A stretch of DNA of 63,985 bases, counting the filler, from Phoronis australis (taxonomy: Eukaryota; Animalia; Phoronida): assembly GCA_002633005.1 (NCBI GenBank). It is 7 parts of 7 records of this genome, joined end to end, with 100 filler letters (N's around TTAATTAATTAA, not from the genome) between each part and the next. Parts side by side here need not be neighbours in the genome. Positions count along the whole stretch, not along the records: positions 9,571 to 35,825 come from NMRA01001265.1; 6 more parts are not named here. One strand, given 5' to 3'. The position numbers and the translations under genes are program-made. Numbering within the stretch: position 1 is the first letter of the stretch; each line of letters begins with the position of its first letter. Below the pieces are notes generated by a model. It did not search any database. It was given only the letters and a program-made list of their open reading frames with translations, and had not been told where the DNA came from. Shown here piece after piece: positions 1 through 63,985 of the stretch.

Positions 1-3000
1 GGATGAGAGAAATTGGGTGAAGTATGACACCACAAAGTTTGGTGGTTTAGGAGATACAAGGGAAGTGTTCTGGGGGGCAAAATGAGGCAATTTCTTGATG
101 TGGAATGAGTCATTTTTGACCAAATGTTCTACTCCAGTTTCTGCTTCAAACAGAATCGTTTCTGAACAATTTTGTTATCACACGATAGGTTCATGACCAA
201 TGTCAGTAAAAACGGCACCGACACTGAAATATCGGTTACCATGGTAACACTGGAATTGTTTCCGTGGAGGTACATTTCCTTCTTGTGAAAAACCAGCAGT
301 AAGTTGTACAATTATAGCGAACCTGCCCCCGCGAGAAAACTAAAAATAATAACATGGACATGTACAAGACTCCATGCCCTTGAAATTAATACAATAAAAA
401 CTTTGTCAGCCCTTCAGGCAGGCTTGGTAATAGGTGTCTGAATTTCACTCTTTTCAGACCGCGTATGTGTATTTGTCATGTTAAACCAGCCACTAGTTGT
501 GCGCCCTTTCTACGCATTAATATGCCGTGGTATGAATACAACAATTAAAAGAATTGGTTTGCTTAAATGTTTTTGATTAATTCTAAGCACACTAGCATTT
601 CCCACTAAAATATGAAATTATACTAAATTTTTCCTCCAACTCGTCTGAATACTAAACTAAAGCTAACAATGCGTTTGTTGAATGATGGCTGACCTAAAGT
701 GCGGGTTTGCGAATTCATCTATTTATCTGGCACTGCCAGTCGCATCGAATGTGATATTTCTACTAATTGCGGAGAGAAACAACTTTGGAAACTCTTGGGA
801 AATGCACAAGGAAAAGAGCGAGACATTTGAGCTCCTTATAAGAGTAAGTAGAGCTGATGTGGAGGTGGAACGTGTCCTCCTGAGAAGTAGTCTGTCTCAG
901 TGTCTGCCTCGGAGACAGCTGTGCAGCAGGAGCTACAGTGTACGTAATCTACCGTATTAGATTCACTGGCCCGAATCATCGTTACAACACTCGAGATATA
1001 TTGGCGTCGCTAAAGACACCGAGTCCTGCTTCGTGTGAGCTTAGGTAGGAATCACTAAACTCCAGGGTCTGGCGCTGAGGAATATTTAGAAGCACGTCAT
1101 TCATTACTTTTATTGACACACCGTGATATTGCTTATAACTTGGGCCTTATTGCTCAATCATATCTTATTCAAATGTGTTGATGTTTATGCAACTACATGT
1201 ATACATTGGCATAGAAAATAGGTAGTCATCATAACTTTTCATAACAACGAGGTGTAACATGACTTCTGCCCATGAACTACTTTTAAAGAGTAGGGAGTAT
1301 GTTATGTCTGCCAATGAACTTCTGCGATTATGAAGTTAATTGAACATGCTAAAGCCGTCAAAAATATTGGTGCCTTCACTTTAGCTTGGTATTCATATTT
1401 TCTGACCCGAAATGGCCACATTAAATTTAATATGTTTAATTTTTTCATTAATACAATTTTAGGAATCAGGAAAGGCTTATGCTGAAGAAGTGGCTTCTGC
1501 TGAAGTTGGAGACCTGCCGATTATCAGTAAAGGTTGGGTATGGAAAAGTTCACAACCAGCAAGAACAACTTAGTGAGGGGTCTAGAGAGAGGCCAAAAAG
1601 TCTACTCCCAGAAGATATGTCAAATTGTAGCTTGAGGAACGAGTCGGGGGGAAAAAGTATTTGCCAAAGATTACTGGCTTATACCACAACAGGTCCTTAG
1701 TAATTTGTTGAGATAGGCCACTCTCACCAAATGTGGGGAAACTGGGACAGAGGAAGTGGATTATGCATTGAAAGAGGCAATCTGCAATTGTCAAGGATGT
1801 AGCATTGTAAAAATTCAAAGGGAGGAAACAGTGCAGTGGCTGGACCTGTAAATACTCTGGCTGATCTGCTAAATTCAGTGGGGGCATTATTGTGTCAGCA
1901 CAGCTGTGTAAGGAAGTAGGCTTGTGTGTTGTCGCAAGCTTTGTTTGCACCAGAACTGCTTGTGTGAACAGCACAAATCTAAAATTTACCTAGACTGAAT
2001 TTTTTTCCAATCACGGATCATGATCCTGGGCCACATGGTAATGGTACATTGTTTAGCCACTGGATTTTTTGGTCTGACAGGATTTCTCAGTGTGGCCATC
2101 ACATTTAGATGATTTCTGACAACTGTACTGTTTCTTTTCCTTGAATATGCGTAATTGATCTGAATTTATGTTTCCGCATTCTATTTACCATTATAGATTT
2201 TTGTTTGTAAATGGGTATATATTGCTGAAATTTGAGCCCCTGTTGCAGTTAGGCTGGTTAACTTATCTTTCTGTCTGGGTTGTAAACCTGCTCATGAAGT
2301 AATAAGTTTTGATTTAAACCATTTACCTCTATAAACTTTGCTAAGTTTGTTCCTTATCCAGATGGGAAGTGATTTCTGGAATTGTAGCGAATTGACAGTT
2401 TGCTATTCCTTGAGACCATGCTGTCTGTATAAAATCACACACTATTAGACTGGTCTCTAGCAATTGCATATTGCCAGATCTTTCAAAGTTCTGAATTTGC
2501 TCAAAAGTGACCTGGAAGTAATACCTATTTCATGATGGTAAAATGTCTAAATCAAAAGTTGTTTTATGTGATTTTAGGCGAGTTTATGTCCACTTCAAAT
2601 GATTTTTTGTTGCAGTACTGAAAAATATTGGCATATTAGCTCTGGTGGCTCCATGTTTTTTTGGCAAATTGACCATTTTATGGTTCCCATGGGTAATTTT
2701 GTTACTGGTCTAGTATGTATGTACAACTGTAATCGTAGGGCAATTGTAATGCAAACCAATTGTTGCAAAAGTATTTTTTTCATGACCATTTCATTGTAAA
2801 ATGCTGCCTAATTGGAACCGACAAGCCAATTTTTCATTTTGTGGTGGTTAGTTTTGATAAGAACATTGATGTGGTAAATACAGCTACCTCAAGTTTGTGA
2901 AAAAGAGATTTCCAGTGTTGTCAGCGATATTGCGAAAGCACTTTTTCGCAGTGAGACTACATCACCTTAAATGTAATTCCCTGACTTTATGGGCTTTGTG

Positions 3001-3913
3001 TGGTTGACTCTGTCCTGTAGCAATTGGAGTGTTGAAAAGATCTAGAAGACAATTTTTCATTGGAGTCGTAACATTTGCACTTTTGACTGTACAGTTGTCT
3101 TTGCATTGTATTACGAAAACATATTTTGTAGTACACAAGTCTCTGGTTGGTATTTTATATTTTTTCACAAGGAATATTTTCAATTTAGATAACTTGTCTT
3201 TGAGGTAGGCAATTTTCAAATAAGATAATGAATAAAATTGTTTTATTTTTTAGATGTGTGATTTTCCAATAAGTGATTACTTTTAAAAAACCTGTGCAGA
3301 ATTTGGTTTTTACTCTTCATTTAAAGAAAAATAAATCCATTGTCTAGAAATTTTACTCAAACTACATATTACAGGGTTGGGTATTGGAATCTTAATACAA
3401 CGGAGTCTGAACCCGTACCATGAGCAATACAACACAATACACTGATACAAAAATTTGGTGTTTAGGTTCCACGGAAAGGATTCGTGTGCGCGGTAATAGT
3501 TACTAAGGTGCGTGGTCATTGTTTGTGGGTATTTTGGGATTTCTCTTCTGTGGTCATCCACGGGAAACCTTGTCGCAAAGAGAACAATAGATTAGCATCT
3601 TCATTGTTCCCGTTGTTATAATAAAGATATAATGAACACTTATCGCCAACGGTCTAACGTACGCAAGGTTCTATATCCATGCGACCTGTGTTGTTATATA
3701 TCCAACAATGACACAACAAAGGAAAACAATGATAGGACCGATAGGCGAAAAACATGCGACGAGTTGACACGGACAGTGGTGGAGTTTGCCTTGTCATTCA
3801 AATGTTTTTAGAGAACTGCAAACCCGGTAATTCGTCAGGAAAATTTCTGCGGTCTTTGGTTTTAAGTCGTGGGAAAAATTGCGGTCATGCCACCAAACTT
3901 ATCATTAATTTGA

Positions 3914-4615
3914 TTTTTTTTTTTATTCTCCCAGTTCAACATAAGTAAGGACAAAGGTCTGGGATTCCCTTGCCTTACTTTACAATTCAATGAAAATAAA
4001 GTTTACTAAGTTAAAATTATACGTGAACCGGATTTTGAAATAGATTTAACAAAAGAAAACAAAAACATACAAGACAATATAGTAGTATATGGCTCTGAAA
4101 AAAAGGAGGGGGAGAGTATTTTGGAATGATAAAATATCCTTACATTGCTATCAGATTATGCATTTGTGACCACCTGTTTGTAAATTTTTCCATTTGTAAA
4201 TTTTTTGAATAAATGTGTTTTTCACTGGAGTAATAACTGTTAATTTCTTTTGTTAATACAATTAAATTTGGAGGTTTACCCTTGAGACGTTGCTTATATA
4301 AATGGAACTTGCTGAGACACAAGATTAAATTTTGAATTGGCTGGCTTCTACATCTGTTTCCAAAGAAAACTGTAAGCACATTTGTACCAAGGGAAATATT
4401 AGTTTTGTTTCTAACCCAACCTTCAACATTGTTCCAAAAATTTTGAACAACATCACATTGCCAGTATAAGTGAAGCAAAGTCTCAGGTTCAGTCTTACAA
4501 AACGTACACAAGGGGGAGTTGGGCCCAATTTTGACAAGGTAAGAGTTACAGCTAATTATCCTATGTGACAGTCTAAATTGAAACCAACGAAGTTATTGAT
4601 ATTAAAATGCATTGC
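3914..4615 (-). mobile_element. 3' end of L1/Tx1-type non-LTR retrotransposon ORF2 with 3' UTR
   Basis: LRWFQFRLSHRII...CTFCKTEPETLLHLYWQC (zf-RVT CCHC-like), frameshifted; A-rich tail at 3914-3923. Confidence 0.8.
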
Positions 4616-5444
4616 ATGAGCATTTGATCAACAGAAAATCCGACTTGAATATGTGTGAAGAAATACCCTTGAAGAAATTGCAAGGTATGACAACTGTAAA
4701 TCAAAATAACCTACATTTGTCGAGTTCATGTCTAACCCTGTTCACTGTGGAGGAGATGATCGGCTTTTCACAAAATGGAGCCATGTATCGTATTTAGGGG
4801 TATTATAGCCCTAAGTGGAAAGTAGTAAAACGTTCAAAACATTCAGAAGGAACTACCTTGTTGCAAAATATCGAAAAACATGAAGAACAATCGGATTTTA
4901 CGGTGCTCACGCATCGAACTTAGATATATGAAAATTTCTAATTTTAGTACATTTGAGGTGCCAAAATGTATAACTAATAAACTGGCTGACAAAGTTTTTA
5001 TTTTATGCAATGAAAGTAACATGTTTTGTCAACATTTTGGCTAAGTTTCATTCTCATTGCAGTGGGGGCAGATTTGGTACAGCAGTGTACTGAACACAAC
5101 CTCAAAATGTCATAACGGGGAGCAGTGTAGTAAAACTACTAAATGAGGGTGGTAAATCGGAATCGTGTTTCAAGACATTTGTGTAACAGTCTATAGGCAC
5201 CACTAAACAATGCCAAGTCAATAATAAATCAATAGCTTTCATTCAAGGGAAAATATAAACAGTTAAAACTGGACAGTTTTTATACCGTGAAAACACGGCT
5301 GCGAAGCCGTAAAATGTGTTTGAGCCTATAAGTTTGGAAAAACGCAATATTTTGATAAAATATTTTACCGCTGTTTATAGATCCCATAGGACTACCCATG
5401 TGCCAAATTTGGTGAAAATCGGTTGACCCCCACCTTGCCGCTGG

Positions 5445-7324
5445 ATGGCTGGTGCTCTCGTGGACTAGTACTTAATCACTGCCACGGAATCACCAGTGAA
5501 GGTGTGAAGATGGATCCTTTGGAATGTAGATAGCTGCTCTCTAAGAATGTCGAAAGCAGCGTGGAAACCCCACTCATAATTTGAGCCTGGTGACGCTGCC
5601 ATGATGTGAAGAACCACCACCTTGTCGCGAACACTCTTGTGACGGCGTCCAAGGCTGGCGAACTCCGAAATCAGGCCTTCCACAAACCGGCGCTGATGCT
5701 TTTCCTTTCCCAAGGCTAATTCAAACCCGATCTCTCCCAGACCGGCAACTTCAGATTCCCGCAAGAGACGGAACAAGGTAATCCTAACATTACCCGAAAA
5801 GTTGGATTCCTGTTTCGGATGCACACCAATGACTGCCTTGAACCCCCGGCGAAGAGCTTTTAGGTACTCCTTGAGTGGATGACGGGAGTACTCCGTTGGG
5901 TCACAAAATACAAGAACACCGCCCAACAGCTTGACTGTGGAGCTTGGTTGCTAGAAGATCGGCAACAGACAGCAGACGACTTCCGCAGACGTTACCTTTA
6001 GACCGATAAGCTGATGTTAGACGATCCATATGAAAATGCGAGGCGACTGCCCCTTCCAAGGTGGAGGTTGAAGATGCCGACGATGACACTGGTTGAGAAG
6101 GTACCAACTGTAGAGGTTCCGACGATGTTGACGGAACTACAAGCCTCTGAAAGCTGGATGGCATAGGTGCAGGTGGAATGTCACATGGTCCATCGACAAA
6201 AGACAATGCCCACACAGAGCGATTCGGCTCGGGGACTCTCGCCATCAACTGCAACACTACAAACCAGTGCATGCAGAGACCCAGGTTGATCAACCTCCCA
6301 CAGAGAACTAAAGGGCTTGAAGGCGTAGGCCACCCCAGAACTTTACAGAAGATCATTACTTGAAGTTCGTCTTCAATGGTTACAGGAGGAACGTGGAGCA
6401 TGCTTCTCATTGGCAGGCCTGCAAAGTCTAGAAGATCTTCATAAAGCTGAAGTTACCTTCCCTCAATTTGCATGAAAAGTGACTTCAGTGCCTGAAACCG
6501 TGCACACTGAAGAGTGGAGGATGACAAGCGCTGAACGGAGTCAACATTGAACACTGACGGTAGGTGATTTGTCTGGCTGTGCTCCCGTAAAATTTCACCC
6601 GTGGCGACTAAACCACAGAAGGGACAAGCGAACTTTACTCGTTCAAGGTTCCCTTTTTAGGAACTGGCTTGATTGTTTTTTTGTGAACTGTAGCAGGTGA
6701 TGTTAATGAGACATCACTGGGATGATCACATGGATTAACATCCTCTGACACGGCATGGGTGCCAGAAGCATCACTCACATCCATATGCTCCGAAGACGCA
6801 GGTGTCTTATTAGACACAACAGGAGTCTCTTGCACGTCATGGGTGCCCTCGGAGAAGGTCACCCGCCAAAGGCGAGGGTTGGTTTTTAGGCGGACATCCG
6901 TACAAGAAAACACAACTTCGGCAACAAAAAGAAAAGTTAGGGCTTGCACCGAGGACACCAATAATCATCCATATCGCGTGCATCATCAGCCGTAACACTA
7001 ACACATTCCCCATGAAACCAATCGTCACAAGAGTCACACTGGATCATGAGGCCACCATGGTCAGGCTGACGACACACACAATACAACTGATCATCAATGT
7101 CAGGAATCTGGTTAACTACGTTCACTATCCGCTGAAGCAACGCAGGTACATGTAGGTCAGCATGGCGAGTTTTACACAGTTCAATACGATCATGGTAAAT
7201 AACTGAGACAGTATTCTTCACCCGAACTCTGTACAGAGCTGGTGTTAAAACTTCAATAATGATACCAGGGAGACGACAATTTTTTACACACGCCCTTAGT
7301 TGAAGCAGAGTCTAAGATAAACAC
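5445..7324 (-). mobile_element. Decayed Gypsy LTR-retrotransposon segment: integrase C-terminal domain, PHD finger, then extra ORF with C2H2 finger and TatD-like nuclease
   Basis: KKLSSPW/PGIIIEVLTPALYRV...YHDRIELC (GPY/F-like, ~7170-7320); PHD YCVCRQPD...MIQCDSCDDWFHGEC...YWCPRC; CPFC...HSQTNH (~6560-6630); TatD motifs SHFHMDRL, IGVHP, GLGEIG, VVLH, IHLHTFTG. Intronless, with frameshifts. Confidence 0.75.
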
Positions 7325-7327
7325 CAG

Positions 7328-7630
7328 GACCCAGTTGCATAAAAGTTATACGCCGTATAGCAACAATGACGTCGCATTATCACGCATCACGTTGTTATTG
7401 TTGAACAATGCACCTGACGTCATGCAACAATCAAACTTATCCAGTGGATAACTTTTAAAGCTTTATGCAACTCAGCCCAGGACCCAGTTGCATAAAAGTT
7501 ATACGCCGTATAGCAACAATGACGTCGCATTATCACGCGTCACGTTGTTATTGTTGAACAATGCACCTGACGACATGCAACAATCAAACTTATCCAGTGG
7601 ATAACTTTTGAAGCTTTATGCAACTCAGCC
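7328..7630. mobile_element. Head-to-tail dimer of a ~150-bp Harbinger-like MITE
   Basis: Units 7328-7477 and 7481-7630; imperfect TIRs GACCCAGTTGCATAAA...TTTATGCAACTCAGCC; flanked/separated by CAG, CAG, CTG. Related copy at ~43469-43665. Confidence 0.7.
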
Positions 7631-9056
7631 CTGATCGCCTGCCTTAAAAACACGTTTAAAAACAGATACATGTACATTTCACACTCTCGGCAGTACACTT
7701 AAATAGTGGTTCCATTGAAAAACAGCACTGTCTGTGGCCTGGCATACTAGTGCCATCACCTAGCGTCAAGTTACCAATGATGTAAACAAACCGGGAACCA
7801 GCATCTTAACTGAATTACCCTTGTGATGTGTCTGAGAGACATGTAACCCGAACATGAGTACCAAAACTCGGGTCACTCGATCTCAAAAGAAAATTTGACA
7901 CTGGCAATGAAAAGTGTTTAAGAAGACGGAAATCTCGAATGCAGTGGTTCAGCCTTTGCCACCGTATAGGGGCGCTACGAAGGAATGTAAGTGATCCCGT
8001 CACTAAGCCTGTGAGGCATACTCTCCGACATCATGGCCATCATAGCAGCCATCGCAATTGGCCTTTGGTTTCATTCAACTGCCTTTTGAATCTTCGACTT
8101 CTTCAGTACACCCAAAATAATTTGGATTATGCCTCCCACGCTCTGATCCATTGACTTCACGCATGGGGATGATTCCGTTGACACACGTCTGACAAGGCCG
8201 CATTTTTTTTCATTTCATTCTTGACAACCGCAATAGCTAAAATTACCTACAAGAATAAGTTTGTAGTTTCGTGGCTTCAAACTGATTTCTAGCTTCATGA
8301 GGCGTCTATGTAGTGATGCGACCGTGCTGTACATGTGCCTTGGTTACATACAGTGTACGTTATTCAGGACGGAGCGTAATTTTTGCTGGCCTGTGTGGTT
8401 GTGAAACCCCTAGAAACCTTTGATTTAGTTGGCCAAAGCGAAAGATAAATTTGAGCACAGAATTTTGCAAAAATCATTATGATGTGGATTTTGAGTATGT
8501 AATGTAACGGGAATCGGTGGAACAACCAGCACCCATCTACTTAGCTTCTTAAATCGATTTTTAGAAGTCGATAAAAATATTTGTCAGTACTTTTTCACTC
8601 GTTCGTATCTCGGCTGAGAACCATGGTGACATCTTAGAGAGACTGAAACAAGAGAGAAGTAGATGAATATACTGAGTTTGTTATGCGCTAAAATAAAACA
8701 CAAATCTAGGAAATTACACTGTACAATAGCTTATGTTGTCATCTCTGCTTTGACAAATAACCCAAAGAATAATAAGCAAGAAAAGTACGCTGAAAAGCGT
8801 TAAAGTTTAATGAAAAGACTTAAAACTCTAGTTAGTTTGGTTTGGATTTCTTTCGGATAGAATCGAGACCCGACAGAATCCGAAGTTTGAGGGTTTGGGT
8901 CCCATTTTTTATAGGCGAGTTTCCACCGCAAATGCCGCCACAGTACCAAATTGCGCTAATAGGGGTCTCAAGTTAAACGTAAAAACCAATCATAATGTAA
9001 AGTGAAAATTTCGTCATCGGAAGTATCAAATAAGGGGATCCACCAACAGACATCCC

Positions 9057-9470
9057 TTTAAAAGGGGACTGTAGTCAAAATAATGTTGCAGTTAATCGGT
9101 TCTAACATACAAATAAAACTCACATTTGCCTGACTTGCGTGCCAAACTAAAGCCAATTCGAATTCATGGTCAAAACACTGAATTCTGAAAGCGATCGCTG
9201 ATTGGCTGATGCGTCAGTGACGTGAACGGCGGGGTATCGGCTGCTTTACACATTCATTGCTTATGTCATATTTGAAGAGTTTACATCGTAATTTATCATT
9301 GTATCAATCGTCCTTATTTTTTATTGTTTGCCACAGTGCTGTAAAAGGTTCGCTATGCCTTTTTGTATGGCACCTGGTTGCTCAAACTCTTCGAAAAAGG
9401 CGTCTTCTAAAGGGATGGTCATCGCATACCATCGCCGGGTTACCCAAGCCTTGGCCCAAAGCTCAGTGTA
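9057..9470 (+). mobile_element. DNA-transposon end with start of a THAP domain, cut by a gap
   Basis: MPFCMAPGCSNSSKK...IAYHR at 9355-9440 resembles a THAP N-terminus; TTAAAAGGGGACTGT end-like sequence at 9057. Confidence 0.45.
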
Positions 9471-9570
9471 NNNNNNNNNNNNNNNNNNNNNNNNNNNNNN
9501 NNNNNNNNNNNNNNTTAATTAATTAANNNNNNNNNNNNNNNNNNNNNNNNNNNNNNNNNNNNNNNNNNNN
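9471..9570. other. Assembly gap linker N-TTAATTAATTAA-N (also 35826-35925, 48629-48728, 54122-54221, 59535-59634, 61735-61834)
   Basis: Identical 100-nt blocks with a six-frame-stop 12-mer; artificial. Confidence 0.97.
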
Positions 9571-10430
9571 TGTGTATTTCTTATGGAGGACTGCTGGCAA
9601 GATTTAGCGCATGCGCAGTAGTGCATGTTACAAATTTCTGGCGTTGCAATTTATTTTTTACATTTATCTCTGTATCTTGGCACATATGCATCTGTTAGTG
9701 GGATGACGCTATATTCCTGGTTTGGGAAGGATTCAAGGTATTTTGCGCCACCTAATAACAATTTTTACTGTTTTTGAGTCTGTTTTTTGGCATCCGCCTC
9801 TCTATCAACCAAACCGCTCTTAAAGATGATTGTAAAAAATAGCATGTATGTTCTTACTATTAAGAGAAAGCCCGACGATGATTTTCTGATTACTCTGGCT
9901 ACTGTGGCACCTCCTAGTGCTAGTTTATTGATGACATGACGCTATCTCCTTGTTTTCGGAATTCTTTGAGGCGTTTTGTGTCACCCAGTGGCCATTTATG
10001 TTTTTCCAATCGTTTTTTTTGGCATCTGCTCCTCTATCAATGTGAAAATTGGAATGTCTGTTCTCAGTATGAAGAGTACTACTGTGGCGCCTCCTAGCAG
10101 CTTTTTGCGCCTGTAGCTGTATGTCCTAAACCTACTGCAGGATCTTAATTAAATTTAGCAAGTGTATTCATATCATGTTGAGAACAGATATTGACAACTT
10201 TCAGGTGCATTGCCTCCTAGAGGCCATTCCATTTTCCGGTCTTCCTTTGTTTCTCTGAAGTTCTTGACAGATTTTTGTCGAAATTGGTAATTACCTCCTA
10301 TTAAAGAAACGATGATATGTTTCTGTTTTCGGATGGACTTGACATATTTTGAGCCATCTGGTGGCCATTTTTATGATACAAATAGACATCGCAAGAAGCA
10401 TGCCGTTTGCGGTGCCCAATTGCTTAGAAA
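9571..10430. repeat. Internally repetitive dispersed repeat (CTACTGTGGCGCCTCCTAG family)
   Basis: Clearly similar to 59635-60400, with recurring sub-units. Confidence 0.75.
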
Positions 10431-10613
10431 TTTTTCCTCTGATATTTTTGTACAATGCTATTGTCTAGTGCTGCTCAACTGGAAGTTGTTTTCAAAATGG
10501 CAGCTCTGATGCATTTTCATCATTTTTCAATAGGGCTTAGGTGCCACAACGGGAAGATTAAATGACGTGAATTTTTTCATGTGAAGTGTCGCTCGTCAGT
10601 CACCTTCCGGCGG

Positions 10614-10739
10614 GGCCTTCCATATTAATATAAAAGGGCCCCCTGTCCGGCCGCCTTTCGGCGACGCCCTCTATATTAATATAAGGGCCCCACTGTTCGA
10701 CCGCCTTTCGGCGAGGCACCTATGTTAATATGGAAGGCC
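10614..10739. mobile_element. Small MITE-like element with terminal inverted repeats
   Basis: GGCCTTCCATATTAAT...GTTAATATGGAAGGCC with a duplicated internal CCGCCTTTCGGCGA. Confidence 0.6.
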
Positions 10740-11259
10740 TCGCTATTGAGGCCCGAAATTCAATTGTTTGCCTATGTCAAATAATTAGGTGTTAATAGAG
10801 AATCCTACACTTGTCTCAGGTTTATGACATGCGCAAAGCCTCTTGGAAATTTCTTCAAAATCTTCTGAGTTCAAAAAACACAAATTCACATTTTGCTGGT
10901 TTCATTTCTACGGGGTTAAAATATATGGCTACACCGTTCTGACTTCTCCGGTGAAGCAGGGTCAACCGGTTAAAGCAATTGGTTGGTTCTTGATGACGAC
11001 TTCCGGCTTTTAAGCCAATCAGATATCTTAACCGGCTACATCGACGATGCCAAACAAGTGCAGTAACATCTTGAGAGTTGTACCCTAAAAAGGTTGTGCA
11101 ATTCATGATTTCTATGACGAAAAATTACTGATTCGTGGATACTGTGTAATGAATAGGTTGTAGTGTGTTTTTATAACATTTACCTTTGTTTCATAGTTGT
11201 TACGATGAAGAATATATGGATAACCTCAATCAACTTGATAAGTTCAATATTTTATTCAC

Positions 11260-11536
11260 TTAGAACAAGGTGTTTTCATTGCGTCCTGTTACATAGCTGC
11301 AACTCATCCCTGGTCCCCTAGTAGGATCCGCAACTTGATCGAACCACAGGTTCTTCATGGGACGAAACTCTGTTTTGGCGTAGTTCAAGGCTATTTCACC
11401 CGTAGGGTCTTCCTCGTGTGTGAATACGTAGTCGTAACCAATATAGAATTTCACAGTTCGGTGATCCCTTGCAAAATCTCTGATACGATCGGTACATCGC
11501 TCGCACGGGGACAGTTGTGTGTACATGTGGATTTCT
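11260..11536 (-). CDS. SNAD-type deaminase gene A, terminal exon, second copy (allele/assembly overlap or alternative exon)
   Basis: 853 bp from the proximal copy, with the same acceptor, stop and AATAAA; four amino-acid differences. Confidence 0.6.
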
Positions 11537-12112
11537 CTGAAATATATCAGGCGCATAACAACTAATATTTCCTGTTCATCTGATTTTAAAAAGAGCGTAC
11601 CGGTGATCTTTTACCGAACACCAGGATTGAGTACTCCAAAATGCACCCTACCTCGCAATTTACAATGTCTTGCAACTTTAACGGTACCACGTTGGTTTCC
11701 ACTTGAAAGTTAGTGNTCTGAGTTCAAAAAACACAAATTCACATTTTGCTGGTTTCATTTCTACGGGGTTAAAATATATGGCTACACCGTTCAGACTTCT
11801 CCGGTGAAGCAGGGTCAACCGGTTAAAGCAATCGGTTGGTTCTTGATGACGACTTCCGGCTTTTAAGCCAATCAGATATCTTAACCGGCTACATCGACGA
11901 TGCCAAACAAGTGCAGTAACATCTTGAGAGTTGTACCCTAAAAAGGTTGTGCAATTCATGATTTCTATGACGAAAAATCACTGATTCGTGGATACTGTGT
12001 AATGAATAGGTTGCAGTATGTTTTTATAACATTTACCTTTGTTTCATAGTTGTTACGATGAAAAATATATGGATAACCTCAATCAACTTGATAAGTTCAA
12101 TATTTTATTCAC

Positions 12113-12389
12113 TTAGAACAAGGTGTTTTCATTGCGTCCTGTTACATAGCTGCAACTCATCCCTGGTCCCCTAGTAGGATCCGCAACTTGATCGAACCAC
12201 AGGTTCTTCATGGGACGAAACTCTGTTTTGGCGTGGTTCAAGGCTATTTCACCCGTAGGGTCTTCATCGTGTGTGAATACGTAGTCGTAACCAATATAGA
12301 ATTTCACAGTTCCGTGATCACTTGCAAAATCTCTGATACGATCGGTACATCGCTCGCACGGGGACAGTTGTGTGTACATGTGGATTTCT
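12113..12389 (-). CDS. SNAD-type deaminase gene A, terminal exon (SPCxxC), proximal copy
   Basis: Acceptor ATATTTCAG|A GAA ATC joins exon 1 in frame (AA+A=Lys), giving DTVKEIHMYTQLSPCERCTD...KFYIGYDYVF. TAA at 12113-12115; AATAAA at 12104-12109. Spliced product ~219 aa. Confidence 0.88.
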
Positions 12390-13060
12390 CTGAAATATAT
12401 CAGGCGCATAACAACTAATATTTCCTGTTCATCTGATTTTAAAAAGAGCGTACCGGTGATCTTTTACCGAACGCCAGGATTGAGTACTCCAAAATGCACC
12501 CTACCTCGCAATTTACAATGTCTTGCAACTTTAACGGTACCACGTTGGTTTCCACTTGAAAGTTAGTGCCTGCGCATTTGAAAAAAATATCATTTCTCCA
12601 CAAGTGCACTTCACATTGGATGCCGCAGATTCATTTCAGTTGCAATTCGTTTCTAGTGATAATCGAGTAAGCTCCATATCTTTTTCCAAATATAGTTGCT
12701 TTTCATTCCCATGATTTTTCGTGACTTACATGTAAGTGATTTAATGATGTTCAAGTACGTTTAAGTTTGGATTGTGAGCCTCAAAAGACTTTCCAGTAGT
12801 CTAAGTAGCAAGACCTCAATTGCTAAGTGGACGGGATCGCTGACCATGCCAAATGACATCAGGTCAGCTCTGTTGCAATAGGCGGATCCAGAGAGGTCAA
12901 AGATGCTCGGCCCTCTCTTTGTTTCTTTGATTTTAGTAATCCAATCTAGAATTGATCAAGTTGTTGACTGTGACCTCCCTACTGAATAATACTTCATCTG
13001 AACCCACCTCGGGATAAAAGTGACGATTTGTGAAGAACATCGACAGCGAAAAGTGAGACA

Positions 13061-13858
13061 TGTCGCAATCGGACGTGGAATTTCTATAAAACGTAGTGTA
13101 TATCTGATCAGATGGCACAACAGCCATTTAAAACCAAGATATACAAAGTCTCCCTACTTACATGAACACGTAGCTGCAGGATTCCTAAAGAAATAATTGT
13201 TCTAGTCAAACGCGTGGGATTATCGTTAACATGAAGAGCCTAAGCACAAATCACACTATGAGAATTCAGGACTTCTCACGGTAAAAGGTCGATTTTCCGT
13301 CTAACTTGGGATAGTTAGACAGGATTACAGATCAGCAGGGGGGTGTTACGACATAAATTTTCACCATCGATATTTAATATGCATAGTCTCATTAAATTGT
13401 GAATATGCAAACGAAGTACTAATTTACAAACAACCCGGGGAGCTCCAGTGTGTCGGAAANTGTCGCAATCGGACGTGGAATTTCTATAAAACGTAGTGTA
13501 TATCTGATCAGATGGCACAACAGCCATTTAAAACCAGGATATACAAAGTCTCCCTACTTACATGAACACGTAGCTGTAGGATTCCTAAAGAAATAATTGT
13601 TCTAGTCAAACGCGTGGGATTATCGTTAACATGAAGAGCCTAAGCACAAATCACACTATGAGAATTCAGGACTTCTCACGGTAAAAGGTCGATTTTCCGT
13701 CTAACTTGGGATAGTACGACAGGATTACAGATCAGCAGGGGGTGTTACGACATAAATTTTCACCATCGATATTTAATATGTATAGTCTCATTAAATTGTG
13801 AATATGCAAACGAAGTACTAATTTACAAACAACCCGGGGAGCTCCAGTGTGTCGGAAA
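13061..13858. repeat. 400-bp-period direct duplication joined by a single N (probable contig overlap)
   Basis: 13061-13459 vs 13461-13858, N at 13460, only a few differences. Confidence 0.92.
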
Positions 13859-14588
13859 CCATATGGAAACCAGTTATCATTACAAGGTCCAGAAAGGCTC
13901 GTTATGGGAGACTGTTTTTATGTAATTGAGTGTGGCAATATCTAACAATGCCTAAATCAGCTTACACTCCTCACTGTGACCACAACGAAAGCATTCGTTC
14001 TGTAATTTCATGTTGCCGTCACCTTGGATAATAACCAACATCATGCCATATATTGTCTCTGGTAGCGCAAAATCTAAATTTGCACATACACAGCTTTTTC
14101 ACCGTTCTCAGGACGTCAAAGGAATCCCTCGGAAACCCACAGCATTAAGTTGCCGTTACCTTAGTGAAACAATGCCAGATTTTATTATTCCTGCATTTCA
14201 CTATCAAATAAAGTTTTGCGTAATATCTGGAATTACTATGTTTTTTAAATCCGTACTTGTTTAAGCGTATAATGTCTTGTTCGGAATGGCTTGGTCTGTT
14301 TTATTTAATTAGGCTAAGGCTTAACTTCTGAAAATCTGTATACATCCTGGCAAAATCGAAGTCCCTAGCCTGTTCGTTTGAATGCTAAAAACCCAACCAA
14401 AAATAACGTTTGGCTAGTAGTTCTAGACTAAAGCCTCTGAAGTCTGATGACCATTAACGTGCACAATTCTGTCATACAATGCAGCAGATCAGTCGACCTG
14501 ATATGAGGGCACGTGAACTTTGTATTAAGTTTAGTTTTTTTTTTCGTGTAATGAGGGTGTAATCAGTACCTTTAATTACGCAACTTAC

Positions 14589-14971
14589 TTTACAGTATCA
14601 CCAAATTGTCGCATTACTTCAGGGAGGGCGTCCAAAACCTGAATCTCTGCATGAATTTTCACGTCGCCCTTAATGCGTTCACGCGCCCAGAAGTTCTGCC
14701 AACGAATGGGCGCATCCATGGTATACCACCTTTCCTTGTTAAGGTATTTGCTGCCCGGTTCCTTGTAGCAAGGATGGAGTGGGTTCTTTGAGGAGTCTCC
14801 TCCACTGTTTAAAACGCCTACAGCATACTGGTGATTCTTTAGTCCTGGATAATAGAACATGGAACTGGCGCCTCTAATATAGCTGTCGTCGAATTTATCC
14901 AAGCCGATATAACCGCTGACGACAGCGCACGCTGTCAGTAAGGTCAAACAGGTAATTTTCAGGTTCATCAT
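14589..14971 (-). CDS. Secreted AID/APOBEC-like (SNAD-type) deaminase gene A, coding exon 1 (signal peptide + HAE motif)
   Basis: Acceptor TTTTTTCAG ends at 14976; ATG ATG at 14971. Encodes MMNLKITCLTLLTACAVVSG (signal-peptide-like), NHQYAVGVL, KIHAEIQVL and QFGDTV. Donor AA|GTAAGT at 14588, phase 2. Confidence 0.88.
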
Positions 14972-15336
14972 TTTTCTGAAAAAAGTAAGGACTACTGTTA
15001 ATAGCACATTCATTCAACGTGTGGAAGTAGGTGACCGTTTGTGGAACTTTCAAAATAATATTAGAAGCAATAACTCGGATAAAGTGCCCTACTTTTCTTT
15101 GTAAAAGACGATGTCGCAGCTCAGAAGTGACATGATCACGAACCTGTTATTTTTAAGAAATAATATTAGTTAATAATGATAATAATAATAAACATAATAA
15201 CAATAATAAAACACTTTTGGTCGACACTTGTAAAAGAAAAACACATAGTTACAAAATCGGCATGTCTGAATAATTCGTACGAGGAGATAATTCGTGACAT
15301 AAACCAAGTTGTCAAACTGTTGATGAAGTCGCTTAC

Positions 15337-15580
15337 CTTACTTTCGACGTCACGACAAACCTCTGGGGTGAACAGAACCATGTGCACCGTTAAATATTTT
15401 TTCGTAGACCCGTATTCTTAGGAAATTAACATTAGCATGTGTCTGAACCGGATATTGGTATTTTTTCTTGTTTGATTACGAACGAACTTTGAAAAGACGA
15501 TGTTTACTCTACTACGATAGACCAGCTTAGATTTTTCATTACACATTTAAACGCGTACGAGGGCCATTGTACATGTAGAA
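15337..15580 (-). promoter_or_regulatory. Candidate promoter and short 5' non-coding exon of deaminase gene A
   Basis: TATTTAA at 15390-15396 and donor AAG|GTAAGC at 15336; block alignable to 28234-28470. The coding exon starts with an acceptor, implying an upstream exon. Confidence 0.5.
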
Positions 15581-15865
15581 AAAACACTTGATTATGGCAA
15601 AGTGTAAGTGAACGGATAAATGTCAACATGAATGCAAGTATAGACGCCATCCAGTGGCCAGTAACATTACTGCAAATCAAGTATGATCTCGCCTGTTCAT
15701 GAGATCTGACATTTGGCTAGTAGGTTTATATAATTAAGTCATATTTTGCTATTTGTCTTGTTATGATTTAACAGAATAACTTTGCAAGCATGTTCATTTG
15801 TTGAATTCTTGAGAATAGGTTCGTCATTGGTCTCTAGAAGCACGGTACATAAAATGTTCACTTAC

Positions 15866-16055
15866 TTAGAGACGTGGTTGGTTGTTGGCAGACGTTTCGA
15901 CCTGGTCCGCCAGGTCTTTGTTGATGAATGAATGATTTCCCGCCATACGCTCATTAAGAATGCTGGAGTACACGGGGGATAGGTGGAGTCCTCTGTCTCG
16001 GTTCAAGAGGGGACGCTGACTGTTGATGTTTATGGCCTCTTTGAGCTTACATGTA
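15866..16055 (-). mobile_element. Penelope-like element 3' fragment (end of GIY-YIG domain and pLTR) with degenerate hammerhead motif
   Basis: KLKEAININSQRPLLNRDRGLHLSPVY, followed by GACCTGG-CGGA-CCAGGTC-GAAACGTC. Confidence 0.8.
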
Positions 16056-19000
16056 CGAATATACCAATTTCGCCACTGCCCCAATACTAAAACTGCACAC
16101 ATTTAAATCTTGTTTCAGCCGTATAATTTTAATTACCGGGGTTAATTAATAAACTCAACATTTCCCTTCGCTTTTACTGTTTCATTTTTGCGGCAGCCAT
16201 GGGGGAGGGCTCCCTGAGCTCCCCCCACTAAATACGCCTATGTCTGTCTGCTAAGTCGCTGATAGGAGCATTATGAAAATTAGCAAATCTATGCCTGCTG
16301 AAAAAACACAATCAAAGGTCAATTTTCCGCAGGTCTGGCCACCGCGGTTTTTTCTACTGCCCCTTTTTGGCATCAGTAGCTTCATTTCCATAAGCTTGCG
16401 GAATTTTTGTGAAATTTGGCGAGTGTTTTTCCGTCAGTGTGGCAACGGATATTGGCGACTATTTGGGCAGATTTGACATCCATTGACTGATTTCTTTCCA
16501 CTGAAACCAACACAATCGTAGAGGATTTTCGGATGAGCTCGACTACAGTAGCACCCCTAGCGGTAATTGTATTTTTTTGCATCAAAGTTTGTTTCTCCTA
16601 ATATTTTGGAGACTATACCTCAGTGTATAGACGTTACAACAGATGGTGACATCATTTGACGGATCCGATACCTACATGTACATGTAATATTGGATTTTTA
16701 CGTTGGATTCTTTACCTGTTGAGTTCTTGGACGGATTTTCACGAATCATATATAATAGGTTTCTGTTGGCGAGACGATGACACGTCACGGTTCTTTACCT
16801 AGCTTGTAAGTTTTCTTCACTTCGAGTGACATTTTTATGATGCAAATAAACACCTTTTACGGCATATTTTCTCTACATTCAACTCCATTTTTCACATTTT
16901 GCTCTTATGAGAATTCTTGGTTATGACATCAGTCCATTAGAACTTAAAACCCGACGTCGTGCTCTATTCGCGGCAGAAGGATGTAGTCGAATATTCTAGA
17001 ACTGCTCGCGGTGTTTACGTCCAGGAAGTTGAATATTATCAGCGGTGATGCAATCGCTTGTGAAGTTACCATCAATTGTCAAAACGAGCTACAAAGTGAA
17101 AGAATTTGTGTCTTTATGAAGAAGAAGACAAAATTCAACCTTAGAAGTTTGGATGAACGAAAACGGCCAGTTATGAAGAATGTTTCGAAATTTGTACTAA
17201 CGTCTAAAGCAGTGAACGAACTGGGGTTACATTGCCATGCTTGTGGTTTCACTAGGATTTAGGCAAATTGAGGCGTTTATTATATTTGCAACGCAGTTAA
17301 CGCCTTCACCCTCTTCACACAACGTTCCCATGGCCATGTTGAAATAATGCAACCCTAGCCGACAATACTCCCTTGCTACAGGAAACTGGTTAGCAGTGAT
17401 ATTTTTGCTTTTTTTATACTTGACTCCTTGTGCCCATTGCCATGAGAACGTTCAGGGAGTAGTGTCTGAACAGAATGGGTCACATTTTTTTCGACTACAC
17501 AGAGACCCGCGATAAGCAATCTTCTTAAAGCTACCAGAATTATTGTAGGACGATGGTAAAAGGTTAAGTAAGTTATTTCAAACTTATTTACATATAAAAT
17601 TTACAGTCCAAAGATAAATTTCACATGGCAGCATGTTTGTCTACTTTTTTAAATTCTGAGACAGTGACAATGAGGTATTTCTGTGATAGTTCCATTGCCC
17701 GTTCTGGTAGTTACAGTGTATGTGCGTTCGCGATTATTTGAAACACCTAGCTTAAAACAGAGTGAAGAGCAAATGAAAGATATACTGTACCTACATGTAC
17801 ATGTACAATTCAATCGAAAGAACAAACGACGAGAAGAGTGTATGCGAACGGTACAATAGCATGGGCGGCGCACCATTGTGGGTAGGGGGCTACAGCCTCC
17901 CCCACCTATTTCAGTGGTGCACCGCCATATGTGAGATGCAACTTAGGGGGGGGGGNNNNNNATCGCCCTCTTTGTTAACAAAGTCTCCGGTCAGCCTTTC
18001 TATAAATGAGCACGATATTGTGAAATGGTATTGAAAGCAACAATATATCAGTTACAATACAATGTCCGGTGGTATCGCACATCAGTCTTTCTCATCAGAT
18101 GAATGATAACATTTTTTTTTTTGTAACTCTAAGCCCTTCTATCTTTAAGATCTTCTCTAGTGCAATGTTCTAGGTTACTTGGGAAGCACTACGTTAGTTT
18201 ACCGTTTAAAAATAATAAGACTACCCTAAAGTTCAGAAAAGTAGAGGGGTTAAAAAAGACCTCTACATGTACGTGTATACCAGTAGCATGACTAAAATGA
18301 CCTGTGTTGCGGATAGTTTGCCAGGTTATTTTGTTCATTGTGTATTTTGTATGTAAACTTGTTTGGTTTTACTTGATGTTAGTTTTCTGTCTAATCTCTT
18401 CTAGGCCCTTTCTAGTCTATTGTTTCATTTTTTCGCTATTTCACTCTGCCCGCATCATTTTGAGCGTCAAGTCGCTTACTGTTGTCGTGTGTCTAGTGAG
18501 TATTTTCTTTACTTATCTGTATCATTTCCTTTGTTTTGGACGCAGTCTTTACATTTTCATTGTTCTTAGTAATTTGTGTAGATATTATTGTATTTAATTT
18601 GGTGTATTTTTCTGTGTATAATTTGTTCCCGTGGTGCGTTTTTTTTCTGTGCGTCTTGAGTTCGCCACACCCTTGGTCAGCCACTTTGGTATTTTTTTGT
18701 TTTCGCACACAAGATACTATCAAGTTTTTGTATGGTGTTCTGACTTTATTTTAACTAAGTGTTCATGGGCCACATTTGGGCTACGGAGCAAAATATAACG
18801 ACTGCACTACCATTGCATCCTTTATGTATATTCCGACGGCAACAACCTGTAAACCCTTTTTTAAAAGTTCCATGAAAGTCAAGGTTTTCCCCGTAATAGA
18901 ATTCTTTTGCAAGACATGATACGAGTTGTAAACGCTTATTCCTCCGCTAAGAAAAATGTAGAATTTTTAGCTCTTTTAGAGATTATCTATTATAAATTAC

Positions 19001-19071
19001 ACGAAAATGGAAACATTGAAAACCTCCTCACCCACCAAGTATTTAATACTTTCTCAGTGAATGGCGAGGAG

Positions 19072-19311
19072 CAACCAGCGAGTCACTGCGTTACGTCCGC
19101 TCTACAACTAGCGAGTCACTGCGTTACGTCCGCTCTACAACTAGCGAGTCACTGCGTTACGTCCGCTCTACAACTAGCGAGTCACTGCGTTACGTCCGCT
19201 CTACAACTAACGAGTCACTGCGTTACGTCCGCTCTACAACTAGCGAGCCACTGCCTTACATGTACGTCCGCTCTACAACCAGCGAGTCACTGCGTTACGT
19301 CCGCTCCACAA
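19072..19311. repeat. 33-bp minisatellite, 7 copies
   Basis: Unit CAACTAGCGAGTCACTGCGTTACGTCCGCTCTA; unit 6 carries a 6-bp insertion. Confidence 0.95.
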
Positions 19312-21334
19312 TCAAGGCTGCATCAAAAAATTATGTATTCCTCATTAGTCTGTTTAAGTGGATTCCAAGGTAGTTTCGTGAGCTTACGTTTTTGAGAAAT
19401 ACATACATGTACATGTACATGTACAGCCGCTAGATCCTTGCCCAGCTTGAAAGAAAACACACCGCGCGGTGTGGGACAAATGAGCACCGCACTTAGCGGA
19501 CGAGGCTGTTTGTATGTGCAATCGGGTCATTCTTTTGATACCGTTTAGGTGGGGACACGTCATTAAACATTGAAAATCCTAACAAAGAAGCATTTTACAC
19601 CCTATAATAATAACATTAACGAAAACAGCAAATCTTCGTATCTTATTTGTAACCTGGGTCCCGACCCACGGGAATCAAATCATTCTGTTTGAGCGATAAC
19701 TTAGCCTTCAGAAAATTTACACAAGGTGCTATAGTACAGTATAATTGTACGTAAACGCTTCAGACGGGCTTTTTTAATCAAACAACAAATACCAGCAACA
19801 AACAAATCCCGGCCATGGTAACTCCACGCGATACTGGTTATGGGAAGGACTTTTACTGGCGATAGTAGCGGTGATCGTAGTAAATGGGATAGTCTCCCAA
19901 TGGAGGTCGAATACCACAGTAGAGTCCCTCTCGGACTATATGGGAAGTGGTTGCCACAAATGGTATTCAGCTGTTCCTTGAAGTTGTTTTGAGTGACTTT
20001 ATATCACAAATCTGGCCTCGGAATAATCTGGTCTACTATGATACAGAAGTGCCGCCATTTTGAGAGCACATAGTTGTTGAGTCTTTTAAGACTCAATTTA
20101 AAAATTCTTGGCACGAATCCTGGTACCCTTCAGACAAGTGAAAATTGTCAAAAATCGGGTTAATAATGACATATTTTAAACTAAATTTCAGGAATCCAGA
20201 CTGACAGAGCATTTGGATGGTGGTCTCTTTTCTTGCATCTGGGCGGTCGTGAATTTGTGATTTTAGGATCAGGTAAAATATGGCCAACGTCGCACATTTT
20301 TGGTTACTTTTGGCATCTCGATCTCTCAGGGAGGATGTAGCAAAGTAAAATTACCATGCTTGGCAGAACTTCGTTTTTGGGTAACCCGAAAGAGTGTGCT
20401 TTCTGTCACTTATGCTATATTTTTCAAGTGTCCAATAAAGCTCTTGCAAACAAGGTCTCTGATTGACCCAGGCCAGTCAAAAAGGTCAAAATCAGCCAGC
20501 GTTACTGTGGTCTTAGTCCGGAACAAACGGGAAACTTGTTACACATGTGCTGATTATTTGGTACGTTAGATTAATTCTGTTTATACTGAGTACACCAATT
20601 ACGCGTTACATCATCAAGTCAATTCTCTGACATATGAATACGTTTTTTCAACGTATCCCAAAAATAATTTACATGTACTCAACGTTACACGTGCTATTTT
20701 CACTTACATGTATAACGAGCTACGCCTGTCGTTCTCATGGATTTAATTGTGGTGTGCAAATGAACATTTCTCAATCCCGCTACCCCCTCTCTCCGAAGTC
20801 ATAGTTCAACGTCAAAAAACCAAAAGGTCACGGTGCACTTGTGTAAAATGACCCCTGATTACATTTTACGGAGTAAAAAAGTAGGCTACGCCGTTCTGAC
20901 GTTTGGTGAGCTCTGCGATTTTTTTTCTTCAAAAAGTGCATTTATGGCTGGAATTCCGCATTTTTGTCATCATACGGCCGGTAGTGGAGGGTGTCTCATA
21001 TATTGCCGTGGTCAGAATTCAATTTCATGATGACTCCCTTGATTGACTTCGCCAGTGTAGCACGGTCAACCGGAAAAAAGCAACTAATTGGGTCTTGGTG
21101 ACGACATCCGGGTTCTTAACCAATCAGATGTCTTAACCGGCTACAACGACGACGTCAAACAAGTGCAGCAAGTTCTTCAGAATTCTATACAAAACCACAG
21201 ATTTTTGGAGACGGTAGTTATTTGTTTCCATAACTTTTTATCTTCGTTTTATTTATGCAGTGGTGACGATGACGAACAATTACATACGTAGGTTACCACA
21301 GCCAATTTTATTTTTCAATCAATATTTTATGCCA

Positions 21335-21605
21335 TTAGAACAAGGTGTTTTGGCCGCGTGGATAACTGCAGCTCATAAAGGGTCCCTTAGTAGGATCAGC
21401 AACTTGATCGAACCACAGGTTCTTCAATGGTGTAAACTGTTGTTTGGCGTAGTCCAAAGCTATTTGACCTGTTGGGTCTCCTTCGTGTGTGAATACGTAG
21501 TCGTAACCAATGTAGAATCTCACAGTTCCGTGACCTCTTGCAAAATCTCTGATACGATCGGTGCATCGCTCGCACGGTGACAGTTGTGTGTACATATGGA
21601 TTTCT
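21335..21605 (-). CDS. SNAD-type deaminase gene B, terminal exon (SPCxxC)
   Basis: Acceptor ATATTTCAG|A GAA ATC (AG+A=Arg) gives DTVREIHMYTQLSPCERCTD. TAA at 21335-21337; AATAAA at 21307-21312. Spliced product ~217 aa. Confidence 0.88.
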
Positions 21606-24600
21606 CTGAAATATATCAGGTGCATAACTATAAATATTTCCTGTTTATATGATTTTAAATAGAGCGTACCGTTGAACTTGTACCGAACACCAGGATTGAA
21701 TATTCCAAAAGACACCCGGCGTCGCGATTTACAGCGTCTAGCAACATTAACGGTACCACATTGGTTTTCACTTGAAATTTCATGCTTGCAGAATGAAAAA
21801 TAGAATAAATTAAACACAACTACCCTTCAAATTAGACGTTTTAAAAACCACAACTTAACGACCTTCTACATATTAATTTTTGTGAAAAATGCACAAATTT
21901 GCATTGAAACACTATTGTTATAGTACATGTACGTTGTGTTTGCATGCGGTACGCCAAAATGTATACATGTATGGTATGTTTCCATAAGCCTAGGAGCTCC
22001 TAGCGACTTGTATATCCGAATTACTTACTAGAAAGCCATTTTGATAGAGGAATGGATATCCCATGCTTTCAGCAAAACACATCCAATTTCCTGGGGTGCG
22101 TTACATGAATGAAGATATAAAACACACATTTGATCTCGTGCTTCCACGTCACAGTTGCTGAATTAATTTTTAGCCCAGTAATGATGAGAGCAGCTGCGTC
22201 TAAAATTATTTATATAAATTATTTCGATAACTGTCAGCTATCTGTATATTCTCCGATACTTCGGACTTTTTAAATATTTTTTCCCGAAATAGTTGTGTCA
22301 GCATAAGACCAATTAAGTGACTAAGTCTTAAGTCACGTTTCGTAAAATATACCCCTTAGTGATGGTGAAAATGTGTTTCGTGACAACAAACCGTGCGCTT
22401 TAGTCACCTGTTTAATGTGACGTCATTTTGACTTTTTGAACCCACTCAGTCAAAAAACCTGAGGCAACTGCCATAGTCAAGGAAGTCTAATCATTCATTC
22501 GTAAGATGGTTAACAGTTTCGTGTAACCAACTGCTAAAACAAAGCATCGACAGTTGGTATTGGTTACGCCTTGTAAATTCGTAGGCCTTATGGTCTTTGT
22601 CGTCGACAGGGAACGTTGGAGTCATCGTCGTCGTCTGTAGTGGGTCGCACATGTACATAGATCGTCAGGATAGTGGAAGTAGGCAGCGACAAGGTTGACG
22701 ACCCCTTGGAGGCGCAGAATTGTTGGCAATAGTGAGAGCGGTTCGGCAACATTATCCTTCGCCCAAGCGGCAATAATCCCTTCAACGACACTATTGACAC
22801 TATGCGCACACCCAGCCTAAATTACATGTATAGGAGGTCCAAACTTTCCGGTACTCGGACCTTTTACAGAATAACATCAACGAATACTACAGAAAACGGA
22901 GCCAATATGTTCAGGCTTACGAATTGTGCTTTCGCGCCGAATTCCTGTGGACTTTTGTCTTATTTGCTCGGACTTTTTGTTTCTCTGGGGTGGACCTTTT
23001 TGCCCACTTCGCCAAATGTGGGGATCGGCTCGTGCGAGGCCGAGACCCCCTTGGTGCGTGCATGGTTATTATGATTTGCATGTAATGAATTTTCACATGC
23101 GGAAAACACTGCTGTCTATGCTACTATTTCTGATGACCGCGTACATGTCGAACGGGGTAAACAAATAACTCTCGCAATCATATACAATTATTTTAGCATT
23201 TTTGTCAGTGGAGTTCAAATTTACCTCGTGAACCATTATAGGCACATTTACCTCTAAAATTAGAAAAAATACACCGTAATACGAATGCCCCATCTCCTAT
23301 GTTCCTCCGGTTACCCGTCAAAAATCTGCGAGCATGCCTGCGGAAATTGCTTATAACATTTAGTTTTGATAAAAAAATCTTTGGTTTCTATAATTGTTTA
23401 TGTATCTACGAAAATCGATAGATTCATGGATGACTTTTGACAGTTAGATGCTAATCTTCTCAGAGATGATGATATTTCAGTGAATTTAATTGCAGCCTGA
23501 AGTTGTAAAAACTCTGTAATCCGATCCTCAAATAGTAAAGTACACTTAAAAGATGTTTGCTAATCTAAAATAGCTCTTAATGACATTGATGAAATTCAGA
23601 CTCAAAAACAGTAGATCGAAGAAAGTTTTAAAAGTCCTTAAATAAATAAAATTAAACTCGTTTCTTGGAAAAGTTGTCTTTGTACTTACTTGGTGTTTTT
23701 ATTTTCTCGTAGTTTTGAGCAGTAGATTTTTGTTCTTTAAAACTGAATTGATTGCTTGCCCAATTCCCGTGCGCGTCATGACTGGCGCACCGACGTTAAA
23801 AAAAAGATAAAACCGTGCAGAATCTCAGAGATCCACGGGAACTGAACTTCAGGCGTCGAAGTGTGACTAATTTTTTTTTGTGAAACACTCTGTATCATTT
23901 TCCCAAACCACCAGAAACTGGACTGTCGGTCGTCATGTCTGAACGATAGATTTTGAAACAACCCCAAAGGCACTATACCAGGACCCCGGTACCTCACCTT
24001 TTCGAAAAAACTCCTTCAAAGAATGAACATAATAAAATAAAGTTCTCCCCATGCTGGATCACACTAAAACGAATCTTGGCCTTAGAGCCAGTGCGAAGGG
24101 CTTGCACGAGCTGCCTGCCTCAACTGAATCACTGCTACATGTAAGCTGACCAGCAACTAGCTTTATTTCGTTGGGAATTTCGTATTTTCACACTGTTAGA
24201 TCTCAGTTATAGCTACTTGAGGAAGCTCTTCGCTACCGGTCAGTTTACTGGTCCTAGGCCTATTCTTACTCTGCATGTTGGGTCACGGTTACTCGACTCT
24301 TGATCGCTGCATCCCGGGATTGTCCCCCACCTACGTGTAGGGCGGACGTGGGATATTCGGTTCAATTATGGTGGCATCGGGAGCACAGGGGTGGCGGAGT
24401 TGGGGGGAGGGGTAGTTTGGCGAAGTCTAAATGGTTTGTGAACCCCCCAATAATTTTTGCCTTCGTACAGGCCTGCAGAGACGTTCTCAGTCACGTACTT
24501 GTTACCAGCCCTCACAAACACACCTTTTCATGTCTGAAAAATGCGGCTCTCCGCGCACTTTCCTCACAACTCCTCAGTATCGCACTAGTAAAACAAGGGT

Positions 24601-25370
24601 GGAGACGGTCTTCCAGCCATTAAGTACAAACCCAACAACAGAATTTTTTTTAATTTTTGGCTTTGTTTCTTAGCAAAGGTGTACTAAAGGTTATTAAATC
24701 TCTTATGATGTTTTAATAAAATAACTTTTGAGAGGTTCAAGGTCAAGGTGGGAACTCTTGAAGAGGGTCGACATTCCGTCTAATTTGGGATAGGATAGGA
24801 CGAGAAATCAGAAACAGGTAATACGACATAAATTGTCACCATCGACATTAACTATCACCCCTTGCATAATGTCGACTAACAAACAATAAGTTTTACCCGG
24901 CAAATTATTGTTTGTCGGGTAAAATGGCGGCTTGGAAACGAAGGTGTGTCAATAATGCTGCCTTCTAAATGGTCAGTTAAGCCGTCACCCAAAATCCTGG
25001 CGATAGGTCAATTCAAGCCCATGGCAAATTGATGTAGCAGGCGGTCGTTTCTCGAAAAGTGTGAGGAATGACTGTTTCGTGAAATTATGCTAAGACTAAA
25101 ATTCTAGTGAAAGTCTGCCAACAGCCTAAAATGAATACCAAACTCCCCAGCCTACTTCTTCGTAAAAACCCAAACCGCTCCCCTCAAAACAACGTCTGGA
25201 TATAGATATTTCGAGAATTAGGCCCTGAAGTTTGACGACGGTTAACATGCGCAGGTTTGTCAGACAAGGTGGCTGATCACTTGACCTGATGTGAAGGCAT
25301 GTGAACGCTGTAATCAGTTTTGTTTCTTCGTGTACCAAGTGTGTAACCTATACTTTAGTAAGCAACTTAC

Positions 25371-25753
25371 CTTACAGTATCACCAAACTGTCGCATTACG
25401 TCAGGGAGGGCGTCCAAAACCAGAATCTCTGCGTGAATGTTCACGTCGCCCTTAATACGTTCGCGCGCCCAGAAGTTCTGCAAACGAATGGGCGCATCCA
25501 TGGTATACCACCTGGCCTTGTCAAGGTATTTGCCGCCCCCTTCCTTGTAGCAAGGATAGAGTGGGTTGTCCGAAGAGTCGCCTCCCGTGTTTAAAACGCC
25601 TACGGCATACTGGTGATTCACCAGTCCGGGGTAATAGAACATCGTACTGACGCCTCTAATAAAGCTGTCGTCGAATTTGCCCAAGCCGATATATCCTTTA
25701 ACGACAGCGCACGCTGTCAGTAAGGTCAAACAGGTAATTTTCAGGTTGAGCAT
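25371..25753 (-). CDS. SNAD-type deaminase gene B, coding exon 1 (signal peptide + HAE motif)
   Basis: Acceptor TTTTTTCCAG ends at 25758; ATG at 25753. Encodes MLNLKITCLTLLTACAVVKG...NIHAEILVL. Donor AG|GTAAGT at 25370, phase 2. Same 383-nt length as in gene A. Confidence 0.88.
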
Positions 25754-25889
25754 GATTCTGGAAAAAAGTAAGGACTTCTGAAAGTAATACTGGCACTCAA
25801 CCCTCCAATGTGTGAAACTACATGTACATGTATGTGTCCGTTTGTGGAATTGTCTCGTTGTCTCTCAACGCTCAGATGCAAGACATTAA

Positions 25890-27942
25890 AGAAGAATGCC
25901 ACCCAAAAAACATCATATTTTGTATCAATTTAGATCGACATGGCAGCGTTTTCCAGTTCAGTGACTTTACCAGACGAAGGGTGTTCTGAGCGTTTGAAAA
26001 CATCTAGCTTATCGGAACTTCGGTTGCAGTTGGGCGATTTTGGCGATTCAAAAACTAAACATGATCATCATTTGACAAGGATTTCAAAAATGCTATTGGT
26101 TTATGTTCAAATATGTTATAACTTAAACTTTTATTTTTAACAGCACAGCCCAGTCAGGCTAGATATTATCTTTTTGAAGATAAGAGCACTTATCGAACAA
26201 AAGAGAGCTGGCCTTCCAACCATGAATGCCAGACTGGAGTTAATCAGTGGTGTACGATATTGCCTACAGGGGTAAACTTCCCAACTTGTTGTTGGGCTAT
26301 AGAATCGAGCAACGGGAAAACGCCGTAATGTAGTTCCAATAACAGCAAGTTCAGTTGTTTTACCTGACACCTAACGGCAAACAGTGGTGTTGAAATTAAC
26401 CAAGGACGTAATCGGTTCGAACGCAGTCTCTTCAACTGTTCACAACACACTTACAGTACGCGTGTCAACTTATCGCTTGAATTCATAGTTTTACACCATT
26501 AAATAAGCAAAATTCGATGTAAACCCCATACAAATACATCGAGTTCTTGAACAAACGTGTTGTTATATATTTTACTGTTACGGATTGATAGGTAGCCTAC
26601 AGAATTCGGTAGGCCAATTTACCGTGGTCGATAGCGGGGGTTTAGGCCTGTTTTGTGATAAAGTCGAATCATTCTCCCGTGAAATACAGACGGGGGAACA
26701 TACATGTAGCTGCCTGTTGTACTTCTAGGCATGCGATTTTTTCAGTTCTAAACACACAAAACGCTTGTTACTCCCCGCCAGTGGCTCGGAACCCTGAGGC
26801 ACGTCGCGGTCGCCGGGACTGGACATCATGACCGTAAACCAGCTCAAGTTGGAAAATGAACCTGCTGTCACGAAAAGACTATAAAAGTGAGCCAAAGAAA
26901 TATTGTGCACGTAATTATTGAGGTGAACTAGACACGAAACTGCAAATCTACTTACTTGTCGGAGGTCGCGATATCAGGTTCCCTTTCCACAGAACAGTCA
27001 GGGCAGAGGTTATACAGTAACAAAGATTTGAATAATGTATTTGTATATCTAAATAAAGATTCCCCTAACATGTGACCATAGCATATAAAATCGAGTCACT
27101 GTTTCACAACACCTTTCTGTCAGCAAACACTGAATTAGCATGCGCTCACACGGCCTCGGTGCCTGGTCAATTACTCTTATTGCATCTAGGCCTAAAGCCG
27201 GTAACGAAGCTACAGTAGTTGCTGGCTTCTCAAAACCTTGCACTCACGAATACTCCAAAGGTATTACAAATTGTATCTAATGAGACAGGCTTTGTTTTAG
27301 ATTCTATAAGCATTGGTTAAGGCGAGAATAATTTATTTTGAAACAGAACGCAGAAAAATAATCGTCTACATGGCAACTCGCCCGGCGCCAATCCAGACTT
27401 AGTCGAAAGCTCATCCGACGAAGACTTCATGAATCGGATCGTTAGGTTTCACAGGCTATCAGTTAGAACCGGATTACACAGTTCACGAAACACTAGAGAG
27501 GCGCCGTGAACATGCACAGGCAACGGAACATATAGATAGCTCTTTGGTACACCGGAATTTGTCAGAGAAATCACTGTCCGACAGTAATTTCTCTGACAGA
27601 CACGGAGATGTTTCACGGCCTCATGCCTACTATTAACACAGTACTTTTCATTCTTGACTTCCGCGAGCCACTTCCTAAGGATTTCGGGCTCTCGAGGAAG
27701 TCGAAAAAACGATATACCCACTTTCTTTGCAGCTTCATGGTTCGGACAAGCGGTAACGTTGCACGCAGTATAACGACATTTACGCTACAAATGAACCACT
27801 GACGTCGTCGCGTCGTTTCTTATCTTCTTCACAGGTTAACGCGACACCTCTCGGTCAGGTGAGGTCGACCGTATCAGAGGTGATATGGCTATCGACCGAT
27901 TGAGACTGTAAAAAAACCAATTAAATCGGGTGGCATTCTCCT
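25890..27942 (-). mobile_element. Non-autonomous Kolobok-like DNA transposon with THAP remnant, in the putative first intron of deaminase gene B
   Basis: TTAA (25886-25889)-AGAAGAATGCCACCC...GGGTGGCATTCTCCT-TTAA (27943-27946); THAP-like CNVTACPN...ISFFRLPREPEILRKW...RVC at ~27600-27770. Confidence 0.8.
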
Positions 27943-28233
27943 TTAATGTTTGGATATTACCAGGAATACCCCGAATGAATTGGCCTAGTTTTCTTCATGA
28001 AAATATGATGTCGCAGCTCAGAAACGAGACAATGCCAAACCCGAAATAATTCATAACTAGTAGTCTTAGGGTCTCCCGAGGTTCCAAATTTACCGACTCA
28101 GGCCTTGGTTGACTGTTGTTAAAGAAAAATAAATTATTATATATTAAGGAAAATTGGGAAGCCTGAATAATTCGTAACTGGAGATAAGTTGTGACAAAAA
28201 TCTAGTAGTCCGACTGTTGAGTAAATCGCTTAC

Positions 28234-28470
28234 CTTTTTTCGACGTCAGGACAAACGTCTGAGCTGAACAGTATTTTTGCACACATTTAAATACTTTTTC
28301 GAAGGCCTGCATTTTTAAGAAAAAAAACATTAGTGTGTGTCTGAACCGGATTTTGGTCTTTTTTGCCTGTTTGACGACGAGCGAGCTTTGAAAAGACAAT
28401 GTTTACTGGATTACAATAGACCAGCTTGAATTTCTTATTACACACTGTAGTGTACGGGGCCATTGTAGAA
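28234..28470 (-). promoter_or_regulatory. Candidate promoter and short 5' non-coding exon of deaminase gene B
   Basis: TATTTAAA at 28286-28293 and donor AAG|GTAAGC at 28233; homologous to the gene A upstream block. Confidence 0.5.
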
Positions 28471-31400
28471 AGTAATTGAATTATGTCATTCTGCACGTGT
28501 ACATGTATCTGAACGGTTATGTGTAGCCATGAATATAAGAGTGGCAGTGGCGGATTTAGGAAGAGGCCGTAGCAAGGGGCCATGCCCCCCTCCTAAATTT
28601 GCACAGATTCCATAAGTACATGTAGGTAGTCGCGCAGTTCTGCGTTTAATTGTGCGCCCCTATCGAAAAGAAACAAAGTGGATTGAGGGGAGGGGTTGGA
28701 GGCAAGGGGTCCACGCCACTCCCCTCTTAAAATTCTCTTAGATTCCATAAATACATGTAAGTAATCCCGCACATCGGTTTAATCTAAAAATACCATATTA
28801 TAGTTTTGCGGTAAATAGGGCGCGCGTGCACGGAAGAGAACACAGGTGACAGGTCACAGTCACATAACAGAGAAGAAGTTTCCTCTTTTGTGAAGTGGGG
28901 TGACGCACCCGTTCCTTACGCAGTTACTCGCTTTAATCAAAATAGAATTGTGCGCAGTTATGCTCTAAAAGGGAGTCCAGTACATACTGCTAACGTTCCA
29001 GCACGTGCACTTACTTGCTTCAATCACACTTGTCAGCCTTGCGATATACTCCCATCAAACACACACTATGATAAGAGCGCAGTTACGCTCTTAAAGGTTT
29101 CCAGAACATTCTCCTAACGTTGTAGCTCGTGCAGTTATCTGCATCAACCTCGCTCGACATACTTCTAACGCTCCATCCCGTGAAATTACTTGCTTCAACA
29201 ACACTCGTTCAGCTTAACGCTCCGACTCCCAGCAAACATCCAATATCGCATTTTTCTGTGGTGATGACTCCATGAAATAAAAGATCACAGTTGTTCTATT
29301 TTTAGTCAGTTTTTAAATTCACAGTTTTTGAGGAGTTAGCTTTTGGACTTCATGCTCATATTAATTTTGAACTATTTCCTCTACATCTTTGAAGACTAGC
29401 ACTTCCAGGTCAGCATTAAGATTAAAAAATGTGTGCAGTTATGAATAGTGTTATAGTTTCAAAGGTATTACGGGGAGTTTATGTTGACATATTCAGGCTT
29501 ACGAATGTCAATATACTTCATTTCTCATGAGATCTAGTTCTTTTCTCATCTGTAGCAATCTTTTGTCATCAAATGTACAAGTTCCAAGTTGTACATGTAT
29601 TGTAAAGGCGATTGTAATACACCTGCATGAGGTGTCATGTATGTAACACGTGCTTGCTACAGTATAACTCGTGCCTTTTTTTAGTTATAAAAATGTAATT
29701 AACAATAAAACAACTCAGTTAGTAAGAACTGAAAATACTTCAATTCATAAAAAAGAATTGTGTTATTGAGAATAAGTCATTAAGCAGGCCGTGAGTGAGA
29801 AAGATTGTCCAGTCTGTTATTCCATTCAAACCACATTATCTTTTAATATTTGTCTTTAGATGTGACTGAAGAAATTTTTTAAAAAGAATTAAGAACGGCA
29901 CTCCCCCAAAATTTGAACACTCAAGTGATGAGTTAGATTACACAATTCTGTATAGAAAACAATATAACCTTCTAAATCCACCACTACAATGGTTCCGGTT
30001 TTTTGGTGACTTGTACAGATGTGGACCACTCCTTGGATACTTTCCTCTGGTTGTCTGTAGAAGTACATTCCAATCTGAAATTTACAATTTCTAATTTGTT
30101 TTCAACTTAAAATATGGCAATTAAACAAAACTAAAAACACGAAAATCTTGTTTCCAATGTTATTCAATCCAACAAGATTAAAAACAGGTTTCAACTATAC
30201 ATGTAGGCAATGAGTATTCTACAATCACCTTGTCCGTCAATAGGAAATGAAACGAAAAAGGACATTTTACCCTTTATTTATACCTCTTTTGGCATTCTAG
30301 GCCTCTGATTAGCCAATATTTGTGTTCTATTTCGGACTATTGTCACCAGCCAAGGGTCATTGAACACTGACATATTAAATTACGTCCAGACTGCCGTGTA
30401 CATGTACATCGGTAAAAATCCTTGACCACAAATTATTCCTCAACGATTAGCATACACTGTTTCCAGGCCGGTTTATTTTTGGGCGGCGCACTGCGCCCTT
30501 TTCGCTGAACTTTTAATTTAGGCGCACTACAGTTGGGATTCACCGGCTTTTTTGTCTGTATTTACAGAACTGTTTTCGCGGCAAAATTACGTTATGTGTT
30601 GATGTGACGAGGAAATGAGAACAGGTGTAAATAACAACAAATCACTGTAATCCACATGCATATGTACATGACTTGTATACTAGGTGTCCAGTATTCAGAG
30701 TCAATGACCATCCTTATAAACCACTTTGATGAACTCATTGCCAAATCTACAATATGACCGTCTTGGCTACGAAGAGACGTACCACTTTTAATATTTAACG
30801 GATCCCTGGATATAATTTTCAATAAGTTTTTTGTAAATTAACTACAGTTGTAGCTACTTCAGTGCGTCCACGGCAACTACATCACTGGTAAAAACATTAG
30901 ATTTTTTTAACTGACAGTGAGCCTCACATTGTTTTTTTGTTAAGCCGGACGTGATTTAGCTTTCTTTGTAGTACAAAGCCCAGGACCGTAGTAAGGCAAA
31001 AATTGTTGGGGCACAAACAAATTCGACATCGCTAAACTACCTCCCCCCCACCTTCCTATCGCCACTGCCTGAGCCCCCTAACCCTCCTCCCCCGTTCTTC
31101 GTATGCCGCCATATTTGTACAGAACATGCACGTCCGCCATACATGTATGTGGGGGGATCCTGGCGATGCAGCCATCGAGATTTGAGTAACCGTGAAACTT
31201 TGTTGGTAGCCACTGAGGAGGGAATTCTTAATTCGATCGAATCCCCCGGATCACTCCTCACTTGTTGTCTTTACGACAAGTTTCCCAGGATTGTCGGATT
31301 CCTTGCAACCCACATGTATGTTCAAAAGCAGCCCCGCAATAATCCCGTTAGGGTAAAGCAAAAGTTCAATTTCCCATCAATGCTTCTACTGTTGTTCTTT

Positions 31401-34099
31401 CATTTATAGTCATGCACGAGGAAATGATTTGTTTCGCCCCCAGCAACAGGGAGTAAATTGTAGAGATGTATCCAAATGGTTGAGTTTGGAGTTTCACACA
31501 GAAATAGTGGGTGGTCGTGGCAAAAACACCCGTAGTAAGGGGCGGGATGGAAAAATTAAGTAGGGCCTACCAAAAGGCTTTTGAAATACATGTGGACAGT
31601 TATACATGTAGCTATAAGTTACCTCCCGGGGCGGGGAAACTATTGGCACGGAGCGGCTGGACATATCCTGCACCATGTCCCTGTGGTGGTCGCTGTCTGC
31701 TTGTATAATAACAGTGTTTTACTACTCGTCGTTGCAATGCCCATTTGCCCTGTGAGTCAAGGCTATACATGTAAGAACCGACATCAGATTAGTTCCTAGG
31801 TCAGGAATTTTCACTTGGTATCGTTGTACGTTATATTTGCTGTTGGTGGTCTTAGAGAAGGCCATCCGCTGCCCTAACCCCAAATCCACCTATGTTACTC
31901 GCCAGTAGTTCGCCCCTGAGTGGGAGAGTGAGACTAATGTGTAAAGCATCCTACAAAAAACGTCAAAGCTAGGGTCAAACATCAGCGGGGGCCACGTTTT
32001 CATGCGACGAGTGTCCTTATTTAACTGGCCGGTTCAATTTTATTTTTAAAATTAACAAACGTCACTTTTCTGTTGAAAAATCGTTGTGGGGTCATTTTTC
32101 AAAGTTGAAATATCATTTTTCCACGGAGGTCAAAATCTAATCTTGTACTATGGCAGTCTAGTAGAGTTACAAAACATGTGGTCTATTTGAAAATACATGG
32201 CAATAACTTGAGTTATCTCGTGAAGTCTTGCTTTTCTAGCGAGGTCCTGGCAATACAGAACCCTACCGAGGCTTCGACGTTATTTTAAAACTTTTAATTT
32301 GTAGCCTTTCGAATTGTATGCTGTCGCTCTTAAATCACAATTTTCTGCATGTATCGTGTACATTGGTTAAAAAACGGACACAATGTTTTTTACGCTATTG
32401 TCAGATGTGACACCTTTCGGGTATAAAACATCAAATATTCATGTGGGCAAGCCGGATCATATCAAAAGTTTTTTGAACTTGGTAAACTGTCCCGTATTTG
32501 CTCCACAAACGGTTGCAATCGTGAAGGCAGTTCATGGTACATTATTGAAGTCTGATGTTCTTCACAAAAAAAGCTGTGTGCCAGCCGAATCTGAGCAGCT
32601 AAAATGAATTATTGTAAATTCTCCCGTATTTGTTTGATACGTTTTCCCGCACTAGGCTGTCATTGGGTTGCACACGTATTATTGAAAAACTCGTTCGTGT
32701 TCGTCGATGTGTACCAGGTGCCTGGTAAATACTGTAAGGATCAAAACTCCCCAATGCGCTTTAAAAACTTTTATTGCAGAACTTCATAACTGTACCATTC
32801 GAAAATGGAAGCAAAAGCGAAGCGATCAACTGTAAAGAAAAAAACAAAACTGTAAATATAATGTACAACAATATAAAAGGGATCAATTCATAATATTGCA
32901 CAAAGGTCAAAGGTCAAATTAAGAAAACTTCAAAATAACAATATACACGCATATCTTGCTTGAAAACAAAACTAACACGTTAGAAAACCCATACAAACAG
33001 AATATTATCTGACTTGACTGAAAAATAGAGGTTTTACAAGGCAAAATAACTAACTTGAGCCTCAGACAAATTTCAAGTTCAGACCATCGCGAAAACTTCA
33101 AAAGTCTCAAAAACCTAAATAAGCCTGAAACTCATAACATAAATTACTAGGAGTAATTCACAAGGCTTATTAGAAAATTACTATGTACAATAACTTAAGT
33201 AATTCACCGTATAATTGGACTTCTCCAACGTCAAACTTGGAACTTAAACTTTACATACTTGAAACATAAAGTTTTGCCAAGAGGCCAGGTGTGTTTGCGC
33301 GGATGACATGATCGTGCAGACGATTAGAGGACACTTTACGTTATTGCAACAACCATCGCGTACGTCGGAACGCTATGAGTAACTCAAGAAACACGGCGCA
33401 GAATTTCATATACATGTGCACTCTGACAGAAATTTCGTCAAGTTATTCTCCGACTATAATTATTTCCCTAAGATCATGGAGTTTACAGGGGCGGATCCAG
33501 GATTTTGAGTTGGGGGGCAGAGTAGAGTATTAGCCAGGATTTTGCTCGTCAGACATTCACACCCCCAAACTGCCAAATGGACTATGAAAGAATTTTAGGC
33601 ACACGCATTTACATAGAAAAATATGAGAATACGCGCTTACTGGAATTGTAAAGCAGAGAACTTTATCAGCAAACATGTTGTATATTGTATAATAATACAG
33701 GTGATGTCTTTTTCACGATATGTCACCTTATGGGTAAACGAAGGTTTAGAGTTGTACCGATAATTAGGACTATTATATAATTATTACAAACTAGCATCTG
33801 ATACATACATATACACCTACGTGTATCTCCATGGTGATCAATCGAGACTAAAGGCGACGAGCAATAAAGTTGTCCAACTAAATTGCTTTCCGACGGAATT
33901 TTCACCGACTTTTTCATTTCTTGTTAAATGCGTCTATTGGCGCATGTTCACTGTTACCATGTTGTTGTTAGTGCATTGAGGAAGCAGCTTTGTGAACTAG
34001 AACCAAGATCTATTGGTTGTAACAACTTTCATTTAATTAATTATAGCAGTTGTAGTAAAGATTGGTTTAAAAAGTGTACTATACATACTTTTGCACAAA

Positions 34100-34630
34100 A
34101 CCCGACACTCATGCGCGGTTAAGTAATTATCATAATGGAAAAGAAATTAGAGAAATTTATTTTTTACCCTTCAGCCTCCCAATAAATCCTGAATTAAAAA
34201 ACTTCAGGTACCTCTTTACCCATAGAAGAATATTTACAAATATCACTTTATACAAAATAGGGGTGGTTGATACTGATAAGTGCCCCTATTGTGATGAGTT
34301 ACAGACTCTATTTCATATGTTTTATTATTGCACATGTGTCAGGACTGTCTGGGAATCAGTGCAAATACTCTTAAATAAAGCCCTCAATACCCAGTAAATG
34401 TTTACGATGTGGGACATATAAGATTCTATTCAAAACCCTAATACAAACCACAAATTAATATGCAATACCATTGATACACTTGCACTTTACTTCATTTACC
34501 AAAGATCAAATGTAAAAAAGCCTCTCCTTTTAAGGATTTCAAGTTGAAACTACAAACTTTTATAAACACAATTTTAACAGATACCTCGGACGCAAATATG
34601 GATAAATGGAGAGGTCTGCACGCATGCTTT
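34100..34630 (+). mobile_element. 3' fragment of a Tx1/L1-type ORF2
   Basis: ELKNFRYLFTHRRIFTN...LYKIG...KCPYCDELQTLFHMFYYC...VW; stops and frameshifts follow. Confidence 0.75.
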
Positions 34631-36488
34631 TAATTAGTATTCTAGAAATCATCAAAGTTGTACTGTTATTATTTTTATATGTATTTATGTTTGTACGTAT
34701 TTATATAGAACCTAATTTCTCCAGACATAATTCCAACACGGCATGTGTGTGTGTGTGTGAATGGCGCGTGAAAGTTCTTCCCCCGCTCCCATTTCCCCTT
34801 TCAAGGTACATTTTATTGCCTTATATATCTATTAGTCGCTATTATATACTTTATTAAAGCCAGAACTGAGGCGCCCAACCTCAGACTGGCTTCGTGATGT
34901 TGTCTGGGCAATAAATGTATTAAGAAGGTCAAGACTTGAGCTTTCTGCCGCCTGCAATTTGGTCGTATCACGAACGCGTATAACAACATCGAACGTCTAG
35001 GCGGCTTGAATGAAGAGTGCAAAATAAGCCCAAAAGCAAGTCCGCCTATCCGCTGAACAAAATGACTTCTTCAATTTTAGGCCAAGTAAAACAGACGGGT
35101 ACATTTCTTGATCAACATTGCGATTTCTGAGCTTGGAAAGCCTTGACATTGAACGAACGCTCGATGCACAAAAGAGTCATCACGACGAACCGAGACTGGA
35201 CTCAATCAACAACGAATTGTACCTTCTCTGCTAGCCTAGAAATCATACATGTACATGTATTTAATCTAAACAAGTAACACCATTCGGTTTCATAATCGAG
35301 ATGGGGTCCTTTAAACGCTTTGTTGATGGCCGACTTGATGTAAAGCAGGCTTGGAGATTGTTTGAGTTAACCAGTATATTTTAAACGCAATTTGTGTCAT
35401 GTCAATTTTGCATGTCCACGTGATTCAGTATGCGCTATAGGGGCATTTTTGTACATAAAGGAGATAAATAACCTACCATCTGTTTATCTGTTACACACCA
35501 AGCACTGCCAGAGGTTCATGTAAGCATAGACTATAGATAGTCGGTGGGCCAGATTTTGTAGGGCCTCTAGAAAATGGTTTTTGTGAGTACTTTAGGGGGG
35601 CAATTTTATTTTGGTGTTTTTTAGTTCATTTATTAGAGTGTTTTCAAAATCTAAAAAGTTCCCACATATAAAGTTGCACATTTTTGAGAAATTTGAGTTT
35701 GAAGTTACCTAATAATCACCAAAGAGCTTAGTAAACTTATATTTGTAAAAACAACAGTTTTGGTGACTTTTTTGTAAAACAAGTAATATGGTCCCATCAG
35801 TGCCATTGTATTGAACAATATTACANNNNNNNNNNNNNNNNNNNNNNNNNNNNNNNNNNNNNNNNNNNNTTAATTAATTAANNNNNNNNNNNNNNNNNNN
35901 NNNNNNNNNNNNNNNNNNNNNNNNNTGACTCGGCAGCTCTCACCGTCAGACTATATGAAAAGAAATTGGCGCGAAATGCTTGCCTCCTAAAACGTCACTT
36001 CTGCAGTAGCGGACGAGTAATTAATAAAATTACTAAAAGCTGTAATTAAGTGGAAAATATGTCTAGGATAACCAATCAACCTTATTTAAGCTCAAAATGA
36101 CATGAAAAAAGGTTGCCTTCGCCTTTAACATCTTGAAAGCAGACGACGTGTAGGCTACGCGCTCCGGTCAATGACCGAGTTTCATGAATGAGTGCAGCTA
36201 CCCGATGAGGATTTTACAATGTTATAAATATTCTTGTTATTTATTTATTTTCGAAATATGATACAAGTTCAATGCACGATAACTGTCATTTTCACACTTT
36301 TTATGAATTTCAAGTAATAAACTGTTACATTTAAAACTGTTTTCTTTTACTATAGTGAGTTAGCAACATAACGCGCACGTACATACACAACAGGTTGTGA
36401 TTAGCCACGTAAACAGTCAGGGTGAAGTATTTATAAAATGCCGATAGAAAACAAAAGAAACTCACGAATTCGATACTTATGAGATAAA

Positions 36489-36570
36489 TACAAAACGTAC
36501 CTCGAGTGGCGTACATGAAATAATATATATATTATTTCATGTACGCCACGCTCCGTACGTTTTGTGTATA
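36489..36570. repeat. Imperfect palindrome centred on a (TA)n run
   Basis: ACAAAACGTAC...GTGGCGTACATGAAATAATATAT / ATATTATTTCATGTACGCCAC...GTACGTTTTGT. Confidence 0.8.
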
Positions 36571-36631
36571 TATTCTACATTTCGTGAAACAATGGTATCC
36601 TTGAGACAATCCTTATTTAGTTTCAGATTAA

Positions 36632-39600
36632 TTTCCTACGTTAATATTCTTCCAATTAGTTTGTTCCAAGTTTCCTTTCGTCATCATATTTATTGCGTTA
36701 GGTAGTTTTCACTTGGGTTTCAGTGTTCTCTCAATATTTCAATAAATCAGTCGTGCTTTACGAACCGCCTCAGTTTTCCCTCCTTCACATTTTTGGCGCG
36801 GTGACCTGTTCAATAGTTTGGAACTCAGCAACAAAGGACACAAACTTTGCCAGCTCAACATCCACAGACTTTTACAAGATACATCAACTTTAATAGTCAG
36901 CACATCTTCTTTGCCGACATCTCAACAATTGAAAAAATAGACAGCAATATAAAACACATTGAATACCGAAAGAACCTATATGTGGAATACGAAACACAAA
37001 TTGCATCGACCATCACTGACAATAGCGACCACCTACAATATCTGGAAAGCAGCAACGAATGATAGATTAATTTCATGTAACAGGCCTCCGGCCCACATTA
37101 CAATATATAACACAAAGATAGTACAATAATTTTTCAAGTCTAAATTAATTCATATCAAGGAACTCATTTCGGAGTTTCACCGCATTAATTAAACATCTAG
37201 CAACTTTTCTCAGAACATTTAAGTCATGGGTCTGTATAACATTTCTGAATACTATATCTTCCACCTTATCGTACCTTGGTAAAAACCGCACTCGTAAATC
37301 CGAATATAAATTGCATTCGAGAAGAAAGTGGAATTCTACAATATCTGGAAAGCAGCAACAAATACCTCTTTATAATAACACAGTCACTGAATATCCCACG
37401 ACTAGATCGCGATGAATTTGCCATGTCAACGCTTCCTACGTCACCGAGTCTACAGCTGCCATCAAATTGTTCGGAAGCCTCGACTATCTAGATAGTTCAT
37501 GCACAGAATTTCTTTCACAACTCAAGGGACATTATGATGGCAGCAGGCTTCAATTTACGATCATGGAGTTCGAGTGATGTTACGACTAGGCAATGTGCAT
37601 CTCAACTTGATGTTGACGACACATCATCAAATGTCAAAATTCTTGTAATAAACTGGAACCCAGTTCTTGATAAGTCAACTTAGTCAACCATGATCAAAGC
37701 GAGTACAACGCACTGAATACCACCAAAAGAGAAATTGTAAGTTCTGCTGCTAAACTTTTTGATCCTCGTGGATTAGTAAATCTAGTGTTAGTACGTGCCA
37801 AGTTATTTATTCAAAAATTATGGTCTTTGGAATGCGACTGGGATGAACCTCTAAAGTCAGATTTACACAGCCAATGGAAAGAGATACTTGCGGACTTGAA
37901 GTTCTGTTCAACTTTTACACTTCCCAGACAATACATCACTAAGGTTTCTTTTACCAACAACTTAACATTGCACGTATTTTGCGATGCTAGTGACAAGGCT
38001 TATGGAGCAAGTGTTTACCTCTACTGTGATGGCGCTTCGTCTTTAGTGATATCAAAATGCAGAGCAGCACCTTTGAAATCTCGTCGGCTGCTGTACTTGG
38101 CTCCCGACAAAAGAAGTTTGCCGAAAACGCGTTTTCACATGTCGACATAGACAAAGTTTTGATGTTTTCTGACAGTCAAGTAATTTACACTGGCTACACA
38201 GTCGCAAAACGTTGCCAGTTTTCACCAGAAATCGCGTCAACGAAATAAATGACAAAACGCAGCTGGAAAACTGGTTGTATTGTCCAACACAAGACAATCC
38301 CGCAAATTTATTGACAGGAGGTGTACAGTTTGCCACACTTGAAAATTCGTCCCTGTGGTGGTATGGGCCAGACTGGATACGATCTGAAGAGTGGCCATTT
38401 CAGTTATGGAATTCTCATAACTCACTACCAGAAGTAGAAGTTTTAGTTGTGGTGAACGAGGACGCGCCTAACCAACACAACGATGATTTTGGAATACACA
38501 AAGTGATGGACATTACAGAGTTCACGTCAATAAAGCGTTTATACCCCGTCACATAAAAAATCGTTTCATTTCCCGTGTTAAGAAACAAAACCTGCCAGCA
38601 TAGGGCAATTTAACAGCCTCAGAAATCACTCTCGCAGAAACCCGATGGTTGAAAGGTGTTCAACAATCTGCCTTTCCAGCCGAATTAGCACAGCTCATGG
38701 ACGGAAGAGGTCACAGATCAACAGTGGTACGTCAATTACGACTGTTTGTCAGAGATGGTCTGATTCGCAAAGCAGGACGTATACATAACGCGGATCTTCC
38801 AATCGGAACAAAGTTTCCAATATTGTTACCATCTAACACTACAAGTACTTCTTTGACCCAGCAGTACTGGATACCTCGAATTCGCGAACGTGTTCGGGCC
38901 GTTACTCGTACTTGTGTCACATGCCGCCGTGTTAATGGCCCTCCATATAGAGCTCCTAATCCGCCACCGTTACCTGCATGCCGTGTAAAAGATGCACAGC
39001 CGTTCGAAATCACAGGTGTAGATTTCTCAGGACATTTATTAGTCAAACAATCTCAAGGTCGTGACACGAAAGTTTATATCTGCCTGTTTACAGTTGCGCC
39101 ACAACTCGTGCTGTACATTTAGAATTAGTCCAAGACATGACTTTCACAAGTTTCCTACAGGCGTTTCGAAGTTTTTGTAATCGTCGTTCAACGCCCAAAA
39201 TAATGTAGGGCAATGGTACTAATACTTCGGTTCACCCCAAGAGATTCAACAGATCATGAATTCAGAAAACGTTCAAGACTTTCTAACTCAAAGAAACATT
39301 GAGTGGAAATTCGTTCTTAGAAGAACTCCGTGGTATGGAGGATTTTGGGAAAGATTTACTGGACTCACAAAAACTGTTATTAAGAAGGAGCTATGTTGAT
39401 CTAAGATTAATTATCATGAGCTGAACACTGTTCTCACAGAATGCGAGACAGTGCGTAATAAACAACCACCCATTAACATTTTTGTCCAGTGACATTTCTG
39501 ACGTAGATTCACTCACTCCAAACCAGCTCATCTATGGTTGAACTATTGGAAATTTACCGTTTCGGCATGTTGAGGATGATGAACTCTCAGATCCTGACTT

Positions 39601-40219
39601 CCACCAAACAGCTCTCGAAGCCATGTACAACAAACGTTCTCATTACATTGGCATATTTGTTCAGCGGTGGAAACACGAGTATTTAACGTTACTACAGGGA
39701 AATGTCAAACAATCAGAGGAAAACAGGGAATCCTACTTCGATACAGATTGGAGACATTGTTTTAATACATGATGACAATTTACCAAGAATACTTTGGCAA
39801 CTAGGAAAGGTTGATGAGTTAAATGTAGGACGTGACATCAGTATTCGACTTGTATCGCTGCGCACAAAATCCGGTCTAACCAACAGACCCATTACGAAGT
39901 TATATCCCCAAGAATCTTCACTAGCATGAACTATCTGTAGATGCGTTTGGAATTAACCGTTTGTCCCGGGGATGATGTCATGACGTTAACATTATTTTCT
40001 CGTTCTCGTTTCACGTTCACTTTGCGATATGAGTTACCATTATGTTTTCCCGGATTTTCTTTCTTACGTTTCTAATATTCTTCCAATCAGTTTGTTCCAA
40101 GTTTCCTTTCGTCATAATATTCATAGCGTTCTGTAGTTTTTAATTCCGTTCAGTGTTCTCTTAATATTTCAATAGATCAAACGTGTTTTAAGAACCACCT
40201 CAATTTTCCATCCTTCCCA
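36632..40219 (+). mobile_element. Decayed, internally deleted BEL/Pao LTR retrotransposon
   Basis: Partial 5' LTR 36632-36789, then PBS-like TGGCGCGGTGACC. Pol remnants AGFNLRSWSS, WDEPL, LHVFCDASDKAYGA, NPANLLT, WWYGPDW, CVTCRR, PFEITGVDFSG, PWYGGFWE, IGDIVLIHDD...RPITKLYP. 3' LTR TGT...CA at 39976-40219. Confidence 0.9.
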
Positions 40220-40221
40220 AT

Positions 40222-40966
40222 CTCGGCAAAATTAGTCAATAAACACGACAACTACATTGGTCATTATTTATAACCACCGAATTGTGGCCCTGAGGTCATT
40301 CAAAATAAAAGAAAGCACTTCAATCGTCACTCTCAAAAATAACTTTAAAATGCATACCACTACTCCAGACTTGCCAGTCCCATTGACATCATTCCAACTT
40401 CCCCGCAACCATGAAATAACCCTATACAGATCAAGATGTGGTCTATTCCTTAACAACGAGAAATTTAGACATTATTAATTTTAATAATATTTCGCCTCTG
40501 TGTTCCTGTGGAGATACCCAGACATATCCTCATGTTTTCTTTGCTTGTGAGGTATGCAAGGAGGAGAGGGTACAGCTCTTCCAGGCACTCGAACAGTACC
40601 CCCAATGTTTTTAAAAAATATTCTGAAATTTCGCAATTGTACAGCAAACTTAGTTTCTTTCTATATGGATGTCAAGAACTTAACTCAAACGAAAATAAGG
40701 TTTTATTTGAAATAGTATCAGAATTTCTTTATCACATTAAATCTCTTTGTGTGAGTGGATAAAATTTTATTCATCTGTATGAAAATGAATTATTTTCATT
40801 CGTTGTCATATATCATTGTATTCTTAACATCAGTTTTTTTACTTATGTATTCGTATATAATAATTGTGTATAGACTTCGTTGTATTTTTACCCAGATCTA
40901 ATGCCTCTTGACGCTTTCTGGGTTATGTACATGTATATTCATTGTACTCGTAATAAACATTAAAAA
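40222..40966 (+). mobile_element. 3' end of a CR1/L2-group non-LTR retrotransposon
   Basis: HEITLYRSRCG...CSCG...HVFFAC...FLYGCQELNSNENKVLFEIVSEFL; AT-rich 3' UTR ending AATAAACATTAAAAA. Confidence 0.6.
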
Positions 40967-40974
40967 GGAGTGGT

Positions 40975-43468
40975 TGTCAGGAGTACTTGGGCCAAGAATT
41001 CAACACCATGTCCACGGCAATCTCCGCCACATTTTACTCAAAGAAGGCCGATTGTTTCCTACGTATTAACTCATCTGAAATCATTTAAATTGTGTCATAC
41101 AGGGTGCGTCGTAAAATTGCGTGATGTCACTAGTACATCATTTAATTCGAAATGCCGTGCCTCCCACGTAAAAGGGCCCGGGACGCGAAACGTAAGGTTG
41201 AAGAGGGTGGTTATTCGAGAATGCCGTCACTCTACGTGCAAAAAGAAATGTAACCAACTAATTGCGATCTCTGCGGGAAAAAGGTAAGTTTCATAGCACA
41301 GTGTACTTAAGCTAAGAACTCAAAGCCATCTCCAAGGTAATGACCGCCACTTTTCATTCAAAGATGGTCTGTTTACTTCGAATTGATGTTCTGACACCAT
41401 TTTAAATTACGTCATCCATGGTTGTATTATACAATTGCATGACGTCAGTAGTGCACCATTTAATTCAAATTGCCGTGCTTTCCATGTCAAAAGAGGGTTG
41501 AGGACGTCGACACTTGAGGAGGTAAAGTCAAGAAGACTGTAAGTCTTGACGCGTGCAAAAAGATCTATTACAATCAATTTGTGATGATGAGCATATGCTT
41601 GACAGCACCGTGTACTTAAGAACTCAACGCTACCTCCCCTACAATATCCACCACCTTTCATTCAAAGATGATGAACTGTTTCCACCAAAGTTATACTCGT
41701 CTGGCATTATTTAAATTGCGTCATACATGTACAGGGTTGCAAGATAAAATTGCATGAAGACACTAAAACATCATTGAATTCAAAATGCCATGCTTTCCAC
41801 GACAAAATAGGGTCAGGGACGTGAAAGGTGATGTTGAGCAAGAGGGTAATTCATGAAAACCACCATTCTTGAAGAGGGAAAAGAGATATATCACTAACAA
41901 ACTGTAATCTCTTTGCAGGAAAAAGGGTGTGCTCGACAACACAATCTACATAAGCTAAGAACTTAACGACACTGCCCGCCACCTTTTCTTCAAAGATGAC
42001 AAACTGTTTCCTTCGAATTGATCATCTGACATCTTTTGCATTACGTCATAAAAAGCTGTGTCATTAAATTGGATGATGTCACTAATACATCATTTAATTC
42101 AAAATGCCGTGCTTTCCACGACGAAAAGGGACTTGAACGGTGATGTTGAAGATGAGCATAATTCAAGAAAACTTATTCTTGAAGCATGCAAGAGAAATAT
42201 CACCAAGAAGTTGAGGCCTCTTCGTGGGAAAAGGGTATGTTTGACAACACAATGTATTTAAGCTAAGAACTCAATGTTTTTTCCACGACAATATTCGCCA
42301 CCATTTATTAAAGATGGCTGACTGTTAGCTATGAATTTACCCATATGACATTAGTTAAACTGCGTCATACATGGTTGCGTCATTAAATTGCATGATGTCA
42401 TTAATACATCATTTAATTCAAAATACCGTGCTCACCACGTAAGAAGAGGGACGGTGACGTGGACGGTGATGTTGAGGATAGCAATTCAAGAAGACCATCA
42501 TTCTTGAAGAGTGGAAACAGAAATATCACCAACAAATGTATTTTTCTGAAACTCCCTCGATCCCCCTACACCCGACAACCTCTCGATCCACAACCACTGG
42601 ACCCAGTCTACACAAGCTCGACTCGATTTGAACATAGAACGAGCGCTAACTTGCAGGACCAACGAGTCGCACTGTGAGCTCGGCTGGCTTTTCCCTGCTT
42701 TTTTGCAATAAAGAGATTCGATTCGGCAAGTTTGAAAGCCAAAACAAGAAAAAAGCAACGCGACCAGATGAAATCAAAGACCTACCAACGTTACAAATGT
42801 CGTCTCGTCTGCTCTTCAGTGAATGGTAGATTCAACCTTTTTGGGAGTGTGCGAGGAACCGACGAATATGTAATTTCTCCAGTAAACACAGTTTGAAAAA
42901 ACAAACTGTTGACTTAAAAGTATCTCAACGTTATATGGAATAGACAACAAAGCAAACAATAAAATGTGAAATTATGTGCATTCATGTTAAGTACTCAATT
43001 CCCAATTTTTGTGGAACTGGGCCATTGGTAAGCGCTCGCGGAACTATTTCCGTGACAACGACAGCACGCTCACAATCGTCTATTTCTGATCACGTTCTCA
43101 CGCTACTTTCTGTTTTTAACCATCAGACCTGAGCCAGAGCAGATTCGCGACTACATACGTATTATGGGAATGTCATTCAGCGACGCAATAGGATTATGAA
43201 ATGATGCAAAGGTACATCTATTAATAGTCGTGGGTCGAAGTGGTTCTGGGTCGTCGGACGTGGGGGTTGTGGGTCGAGAGGGTCGTGAGTCGAATGGGTC
43301 GTGGGGTGTGGGGGTCGAGGGGTTTTAGAACAATACCCAATAAATTGCGATCTCCTTGCTGAAAAAGTGTATGTTCGATAGCACAATCTGCGTAAGGTAA
43401 GAACTCAACGCTCTCTTTACAACAATGTCGGCCAATGGTCGACTGTTTCCTACGAATATATACTCATC
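40975..43468. repeat. Old degenerate tandem repeat, ~310-325-bp unit, >5 copies, interrupted by an insertion
   Basis: Recurrent GTCATAC...AAATTGCATGA...CATTTAATTCAAAATGCCGTGCTTTCCAC at ~41094, 41411, 41720, 42045 and 42364; the last unit resumes at 43339. Confidence 0.85.
42536..43338. mobile_element. ~800-bp non-autonomous TIR element with CTCGACCC-type subterminal repeats
   Basis: GTATTTTTCTGAAACTCCCTCGA...TCGAGGGGTTTTAGAACAATACCC; candidate 5-bp TSD AACAA/AATAA. Confidence 0.65.
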
Positions 43469-43665
43469 TGGGCTGGGTTGCATAAAACTTCTAAATTATC
43501 CGCTGGATAAGTTTGATTGTTACATGACGCCATGTGCATTGCTCAATCAACCTGACGCGTGATAATGCGACGTCATTGTTGCTATACGGCGTATAACTTT
43601 TATGCAGATGTGATCAATCAAACTTATCCAGCGGATAATACTGAATTTCTATGTAATCCAGCCTG
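43469..43665. mobile_element. Harbinger-like MITE, inverted relative of 7328-7477
   Basis: GGGCTGGGTTGCATAAAA start; GATAATGCGACGTCATTGTTGCTATACGGCGTATAACTTTTATGCA matches the reverse complement of the 7.3-kb unit. Confidence 0.7.
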
Positions 43666-44275
43666 GGCCCGGTGCCTTATGTCAGACTCAAACTCGAACT
43701 CGGAATCTCATTTTTTACTCGACTGGAGTCCAAACTCGAAATAGGCGTGCCTAATGTCAGACTCGGAAATTTTTTGGCTCGAAATTAGGAGTTTTGACTC
43801 CAAATTTCGAGTTTGCTAAGCTAGCGTACTTGAAATCGCACTCGAAATTAAAAATGGTAGACAGGCATTATTTAAGAAATAGAGGCAGAGAACGGGCAGC
43901 TACGCTCCTAGGGCGAAGACCACCTCCAGACAGACAAAACCCGTTGGAGAGCCTGAGTAGCGAGGAAGTATTCCGTAGGTACCGCTTCGTACCCAACACT
44001 ATAGTCTTCATATTAAATCTAATCAATCTGAACCAATATCACAGCAACACATCGTTACCGTCACTTTACAAACTCCTCCTGACCCTCCGCTTCCTCGCCT
44101 CAGGCTCTCATTACACCCTCGTCAGGGAATCTGATGTTCGGCAAATCGACCGTGGGACGAGCAATCCGTGAAGTTTGCTGTGCGTTGATTAAGACCGCCG
44201 GCCACTCTGTGGCATTTCCAACGGGATATAACGCAAGGATAACCAAGTGATTTTCTAGTTTTTGCCAAGTGCTAC
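43666..44275 (+). mobile_element. PIF/Harbinger transposase N-terminal fragment
   Basis: NPLESLSSEEVFRRYRF...KLLLTLRFLASGS, then after a frameshift GKSTVGRAIREVCCAL...FP; typical HARBI1-like HTH region. Confidence 0.8.
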
Positions 44276-47200
44276 TAAACGAAGGTTTTTAAGTTGATTT
44301 TTATAATTTTTTTATACCAAAGTAACTTAATGTTGTGTGACGGGCTCGCCCTCCCTTTGCGAATTGACCTATCGCAAGCTCCGCCCCTATGCGAAAAGTC
44401 ACGTGATACCCGACATTCGAACGAGATGTCAGAGGCAAATACACTTTCGCTAAACGACGTACCTGGTGGAATCGATGAGTGTTTATGCACTATTTGAAAA
44501 CGCTTCGACAGAGACAAGAGGCGATGCTTTTCAACAGAGAATCGTACATGTACGTTCATGATATGGGAATTTGTAAAGGTGACGATGAAAAAATGGCTCG
44601 AGGAGCCAGCGAAAATCCGAAGTACCCCTCTGCCTCGGCGCCACCTTCACCTAGCAAATGACAAGGCCACTGATACGATATGTTCATGTAAAGCTGGGTA
44701 TGTACCTTCAAGTCTAATTATCTGTACGATTCCTTAGATTTCATGATCTTTCTGATAAAATCAGTAAAGATTCACCGGTATTTTTATTCTGTCGTCTGCT
44801 AAATTTCGCCAAATAAAAAAGGTCACAACTGGTGGGACTCCCGGAGTAAAGTAGGTCATAGATTACAGACAACACATGCACTATAGTCTCTGACTAGGTC
44901 GACTCGACAGCACTGTTTACGCTTTTCTAATCTTGTAACGAAATATTTTGATCAAAAAAATTCAGGTTCATAGCTCATGTACACATTCATCTCGTCCTAG
45001 GCAAACAGTTAGCTCCAGCGGGGTAGGTCTAGGGCTGTGTCTAAGTCAGTCAAGTTAATGTCTGGAACTCAGTGTCGAATCTAGGATACCACAAGGGGGG
45101 TCCAACATGTTGCCTCGTGGAATTGGGCAAAGTGCAATTGTATGTACACAGGCGGCCCGAAAGTTGCAGGGGCCTGGGATGCAGACCTTTGGACCTTCTG
45201 TTCAGAAAATCTATCGGTGGACTAAAAAAAACAGGAACACGATTCCGCCGCGATCTGGGGTCTGAACCCCCCTCTTCCGCTACCGGTCCTAGTTACTGAA
45301 CTCAATATTTCCTCACGCTTCACGCTCTTGCTGTTTCATTTTGCTTGGGGGGGCTGGGGCCCCTGCCCCCACCCCCTAAATCCGCCTATAGAATTGTTTG
45401 CACCATTAAGACATTTAAATTAGGCCTACCTTCTTACGAACTTGGCCTTTTTTGTAGTTTCATTCCATAAAGGTAGCTTTCATTTAATTTTGAAGGTAGC
45501 ATAATTACTAAGTCGTGGTATGGTTACAACTTGAAAGATTACAAGTCTGGTGTGGTAGTTGCAAAAATAGGGTATTTACAAAAATAACTCAAATTCTTTT
45601 TAAAGCTTCATAAAATCTAAATATCATGTCTGAACAACTTCAAAATGAGCTCTGTCTAACTCTACAGACATAGTGTATACTAGAGGTATACGTCAAAAAG
45701 TAATTAAACAGTTTATGTTTAGTGACAACAGCTCGACCAAGACTTTGAGTTACCGGCAGTAATCCAGTGCCCCTCCCTGCATGTGCAGATCGAGTCTCTG
45801 AATTTTGACCGGGAGAGAAGATCAGCTGAACGCCAACCTACGGGTTTATGAATAACAAAAACGTACCTCTGTTAGGTTGAAATAAATAAAAAAAATAAAA
45901 TAAAAATGTCCTTGAAAACAACAATTTCCGAGGACTATACCGCTAGAGTGCTGAGATCCAGCAGGTGTCGAGACAAAGGCGGCCAGACGTAGGAATCACA
46001 ATCTGAGATAGCCCTTCACCATATGGCCACCAAGCTGAAAAGTGCGTATCTTGGAACTAATATATTTGTGTTTATTATAACCTTCGAGTTACCAAGCATC
46101 ATCGCTAAGTTCAGCTGCTCGTGTGGTCGTACAGTTTGATCCATAGTTTACGCTTTTCAACATCATTTTTCGGCTTAGGACATGCCAAAAATGACGGGAT
46201 ATTATTCTGGAGCAGCATAACGGCTGTCGGGGCTACACACGCCATATCAACACCGTTTTCACTTTCTTAGCGGACAATTTCTTGAGCTATAGACTAAAGT
46301 AAGTTTTACTCGACTACGTGTGGTTTGTCGGGTATAATGGCGGCTTGGAAACGCAGACGAAGGTGTGCCAAGAATGCTTTGTTCTGATTGGTCAATTAAG
46401 CTGTCCGTCATAATCATGGCGATAGGTCAATTATAGACAGTTTCGCGCCACTTTTTTAATTGACTCTTCCTATAGGGGGTGCTTTATTACGTCACTTATG
46501 TGCATTCTTTTGGTCTATAAAAAGCCGCGCACAAGCAGTTTTGGCGGGCTGTCTGGGGTTTGAAACCCGCTCCAGTCCAATCTAGCAATATGAGTGACGT
46601 CTTGTAAGTCTCCTTTAGTTTCTTCTAAGTTTTAGTGTTGCTTAATAGTTTTTGATAAATTCTTTCTCATAACCTCTGTTTGTAATTTTCGACAACATCA
46701 ATCAATAAGAATGTATTTTTAATCACTTCAAATCTCCTTTTACTCCTGCTTTTTAAATATCCAAACTTCAAAACGACTGAGCGTCTATCCGTCAGGTCGA
46801 CACCAGCGGTCATCCACGACATACATACATGTAAAACACCACGCTGCATATAACACCATCGCTACATTTTTGGTGCCCGCGGCCCATAGATAGATTTTCA
46901 AACTCAGCCAATTAAATTATATTTATTTTAGATACATTCATAGCACCTTAGTCTTCTGCCTTGACACAAACCTTTCAATGGAAAATGGACAGGCGGTAAG
47001 ATAATTTGACTGACCTACCTTGTTGGAGTTTTGTCCGTCGTTCAAACAATCTCCATTAGAATCCTGCTAATAAATCCCATGAATTTTCTCGCATGTACAC
47101 CAGTGGTAGTAATACAAACGAACACACTGCTTTAGTATGCAAATATTTTCATTCGTAGTTCTGAACTGAAACCACAACAACTTTAAAGTCCTCTCACGCG

Positions 47201-49115
47201 TTGTTAACCCTTATTACATGGTTAGAAGATGTTATAAGGATCCAAGAAGTACCTACCCCATAACTAATACACGATCCGTACTCGAAAACAGTTTAATTGA
47301 ACGCGCCACTCACGATTCGCACCCGAAGAAACGCCGCCATTTTGAACTTGCCGCGAACCCGGAAGTACAATTCATTCAGGAACCCAGGCGGAGAAAACGC
47401 CGTCAGTGCGACTGGAGCAGTGCCTGTACTGTTACCAGCCAGCAAACGGGGATAAAAAATCGACAGCCTCAGTTACCAGCTACTTAAGATACAGCTTGTT
47501 AGTAGGCCTATACAGCTTTGCGCCAAGACTACCCTTAGGCCTAACTGGTCGCTGGCCTCAAACACAAAAACACAAAAATAACACCAGAATTTGAGAAGCA
47601 TCATTTAAAAAATATGAAGTTGCAAGGAACAAGAATTAGAGGCTTGAAGCTTCACAATCCAACATAGCTTATTTCTCAAATTAAGATTATTCATATTGTT
47701 GACTGATAACCTGAAATAATTCGAATATATCTTATATTTTTGCACAAAAAACACGAAAATTGAACAAAGTTTCTTTTTTGTAGCAACGTTTGTCAAAATG
47801 TATCAAGGTTAAATCCTCACAAATTACAAAGTAGCCGATTGAACATGCCTTTCAGTTCAGCAAAAGTCGACATTCAGTTGTAGGTGCCGCCAGAAATGAG
47901 ACGAAGTCCAACGGGAATTGTGAGCACATTTATCACTTAATGAGTAACAACTGTGAGGCTGAAATTTGGCGAACACTGTGTAATCGTGCAGAATAGTAAG
48001 TAAAGGTATGTCTAACTAAATTTCACCGTAATTTGTTGGCGAAAACAATTTACACAAAGTTTTAAACTCGTAACTTATCCCGCTGTCCTCCAATATGGCC
48101 GACGCGATCCTAACAAAGTGAACCAAATTTCGCCACAAAACTTGCAATAACTTTACAGTGCTTGCCCGATTTTGATACTTTTTCGATTTTTACTGAGTAG
48201 AATGCACTACCTTTCCGATGATAGCAAAGTACTTTTTCAAAACGAGAAAAAAAATAAAACCGAAAAAAATAGGTTCGACCCCTACTGGTTCCTAGGTTCG
48301 ACCGGCCTGTACGTAAGGAACTAAACACCAATGCTATTTTAACATACTAAGTACGCTTAACATTCCAAAAAAACATCAACGACCACTAACTACAAACTAT
48401 AAATACACTACATATGCAAACGAATCACGAGATATTACCAACAAAACAAAATAATGAAGACTTTTCGAGCAAGCGATAGCACATTCAGTTACAAGGAAAA
48501 AATGGCGGCTTTCAGGACAAGTTCCTGAACTGATGAGCCGGAAATGTGGGTACGGAAATAACCGATGACAACCAGTAATCATACGCTCAAAGAGAAGGGT
48601 CAAATACTGTTCAAAAATCGCTTTTGGCNNNNNNNNNNNNNNNNNNNNNNNNNNNNNNNNNNNNNNNNNNNNTTAATTAATTAANNNNNNNNNNNNNNNN
48701 NNNNNNNNNNNNNNNNNNNNNNNNNNNNGTAAGGGAACACAGCGGTTAAATCGGTCAGATACGTGTTTATTGTACATGCATGTGCTTGAAGCACGCGGCT
48801 ATTAAACCTGACTGCAGAAACGAAATAGTTGCTGCGACGCCAGTTGCATGACAAGGCTAAAACCGTTCACAGTCCGCCCTTTTTTCACGGTGTTGTAAAG
48901 CTAACCAATGACTGCTGAGGTTACATCAACCAATGCTAAAGCGTGATACGTGCAAGCTGGCCAGGCACGTAGGGGACCACCAAGTATTCAGTCAGAATAA
49001 AATACAGTTCCCTTTTATGATGAAAAAGCCAGTCTATCGCAGAAAGTTGTAAAATTCGTAGATCAATTGCGAGTGACCGTCAATGACACACGCATTTTTG
49101 TTGATTCATCCCTTA

Positions 49116-49285
49116 CAGGGGCGGATTCAGGATTTTGAGTTAGGGGGGCCGGGGGGGGGGGCCAGGGCAGAGTATTAGCCAGGATTCTGCCCGTCAGACA
49201 TTCGCACCCCCGTACTGCCAAATGGAATCTGGGAGGATTTTAGGGGGGGCTATGGCCTCCTTGGCCCCCTCTAAATCCGCCACTG
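49116..49285. mobile_element. 170-bp MITE with hAT-like termini and 5-bp TSD
   Basis: CCTTA-CAGGGGCGGATTCAG...CTAAATCCGCCACTG-CCTTA; relatives near 28545, 33486 and 45375. Confidence 0.75.
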
Positions 49286-51289
49286 CCTTAGCACGGTGGT
49301 AATTATTATTGCCTTTGGTTATTTGTTCGTCAACCGGCCAACACAGTGCCCTAATGACAAATTTGGAACTTAAGTTATCCAGAGTTTTGCCTCTCCATCC
49401 TCTCTCTTTATCAATTTCTCCATTGTCTCATTTTATCCGTTCTCGACACATGCCATTTCTAATTATTTAAAACAGAGTACTTACTCATTGCTTTTCTTTG
49501 AAAACACAGGAGCGCTTAGTGTGATGATTAGACCAAGGCCTCCTAAATCTAAGTACGGCTCAGTAACGCTTACTTTGGTTTGGTTACTCCGTGTCTTGGC
49601 GATGTTCATTCGAAAATTTAACTCTTTCAGATTACTTTTTAAATCTGATTCTTCATTTATCTACAAATAATTTATACTGGACAGTCGATCATAAACTATA
49701 AAGGAGCTCATGCTTAATCTATAAATCATTTATAGAAAATTGCTGAAATATTCCCCCTTTGTTGAAGAGCGGTCTTACTCCTAATGGAGATTGATGACCG
49801 ATTACCACAAGATGTACACGCCTTGTGCCGGTGTTCCCAGACAGCAGCTCCAGGTTTTAAATTTAAACTCCACTCCTCTGCGTTTATTCAACCACAAATC
49901 CTCTCGAACACCTGTCTCAAACCATAGAACTGGACGAATAGAATGCCAACTCCCGCACGACACCCATGCATTCTAATGTTAGAACTTAAGATTTCACGGG
50001 ACTGGCCGAGAGAACTTGCATTGTGTCTCATTGTCCGCTCGACTGAGTTTTGACCCAGTGTTGTAGATATCAAGTCAAGACTTATTTCACGCCATCACTT
50101 TCATCTTGTCATGTTTAATCATAATAAAATCAGAGCGGAGACTCTTGATGTATACGGTTTCAGATACATGTAACACGGTTTTTTCTGGACAAAACTTGTC
50201 AACAAACCCGTCTTAACATGCACCGACACGTGGCTCTAGCTGGATGACAGTCGTAGGCTAGCCTCTGATACAGTGTACATGTATCTAGTCAGCTCCAGGC
50301 TTGGAATGCGTTAGGTATATTAGGAGTAAACAGTCATCTTTTGGACTGCAGTGGTAACCGAGGCGCTCCTTTACGACTACTGCTCAATGTTTTGTACAGT
50401 AACTCGTTTTATTGGTAATGATTCCGGCGACCTCTTTTGTTTGAATTCTTGTTCATGCAATACATGCGGCATTGTACCGGGACTTATCTGTTATGCTAAA
50501 GCTGAAGTGAAAATCTAGTTCTTAGTAATTGCCATAGTCTCATGACCGTTTAAAAAATTGGTTTCGCCGAAACGGAATCACCCTAGAAGTGTACCCGTAG
50601 CAGTACAGTTCGAACTAGCACAAACATTCAACCCGTAAGAGCGCGATCAAATGTGAAAGTAACTGAGCCTACCGAATGGTTCAGGAGTATGGTAGCCGTC
50701 AAAACCCTGGCAACTTGCGTGTCTGCAAGTAATTGGATGAGGTAATAAGGCGTCCCCATTTTCTGAGTAAGACAATATACATTGCCCCCGTTTGAGTGGT
50801 GCACGTATCTTTAGCACAGTCGATGCCAAAGGCGGTTTCTTACAACTTGCACTAGAACATGAATCTAGCTACCTCACCATCATGTGAACCCCTCACGGCC
50901 GATACTGTTGGCTGCGTATGCTATTTGGCATTCGGTCCGAGCCCGAGGAATTATCCACTCAACCAACTGAAACACTTAAAGGTTTACCCAACATTGAGAT
51001 GTATGGTACCGGATGTCCAGACGCGGAATCCATAACGATAAATCGTCGTGAGAGACCGTCCGGAGACGGTCTGGGGTCAACAAAAAACCACAGTTCAACT
51101 ATGAGTCTACACCGATGTGATAAACGAGAGTAGTTCTACTTGCTGCGTCAGCAGCAGGTATGCTTGTCTCTTTTATGACACACAATGTGTGACCAGGCAA
51201 AGTGTTTTCAAAATAATGTTGATAAATCAGTGGAGTGTGAGACCCCTGAGGGCCCTGTCAGGTCCTCAAGACAATTCTACGTTATGCTG

Positions 51290-53365
51290 TCAAACAACAC
51301 GATGAAGCTTTCATTAAGTTGCTTAATCGAGCCCGCCAAGGAAACCTGAAGTTGAGCAAGATAAAGTTGAAATGAACTCCGTCGCGTACATGGGCCACAT
51401 CGTAAGCGACAAGAGTCTCCTGTCCGACTCCGACAAGGTAAAGGCTATAACCGAAACACAAAAAACCCTGAAATCCTAACGTTCAAGGCGTACAACGCAT
51501 TCTTGGTATGGCAAACTACCTCAGTACGTTTCTGTCACATTTATCTGACATGTGCGAAGCAATAAGTCGTCTCTGTGACAAGAACAAATCGGTTGTCTGG
51601 TGTTTTCTGTACGATACGGCGTTTGATAAATTGAACGCTGCTCTTTCATGTTCCCCTGTGCTGAGATATGACGTAAACCTAACGGTAACAATTGAGTGAG
51701 GCGCTAGCTCGACAGGTTTAGGATGTGTTCTGATACAATAAGGCCAACCTGTTTCGTTTGCTAGTCGTAAATCACCGCGTACCGTACAGAATTATTACCA
51801 GCTAGAAACATAATGTCTAGTGATTTGTTTTGCTCTGAGAAGTTCGAAAAATTTTGCCTTGCCATAGGTCATAGTTACTTCCGATAACAAGCCGCTCTAT
51901 GCCTTTTTTGCAAAGTTTATTCTCACGGCACCGAAAAGGCTCCAACGATTGCGACTACGCATACAGAAATACGATCTTAAGGTACAATACACACGAGGTT
52001 CCGAGATGTTCGTGTCTGATACTCTCAGCAGAGCTCATCTTCCTACTGACTGTTGTATCCTATATCTCCATACCACATGAGAACACTAGAATGTTAATCC
52101 CTTAGATGGAGCGTCCATCTCGGACGACCGCCTTCGACGCATTTGAGAAAACACTGCGAAGGATGAAGCACTCTACCCGCTGATGTATCTGTGCAACGTC
52201 GGATGGCCGCACTTCAAGGCATTCAAGTGATCCAACGCCTGTGTTGAGACATGTTATCCTGGCTCCGAATGGTGTCAAAAATCCACGATTTAGTAAGTCA
52301 ATGCGATACCTTAATGACTCAGTGACAATAATGTTTAGGAACCAATGATGAGCCATCCCGTATCGACACACCCCTATTAGATTGTAAGCTCTGGCCAAGT
52401 TGAGAACAAATCTTGCTACTACGCAGTAATTATCAATCACCCCAGTTATTTCATAGATTTTGACGAGATCAACGGAGCCGTCTAGCGCACTGGTCAACTT
52501 CGTGAAACGCAAGTTTTACGCACGGCATTCCGTCATAATTCCTATCTGACAATGGACCATGCTACAGTCTGGGTTAGAGTTGGCTAAATTGCTCGAAAGT
52601 ACATTTTAAGACTCCATTCAAGGTCACTGCACCATATCCACGGTAATGCTAGGGCGGAAGACGCCATAAAGGTTTGCAAACGATTTTTAACAAAAGATAT
52701 CACCGAGAAGCAAGATGTCTATCTGATGCTACTTGAACAACGCCACACGCCCACGCAAGGTATAGTATCAGTCCCATCCAACGTCTCATGTCTCGTCAAA
52801 CGAGATCGCTGTTCCCTGCTGCATCAGCTGCTTATCAACCTGAGACAGTTGACAGTGTCACGAATCAACTAGTCTGTCGTAACAAGGTTTACTACATTCG
52901 TCTTTCGTAAAAATTGCAAGATTTGCAAGTTGGTCAATCCTTTCGTGTGAAAACTCACCCGCGCTCATTCAATACGTGGCCTAAATGGTTTGTTTCAGAA
53001 GTACAGCTCTCGATCGTACGTCGTTGATTATGACGATAAGTTTTTACCGATGTAATTGACATCATGTCCGAAAACGCATACTTTGGACACTGACATTTCA
53101 CCCGCTGAGAAGCCTGCTGATGATATTACTCCAGAAAGTGCCGTTTCCAGTGCTCCTATCCAATCGCACACACCTGAAGGAATGGAGCAAAGTACCCGCT
53201 CTCGACGATTACTTCGACTTAGCTTGTGTTTAAGTTCGCCAAGTAGTGTAACCTACTTGGTTTTCCACTGTAAGATGTCTTACGGGCACTTACGTGTGTC
53301 CACCCATTACTGTTATGATATTTTATCTTCTAAGAAAGGGGTGTAGATGACGTCATGATGGCGGG
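51290..53365 (+). mobile_element. Heavily decayed Gypsy pol (RT end, RNase H, integrase) with PPT and start of 3' LTR
   Basis: VAYMGHIV, VQRILGMANYL, SPVLRYD, ASSTGLGCVL, QPVSFASR, SDNGP, QRLMSRQTRS; AAGAAAGGGG|TGTAG at 53332-53346. The element may begin near 50350. Confidence 0.8.
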
Positions 53366-53456
53366 AAGGTCGAATTTCTGACACTCCCGAAGTCTCCCCA
53401 ATAATTATGCAGAAATATCTAAACTGACGGGATAAACGTCTTCAGATCAGCTACAC

Positions 53457-54121
53457 ATGAGTGGTAAAACTAAGGAGAAGACAAAACAAGGTAGGAAACG
53501 TGTGCCTAGTAAGGACACTGAGGAACTTCGAAAGTCATCTTGTTTAAAATCACTGAAGCAGCCTACCATGGAAGCCATTTTGACCAAGGAAAAGCAGGTC
53601 AACGACAAAGCGTCAAAGCTTTCACTGAAAGATGACCTCAAGGAAGCCTTGATGGACGGTGAAATCCAATCTATGTTCAGAGGTCTACTGAAACCTTTAA
53701 TAGAGGATATGAGGGATGAGATTTACAAGGCCTTGGAGTTGGAATACGGCAAAAAGCTGGAAGAAAAGGACAAAAAAATAAACTCCCTGGAAAACCAACT
53801 TTCGGAATTCAAAGAAGTGTTTGAGCGACGAGCACAAAAACATGAGAATGAAATGGACGAACTTCAACAGTACAGCCGGCGAACCTGCTTGATTGTCAAT
53901 GGGGTAACAGAAACTGACGGAGAAAACACCGACGATATTGTGATCTCGCTTGCGCAAAAAATGGGAGCCTCAACCCAAAAGTCGGACATTAGTCGCAGCC
54001 ACCGACTTGGTAGAAAAGATTCACCCTCTACCAATAAGCGCCCCATAATTGTGAAATTTGTATCCTACAATGCTCGGTCTGACTTCATGAAAAAGAAGAA
54101 AAATCTAAAAGATGTCGCAAG
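53457..54121 (+). mobile_element. Non-LTR retrotransposon ORF1p (coiled coil + RRM, CR1/L2-type), open up to the gap
   Basis: ELQQYSRRTCLIVNGVTE...DISRSHRLG...RPIIVKFVSYNAR; no stops. Confidence 0.85.
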
Positions 54122-57100
54122 NNNNNNNNNNNNNNNNNNNNNNNNNNNNNNNNNNNNNNNNNNNNTTAATTAATTAANNNNNNNNNNNNNNNNNNNNNNN
54201 NNNNNNNNNNNNNNNNNNNNNTATAACACAAAAATTCTATTTCAAATGTGTATATTATTTACAAGTTCATGTATAAGAGTTTAATCACACAATCAAAGGT
54301 AACAGTTTATAAGACTTCTAAGTAGCTCATCACACTCAAACAGTAGCGATCAGCTACGTAACACTTATGTATTACACGTCAGCCTCATGGTGGTCACTCT
54401 GGCTACGTGAGCAAACGAACCCTACCAAGGAATCTGGATATGTCGCAGCATGCATCTAATGCCTTCGATAACAACAGAAAGGAACTGCCTTCAGTAGACA
54501 CAAGACACTGGAGAAAAAAGCTAGCATTGATCACGTGCTTTGCTGCTCATGCACTCTAGCATTATCTCGCAAAGACTTCATTGGTCCTGTGTTTTCGCAC
54601 CTTATTTCTTGCATTTACGAACGCAGGTTTGGATTTGACAATTCCTAAGTAAGTTGGGCTAACTATAGTCAGTTACTCATAGGCAGATGAGAAACTAACA
54701 AGACTACAGAGCCGGGGACAGACGTACCACCAGGTGTCAGGACACGAGATGGTATCATGCAGCATATCTTTGAAACTATAGTTTATGATAGAATAACCAT
54801 TTAAACATTAAATGCGTGGTCCACACAACAACATGACAGGTGAGTTACAAAAATATAGACCTCTCAATCAAAGAGGACACCTTATGACTTTAATGTCACG
54901 ATTTTAGTACAGTTGAAAAAACGTGCACAACTCAGATTCAACCAAAATAAGAGAGTTAATACAAATAAGGAATAATCTGTCTGAACAGTTTCTGGAGGGT
55001 AAAGCACACTAACTAGAACTGGACCACAAAGCCTTGTTCCGCAAAAACGTGACGTGTTAGTCTGATTTATGCAAAAAACTCTGTATTTAGCTCCTAAAGT
55101 ATGAAAATATATACACAAAGCAAAATTTCTTCTGCAATAAAACCTTTCCCTATCACAACATGAGATATCTGTCAGTAATTGGTTAACAAGGGATAGACTC
55201 TGATAAAAGACATTTTCACCTCCTATAGAGAGTCTATCGAGATGCCAGTGTAAACAAGCACAGCACCTCTATACCATTCAACATCCTTGGACTATATAAT
55301 TAAATTAAAAACAAACAACAAGTTGAGTACTACCAAATAAATAACATAACAAGAACATTTCGCCACTGACCAGTTAGCAAACCTCCAGTTGCATTGTTAA
55401 ATAGTAACTGGATTTAATCAAAGATCAATGTACGACAATGAATCCCAGCAAAAGATTGAGCTCTCCTGAAAAGTTTGTTTACAACTTTACAACTCTGTAA
55501 AATGGTAAAACAGAACAACGTGAATCAACCAACATTGACTGAGGTCTTCACCTGCTTAAAATGCATCATATTGCCCCAAATTTAGATTGCTTAAACATAC
55601 GAAACTATCTGATATTTGAATGTACATATCGAAATCTAAAAGACACTTCAATTAAAGTGAAACACAAAAGTTTTTTATGTTAGTTTAGTAAAATAACAGA
55701 TCTGTTGTTATCAAGTAGATACCTTGCTTGATGGTAATTGCTGTTCCCCTGGTGTCAGCATTGCAAACTATCCATGGAACAACAGGTTGTGAAGTGAACA
55801 ACTGGGCAAAGGCCTGCACCTTGGTTGCGCATTCACTTCCAATGGTAATATACAATTACGCAAACTACGACTTGCAACTGAACATAGTCCATGTTGATCA
55901 TTCATGCTTTCTCAAAGGACCAAGAAGTTGGCCTTCCGCTGGGCTGTCTACATCACTTAATATTGCTTCATGGACAGTAAATATATGCCAGGGGAACACT
56001 AATTATGAAGCAAGGTGTCTAGGAGAGAACCAGGATCTGTACTGTTAATAAAAAATAATATCAAATTGAACAGTTACTTTCCCCTTTAACTTTAAAATAG
56101 ATGGGGTAGTTGTTCGAGAAATTACAAAATCAGTTGATTGGTACAGCCCTTAACCACGAACAGAATCTCGATTTACCTTACATACAATAATACGTTTCAA
56201 ACACCAAAGAACTCCCGTGTTTTTTCATTGGGGAGTTTGCAAATGCTTCATTAAAACCTCGATTTAGTAACACAATACACAAAACACGCAATAAAAGTGA
56301 TATCCCTTAGGTCTTCATAGGTATGATATTGGATACACCTATTCAACTATCATGCAATACACAGTGTCATATTCCAAATTCAAAACCACATTACGAAGTA
56401 AATTCAAAATGGTATTACGGATATTAAATTTCGAAACCGCATTACAGAGTAAACTTTAAATATCTGTGAAACGTACAGCCCGGCTATAAACATGAGGTTT
56501 TAAAGAATTTTAACCAATTTTTCACATTCTACAAAGTGAGTTTGATGCAATCATGGCAAGAGTGCACCAGTGAAAGTCAAGTATTCCATGAGTAAGCTCA
56601 CAACTTTACTCGAGTACTCTAGCAAAATGGCCGCCACCAAGGTGATTGATCTGTGAGACTGAAATATTGATCACAAACATCTTAAGTGTGGCTTGCACGC
56701 CACCTACTGGCCACATCATGGAACCTAGTGAGAGGTTGAATTATCAATAGCAGGTTTCCAAGCGATAAACTTCTCACTGCAAGTGTTTAGCATTACAGTG
56801 CACTACCCTGGTTTTGTTTAACAACAGAAGTACATGACAGCTGAAAACCACATATCAACTAAAAGTTATAACCATTCTAAGCTCTGGAAGTGAATCAGAA
56901 TAATTAAGATGCACAGTCACAAAACTGTGAAATCAATTCCGCTTCATTATAAGCAATTATTTCTAAAACCCTCAGTGGTGTTTCTGCTCATTTCACCATG
57001 GAAACACTTTATTATCGATCAGATTGGTTACGCCTTATTGTGGAAGAGACCTTTGGTAAACACGTCTCCATGAAAACACTTTATTATCAATAAGACGGAG

Positions 57101-58815
57101 TCCTCCATAGTAAGGAAGTGACGTTTGCAGAGCCTACAGGCACAAAACCTGCAGCTAGTCATAATATAATAGGTAAGACAGTTCAATAAAATTGGAAAAT
57201 AAAATACATCTAAAAGCAGGCAATGAACAGAAGGCAACAAATTTTTCAGTTAGTAGTCAGAGACCGAGTCTCACTTTGTAACTCACAACACCATTCATCA
57301 AAATAAATTTATGGTACACCACAGAATGTTCAAGTTGAAAAAGTAACCATAACCTTTTTACCGATTGCCAAAGAGGCAAAGTCCAAGTAATAAACTCCGA
57401 AATGATTCAGATTGATAAATTAAATTCCACGAATTACTCGCGCATGCATGAATATCAGGTGGGTGTAACAAGATCAAATGAACTGCGCAAGAGGTCGCGA
57501 GGTATATACCTAAAATGGACAGTAAAAAGTGGGAAACTCTGAAGGAAAGCAAGACAACTATTTTATCAACGATAACTGTCATAGCTCAGACTTTTACTGC
57601 TTCCGGTTTTTTACAAATTCAGGCAATCACTGTTATGCCTCTACCCTGATTAAAAATGATGGTAGTAACAATGCTTTTTTTGGTGAAAATTCAGCATTTA
57701 GGTAGTTATCATAGGCATATAAATACGAATGGTCATATGATAGCTATAGTCTAGCAAAAAAACTGGCGACGACGGCCCCAAATTAGCAGCAAAATACTAA
57801 AACGTAATAAAATATAGGAATTAAGTTCTAATCAACGTTTTTACGCTGTGACTGTAACTATTGAAAGAACTGAATGTTGTGCGTATGTAATACCCTGTTG
57901 CCATGGTTTCAGGAATAGGTACCTAACTGAGCAGAAGCTCCACAACATGTTAGTACAACTGTGCTACTGTTTTCACACCTGAGAGAGTATAAGTTCCGCA
58001 TCAGACCGATGAAAACAGATAGTGCATTCAGACTTGGGAATATATCCCATTCGGTGGTTTTCAAACATTTCGTGAATTCTTCGTTAAAGACACACAAACA
58101 AAGCAGTAAATGTGAAGACCCACTTTGTAATAAGCGAAGTGAGTGGTAAAAGTATTTAAAAGCATTTAAAATGTAATCAGGTGCTCATCCCTTCATCGGC
58201 ATGGCAGAACTTTAAAACAAACATATGAAAGAAAAGGGAACTCTGCTGCAGATCAAGGAGTCTACAGGTCCCCTCCTCACTGAGCCCACTATCTATGCCT
58301 ACCGCAGGGATACCCTGGTCATGATCTCATATCGCATACTACTTGAAAATTAAGACACACCTGTTGGTACAATACATGTACCATGCTTGAGCCTTAATGC
58401 AATAACTGTCATGTGAACATCATTAGATTAAGAGAAATAAAAATCACGATGAATTAGTTTCTTCTGAAGTAGACGAGACAATGGAAATTTATCATAGACA
58501 TAGTACGTAATATTTTCCAAAACATGTTCTAAGTGTCCCCACCCTTTGTCCGTGTTTGCAGAAGTGAACACCTGTTGGCCCAAACAATGAGGAAAAAACA
58601 GTGACGGCCAGAACGTTTCATTTTGGTTATTTTTGTATATTTTCGCTGTCTTAACCGCCTTAGTCAGCATGACATGCACATCCCTTAAGACCCAGATTTA
58701 CCCCATTTGTGAAACCCGTGAATACAACGGAGAGAGACCAACAACAGCAACTAAGACGAATATACAAGCCATCATCATCATGACCTCGTACATATTCATA
58801 AGGCAGACTGTGACA

Positions 58816-59027
58816 TCATGCATATTCATCGGGCAAATTGTGAACCATCTCAATGACCAGCCGCTGCATAGATGCACTTCGTTCTTTTGTAGTTTCCAAT
58901 ACTTCTTCGTGATTGGCCGCCCGCTGGTCGTCATAATTGGTCACGCACTCGTTGGTTACCATGGAGATTCCAAAACACCGCATTCCGCAATGTGTTGCGG
59001 CGATTACTTCAAACACAGTACTCATAC
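58816..59027 (-). CDS. PNP: Purine nucleoside phosphorylase, terminal exon
   Basis: TTTTCAG|GT ATG; GMSTVFEVIAATHCGMRCFGISMVTNEC...ANHEEVL matches the trimeric PNP C-terminus; TGA at 58816. Confidence 0.92.
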
Positions 59028-59441
59028 CTGAAAATCAAGCAGACTCTGTGTTGAACCATTACCAGCTTTTAAAACGATGAAGATTAAAAAAATGTCAAAG
59101 TCGGTATATATGTTGCCATCAATTTTGTTAATTAAATACAGGGTTTTATTATTTTTTGTCCTTTTACGTACTTAATATTTCACCCCAAAGTCTTGAAACA
59201 AGTGTTCAAGCATAAGTTCCAACACATTCAGCAGAAAATAAGTAGAAAATTATAGACATTGATAACATAATTTTAGAAATGTCCACTTGAAAATAGTTGT
59301 ATTTATACATAATCAAAATAAGCCGACTATAATAAATGATTTTTTCAGGATTTGCCATTGTAATCTTAGTAAAGCTAGGACAGTGATGTTAAGTCTTGTT
59401 GTATCTACAATACAGTTTGCATCAAGAAAGCAACAACATGG

Positions 59442-59534
59442 AATACTGGTTGGTCTGTTAACATGCAATACTGGTTGGTCTGTTAACATGCAATACTGGT
59501 TGGTCTGTTAACATGCAATACTGGTTGGTCTGTT
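59442..59534. repeat. 25-bp minisatellite running into a gap
   Basis: AATACTGGTTGGTCTGTTAACATGC, ~4 copies. Confidence 0.92.
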
Positions 59535-59634
59535 NNNNNNNNNNNNNNNNNNNNNNNNNNNNNNNNNNNNNNNNNNNNTTAATTAATTAANNNNNNNNNN
59601 NNNNNNNNNNNNNNNNNNNNNNNNNNNNNNNNNN

Positions 59635-60400
59635 AATTTGCATGTATATGCTTACTTTGTAGAAGACGTTTGACGATGATTTTCCGACGATTTCGACTAC
59701 TGTGGCGCCTCCTAGTGGCAGTTTTGTTTTTTTTGCGCCTATGGCTGTATATCCTAAACCGTTCACAGGATCTTTACCACATTGTGTAAGTATATTTATA
59801 TGATGTTAACAACGAAAGTTGATGACTTTTGGACGGATCCGACTACCGGTGTGCCCCCTAGTGGCAATTTTATTTTTTTTACGCTTACCTTTGTATCTTC
59901 ACAAGTCCTTAATGGATTTTCATGAAATTTGGTATGTAGGCACCTATTAGTGAGATGACGTTATCCTACCGTTTTCAGATGGATTTGACATAGTTTGCGC
60001 CACCTAGTGGCCATTTTTAGTGTTTTCGAGTCTGTTTTTGTGCGTCCACTCCTCTATCAACCAAACCGCTCAAAGGGTGATTGTGAAAATTGCCGTGTAT
60101 GTGCTTACTATAAGGAAGGCAGCTGACAATGATTGCAGACGGTTTGGACTACTGTGGCGCCTCCTAGTGGCAGTTTTGTTTTTTTGCGCCCATGGCTGTA
60201 TCTCCCAAACCATTTGCAAGTTTTTTTTTTTTGCGCCCATGGCTGTATCTCCCAAACCGTTTGCAGGATCTTTACTAAATTTAGCAAGTGTATTTATGTG
60301 ATGTTGACATCGGACGATGACGACTTTAGGATGATTCTGACTACCGGTATGCCTCTAGTGGCAATTTAAGTATTTTACATTGACCTCAGTATTTTCATAG
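59635..60400. repeat. Second copy of the CTACTGTGGCGCCTCCTAG repeat family
   Basis: Similar to 9571-10430. Confidence 0.75.
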
Positions 60401-61163
60401 GTCTTCAGGTGTATGCTTTGTGTTACTTCGTGACTATGAAGGAAAAGTTCCAAGTAGAAATTTGTTTCTGGCAGTCTAATGCTGTGCTAATCTCGTATGT
60501 TGGTAAATTTGCTTTTAATTCTATGTTTCTGTGGTGCTTTAAGCAACTGATGTATAGGATGTGCTTGTATTATGAAGATCAATCACATTTTGCCCCTAGC
60601 CTATTGAGGAAACAATGACCATGCCTTTCCATTTTGCAAAGTACAACACTACATATATGCCCTCTACTGGCCACTTTATGGTACCAATAAACAACCCTAG
60701 AAGGATACCGTATACGGTGCAATTGTGGACGCATTTCAACGCTCTGCGTTGCTCTTGTTTCATTTCTCACAGACTTCGTAACTTTACTGTGAAAGCTTAC
60801 AGTTTCTCAAAATGTTGTCTGGTGGTAGCTATATGGTAACGAAATTAGAATTGATAAACCACATATTTGGTGCTACTTAACTTTTATGGAAAAAAAATTC
60901 ATTTGTGTGTCATACCGTGCCCTAAATAGGTGAAGTTTTACTGTAATTTTAGAAACGAACTAAACTTGGTTGCTTACGTACTTTTGTGCTATATAAGTGT
61001 TGCAGCACTGAATATGAACAGTTTGTGTCAGATGGACTCTGAGTAATTTATTCTTTATCTCAGATTGATTGTTAGCATAAATGTAGATAACATATCAAAA
61101 ACAATTACCGTGTTGCCAATCTTTTTTTGAAATTAAACATGAAAAATGTACTTGGTTGTGTAG

Positions 61164-61348
61164 AGTATACAGCCATCGCGCACTGGTGGGCAAACTGTGA
61201 CATGGAACTGGTGACGGCTAGCAGAGAGGATGGTGATAAGCTGTTGAAGTATGTTGGTACTGAACACGCTGTGGTCATCATGAATCACAAGTATGACATT
61301 GATTGGCTTATTGGCTATATGATCATCGAGCGAATGAAATACTTGGGG
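61164..61348 (+). CDS. Internal exon of an AGPAT3/AGPAT4-like lysophospholipid acyltransferase
   Basis: TGTAG|AG acceptor and GGG|GTAAG donor; WWANCD...GTEHAVVIMNHKYDIDWL...IER..LG carries the catalytic NHx4D motif. Confidence 0.88.
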
Positions 61349-63562
61349 GTAAGCTTTTACTGGCAGTATAGTAGCATTGCTTTAAAGATTCTCTTGCTCC
61401 CTGTAGGGATATACATTTGTGATTTGAATGTGTGCTCACTTCCTTGTGAGTATTCATTGATATGATGTTACTCGTAGTCGAAGATATGCTAAAATTTTAA
61501 GGTTATGTTTGAATGTTTCATGTAGTATACTTATCTCATCAATTCTACATTGAACATTGTTGTAACTATTCCCACTTAATGTAATCTCATGTTATTGGTA
61601 AATGTGGGTAGTGGTTTTTAAAACAGATTTCTTGGTTTACGTAGTAATGAAACAATCGTGCATTCCAAATTATCTTTGAACAACATTTTGCTGAGGTTAC
61701 AATTTGATTGCCATCTATTCGTTTTCTTTTCATCNNNNNNNNNNNNNNNNNNNNNNNNNNNNNNNNNNNNNNNNNNNNTTAATTAATTAANNNNNNNNNN
61801 NNNNNNNNNNNNNNNNNNNNNNNNNNNNNNNNNNGGCTGCTGGTCGGCTAGACGACCGGTCGACGGCCGTGATGTGTGCAAGGATTGCTCTTTTGCTCAG
61901 ATGATATTCGATATTTTATCAGAAAAAATAAAGTAGAGCTTTAAGACCAAATTGTTATCTTACCAAAAAGCAATTTCTGTCTTAAGTCTTTGATCACTTT
62001 TCATGAAATAGACCCCAAAGAATTAAAAAATCACATCTACCGTCGTTGAGTTGTCATATTACATGCATGTAATATGAAAGCAGCTTGGAAAACCTGATGT
62101 TCGTGATCTTTTGTTTCTGGGCACTGTATCGTGAATTGTTCAGGTTAATTATGGAATATTTCCGGAGTTCAGTTTGATCTACACAAAATTGGAGAAACTT
62201 TATTTTCATACTCCGTTTGCGAGGAAGACCTACATTTTTATATGTCGCGATGTCTTCTAGCTTAGGGCCTTTGGTTAAATGACGCAATGTCATTACTTGA
62301 CTGTTTTACATTTGAAATACTTGTATATATTTCTGTACTGTAATTCCATCATTAATTAATGGTATTTCTACATGTATATGTACGAAGGAAATGTAATGCT
62401 TTGACAGAACGCGTGCATGCTCATACGAAGACAGAATTTGTTCATCCGAAAGCAACATAATTTTGACAGGATACCCAATGTAGTCATTAACGTAGGCCAG
62501 TAAATGGCCAGCACAGTAGACCGTTAAAGTTGTTGAATTTTCTTTTTACCATTTCGGGAAGTTTTGAATACCTTGCAAATGAAACTAGACAACATTTTAC
62601 CAGTATCCTAATCTTTTGGTTTTATTTATTAGTCACATATTTTTAAACATCAAAATAAATGTTGACAAAATTCAACTACAGTCTTACACCCACAAAATAT
62701 CCACGTGACGTTTCTACCCACAATGCAACGATTACACATAAATACAGTACGCAGATTTCTGCATGGAGTTCGTGTGTGTGGGTAAATATATAATTTCACC
62801 AGAACTTATAATTCTTCCCTCCACAGAGGATTGTATGGTTTACTCGCACTTCCGCTATCATGCTGTACAAGTCAAGGTCAAGCAACTGGCATCGAGCATT
62901 TGCAAATGACGGGATAAAATTCAAAGGAGGTGGATACTGAAATCTTGGTGACCTCGACGATCAATCAGGCACCTTGGGAAAAATGATTTAAGTTATCGCA
63001 GCCAGATAGTGGATAGGATCTGCTGAACTCTCAGCACTGAACCTTCGCAAAATACTGGACAGTTGGTGTGCAATGTCTGGGCGACCTGTAAAGACACAAC
63101 GTGAAACGTGAATTACATATCATTTGCACACAATCCCTCAATGTTAAATCTCTGTGCAAACTTTTAGGTACCTACACGTATACGTATACGACGTTCCCTT
63201 CGACGTATCTGCACAGAGTCTCGCTGCACAAGTATCGTTGTTTCTGCCGCTGGCACCCGCTTTCTTCTATGACGCTTTGTACATTGTTGGTTTTCTCGGA
63301 TGGGAAACTGAAGAAGCGCACAGCCCATTAAGTTTCAAAGAGTTCCCACCATGAACCTGTGTCTCAAAAAGAATTTTATTAATACATCTTAGGTGATCTA
63401 ATAGCCTTTAGTATACCTGTTGCTAAGAAACAAGCCAAAAACTTAAAACAAATATATTTTTTTTCTGTNATGGGTGTAACACCGTCCCCGCCGTTGTTGT
63501 TTTTGCCAGAGCGATACTGAGGAGTTGTGAGCATAGTCCGTGGAGAGCCGCCTTTTTCAGAC

Positions 63563-63800
63563 ATGAAAATGTGCTTTTGTGGAGGCTGTAGTAACAGAAA
63601 CTTGACTGAGAACGTTTCTGTGTTTGAATTTCCTAAATGCGTGAAAGTTGCACAGAAATGGCATCGGTTTGTCCTCCACACGAGAGTGTGGAATTTCATT
63701 GTGGAGCGTACGATTTTCAGTTGGGAGCCACAATTTATTCGGCTCATTTCAAGGAATCGTGTTTCGACCAAACATAAAAAATGGAGTTACGATGAAAGAC
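63563..63800 (+). mobile_element. THAP-domain remnant
   Basis: CFCGGCSNRN...VSVFEFPK...AQKWHRFV..TR; the adjacent 63380-63600 is an inverted relative of 24495-24720. Confidence 0.5.
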
Positions 63801-63985
63801 TCGTCACCTTGTAAGTGTACTCACAAATACCATTAATAATGGACAAACTGCTTCCTTTAATTCTAGGGCGAATGATGCCAGGCCCAGATCAACTGCTACG
63901 ACGTAGGCTTATGCATTGTGTTTAGACCGAGCTCATTCCATCATGGCAATAGCGAATACGAGTAGCCCAAGTTTACTGTGACCTT

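Follow-up and report, generated by a model that had tools for sequence, protein, structure and literature searches.

Paired genes for predicted secreted AID/APOBEC-like deaminases, likely from an invertebrate

A tandem pair of intact, spliced and transcribed paralogs lies on the minus strand of the window, the whole 63,985-nucleotide stretch of DNA analysed here, and its products are predicted to be AID/APOBEC-like deaminases (AADs) destined for secretion. We put at slightly better than even the chance that they form a separate branch of the SNADs, likely invertebrate, which converts C to U in viral or microbial single-stranded nucleic acid. The 5′ untranslated exon, the purifying selection, and the signs of further alleles or paralogs beyond the two genes are new here.

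In the proposed mechanism, residues 1–20 would be cleaved off in the ER, giving a mature enzyme of 23 kDa in which His107, Cys139 and Cys142 would hold zinc and Glu109 would activate water. Phe166, in loop 7, may restrict the pocket to a pyrimidine, the spare Cys68 and Cys207 could form one disulfide, and the C-to-U reaction would take place outside cells or on entry. We infer activity, secretion and an immune role for a variant of the secreted AADs, the immune use being suggested by analogy with SNADs.

Gene structure, transcripts and selection

Gene 1 comprises a 5′ untranslated exon, the 3′ end of which lies at 15337–15353 (donor GT at 15336), a first coding exon (14589–14975, ATG at 14971), a phase-2 GT-AG intron of 2199 nt (12390–14588) between HAE and PCxxC, and a last exon (12113–12389), all on the minus strand. 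The first coding exon encodes the predicted signal peptide, the QYAV strand, the insert with Cys68, and HAE; the last exon encodes YTQLSPCERC, strand 4 and loop 7, and a tail with Cys207, ending in the stop codon. The joint 12389–14589 is crossed by 178, 125 and 313 reads in X2, X3 and X4, respectively, and by one X1 contig, with all junction reads oriented as minus-strand RNA predicts. Expression is steady and high in all three raw-read runs, and stranded RNA depth is 128–307 in the bin of the first coding exon. The 383-nt exon of the preliminary description stands in structure but is not the first exon: there is an acceptor 4 nt ahead of the ATG, and 227 X4 reads with a loose end at 14977 continue upstream, matching a short exon at 15353–15339. 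In the coding frame, the leader shows a stop farther upstream and no other ATG, which makes the assigned ATG the first in-frame start.

Gene 2, also on the minus strand, has a first coding exon (25371–25757, ATG at 25753; X1 contig 25372–25617) that shares 89% nucleotide identity with that of gene 1, followed by a phase-2 GT-AG intron of 3765 nt (21606–25370), and a last exon with 3′ UTR (21289–21605) that includes the stop at 21335 and runs to a poly(A) site, marked at 21289 by the loose end of one X1 contig. The 3′ end of its 5′ exon (28234–28270, start approximate; donor GT at 28233) is placed by homology with the gene 1 leader only (76% identity over 367 nt), there being no read joint among the joints listed; an in-frame ATG 19 codons upstream of the assigned start would be relevant if the transcript begins early. 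The intron joint was found in 0, 0 and 11 reads in X2, X3 and X4, and in one X1 contig, which differs in letter at the last exon base. Splicing of both genes had been proposed from the sequence, and read support for gene 2 is far below that for gene 1. A further joint, 12389–25374 (14 and 5 reads), might suggest that gene 2 is spliced into gene 1 by read-through; we rejected this because the junction letters fit neither gene and the two genes differ at only 6/75 and 5/75 of the bases that flank it.

The coding structure first described was otherwise reproduced. The two 383-nt exons both begin with ATG and end at a GTAAG donor, the second exon is preceded by a CAG acceptor in each gene, and the in-frame phase-2 joins give products of 219 and 217 aa, free of internal stops and identical at 181 of 219 aligned positions (82.6%, where ~83% had been claimed). 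Each stop is followed by AATAAA, 4 nt downstream in gene 1, and 23 and 82 nt downstream in gene 2. Placed after codon 127, the intron divides one zinc-binding half from the other, and because it separates the ligands, ORF scans miss the genes; such an intron is unremarkable in itself, since fish SNAD1 genes are also multi-exon according to the portion of PMC11004436 available.

The last exon occurs a third time, at 11536–11260, within an 852-bp duplicate block, two copies of which (10864–11715 and 11717–12568) are joined by a single N and are 98.7% alike, with 11 differences in 852. The block at 10864–11715 is most likely the other haplotype. Three of the four exon variants of the block copy are read on gene 1 (212/213, 220/222 and 225/225 X2 reads; mixed in X4), and all four last-exon differences between the haplotype copies change a residue. 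The single-N join, the 98.7% likeness over the flanks, and variants read as alleles, in reads aligned to a stretch outside this copy, make 11260–11536 improbable as a third gene or alternative exon. The start at 11260 originally given to the locus coincides with this copy, and not with gene 1, the last exon of which ends at 12113.

The gene pair is under purifying selection, with a dN/dS between paralogs of 0.36 (bootstrap 0.22–0.61; none of 2000 resamples at or above 1); being below 1, this value offers no hint of an arms race between gene 1 and gene 2. Synonymous divergence between them is 27%, whereas the haplotype blocks differ by no more than 1.3%. In a repeat-rich region with haplotype overlaps, where X2 and X3 contain hardly any reads of gene 2, one might suspect duplicates in decay or an artefact of assembly, devoid of function; given the open frames, junction reads, dN/dS and synonymous divergence, we regard this as highly improbable, and for gene 1 as largely refuted. 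The pattern [YF][TS]xxSPCxxC occurs three times in the six frames of the window vs twice in 60 shuffles combined. The lineage-specific expansion proposed earlier draws on two genes and on reads hinting at more variants. Among the sequencing runs listed as containing the sequence, none was on record as RNA.

Protein features and database searches

Both proteins have HAE at 107–109 and PCERC at 138–142, with 28 residues between, and carry the AAD zinc motif HxE-x25-30-PCx2-4C as given in section 4.2 of PMC11004436, in the portion available. The predicted signal-peptide-like N-terminus was recovered on a heuristic reading, with Lys5, a hydrophobic stretch at 6–18, VxG at 18–20, a hydropathy peak of 2.45 and, in gene 1, the first in-frame ATG. 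Cysteines occur at positions 8, 15, 68, 139, 142 and 207 only. F166, in YIGYDYVF, is the putative loop-7 aromatic (cf. APOBEC3A Y130), as placed by eye against the rows of Fig. S1 of Krishnan et al. (2018) compared. Loop 7 has an acidic end, HDED in gene 1 and HEGD in gene 2, and the tail extends ~27 residues beyond Trp192. In loop 3 there is no Asn 5–7 residues before the His, with Gly102 or Asp103 as possible substitutes, substitutes being permitted.

The last exon matched ten Pfam models, all deaminases, led by SNAD4, NAD1 and APOBEC4-like. For gene 1 SNAD4 was best (E 1.2e-6, 29 bits, cut-off 27), and for gene 2 it scored E 1.1e-5 and 25.9 bits, below the cut-off, so that the curated threshold was passed by gene 1 only; other last-exon scores included NAD1 (8.1e-6) and APOBEC_N (1.2e-4). 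The first coding exon matched no Pfam model, SNAD1–3 included, even at E 10, and its likeness to SNAD1 is therefore by eye only. The expected AID/APOBEC-like profile was consequently found in the last exon and not in the first coding exon.

A PDB sequence search placed APOBEC3F in the top six positions, none significant (E 0.14–0.41), and a PDB profile search with the first exon gave no matches. AlphaFold models of the separate halves had pLDDT of 41 and 33, and Foldseek with such half models returned no matches at E 0.001. A word-index search, a weak tool by which a conserved PNP exon also gave 0/5 at E 1e-20, yielded 0/5 candidates for the first coding exon at E 0.01, and 0/20 for the last exon at E 1. 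The best ESM Atlas scores, 0.76–0.77, are leads only, and for the last exon point to bacterial Toxin-deaminase clusters. Locus scans for relatives gave 0/101 and 0/78 in metagenomes and 0/30 in viral loci. Four bacterial loci were rejected as chance SPCERC matches without an upstream HxE, one being presumably a RecR-like zinc finger. NCBIfam gave no match, Rfam 0, and PADLOC a single weak SIR2 match (E 0.026).

Alternatively, the products might be secreted enzymes that deaminate free cytidine, dCMP or digested nucleic acid and serve metabolism in the gut or mucus, with no part in defence. The steadily high reads of gene 1, purifying selection, the loop 3 without Asn and the acidic mature protein (pI about 6.2) would suit such an enzyme; we nevertheless hold it to be rather unlikely, as profile scores prefer polynucleotide deaminases over dCMP_cyt_deam_1 (E 0.045), and tandem duplication with amino-acid variation between alleles is usual for defence genes.

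Host type and significance

Overall CpG o/e is 0.88; it comes close to 1.0 across the repeat-rich middle and is 0.57–0.79 at the ends. Such a mosaic pattern is typical of invertebrates according to the available part of PMC6336885. On CpG composition the host is likely an invertebrate, as had been proposed at the outset.

Krishnan et al. (2018; PMC5889660) inferred a split between secreted and intracellular AID/APOBEC-like enzymes at the root of the animals. Secreted members are therefore predicted in invertebrates between sponges and vertebrates, none being given in the available portions of the text and Fig. S2 of that paper, and this gap would be closed by an invertebrate pair that is transcribed and selected. 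On the boldest form of the SNAD-branch reading, to which we give slightly less than an even chance, the pair would bridge sponge SNAD4 and vertebrate SNAD1–3, editing of C to U outside cells would be an ancient means of invertebrate immunity, and a small, well-expressed enzyme would be at hand with which a secreted deaminase of the group could be assayed for the first time. As 23-kDa single-domain proteins, the products would make the substrate of secreted nucleic-acid deaminases testable, and divergent deaminases are useful for base editing. On SNADs in hemichordates, amphioxus or base editing, nothing relevant was found in the literature searched, most subscription journals being outside its coverage.

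Relation to SNADs and classical deaminases

SNAD1–3 are described in vertebrates and SNAD4 in sponges only (PMC5889660), and the portions of the literature available report secreted AID/APOBEC-like enzymes from jawed vertebrates, sponges and slime moulds only. In sharks, SNAD1 protein has been detected in plasma (PMC9207270, in part), and the available parts of PMC8201067 and PMC11004436 report no SNAD activity.

By eye, the N-terminal half appears to follow vertebrate SNAD1. The distance from QYAV to the His is 59 residues here vs 58, 62 and 63 in the SNAD1 rows of Fig. S1 compared (hand counts), all three of which have QYA[VY] at strand 1 and 58–63 residues to His, whereas 12 of 13 non-SNAD rows have 18–32 and none of the 13 has QYA. 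QYA[VYL] at a distance of this type arose in 47 of 200,000 shuffles (post hoc). The long strand-1-to-His stretch with a cysteine, Cys68 here, is common to the pair and the SNAD1 rows. However, SNAD1 has a Cx3C site and a Cys starting strand 3, where the pair has Cx2C and lacks that Cys, and SNAD1 and SNAD2 have a C...CxxC...C tail in strands 5–7, where the pair has one tail Cys (available part of Table S1); neither half matches the SNAD1 or SNAD2 Pfam models, and the host is likely non-vertebrate. SNAD3 has lost its signal peptide and gained a large insert after strand 5, whereas the pair keeps a signal-like N-terminus and a short tail.

The pair shares Cx2C and an acidic stretch closing loop 7 with sponge SNAD4 (PF18750). 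These features, a Trp near strand 5, CpG composition compatible with a sponge, and SNAD4 as the best Pfam match, above cut-off for gene 1, speak for an ordinary member of a described subclade, the host being a sponge (SNAD4) or a vertebrate (SNAD1). This is quite unlikely in our estimation, as SNAD4 has a Trp in loop 7 and a charged residue before CxnC, where the pair has Phe166 and QLSP before Cys139; the two SNAD4 rows compared have no long strand-1 insert (22–23 residues to His), and a CpG o/e near 1 over repeats is at odds with global methylation.

Classical invertebrate AADs (SpAIDL, LaAIDL; Liu et al. 2018, PMC5956068) resemble the pair in HxE-x(24-36)-PCxxC, a length of about 200 aa, and being multicopy and polymorphic, and two from sea urchins mutate C in bacterial assays (PMC5956068). 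It is unlikely, though in keeping with the Cx2C spacing, with NAD1, APOBEC4-like and APOBEC_N scoring within 3–7 bits of SNAD4, and with zero matches to SNAD1–3 models, that the pair belongs to this lineage, known from sea urchins and brachiopods, and gained its signal peptide independently, being SNAD-like in working and not SNAD kin. As described, the classical clades lack a signal peptide and have a short strand-1-to-His distance, unlike the pair, whose strand-1 QYAV and long insert fit the SNAD1 rows. Neither protein has the motifs listed for the Lop-Ech-Cni and Lop-Ech-Zn2 clades in the available part of Table S1, namely WP ahead of strand 1 and either NYS ahead of CxnC or a second zinc site in loops 1 and 7.

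The secreted AADs of dictyosteliids (PMC5889660) share a signal peptide and local expansion with the pair, but those in the portion of the paper available have a four-cysteine C-terminal domain and a loop-7 Trp, neither of which is present here. For none of SNAD1–4 does the pair have the complete set of features. Of the original assignment to SNADs, an AID/APOBEC-like zinc deaminase with SNADs as the closest described kind is supported; membership of one of the four subclades is not.

Structure and transcription of the gene pair

The gene pair is real and expressed. On the minus strand, each gene joins a 383-nt first coding exon, bearing HAE, to a last exon bearing PCERC: gene 1 at 14971-14589 + 12389-12113 (219-aa product), and gene 2 at 25753-25371 + 21605-21335 (217-aa product). 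The splice coordinates proposed in the preliminary description proved exact, with in-frame phase-2 GT-AG splicing and no internal stops in either gene, and the products are identical at 181 of 219 positions, in agreement with the ~83% claimed. HAE occupies residues 107-109 and PCERC residues 138-142, with the coding intron falling after codon 127, so that each coding exon carries one half of the zinc site. Only one further copy of either exon was found in the window, a last exon at 11536-11260 (the third exon copy).

Four sequencing runs were aligned over 11717-31500: contigs (X1, presumed to be RNA) and three sets of raw reads (X2, X3 and X4), with ~18–19% of each raw-read run sampled. The predicted coding joint of gene 1 was borne out in all four, being crossed by 178, 125 and 313 reads (X2, X3 and X4, respectively), all oriented as minus-strand RNA would be in most stranded libraries, and spanned by one X1 contig. 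That of gene 2 received partial support, from 11 X4 reads and one X1 contig with a different letter at the last exon base, with no crossing reads listed in X2 or X3. Mean depth in last-exon bins was 61–146 for gene 1 versus 1.6–7.2 for gene 2. Many repeat-derived RNA reads, from both strands, lie in the gene 2 introns. An X1 contig end places the gene 2 poly(A) site at 21289 (minus), ~18 nt beyond AATAAA.

The coding splice originally proposed holds, but the genes have three exons. In gene 1, 227 X4 reads run on at 14977, their continuations matching 15353-15339 (minus) in an upstream leader exon with a GT donor at 15336; in gene 2, a leader exon is indicated by a homologous donor at 28233 (minus), with no support among the reads listed. 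As the gene 1 leader contains an in-frame stop and lacks an in-frame ATG, the hydrophobic segment is the true N-terminus of the gene 1 product. Gene 2 has an in-frame ATG 19 codons upstream, absent from gene 1. A THAP domain (27452-27784, minus; E 6e-8) lies within the 5′ intron that gene 2 is inferred to have.

Constraint and probable alleles or paralogs

Both genes are maintained. Between them dN is 0.098 and dS 0.269, giving a dN/dS of 0.36 (bootstrap 0.22–0.61), a comparison with no sign of positive selection; differences fall at 1 of 21 positions in strands 1 and 2, versus 12 of 46 in the tail. Of the 21 coding variants listed from reads, eight alter the protein sequence, and all 21 leave the reading frame intact.

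The third exon copy, in an 852-bp block whose two occurrences are 98.7% identical and joined by a single N, looks like a second haplotype: three of its four variants occur in nearly all gene 1 reads of X2 and X3, and in ~78% in X4, the fourth being absent among the read variants listed. The last-exon copies differ at 12235, 12313, 12320 and 12266, and while these four differences are too few for claiming selection, all alter a residue and two give the gene 2 residue, which hints at balanced alleles or gene conversion. Another haplotype overlap is likely at 13061-13858 in the gene 1 intron, where two stretches of 98.5% identity are again joined by a single N.

Reads in which a first exon resembling that of gene 2 is linked to a last exon resembling that of gene 1 (14 and 5), together with one X1 contig differing at 15 of 302 letters, point to additional alleles or paralogs, in favour of which read-through splicing from gene 2 into gene 1 was rejected as the source of the cross-gene joints. 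Mosaic paralogs are described for the AID/APOBEC-like family in the sections of PMC5889660 drawn on here.

Surrounding sequence and CpG composition

Broken frames at 5283-7311 (minus), in which a PHD finger (E 5e-12) precedes a TatD-like nuclease piece (E 5e-9), are probably what is left of a mobile element. Other mobile-element remnants are a BEL/Pao retrotransposon remnant at 37674-39926 (plus), with Peptidase_A17, Integrase_H2C2 and DUF5641 each in its own frame, and two LINE zf-RVT pieces (4143-4592, minus; 34071-34394, plus). A 245-codon frame at 53436-54170 (plus) resembles LINE ORF1, with no Pfam support. A purine nucleoside phosphorylase (PNP) gene has its last exon at 58816-59028 (minus), mammalian enzymes being closest among PDB entries, and a separate exon at 61091-61465 (plus), which resembles an AGPAT3/4 acyltransferase, gave no profile match; this region is CpG depleted. 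At 40983-42537 lies a diverged tandem array (period ~320 bp, units ~70% identical). In the scaffold gap at 9471-9570 and five similar ones, a 12-base spacer is flanked by 44 N on either side; it is one identical AT-only word in the four gaps where it was checked.

The host is an animal, to judge by its introns, the PNP exon and the THAP, BEL/Pao and LINE remnants. If the host were a sponge or vertebrate, the products could be an ordinary SNAD4 or SNAD1 member. Vertebrate genomes are globally methylated. CpG o/e, in this one 64-kb window, is 0.88 overall and 0.57–0.79 at the ends; across the repeat-rich middle most 4-kb bins give 0.88–1.04, while three, in that middle or adjoining it, are at 0.79. 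This fits mosaic rather than global methylation, mosaic being the usual invertebrate state (PMC6336885, in the part consulted), and is no argument against a sponge.

Predicted mechanism and family placement

Profile searches used single exons, lowering sensitivity. The last exon matched 10 Pfam models, every one a deaminase, led by SNAD4, then NAD1 and APOBEC4-like; gene 1 matched SNAD4 at E 1.2e-6 (29 bits, cut-off 27) and gene 2 slightly below the cut-off. The first coding exon, as a single-exon query, matched no Pfam model up to E 10, and PDB sequence matches were to APOBEC3F at non-significant E. Insensitive homology searches returned no relative from the databases covered.

Most likely, the predicted signal peptide would be cleaved after Gly20 to give a secreted 23-kDa enzyme of putative deaminase fold. 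Zinc would be bound by His107, Cys139 and Cys142, with Glu109 activating water for attack on cytosine C4, the zinc-dependent mechanism of the family (PMC11004436 section 4.2). Phe166 may limit the pocket to a pyrimidine, and a Cys68-Cys207 disulfide would fit extracellular life. By analogy with the target proposed for SNADs, the substrate would be single-stranded nucleic acid of viruses or microbes, met in body fluid, mucus or endosomes, with a putative immune role; as an alternative, the products could be metabolic nucleoside deaminases.

Secreted AID/APOBEC-like deaminases are already known as a kind, having been reported in 2018 from vertebrates, sponges and dictyosteliids (Krishnan et al. 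2018, PMC5889660), with sharks later added to the SNAD-bearing vertebrates (PMC9207270). In the portion of PMC5956068 used, the AIDLs of sea urchins and brachiopods are the invertebrate enzymes with demonstrated activity. Fig. S2 of Krishnan et al. gives hemichordates and cephalochordates zero AID/APOBEC-like deaminases (AADs) of any kind, and one review loosely attributes SNAD-like enzymes to protochordates (PMC8201067). In the literature searched, no other invertebrate is described as having a secreted deaminase that resembles SNAD1.

Motifs were compared by eye with those of Krishnan et al. 2018 (PMC5889660; Table S1 and Fig. S1); the full SNAD alignments S15-S19 could affect the resulting placement. 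By hand counts, strand 1 opens with QYA[VY] in all three SNAD1 rows, and the His comes 58, 62 and 63 residues later; similarly, the window proteins have QYAV, 59 residues to the His and a Cys in the intervening loop. A classical AAD that gained secretion convergently would be a competing origin; in the non-SNAD rows, the His follows after 18–32 residues in 12 of 13 (the exception being an algal low-complexity insert) and QYA occurs in 0 of 13. The two SNAD4 rows have 22–23 residues, and QYAL with a distance of 29 occurs in one of two SNAD3 rows. When the region was shuffled, the motif fell at the SNAD1-like distance in 47 of 200000 cases, a post hoc figure. The window proteins lack the cysteine tail and Cx3C of SNAD1/2, as well as the SNAD3 features and any clear loop-3 Asn; with SNAD4 they share Cx2C and the acidic loop end, but not the loop-7 Trp and charged residue. 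On these motifs, the window proteins appear SNAD-like in working, and are assigned to none of SNAD1-4.
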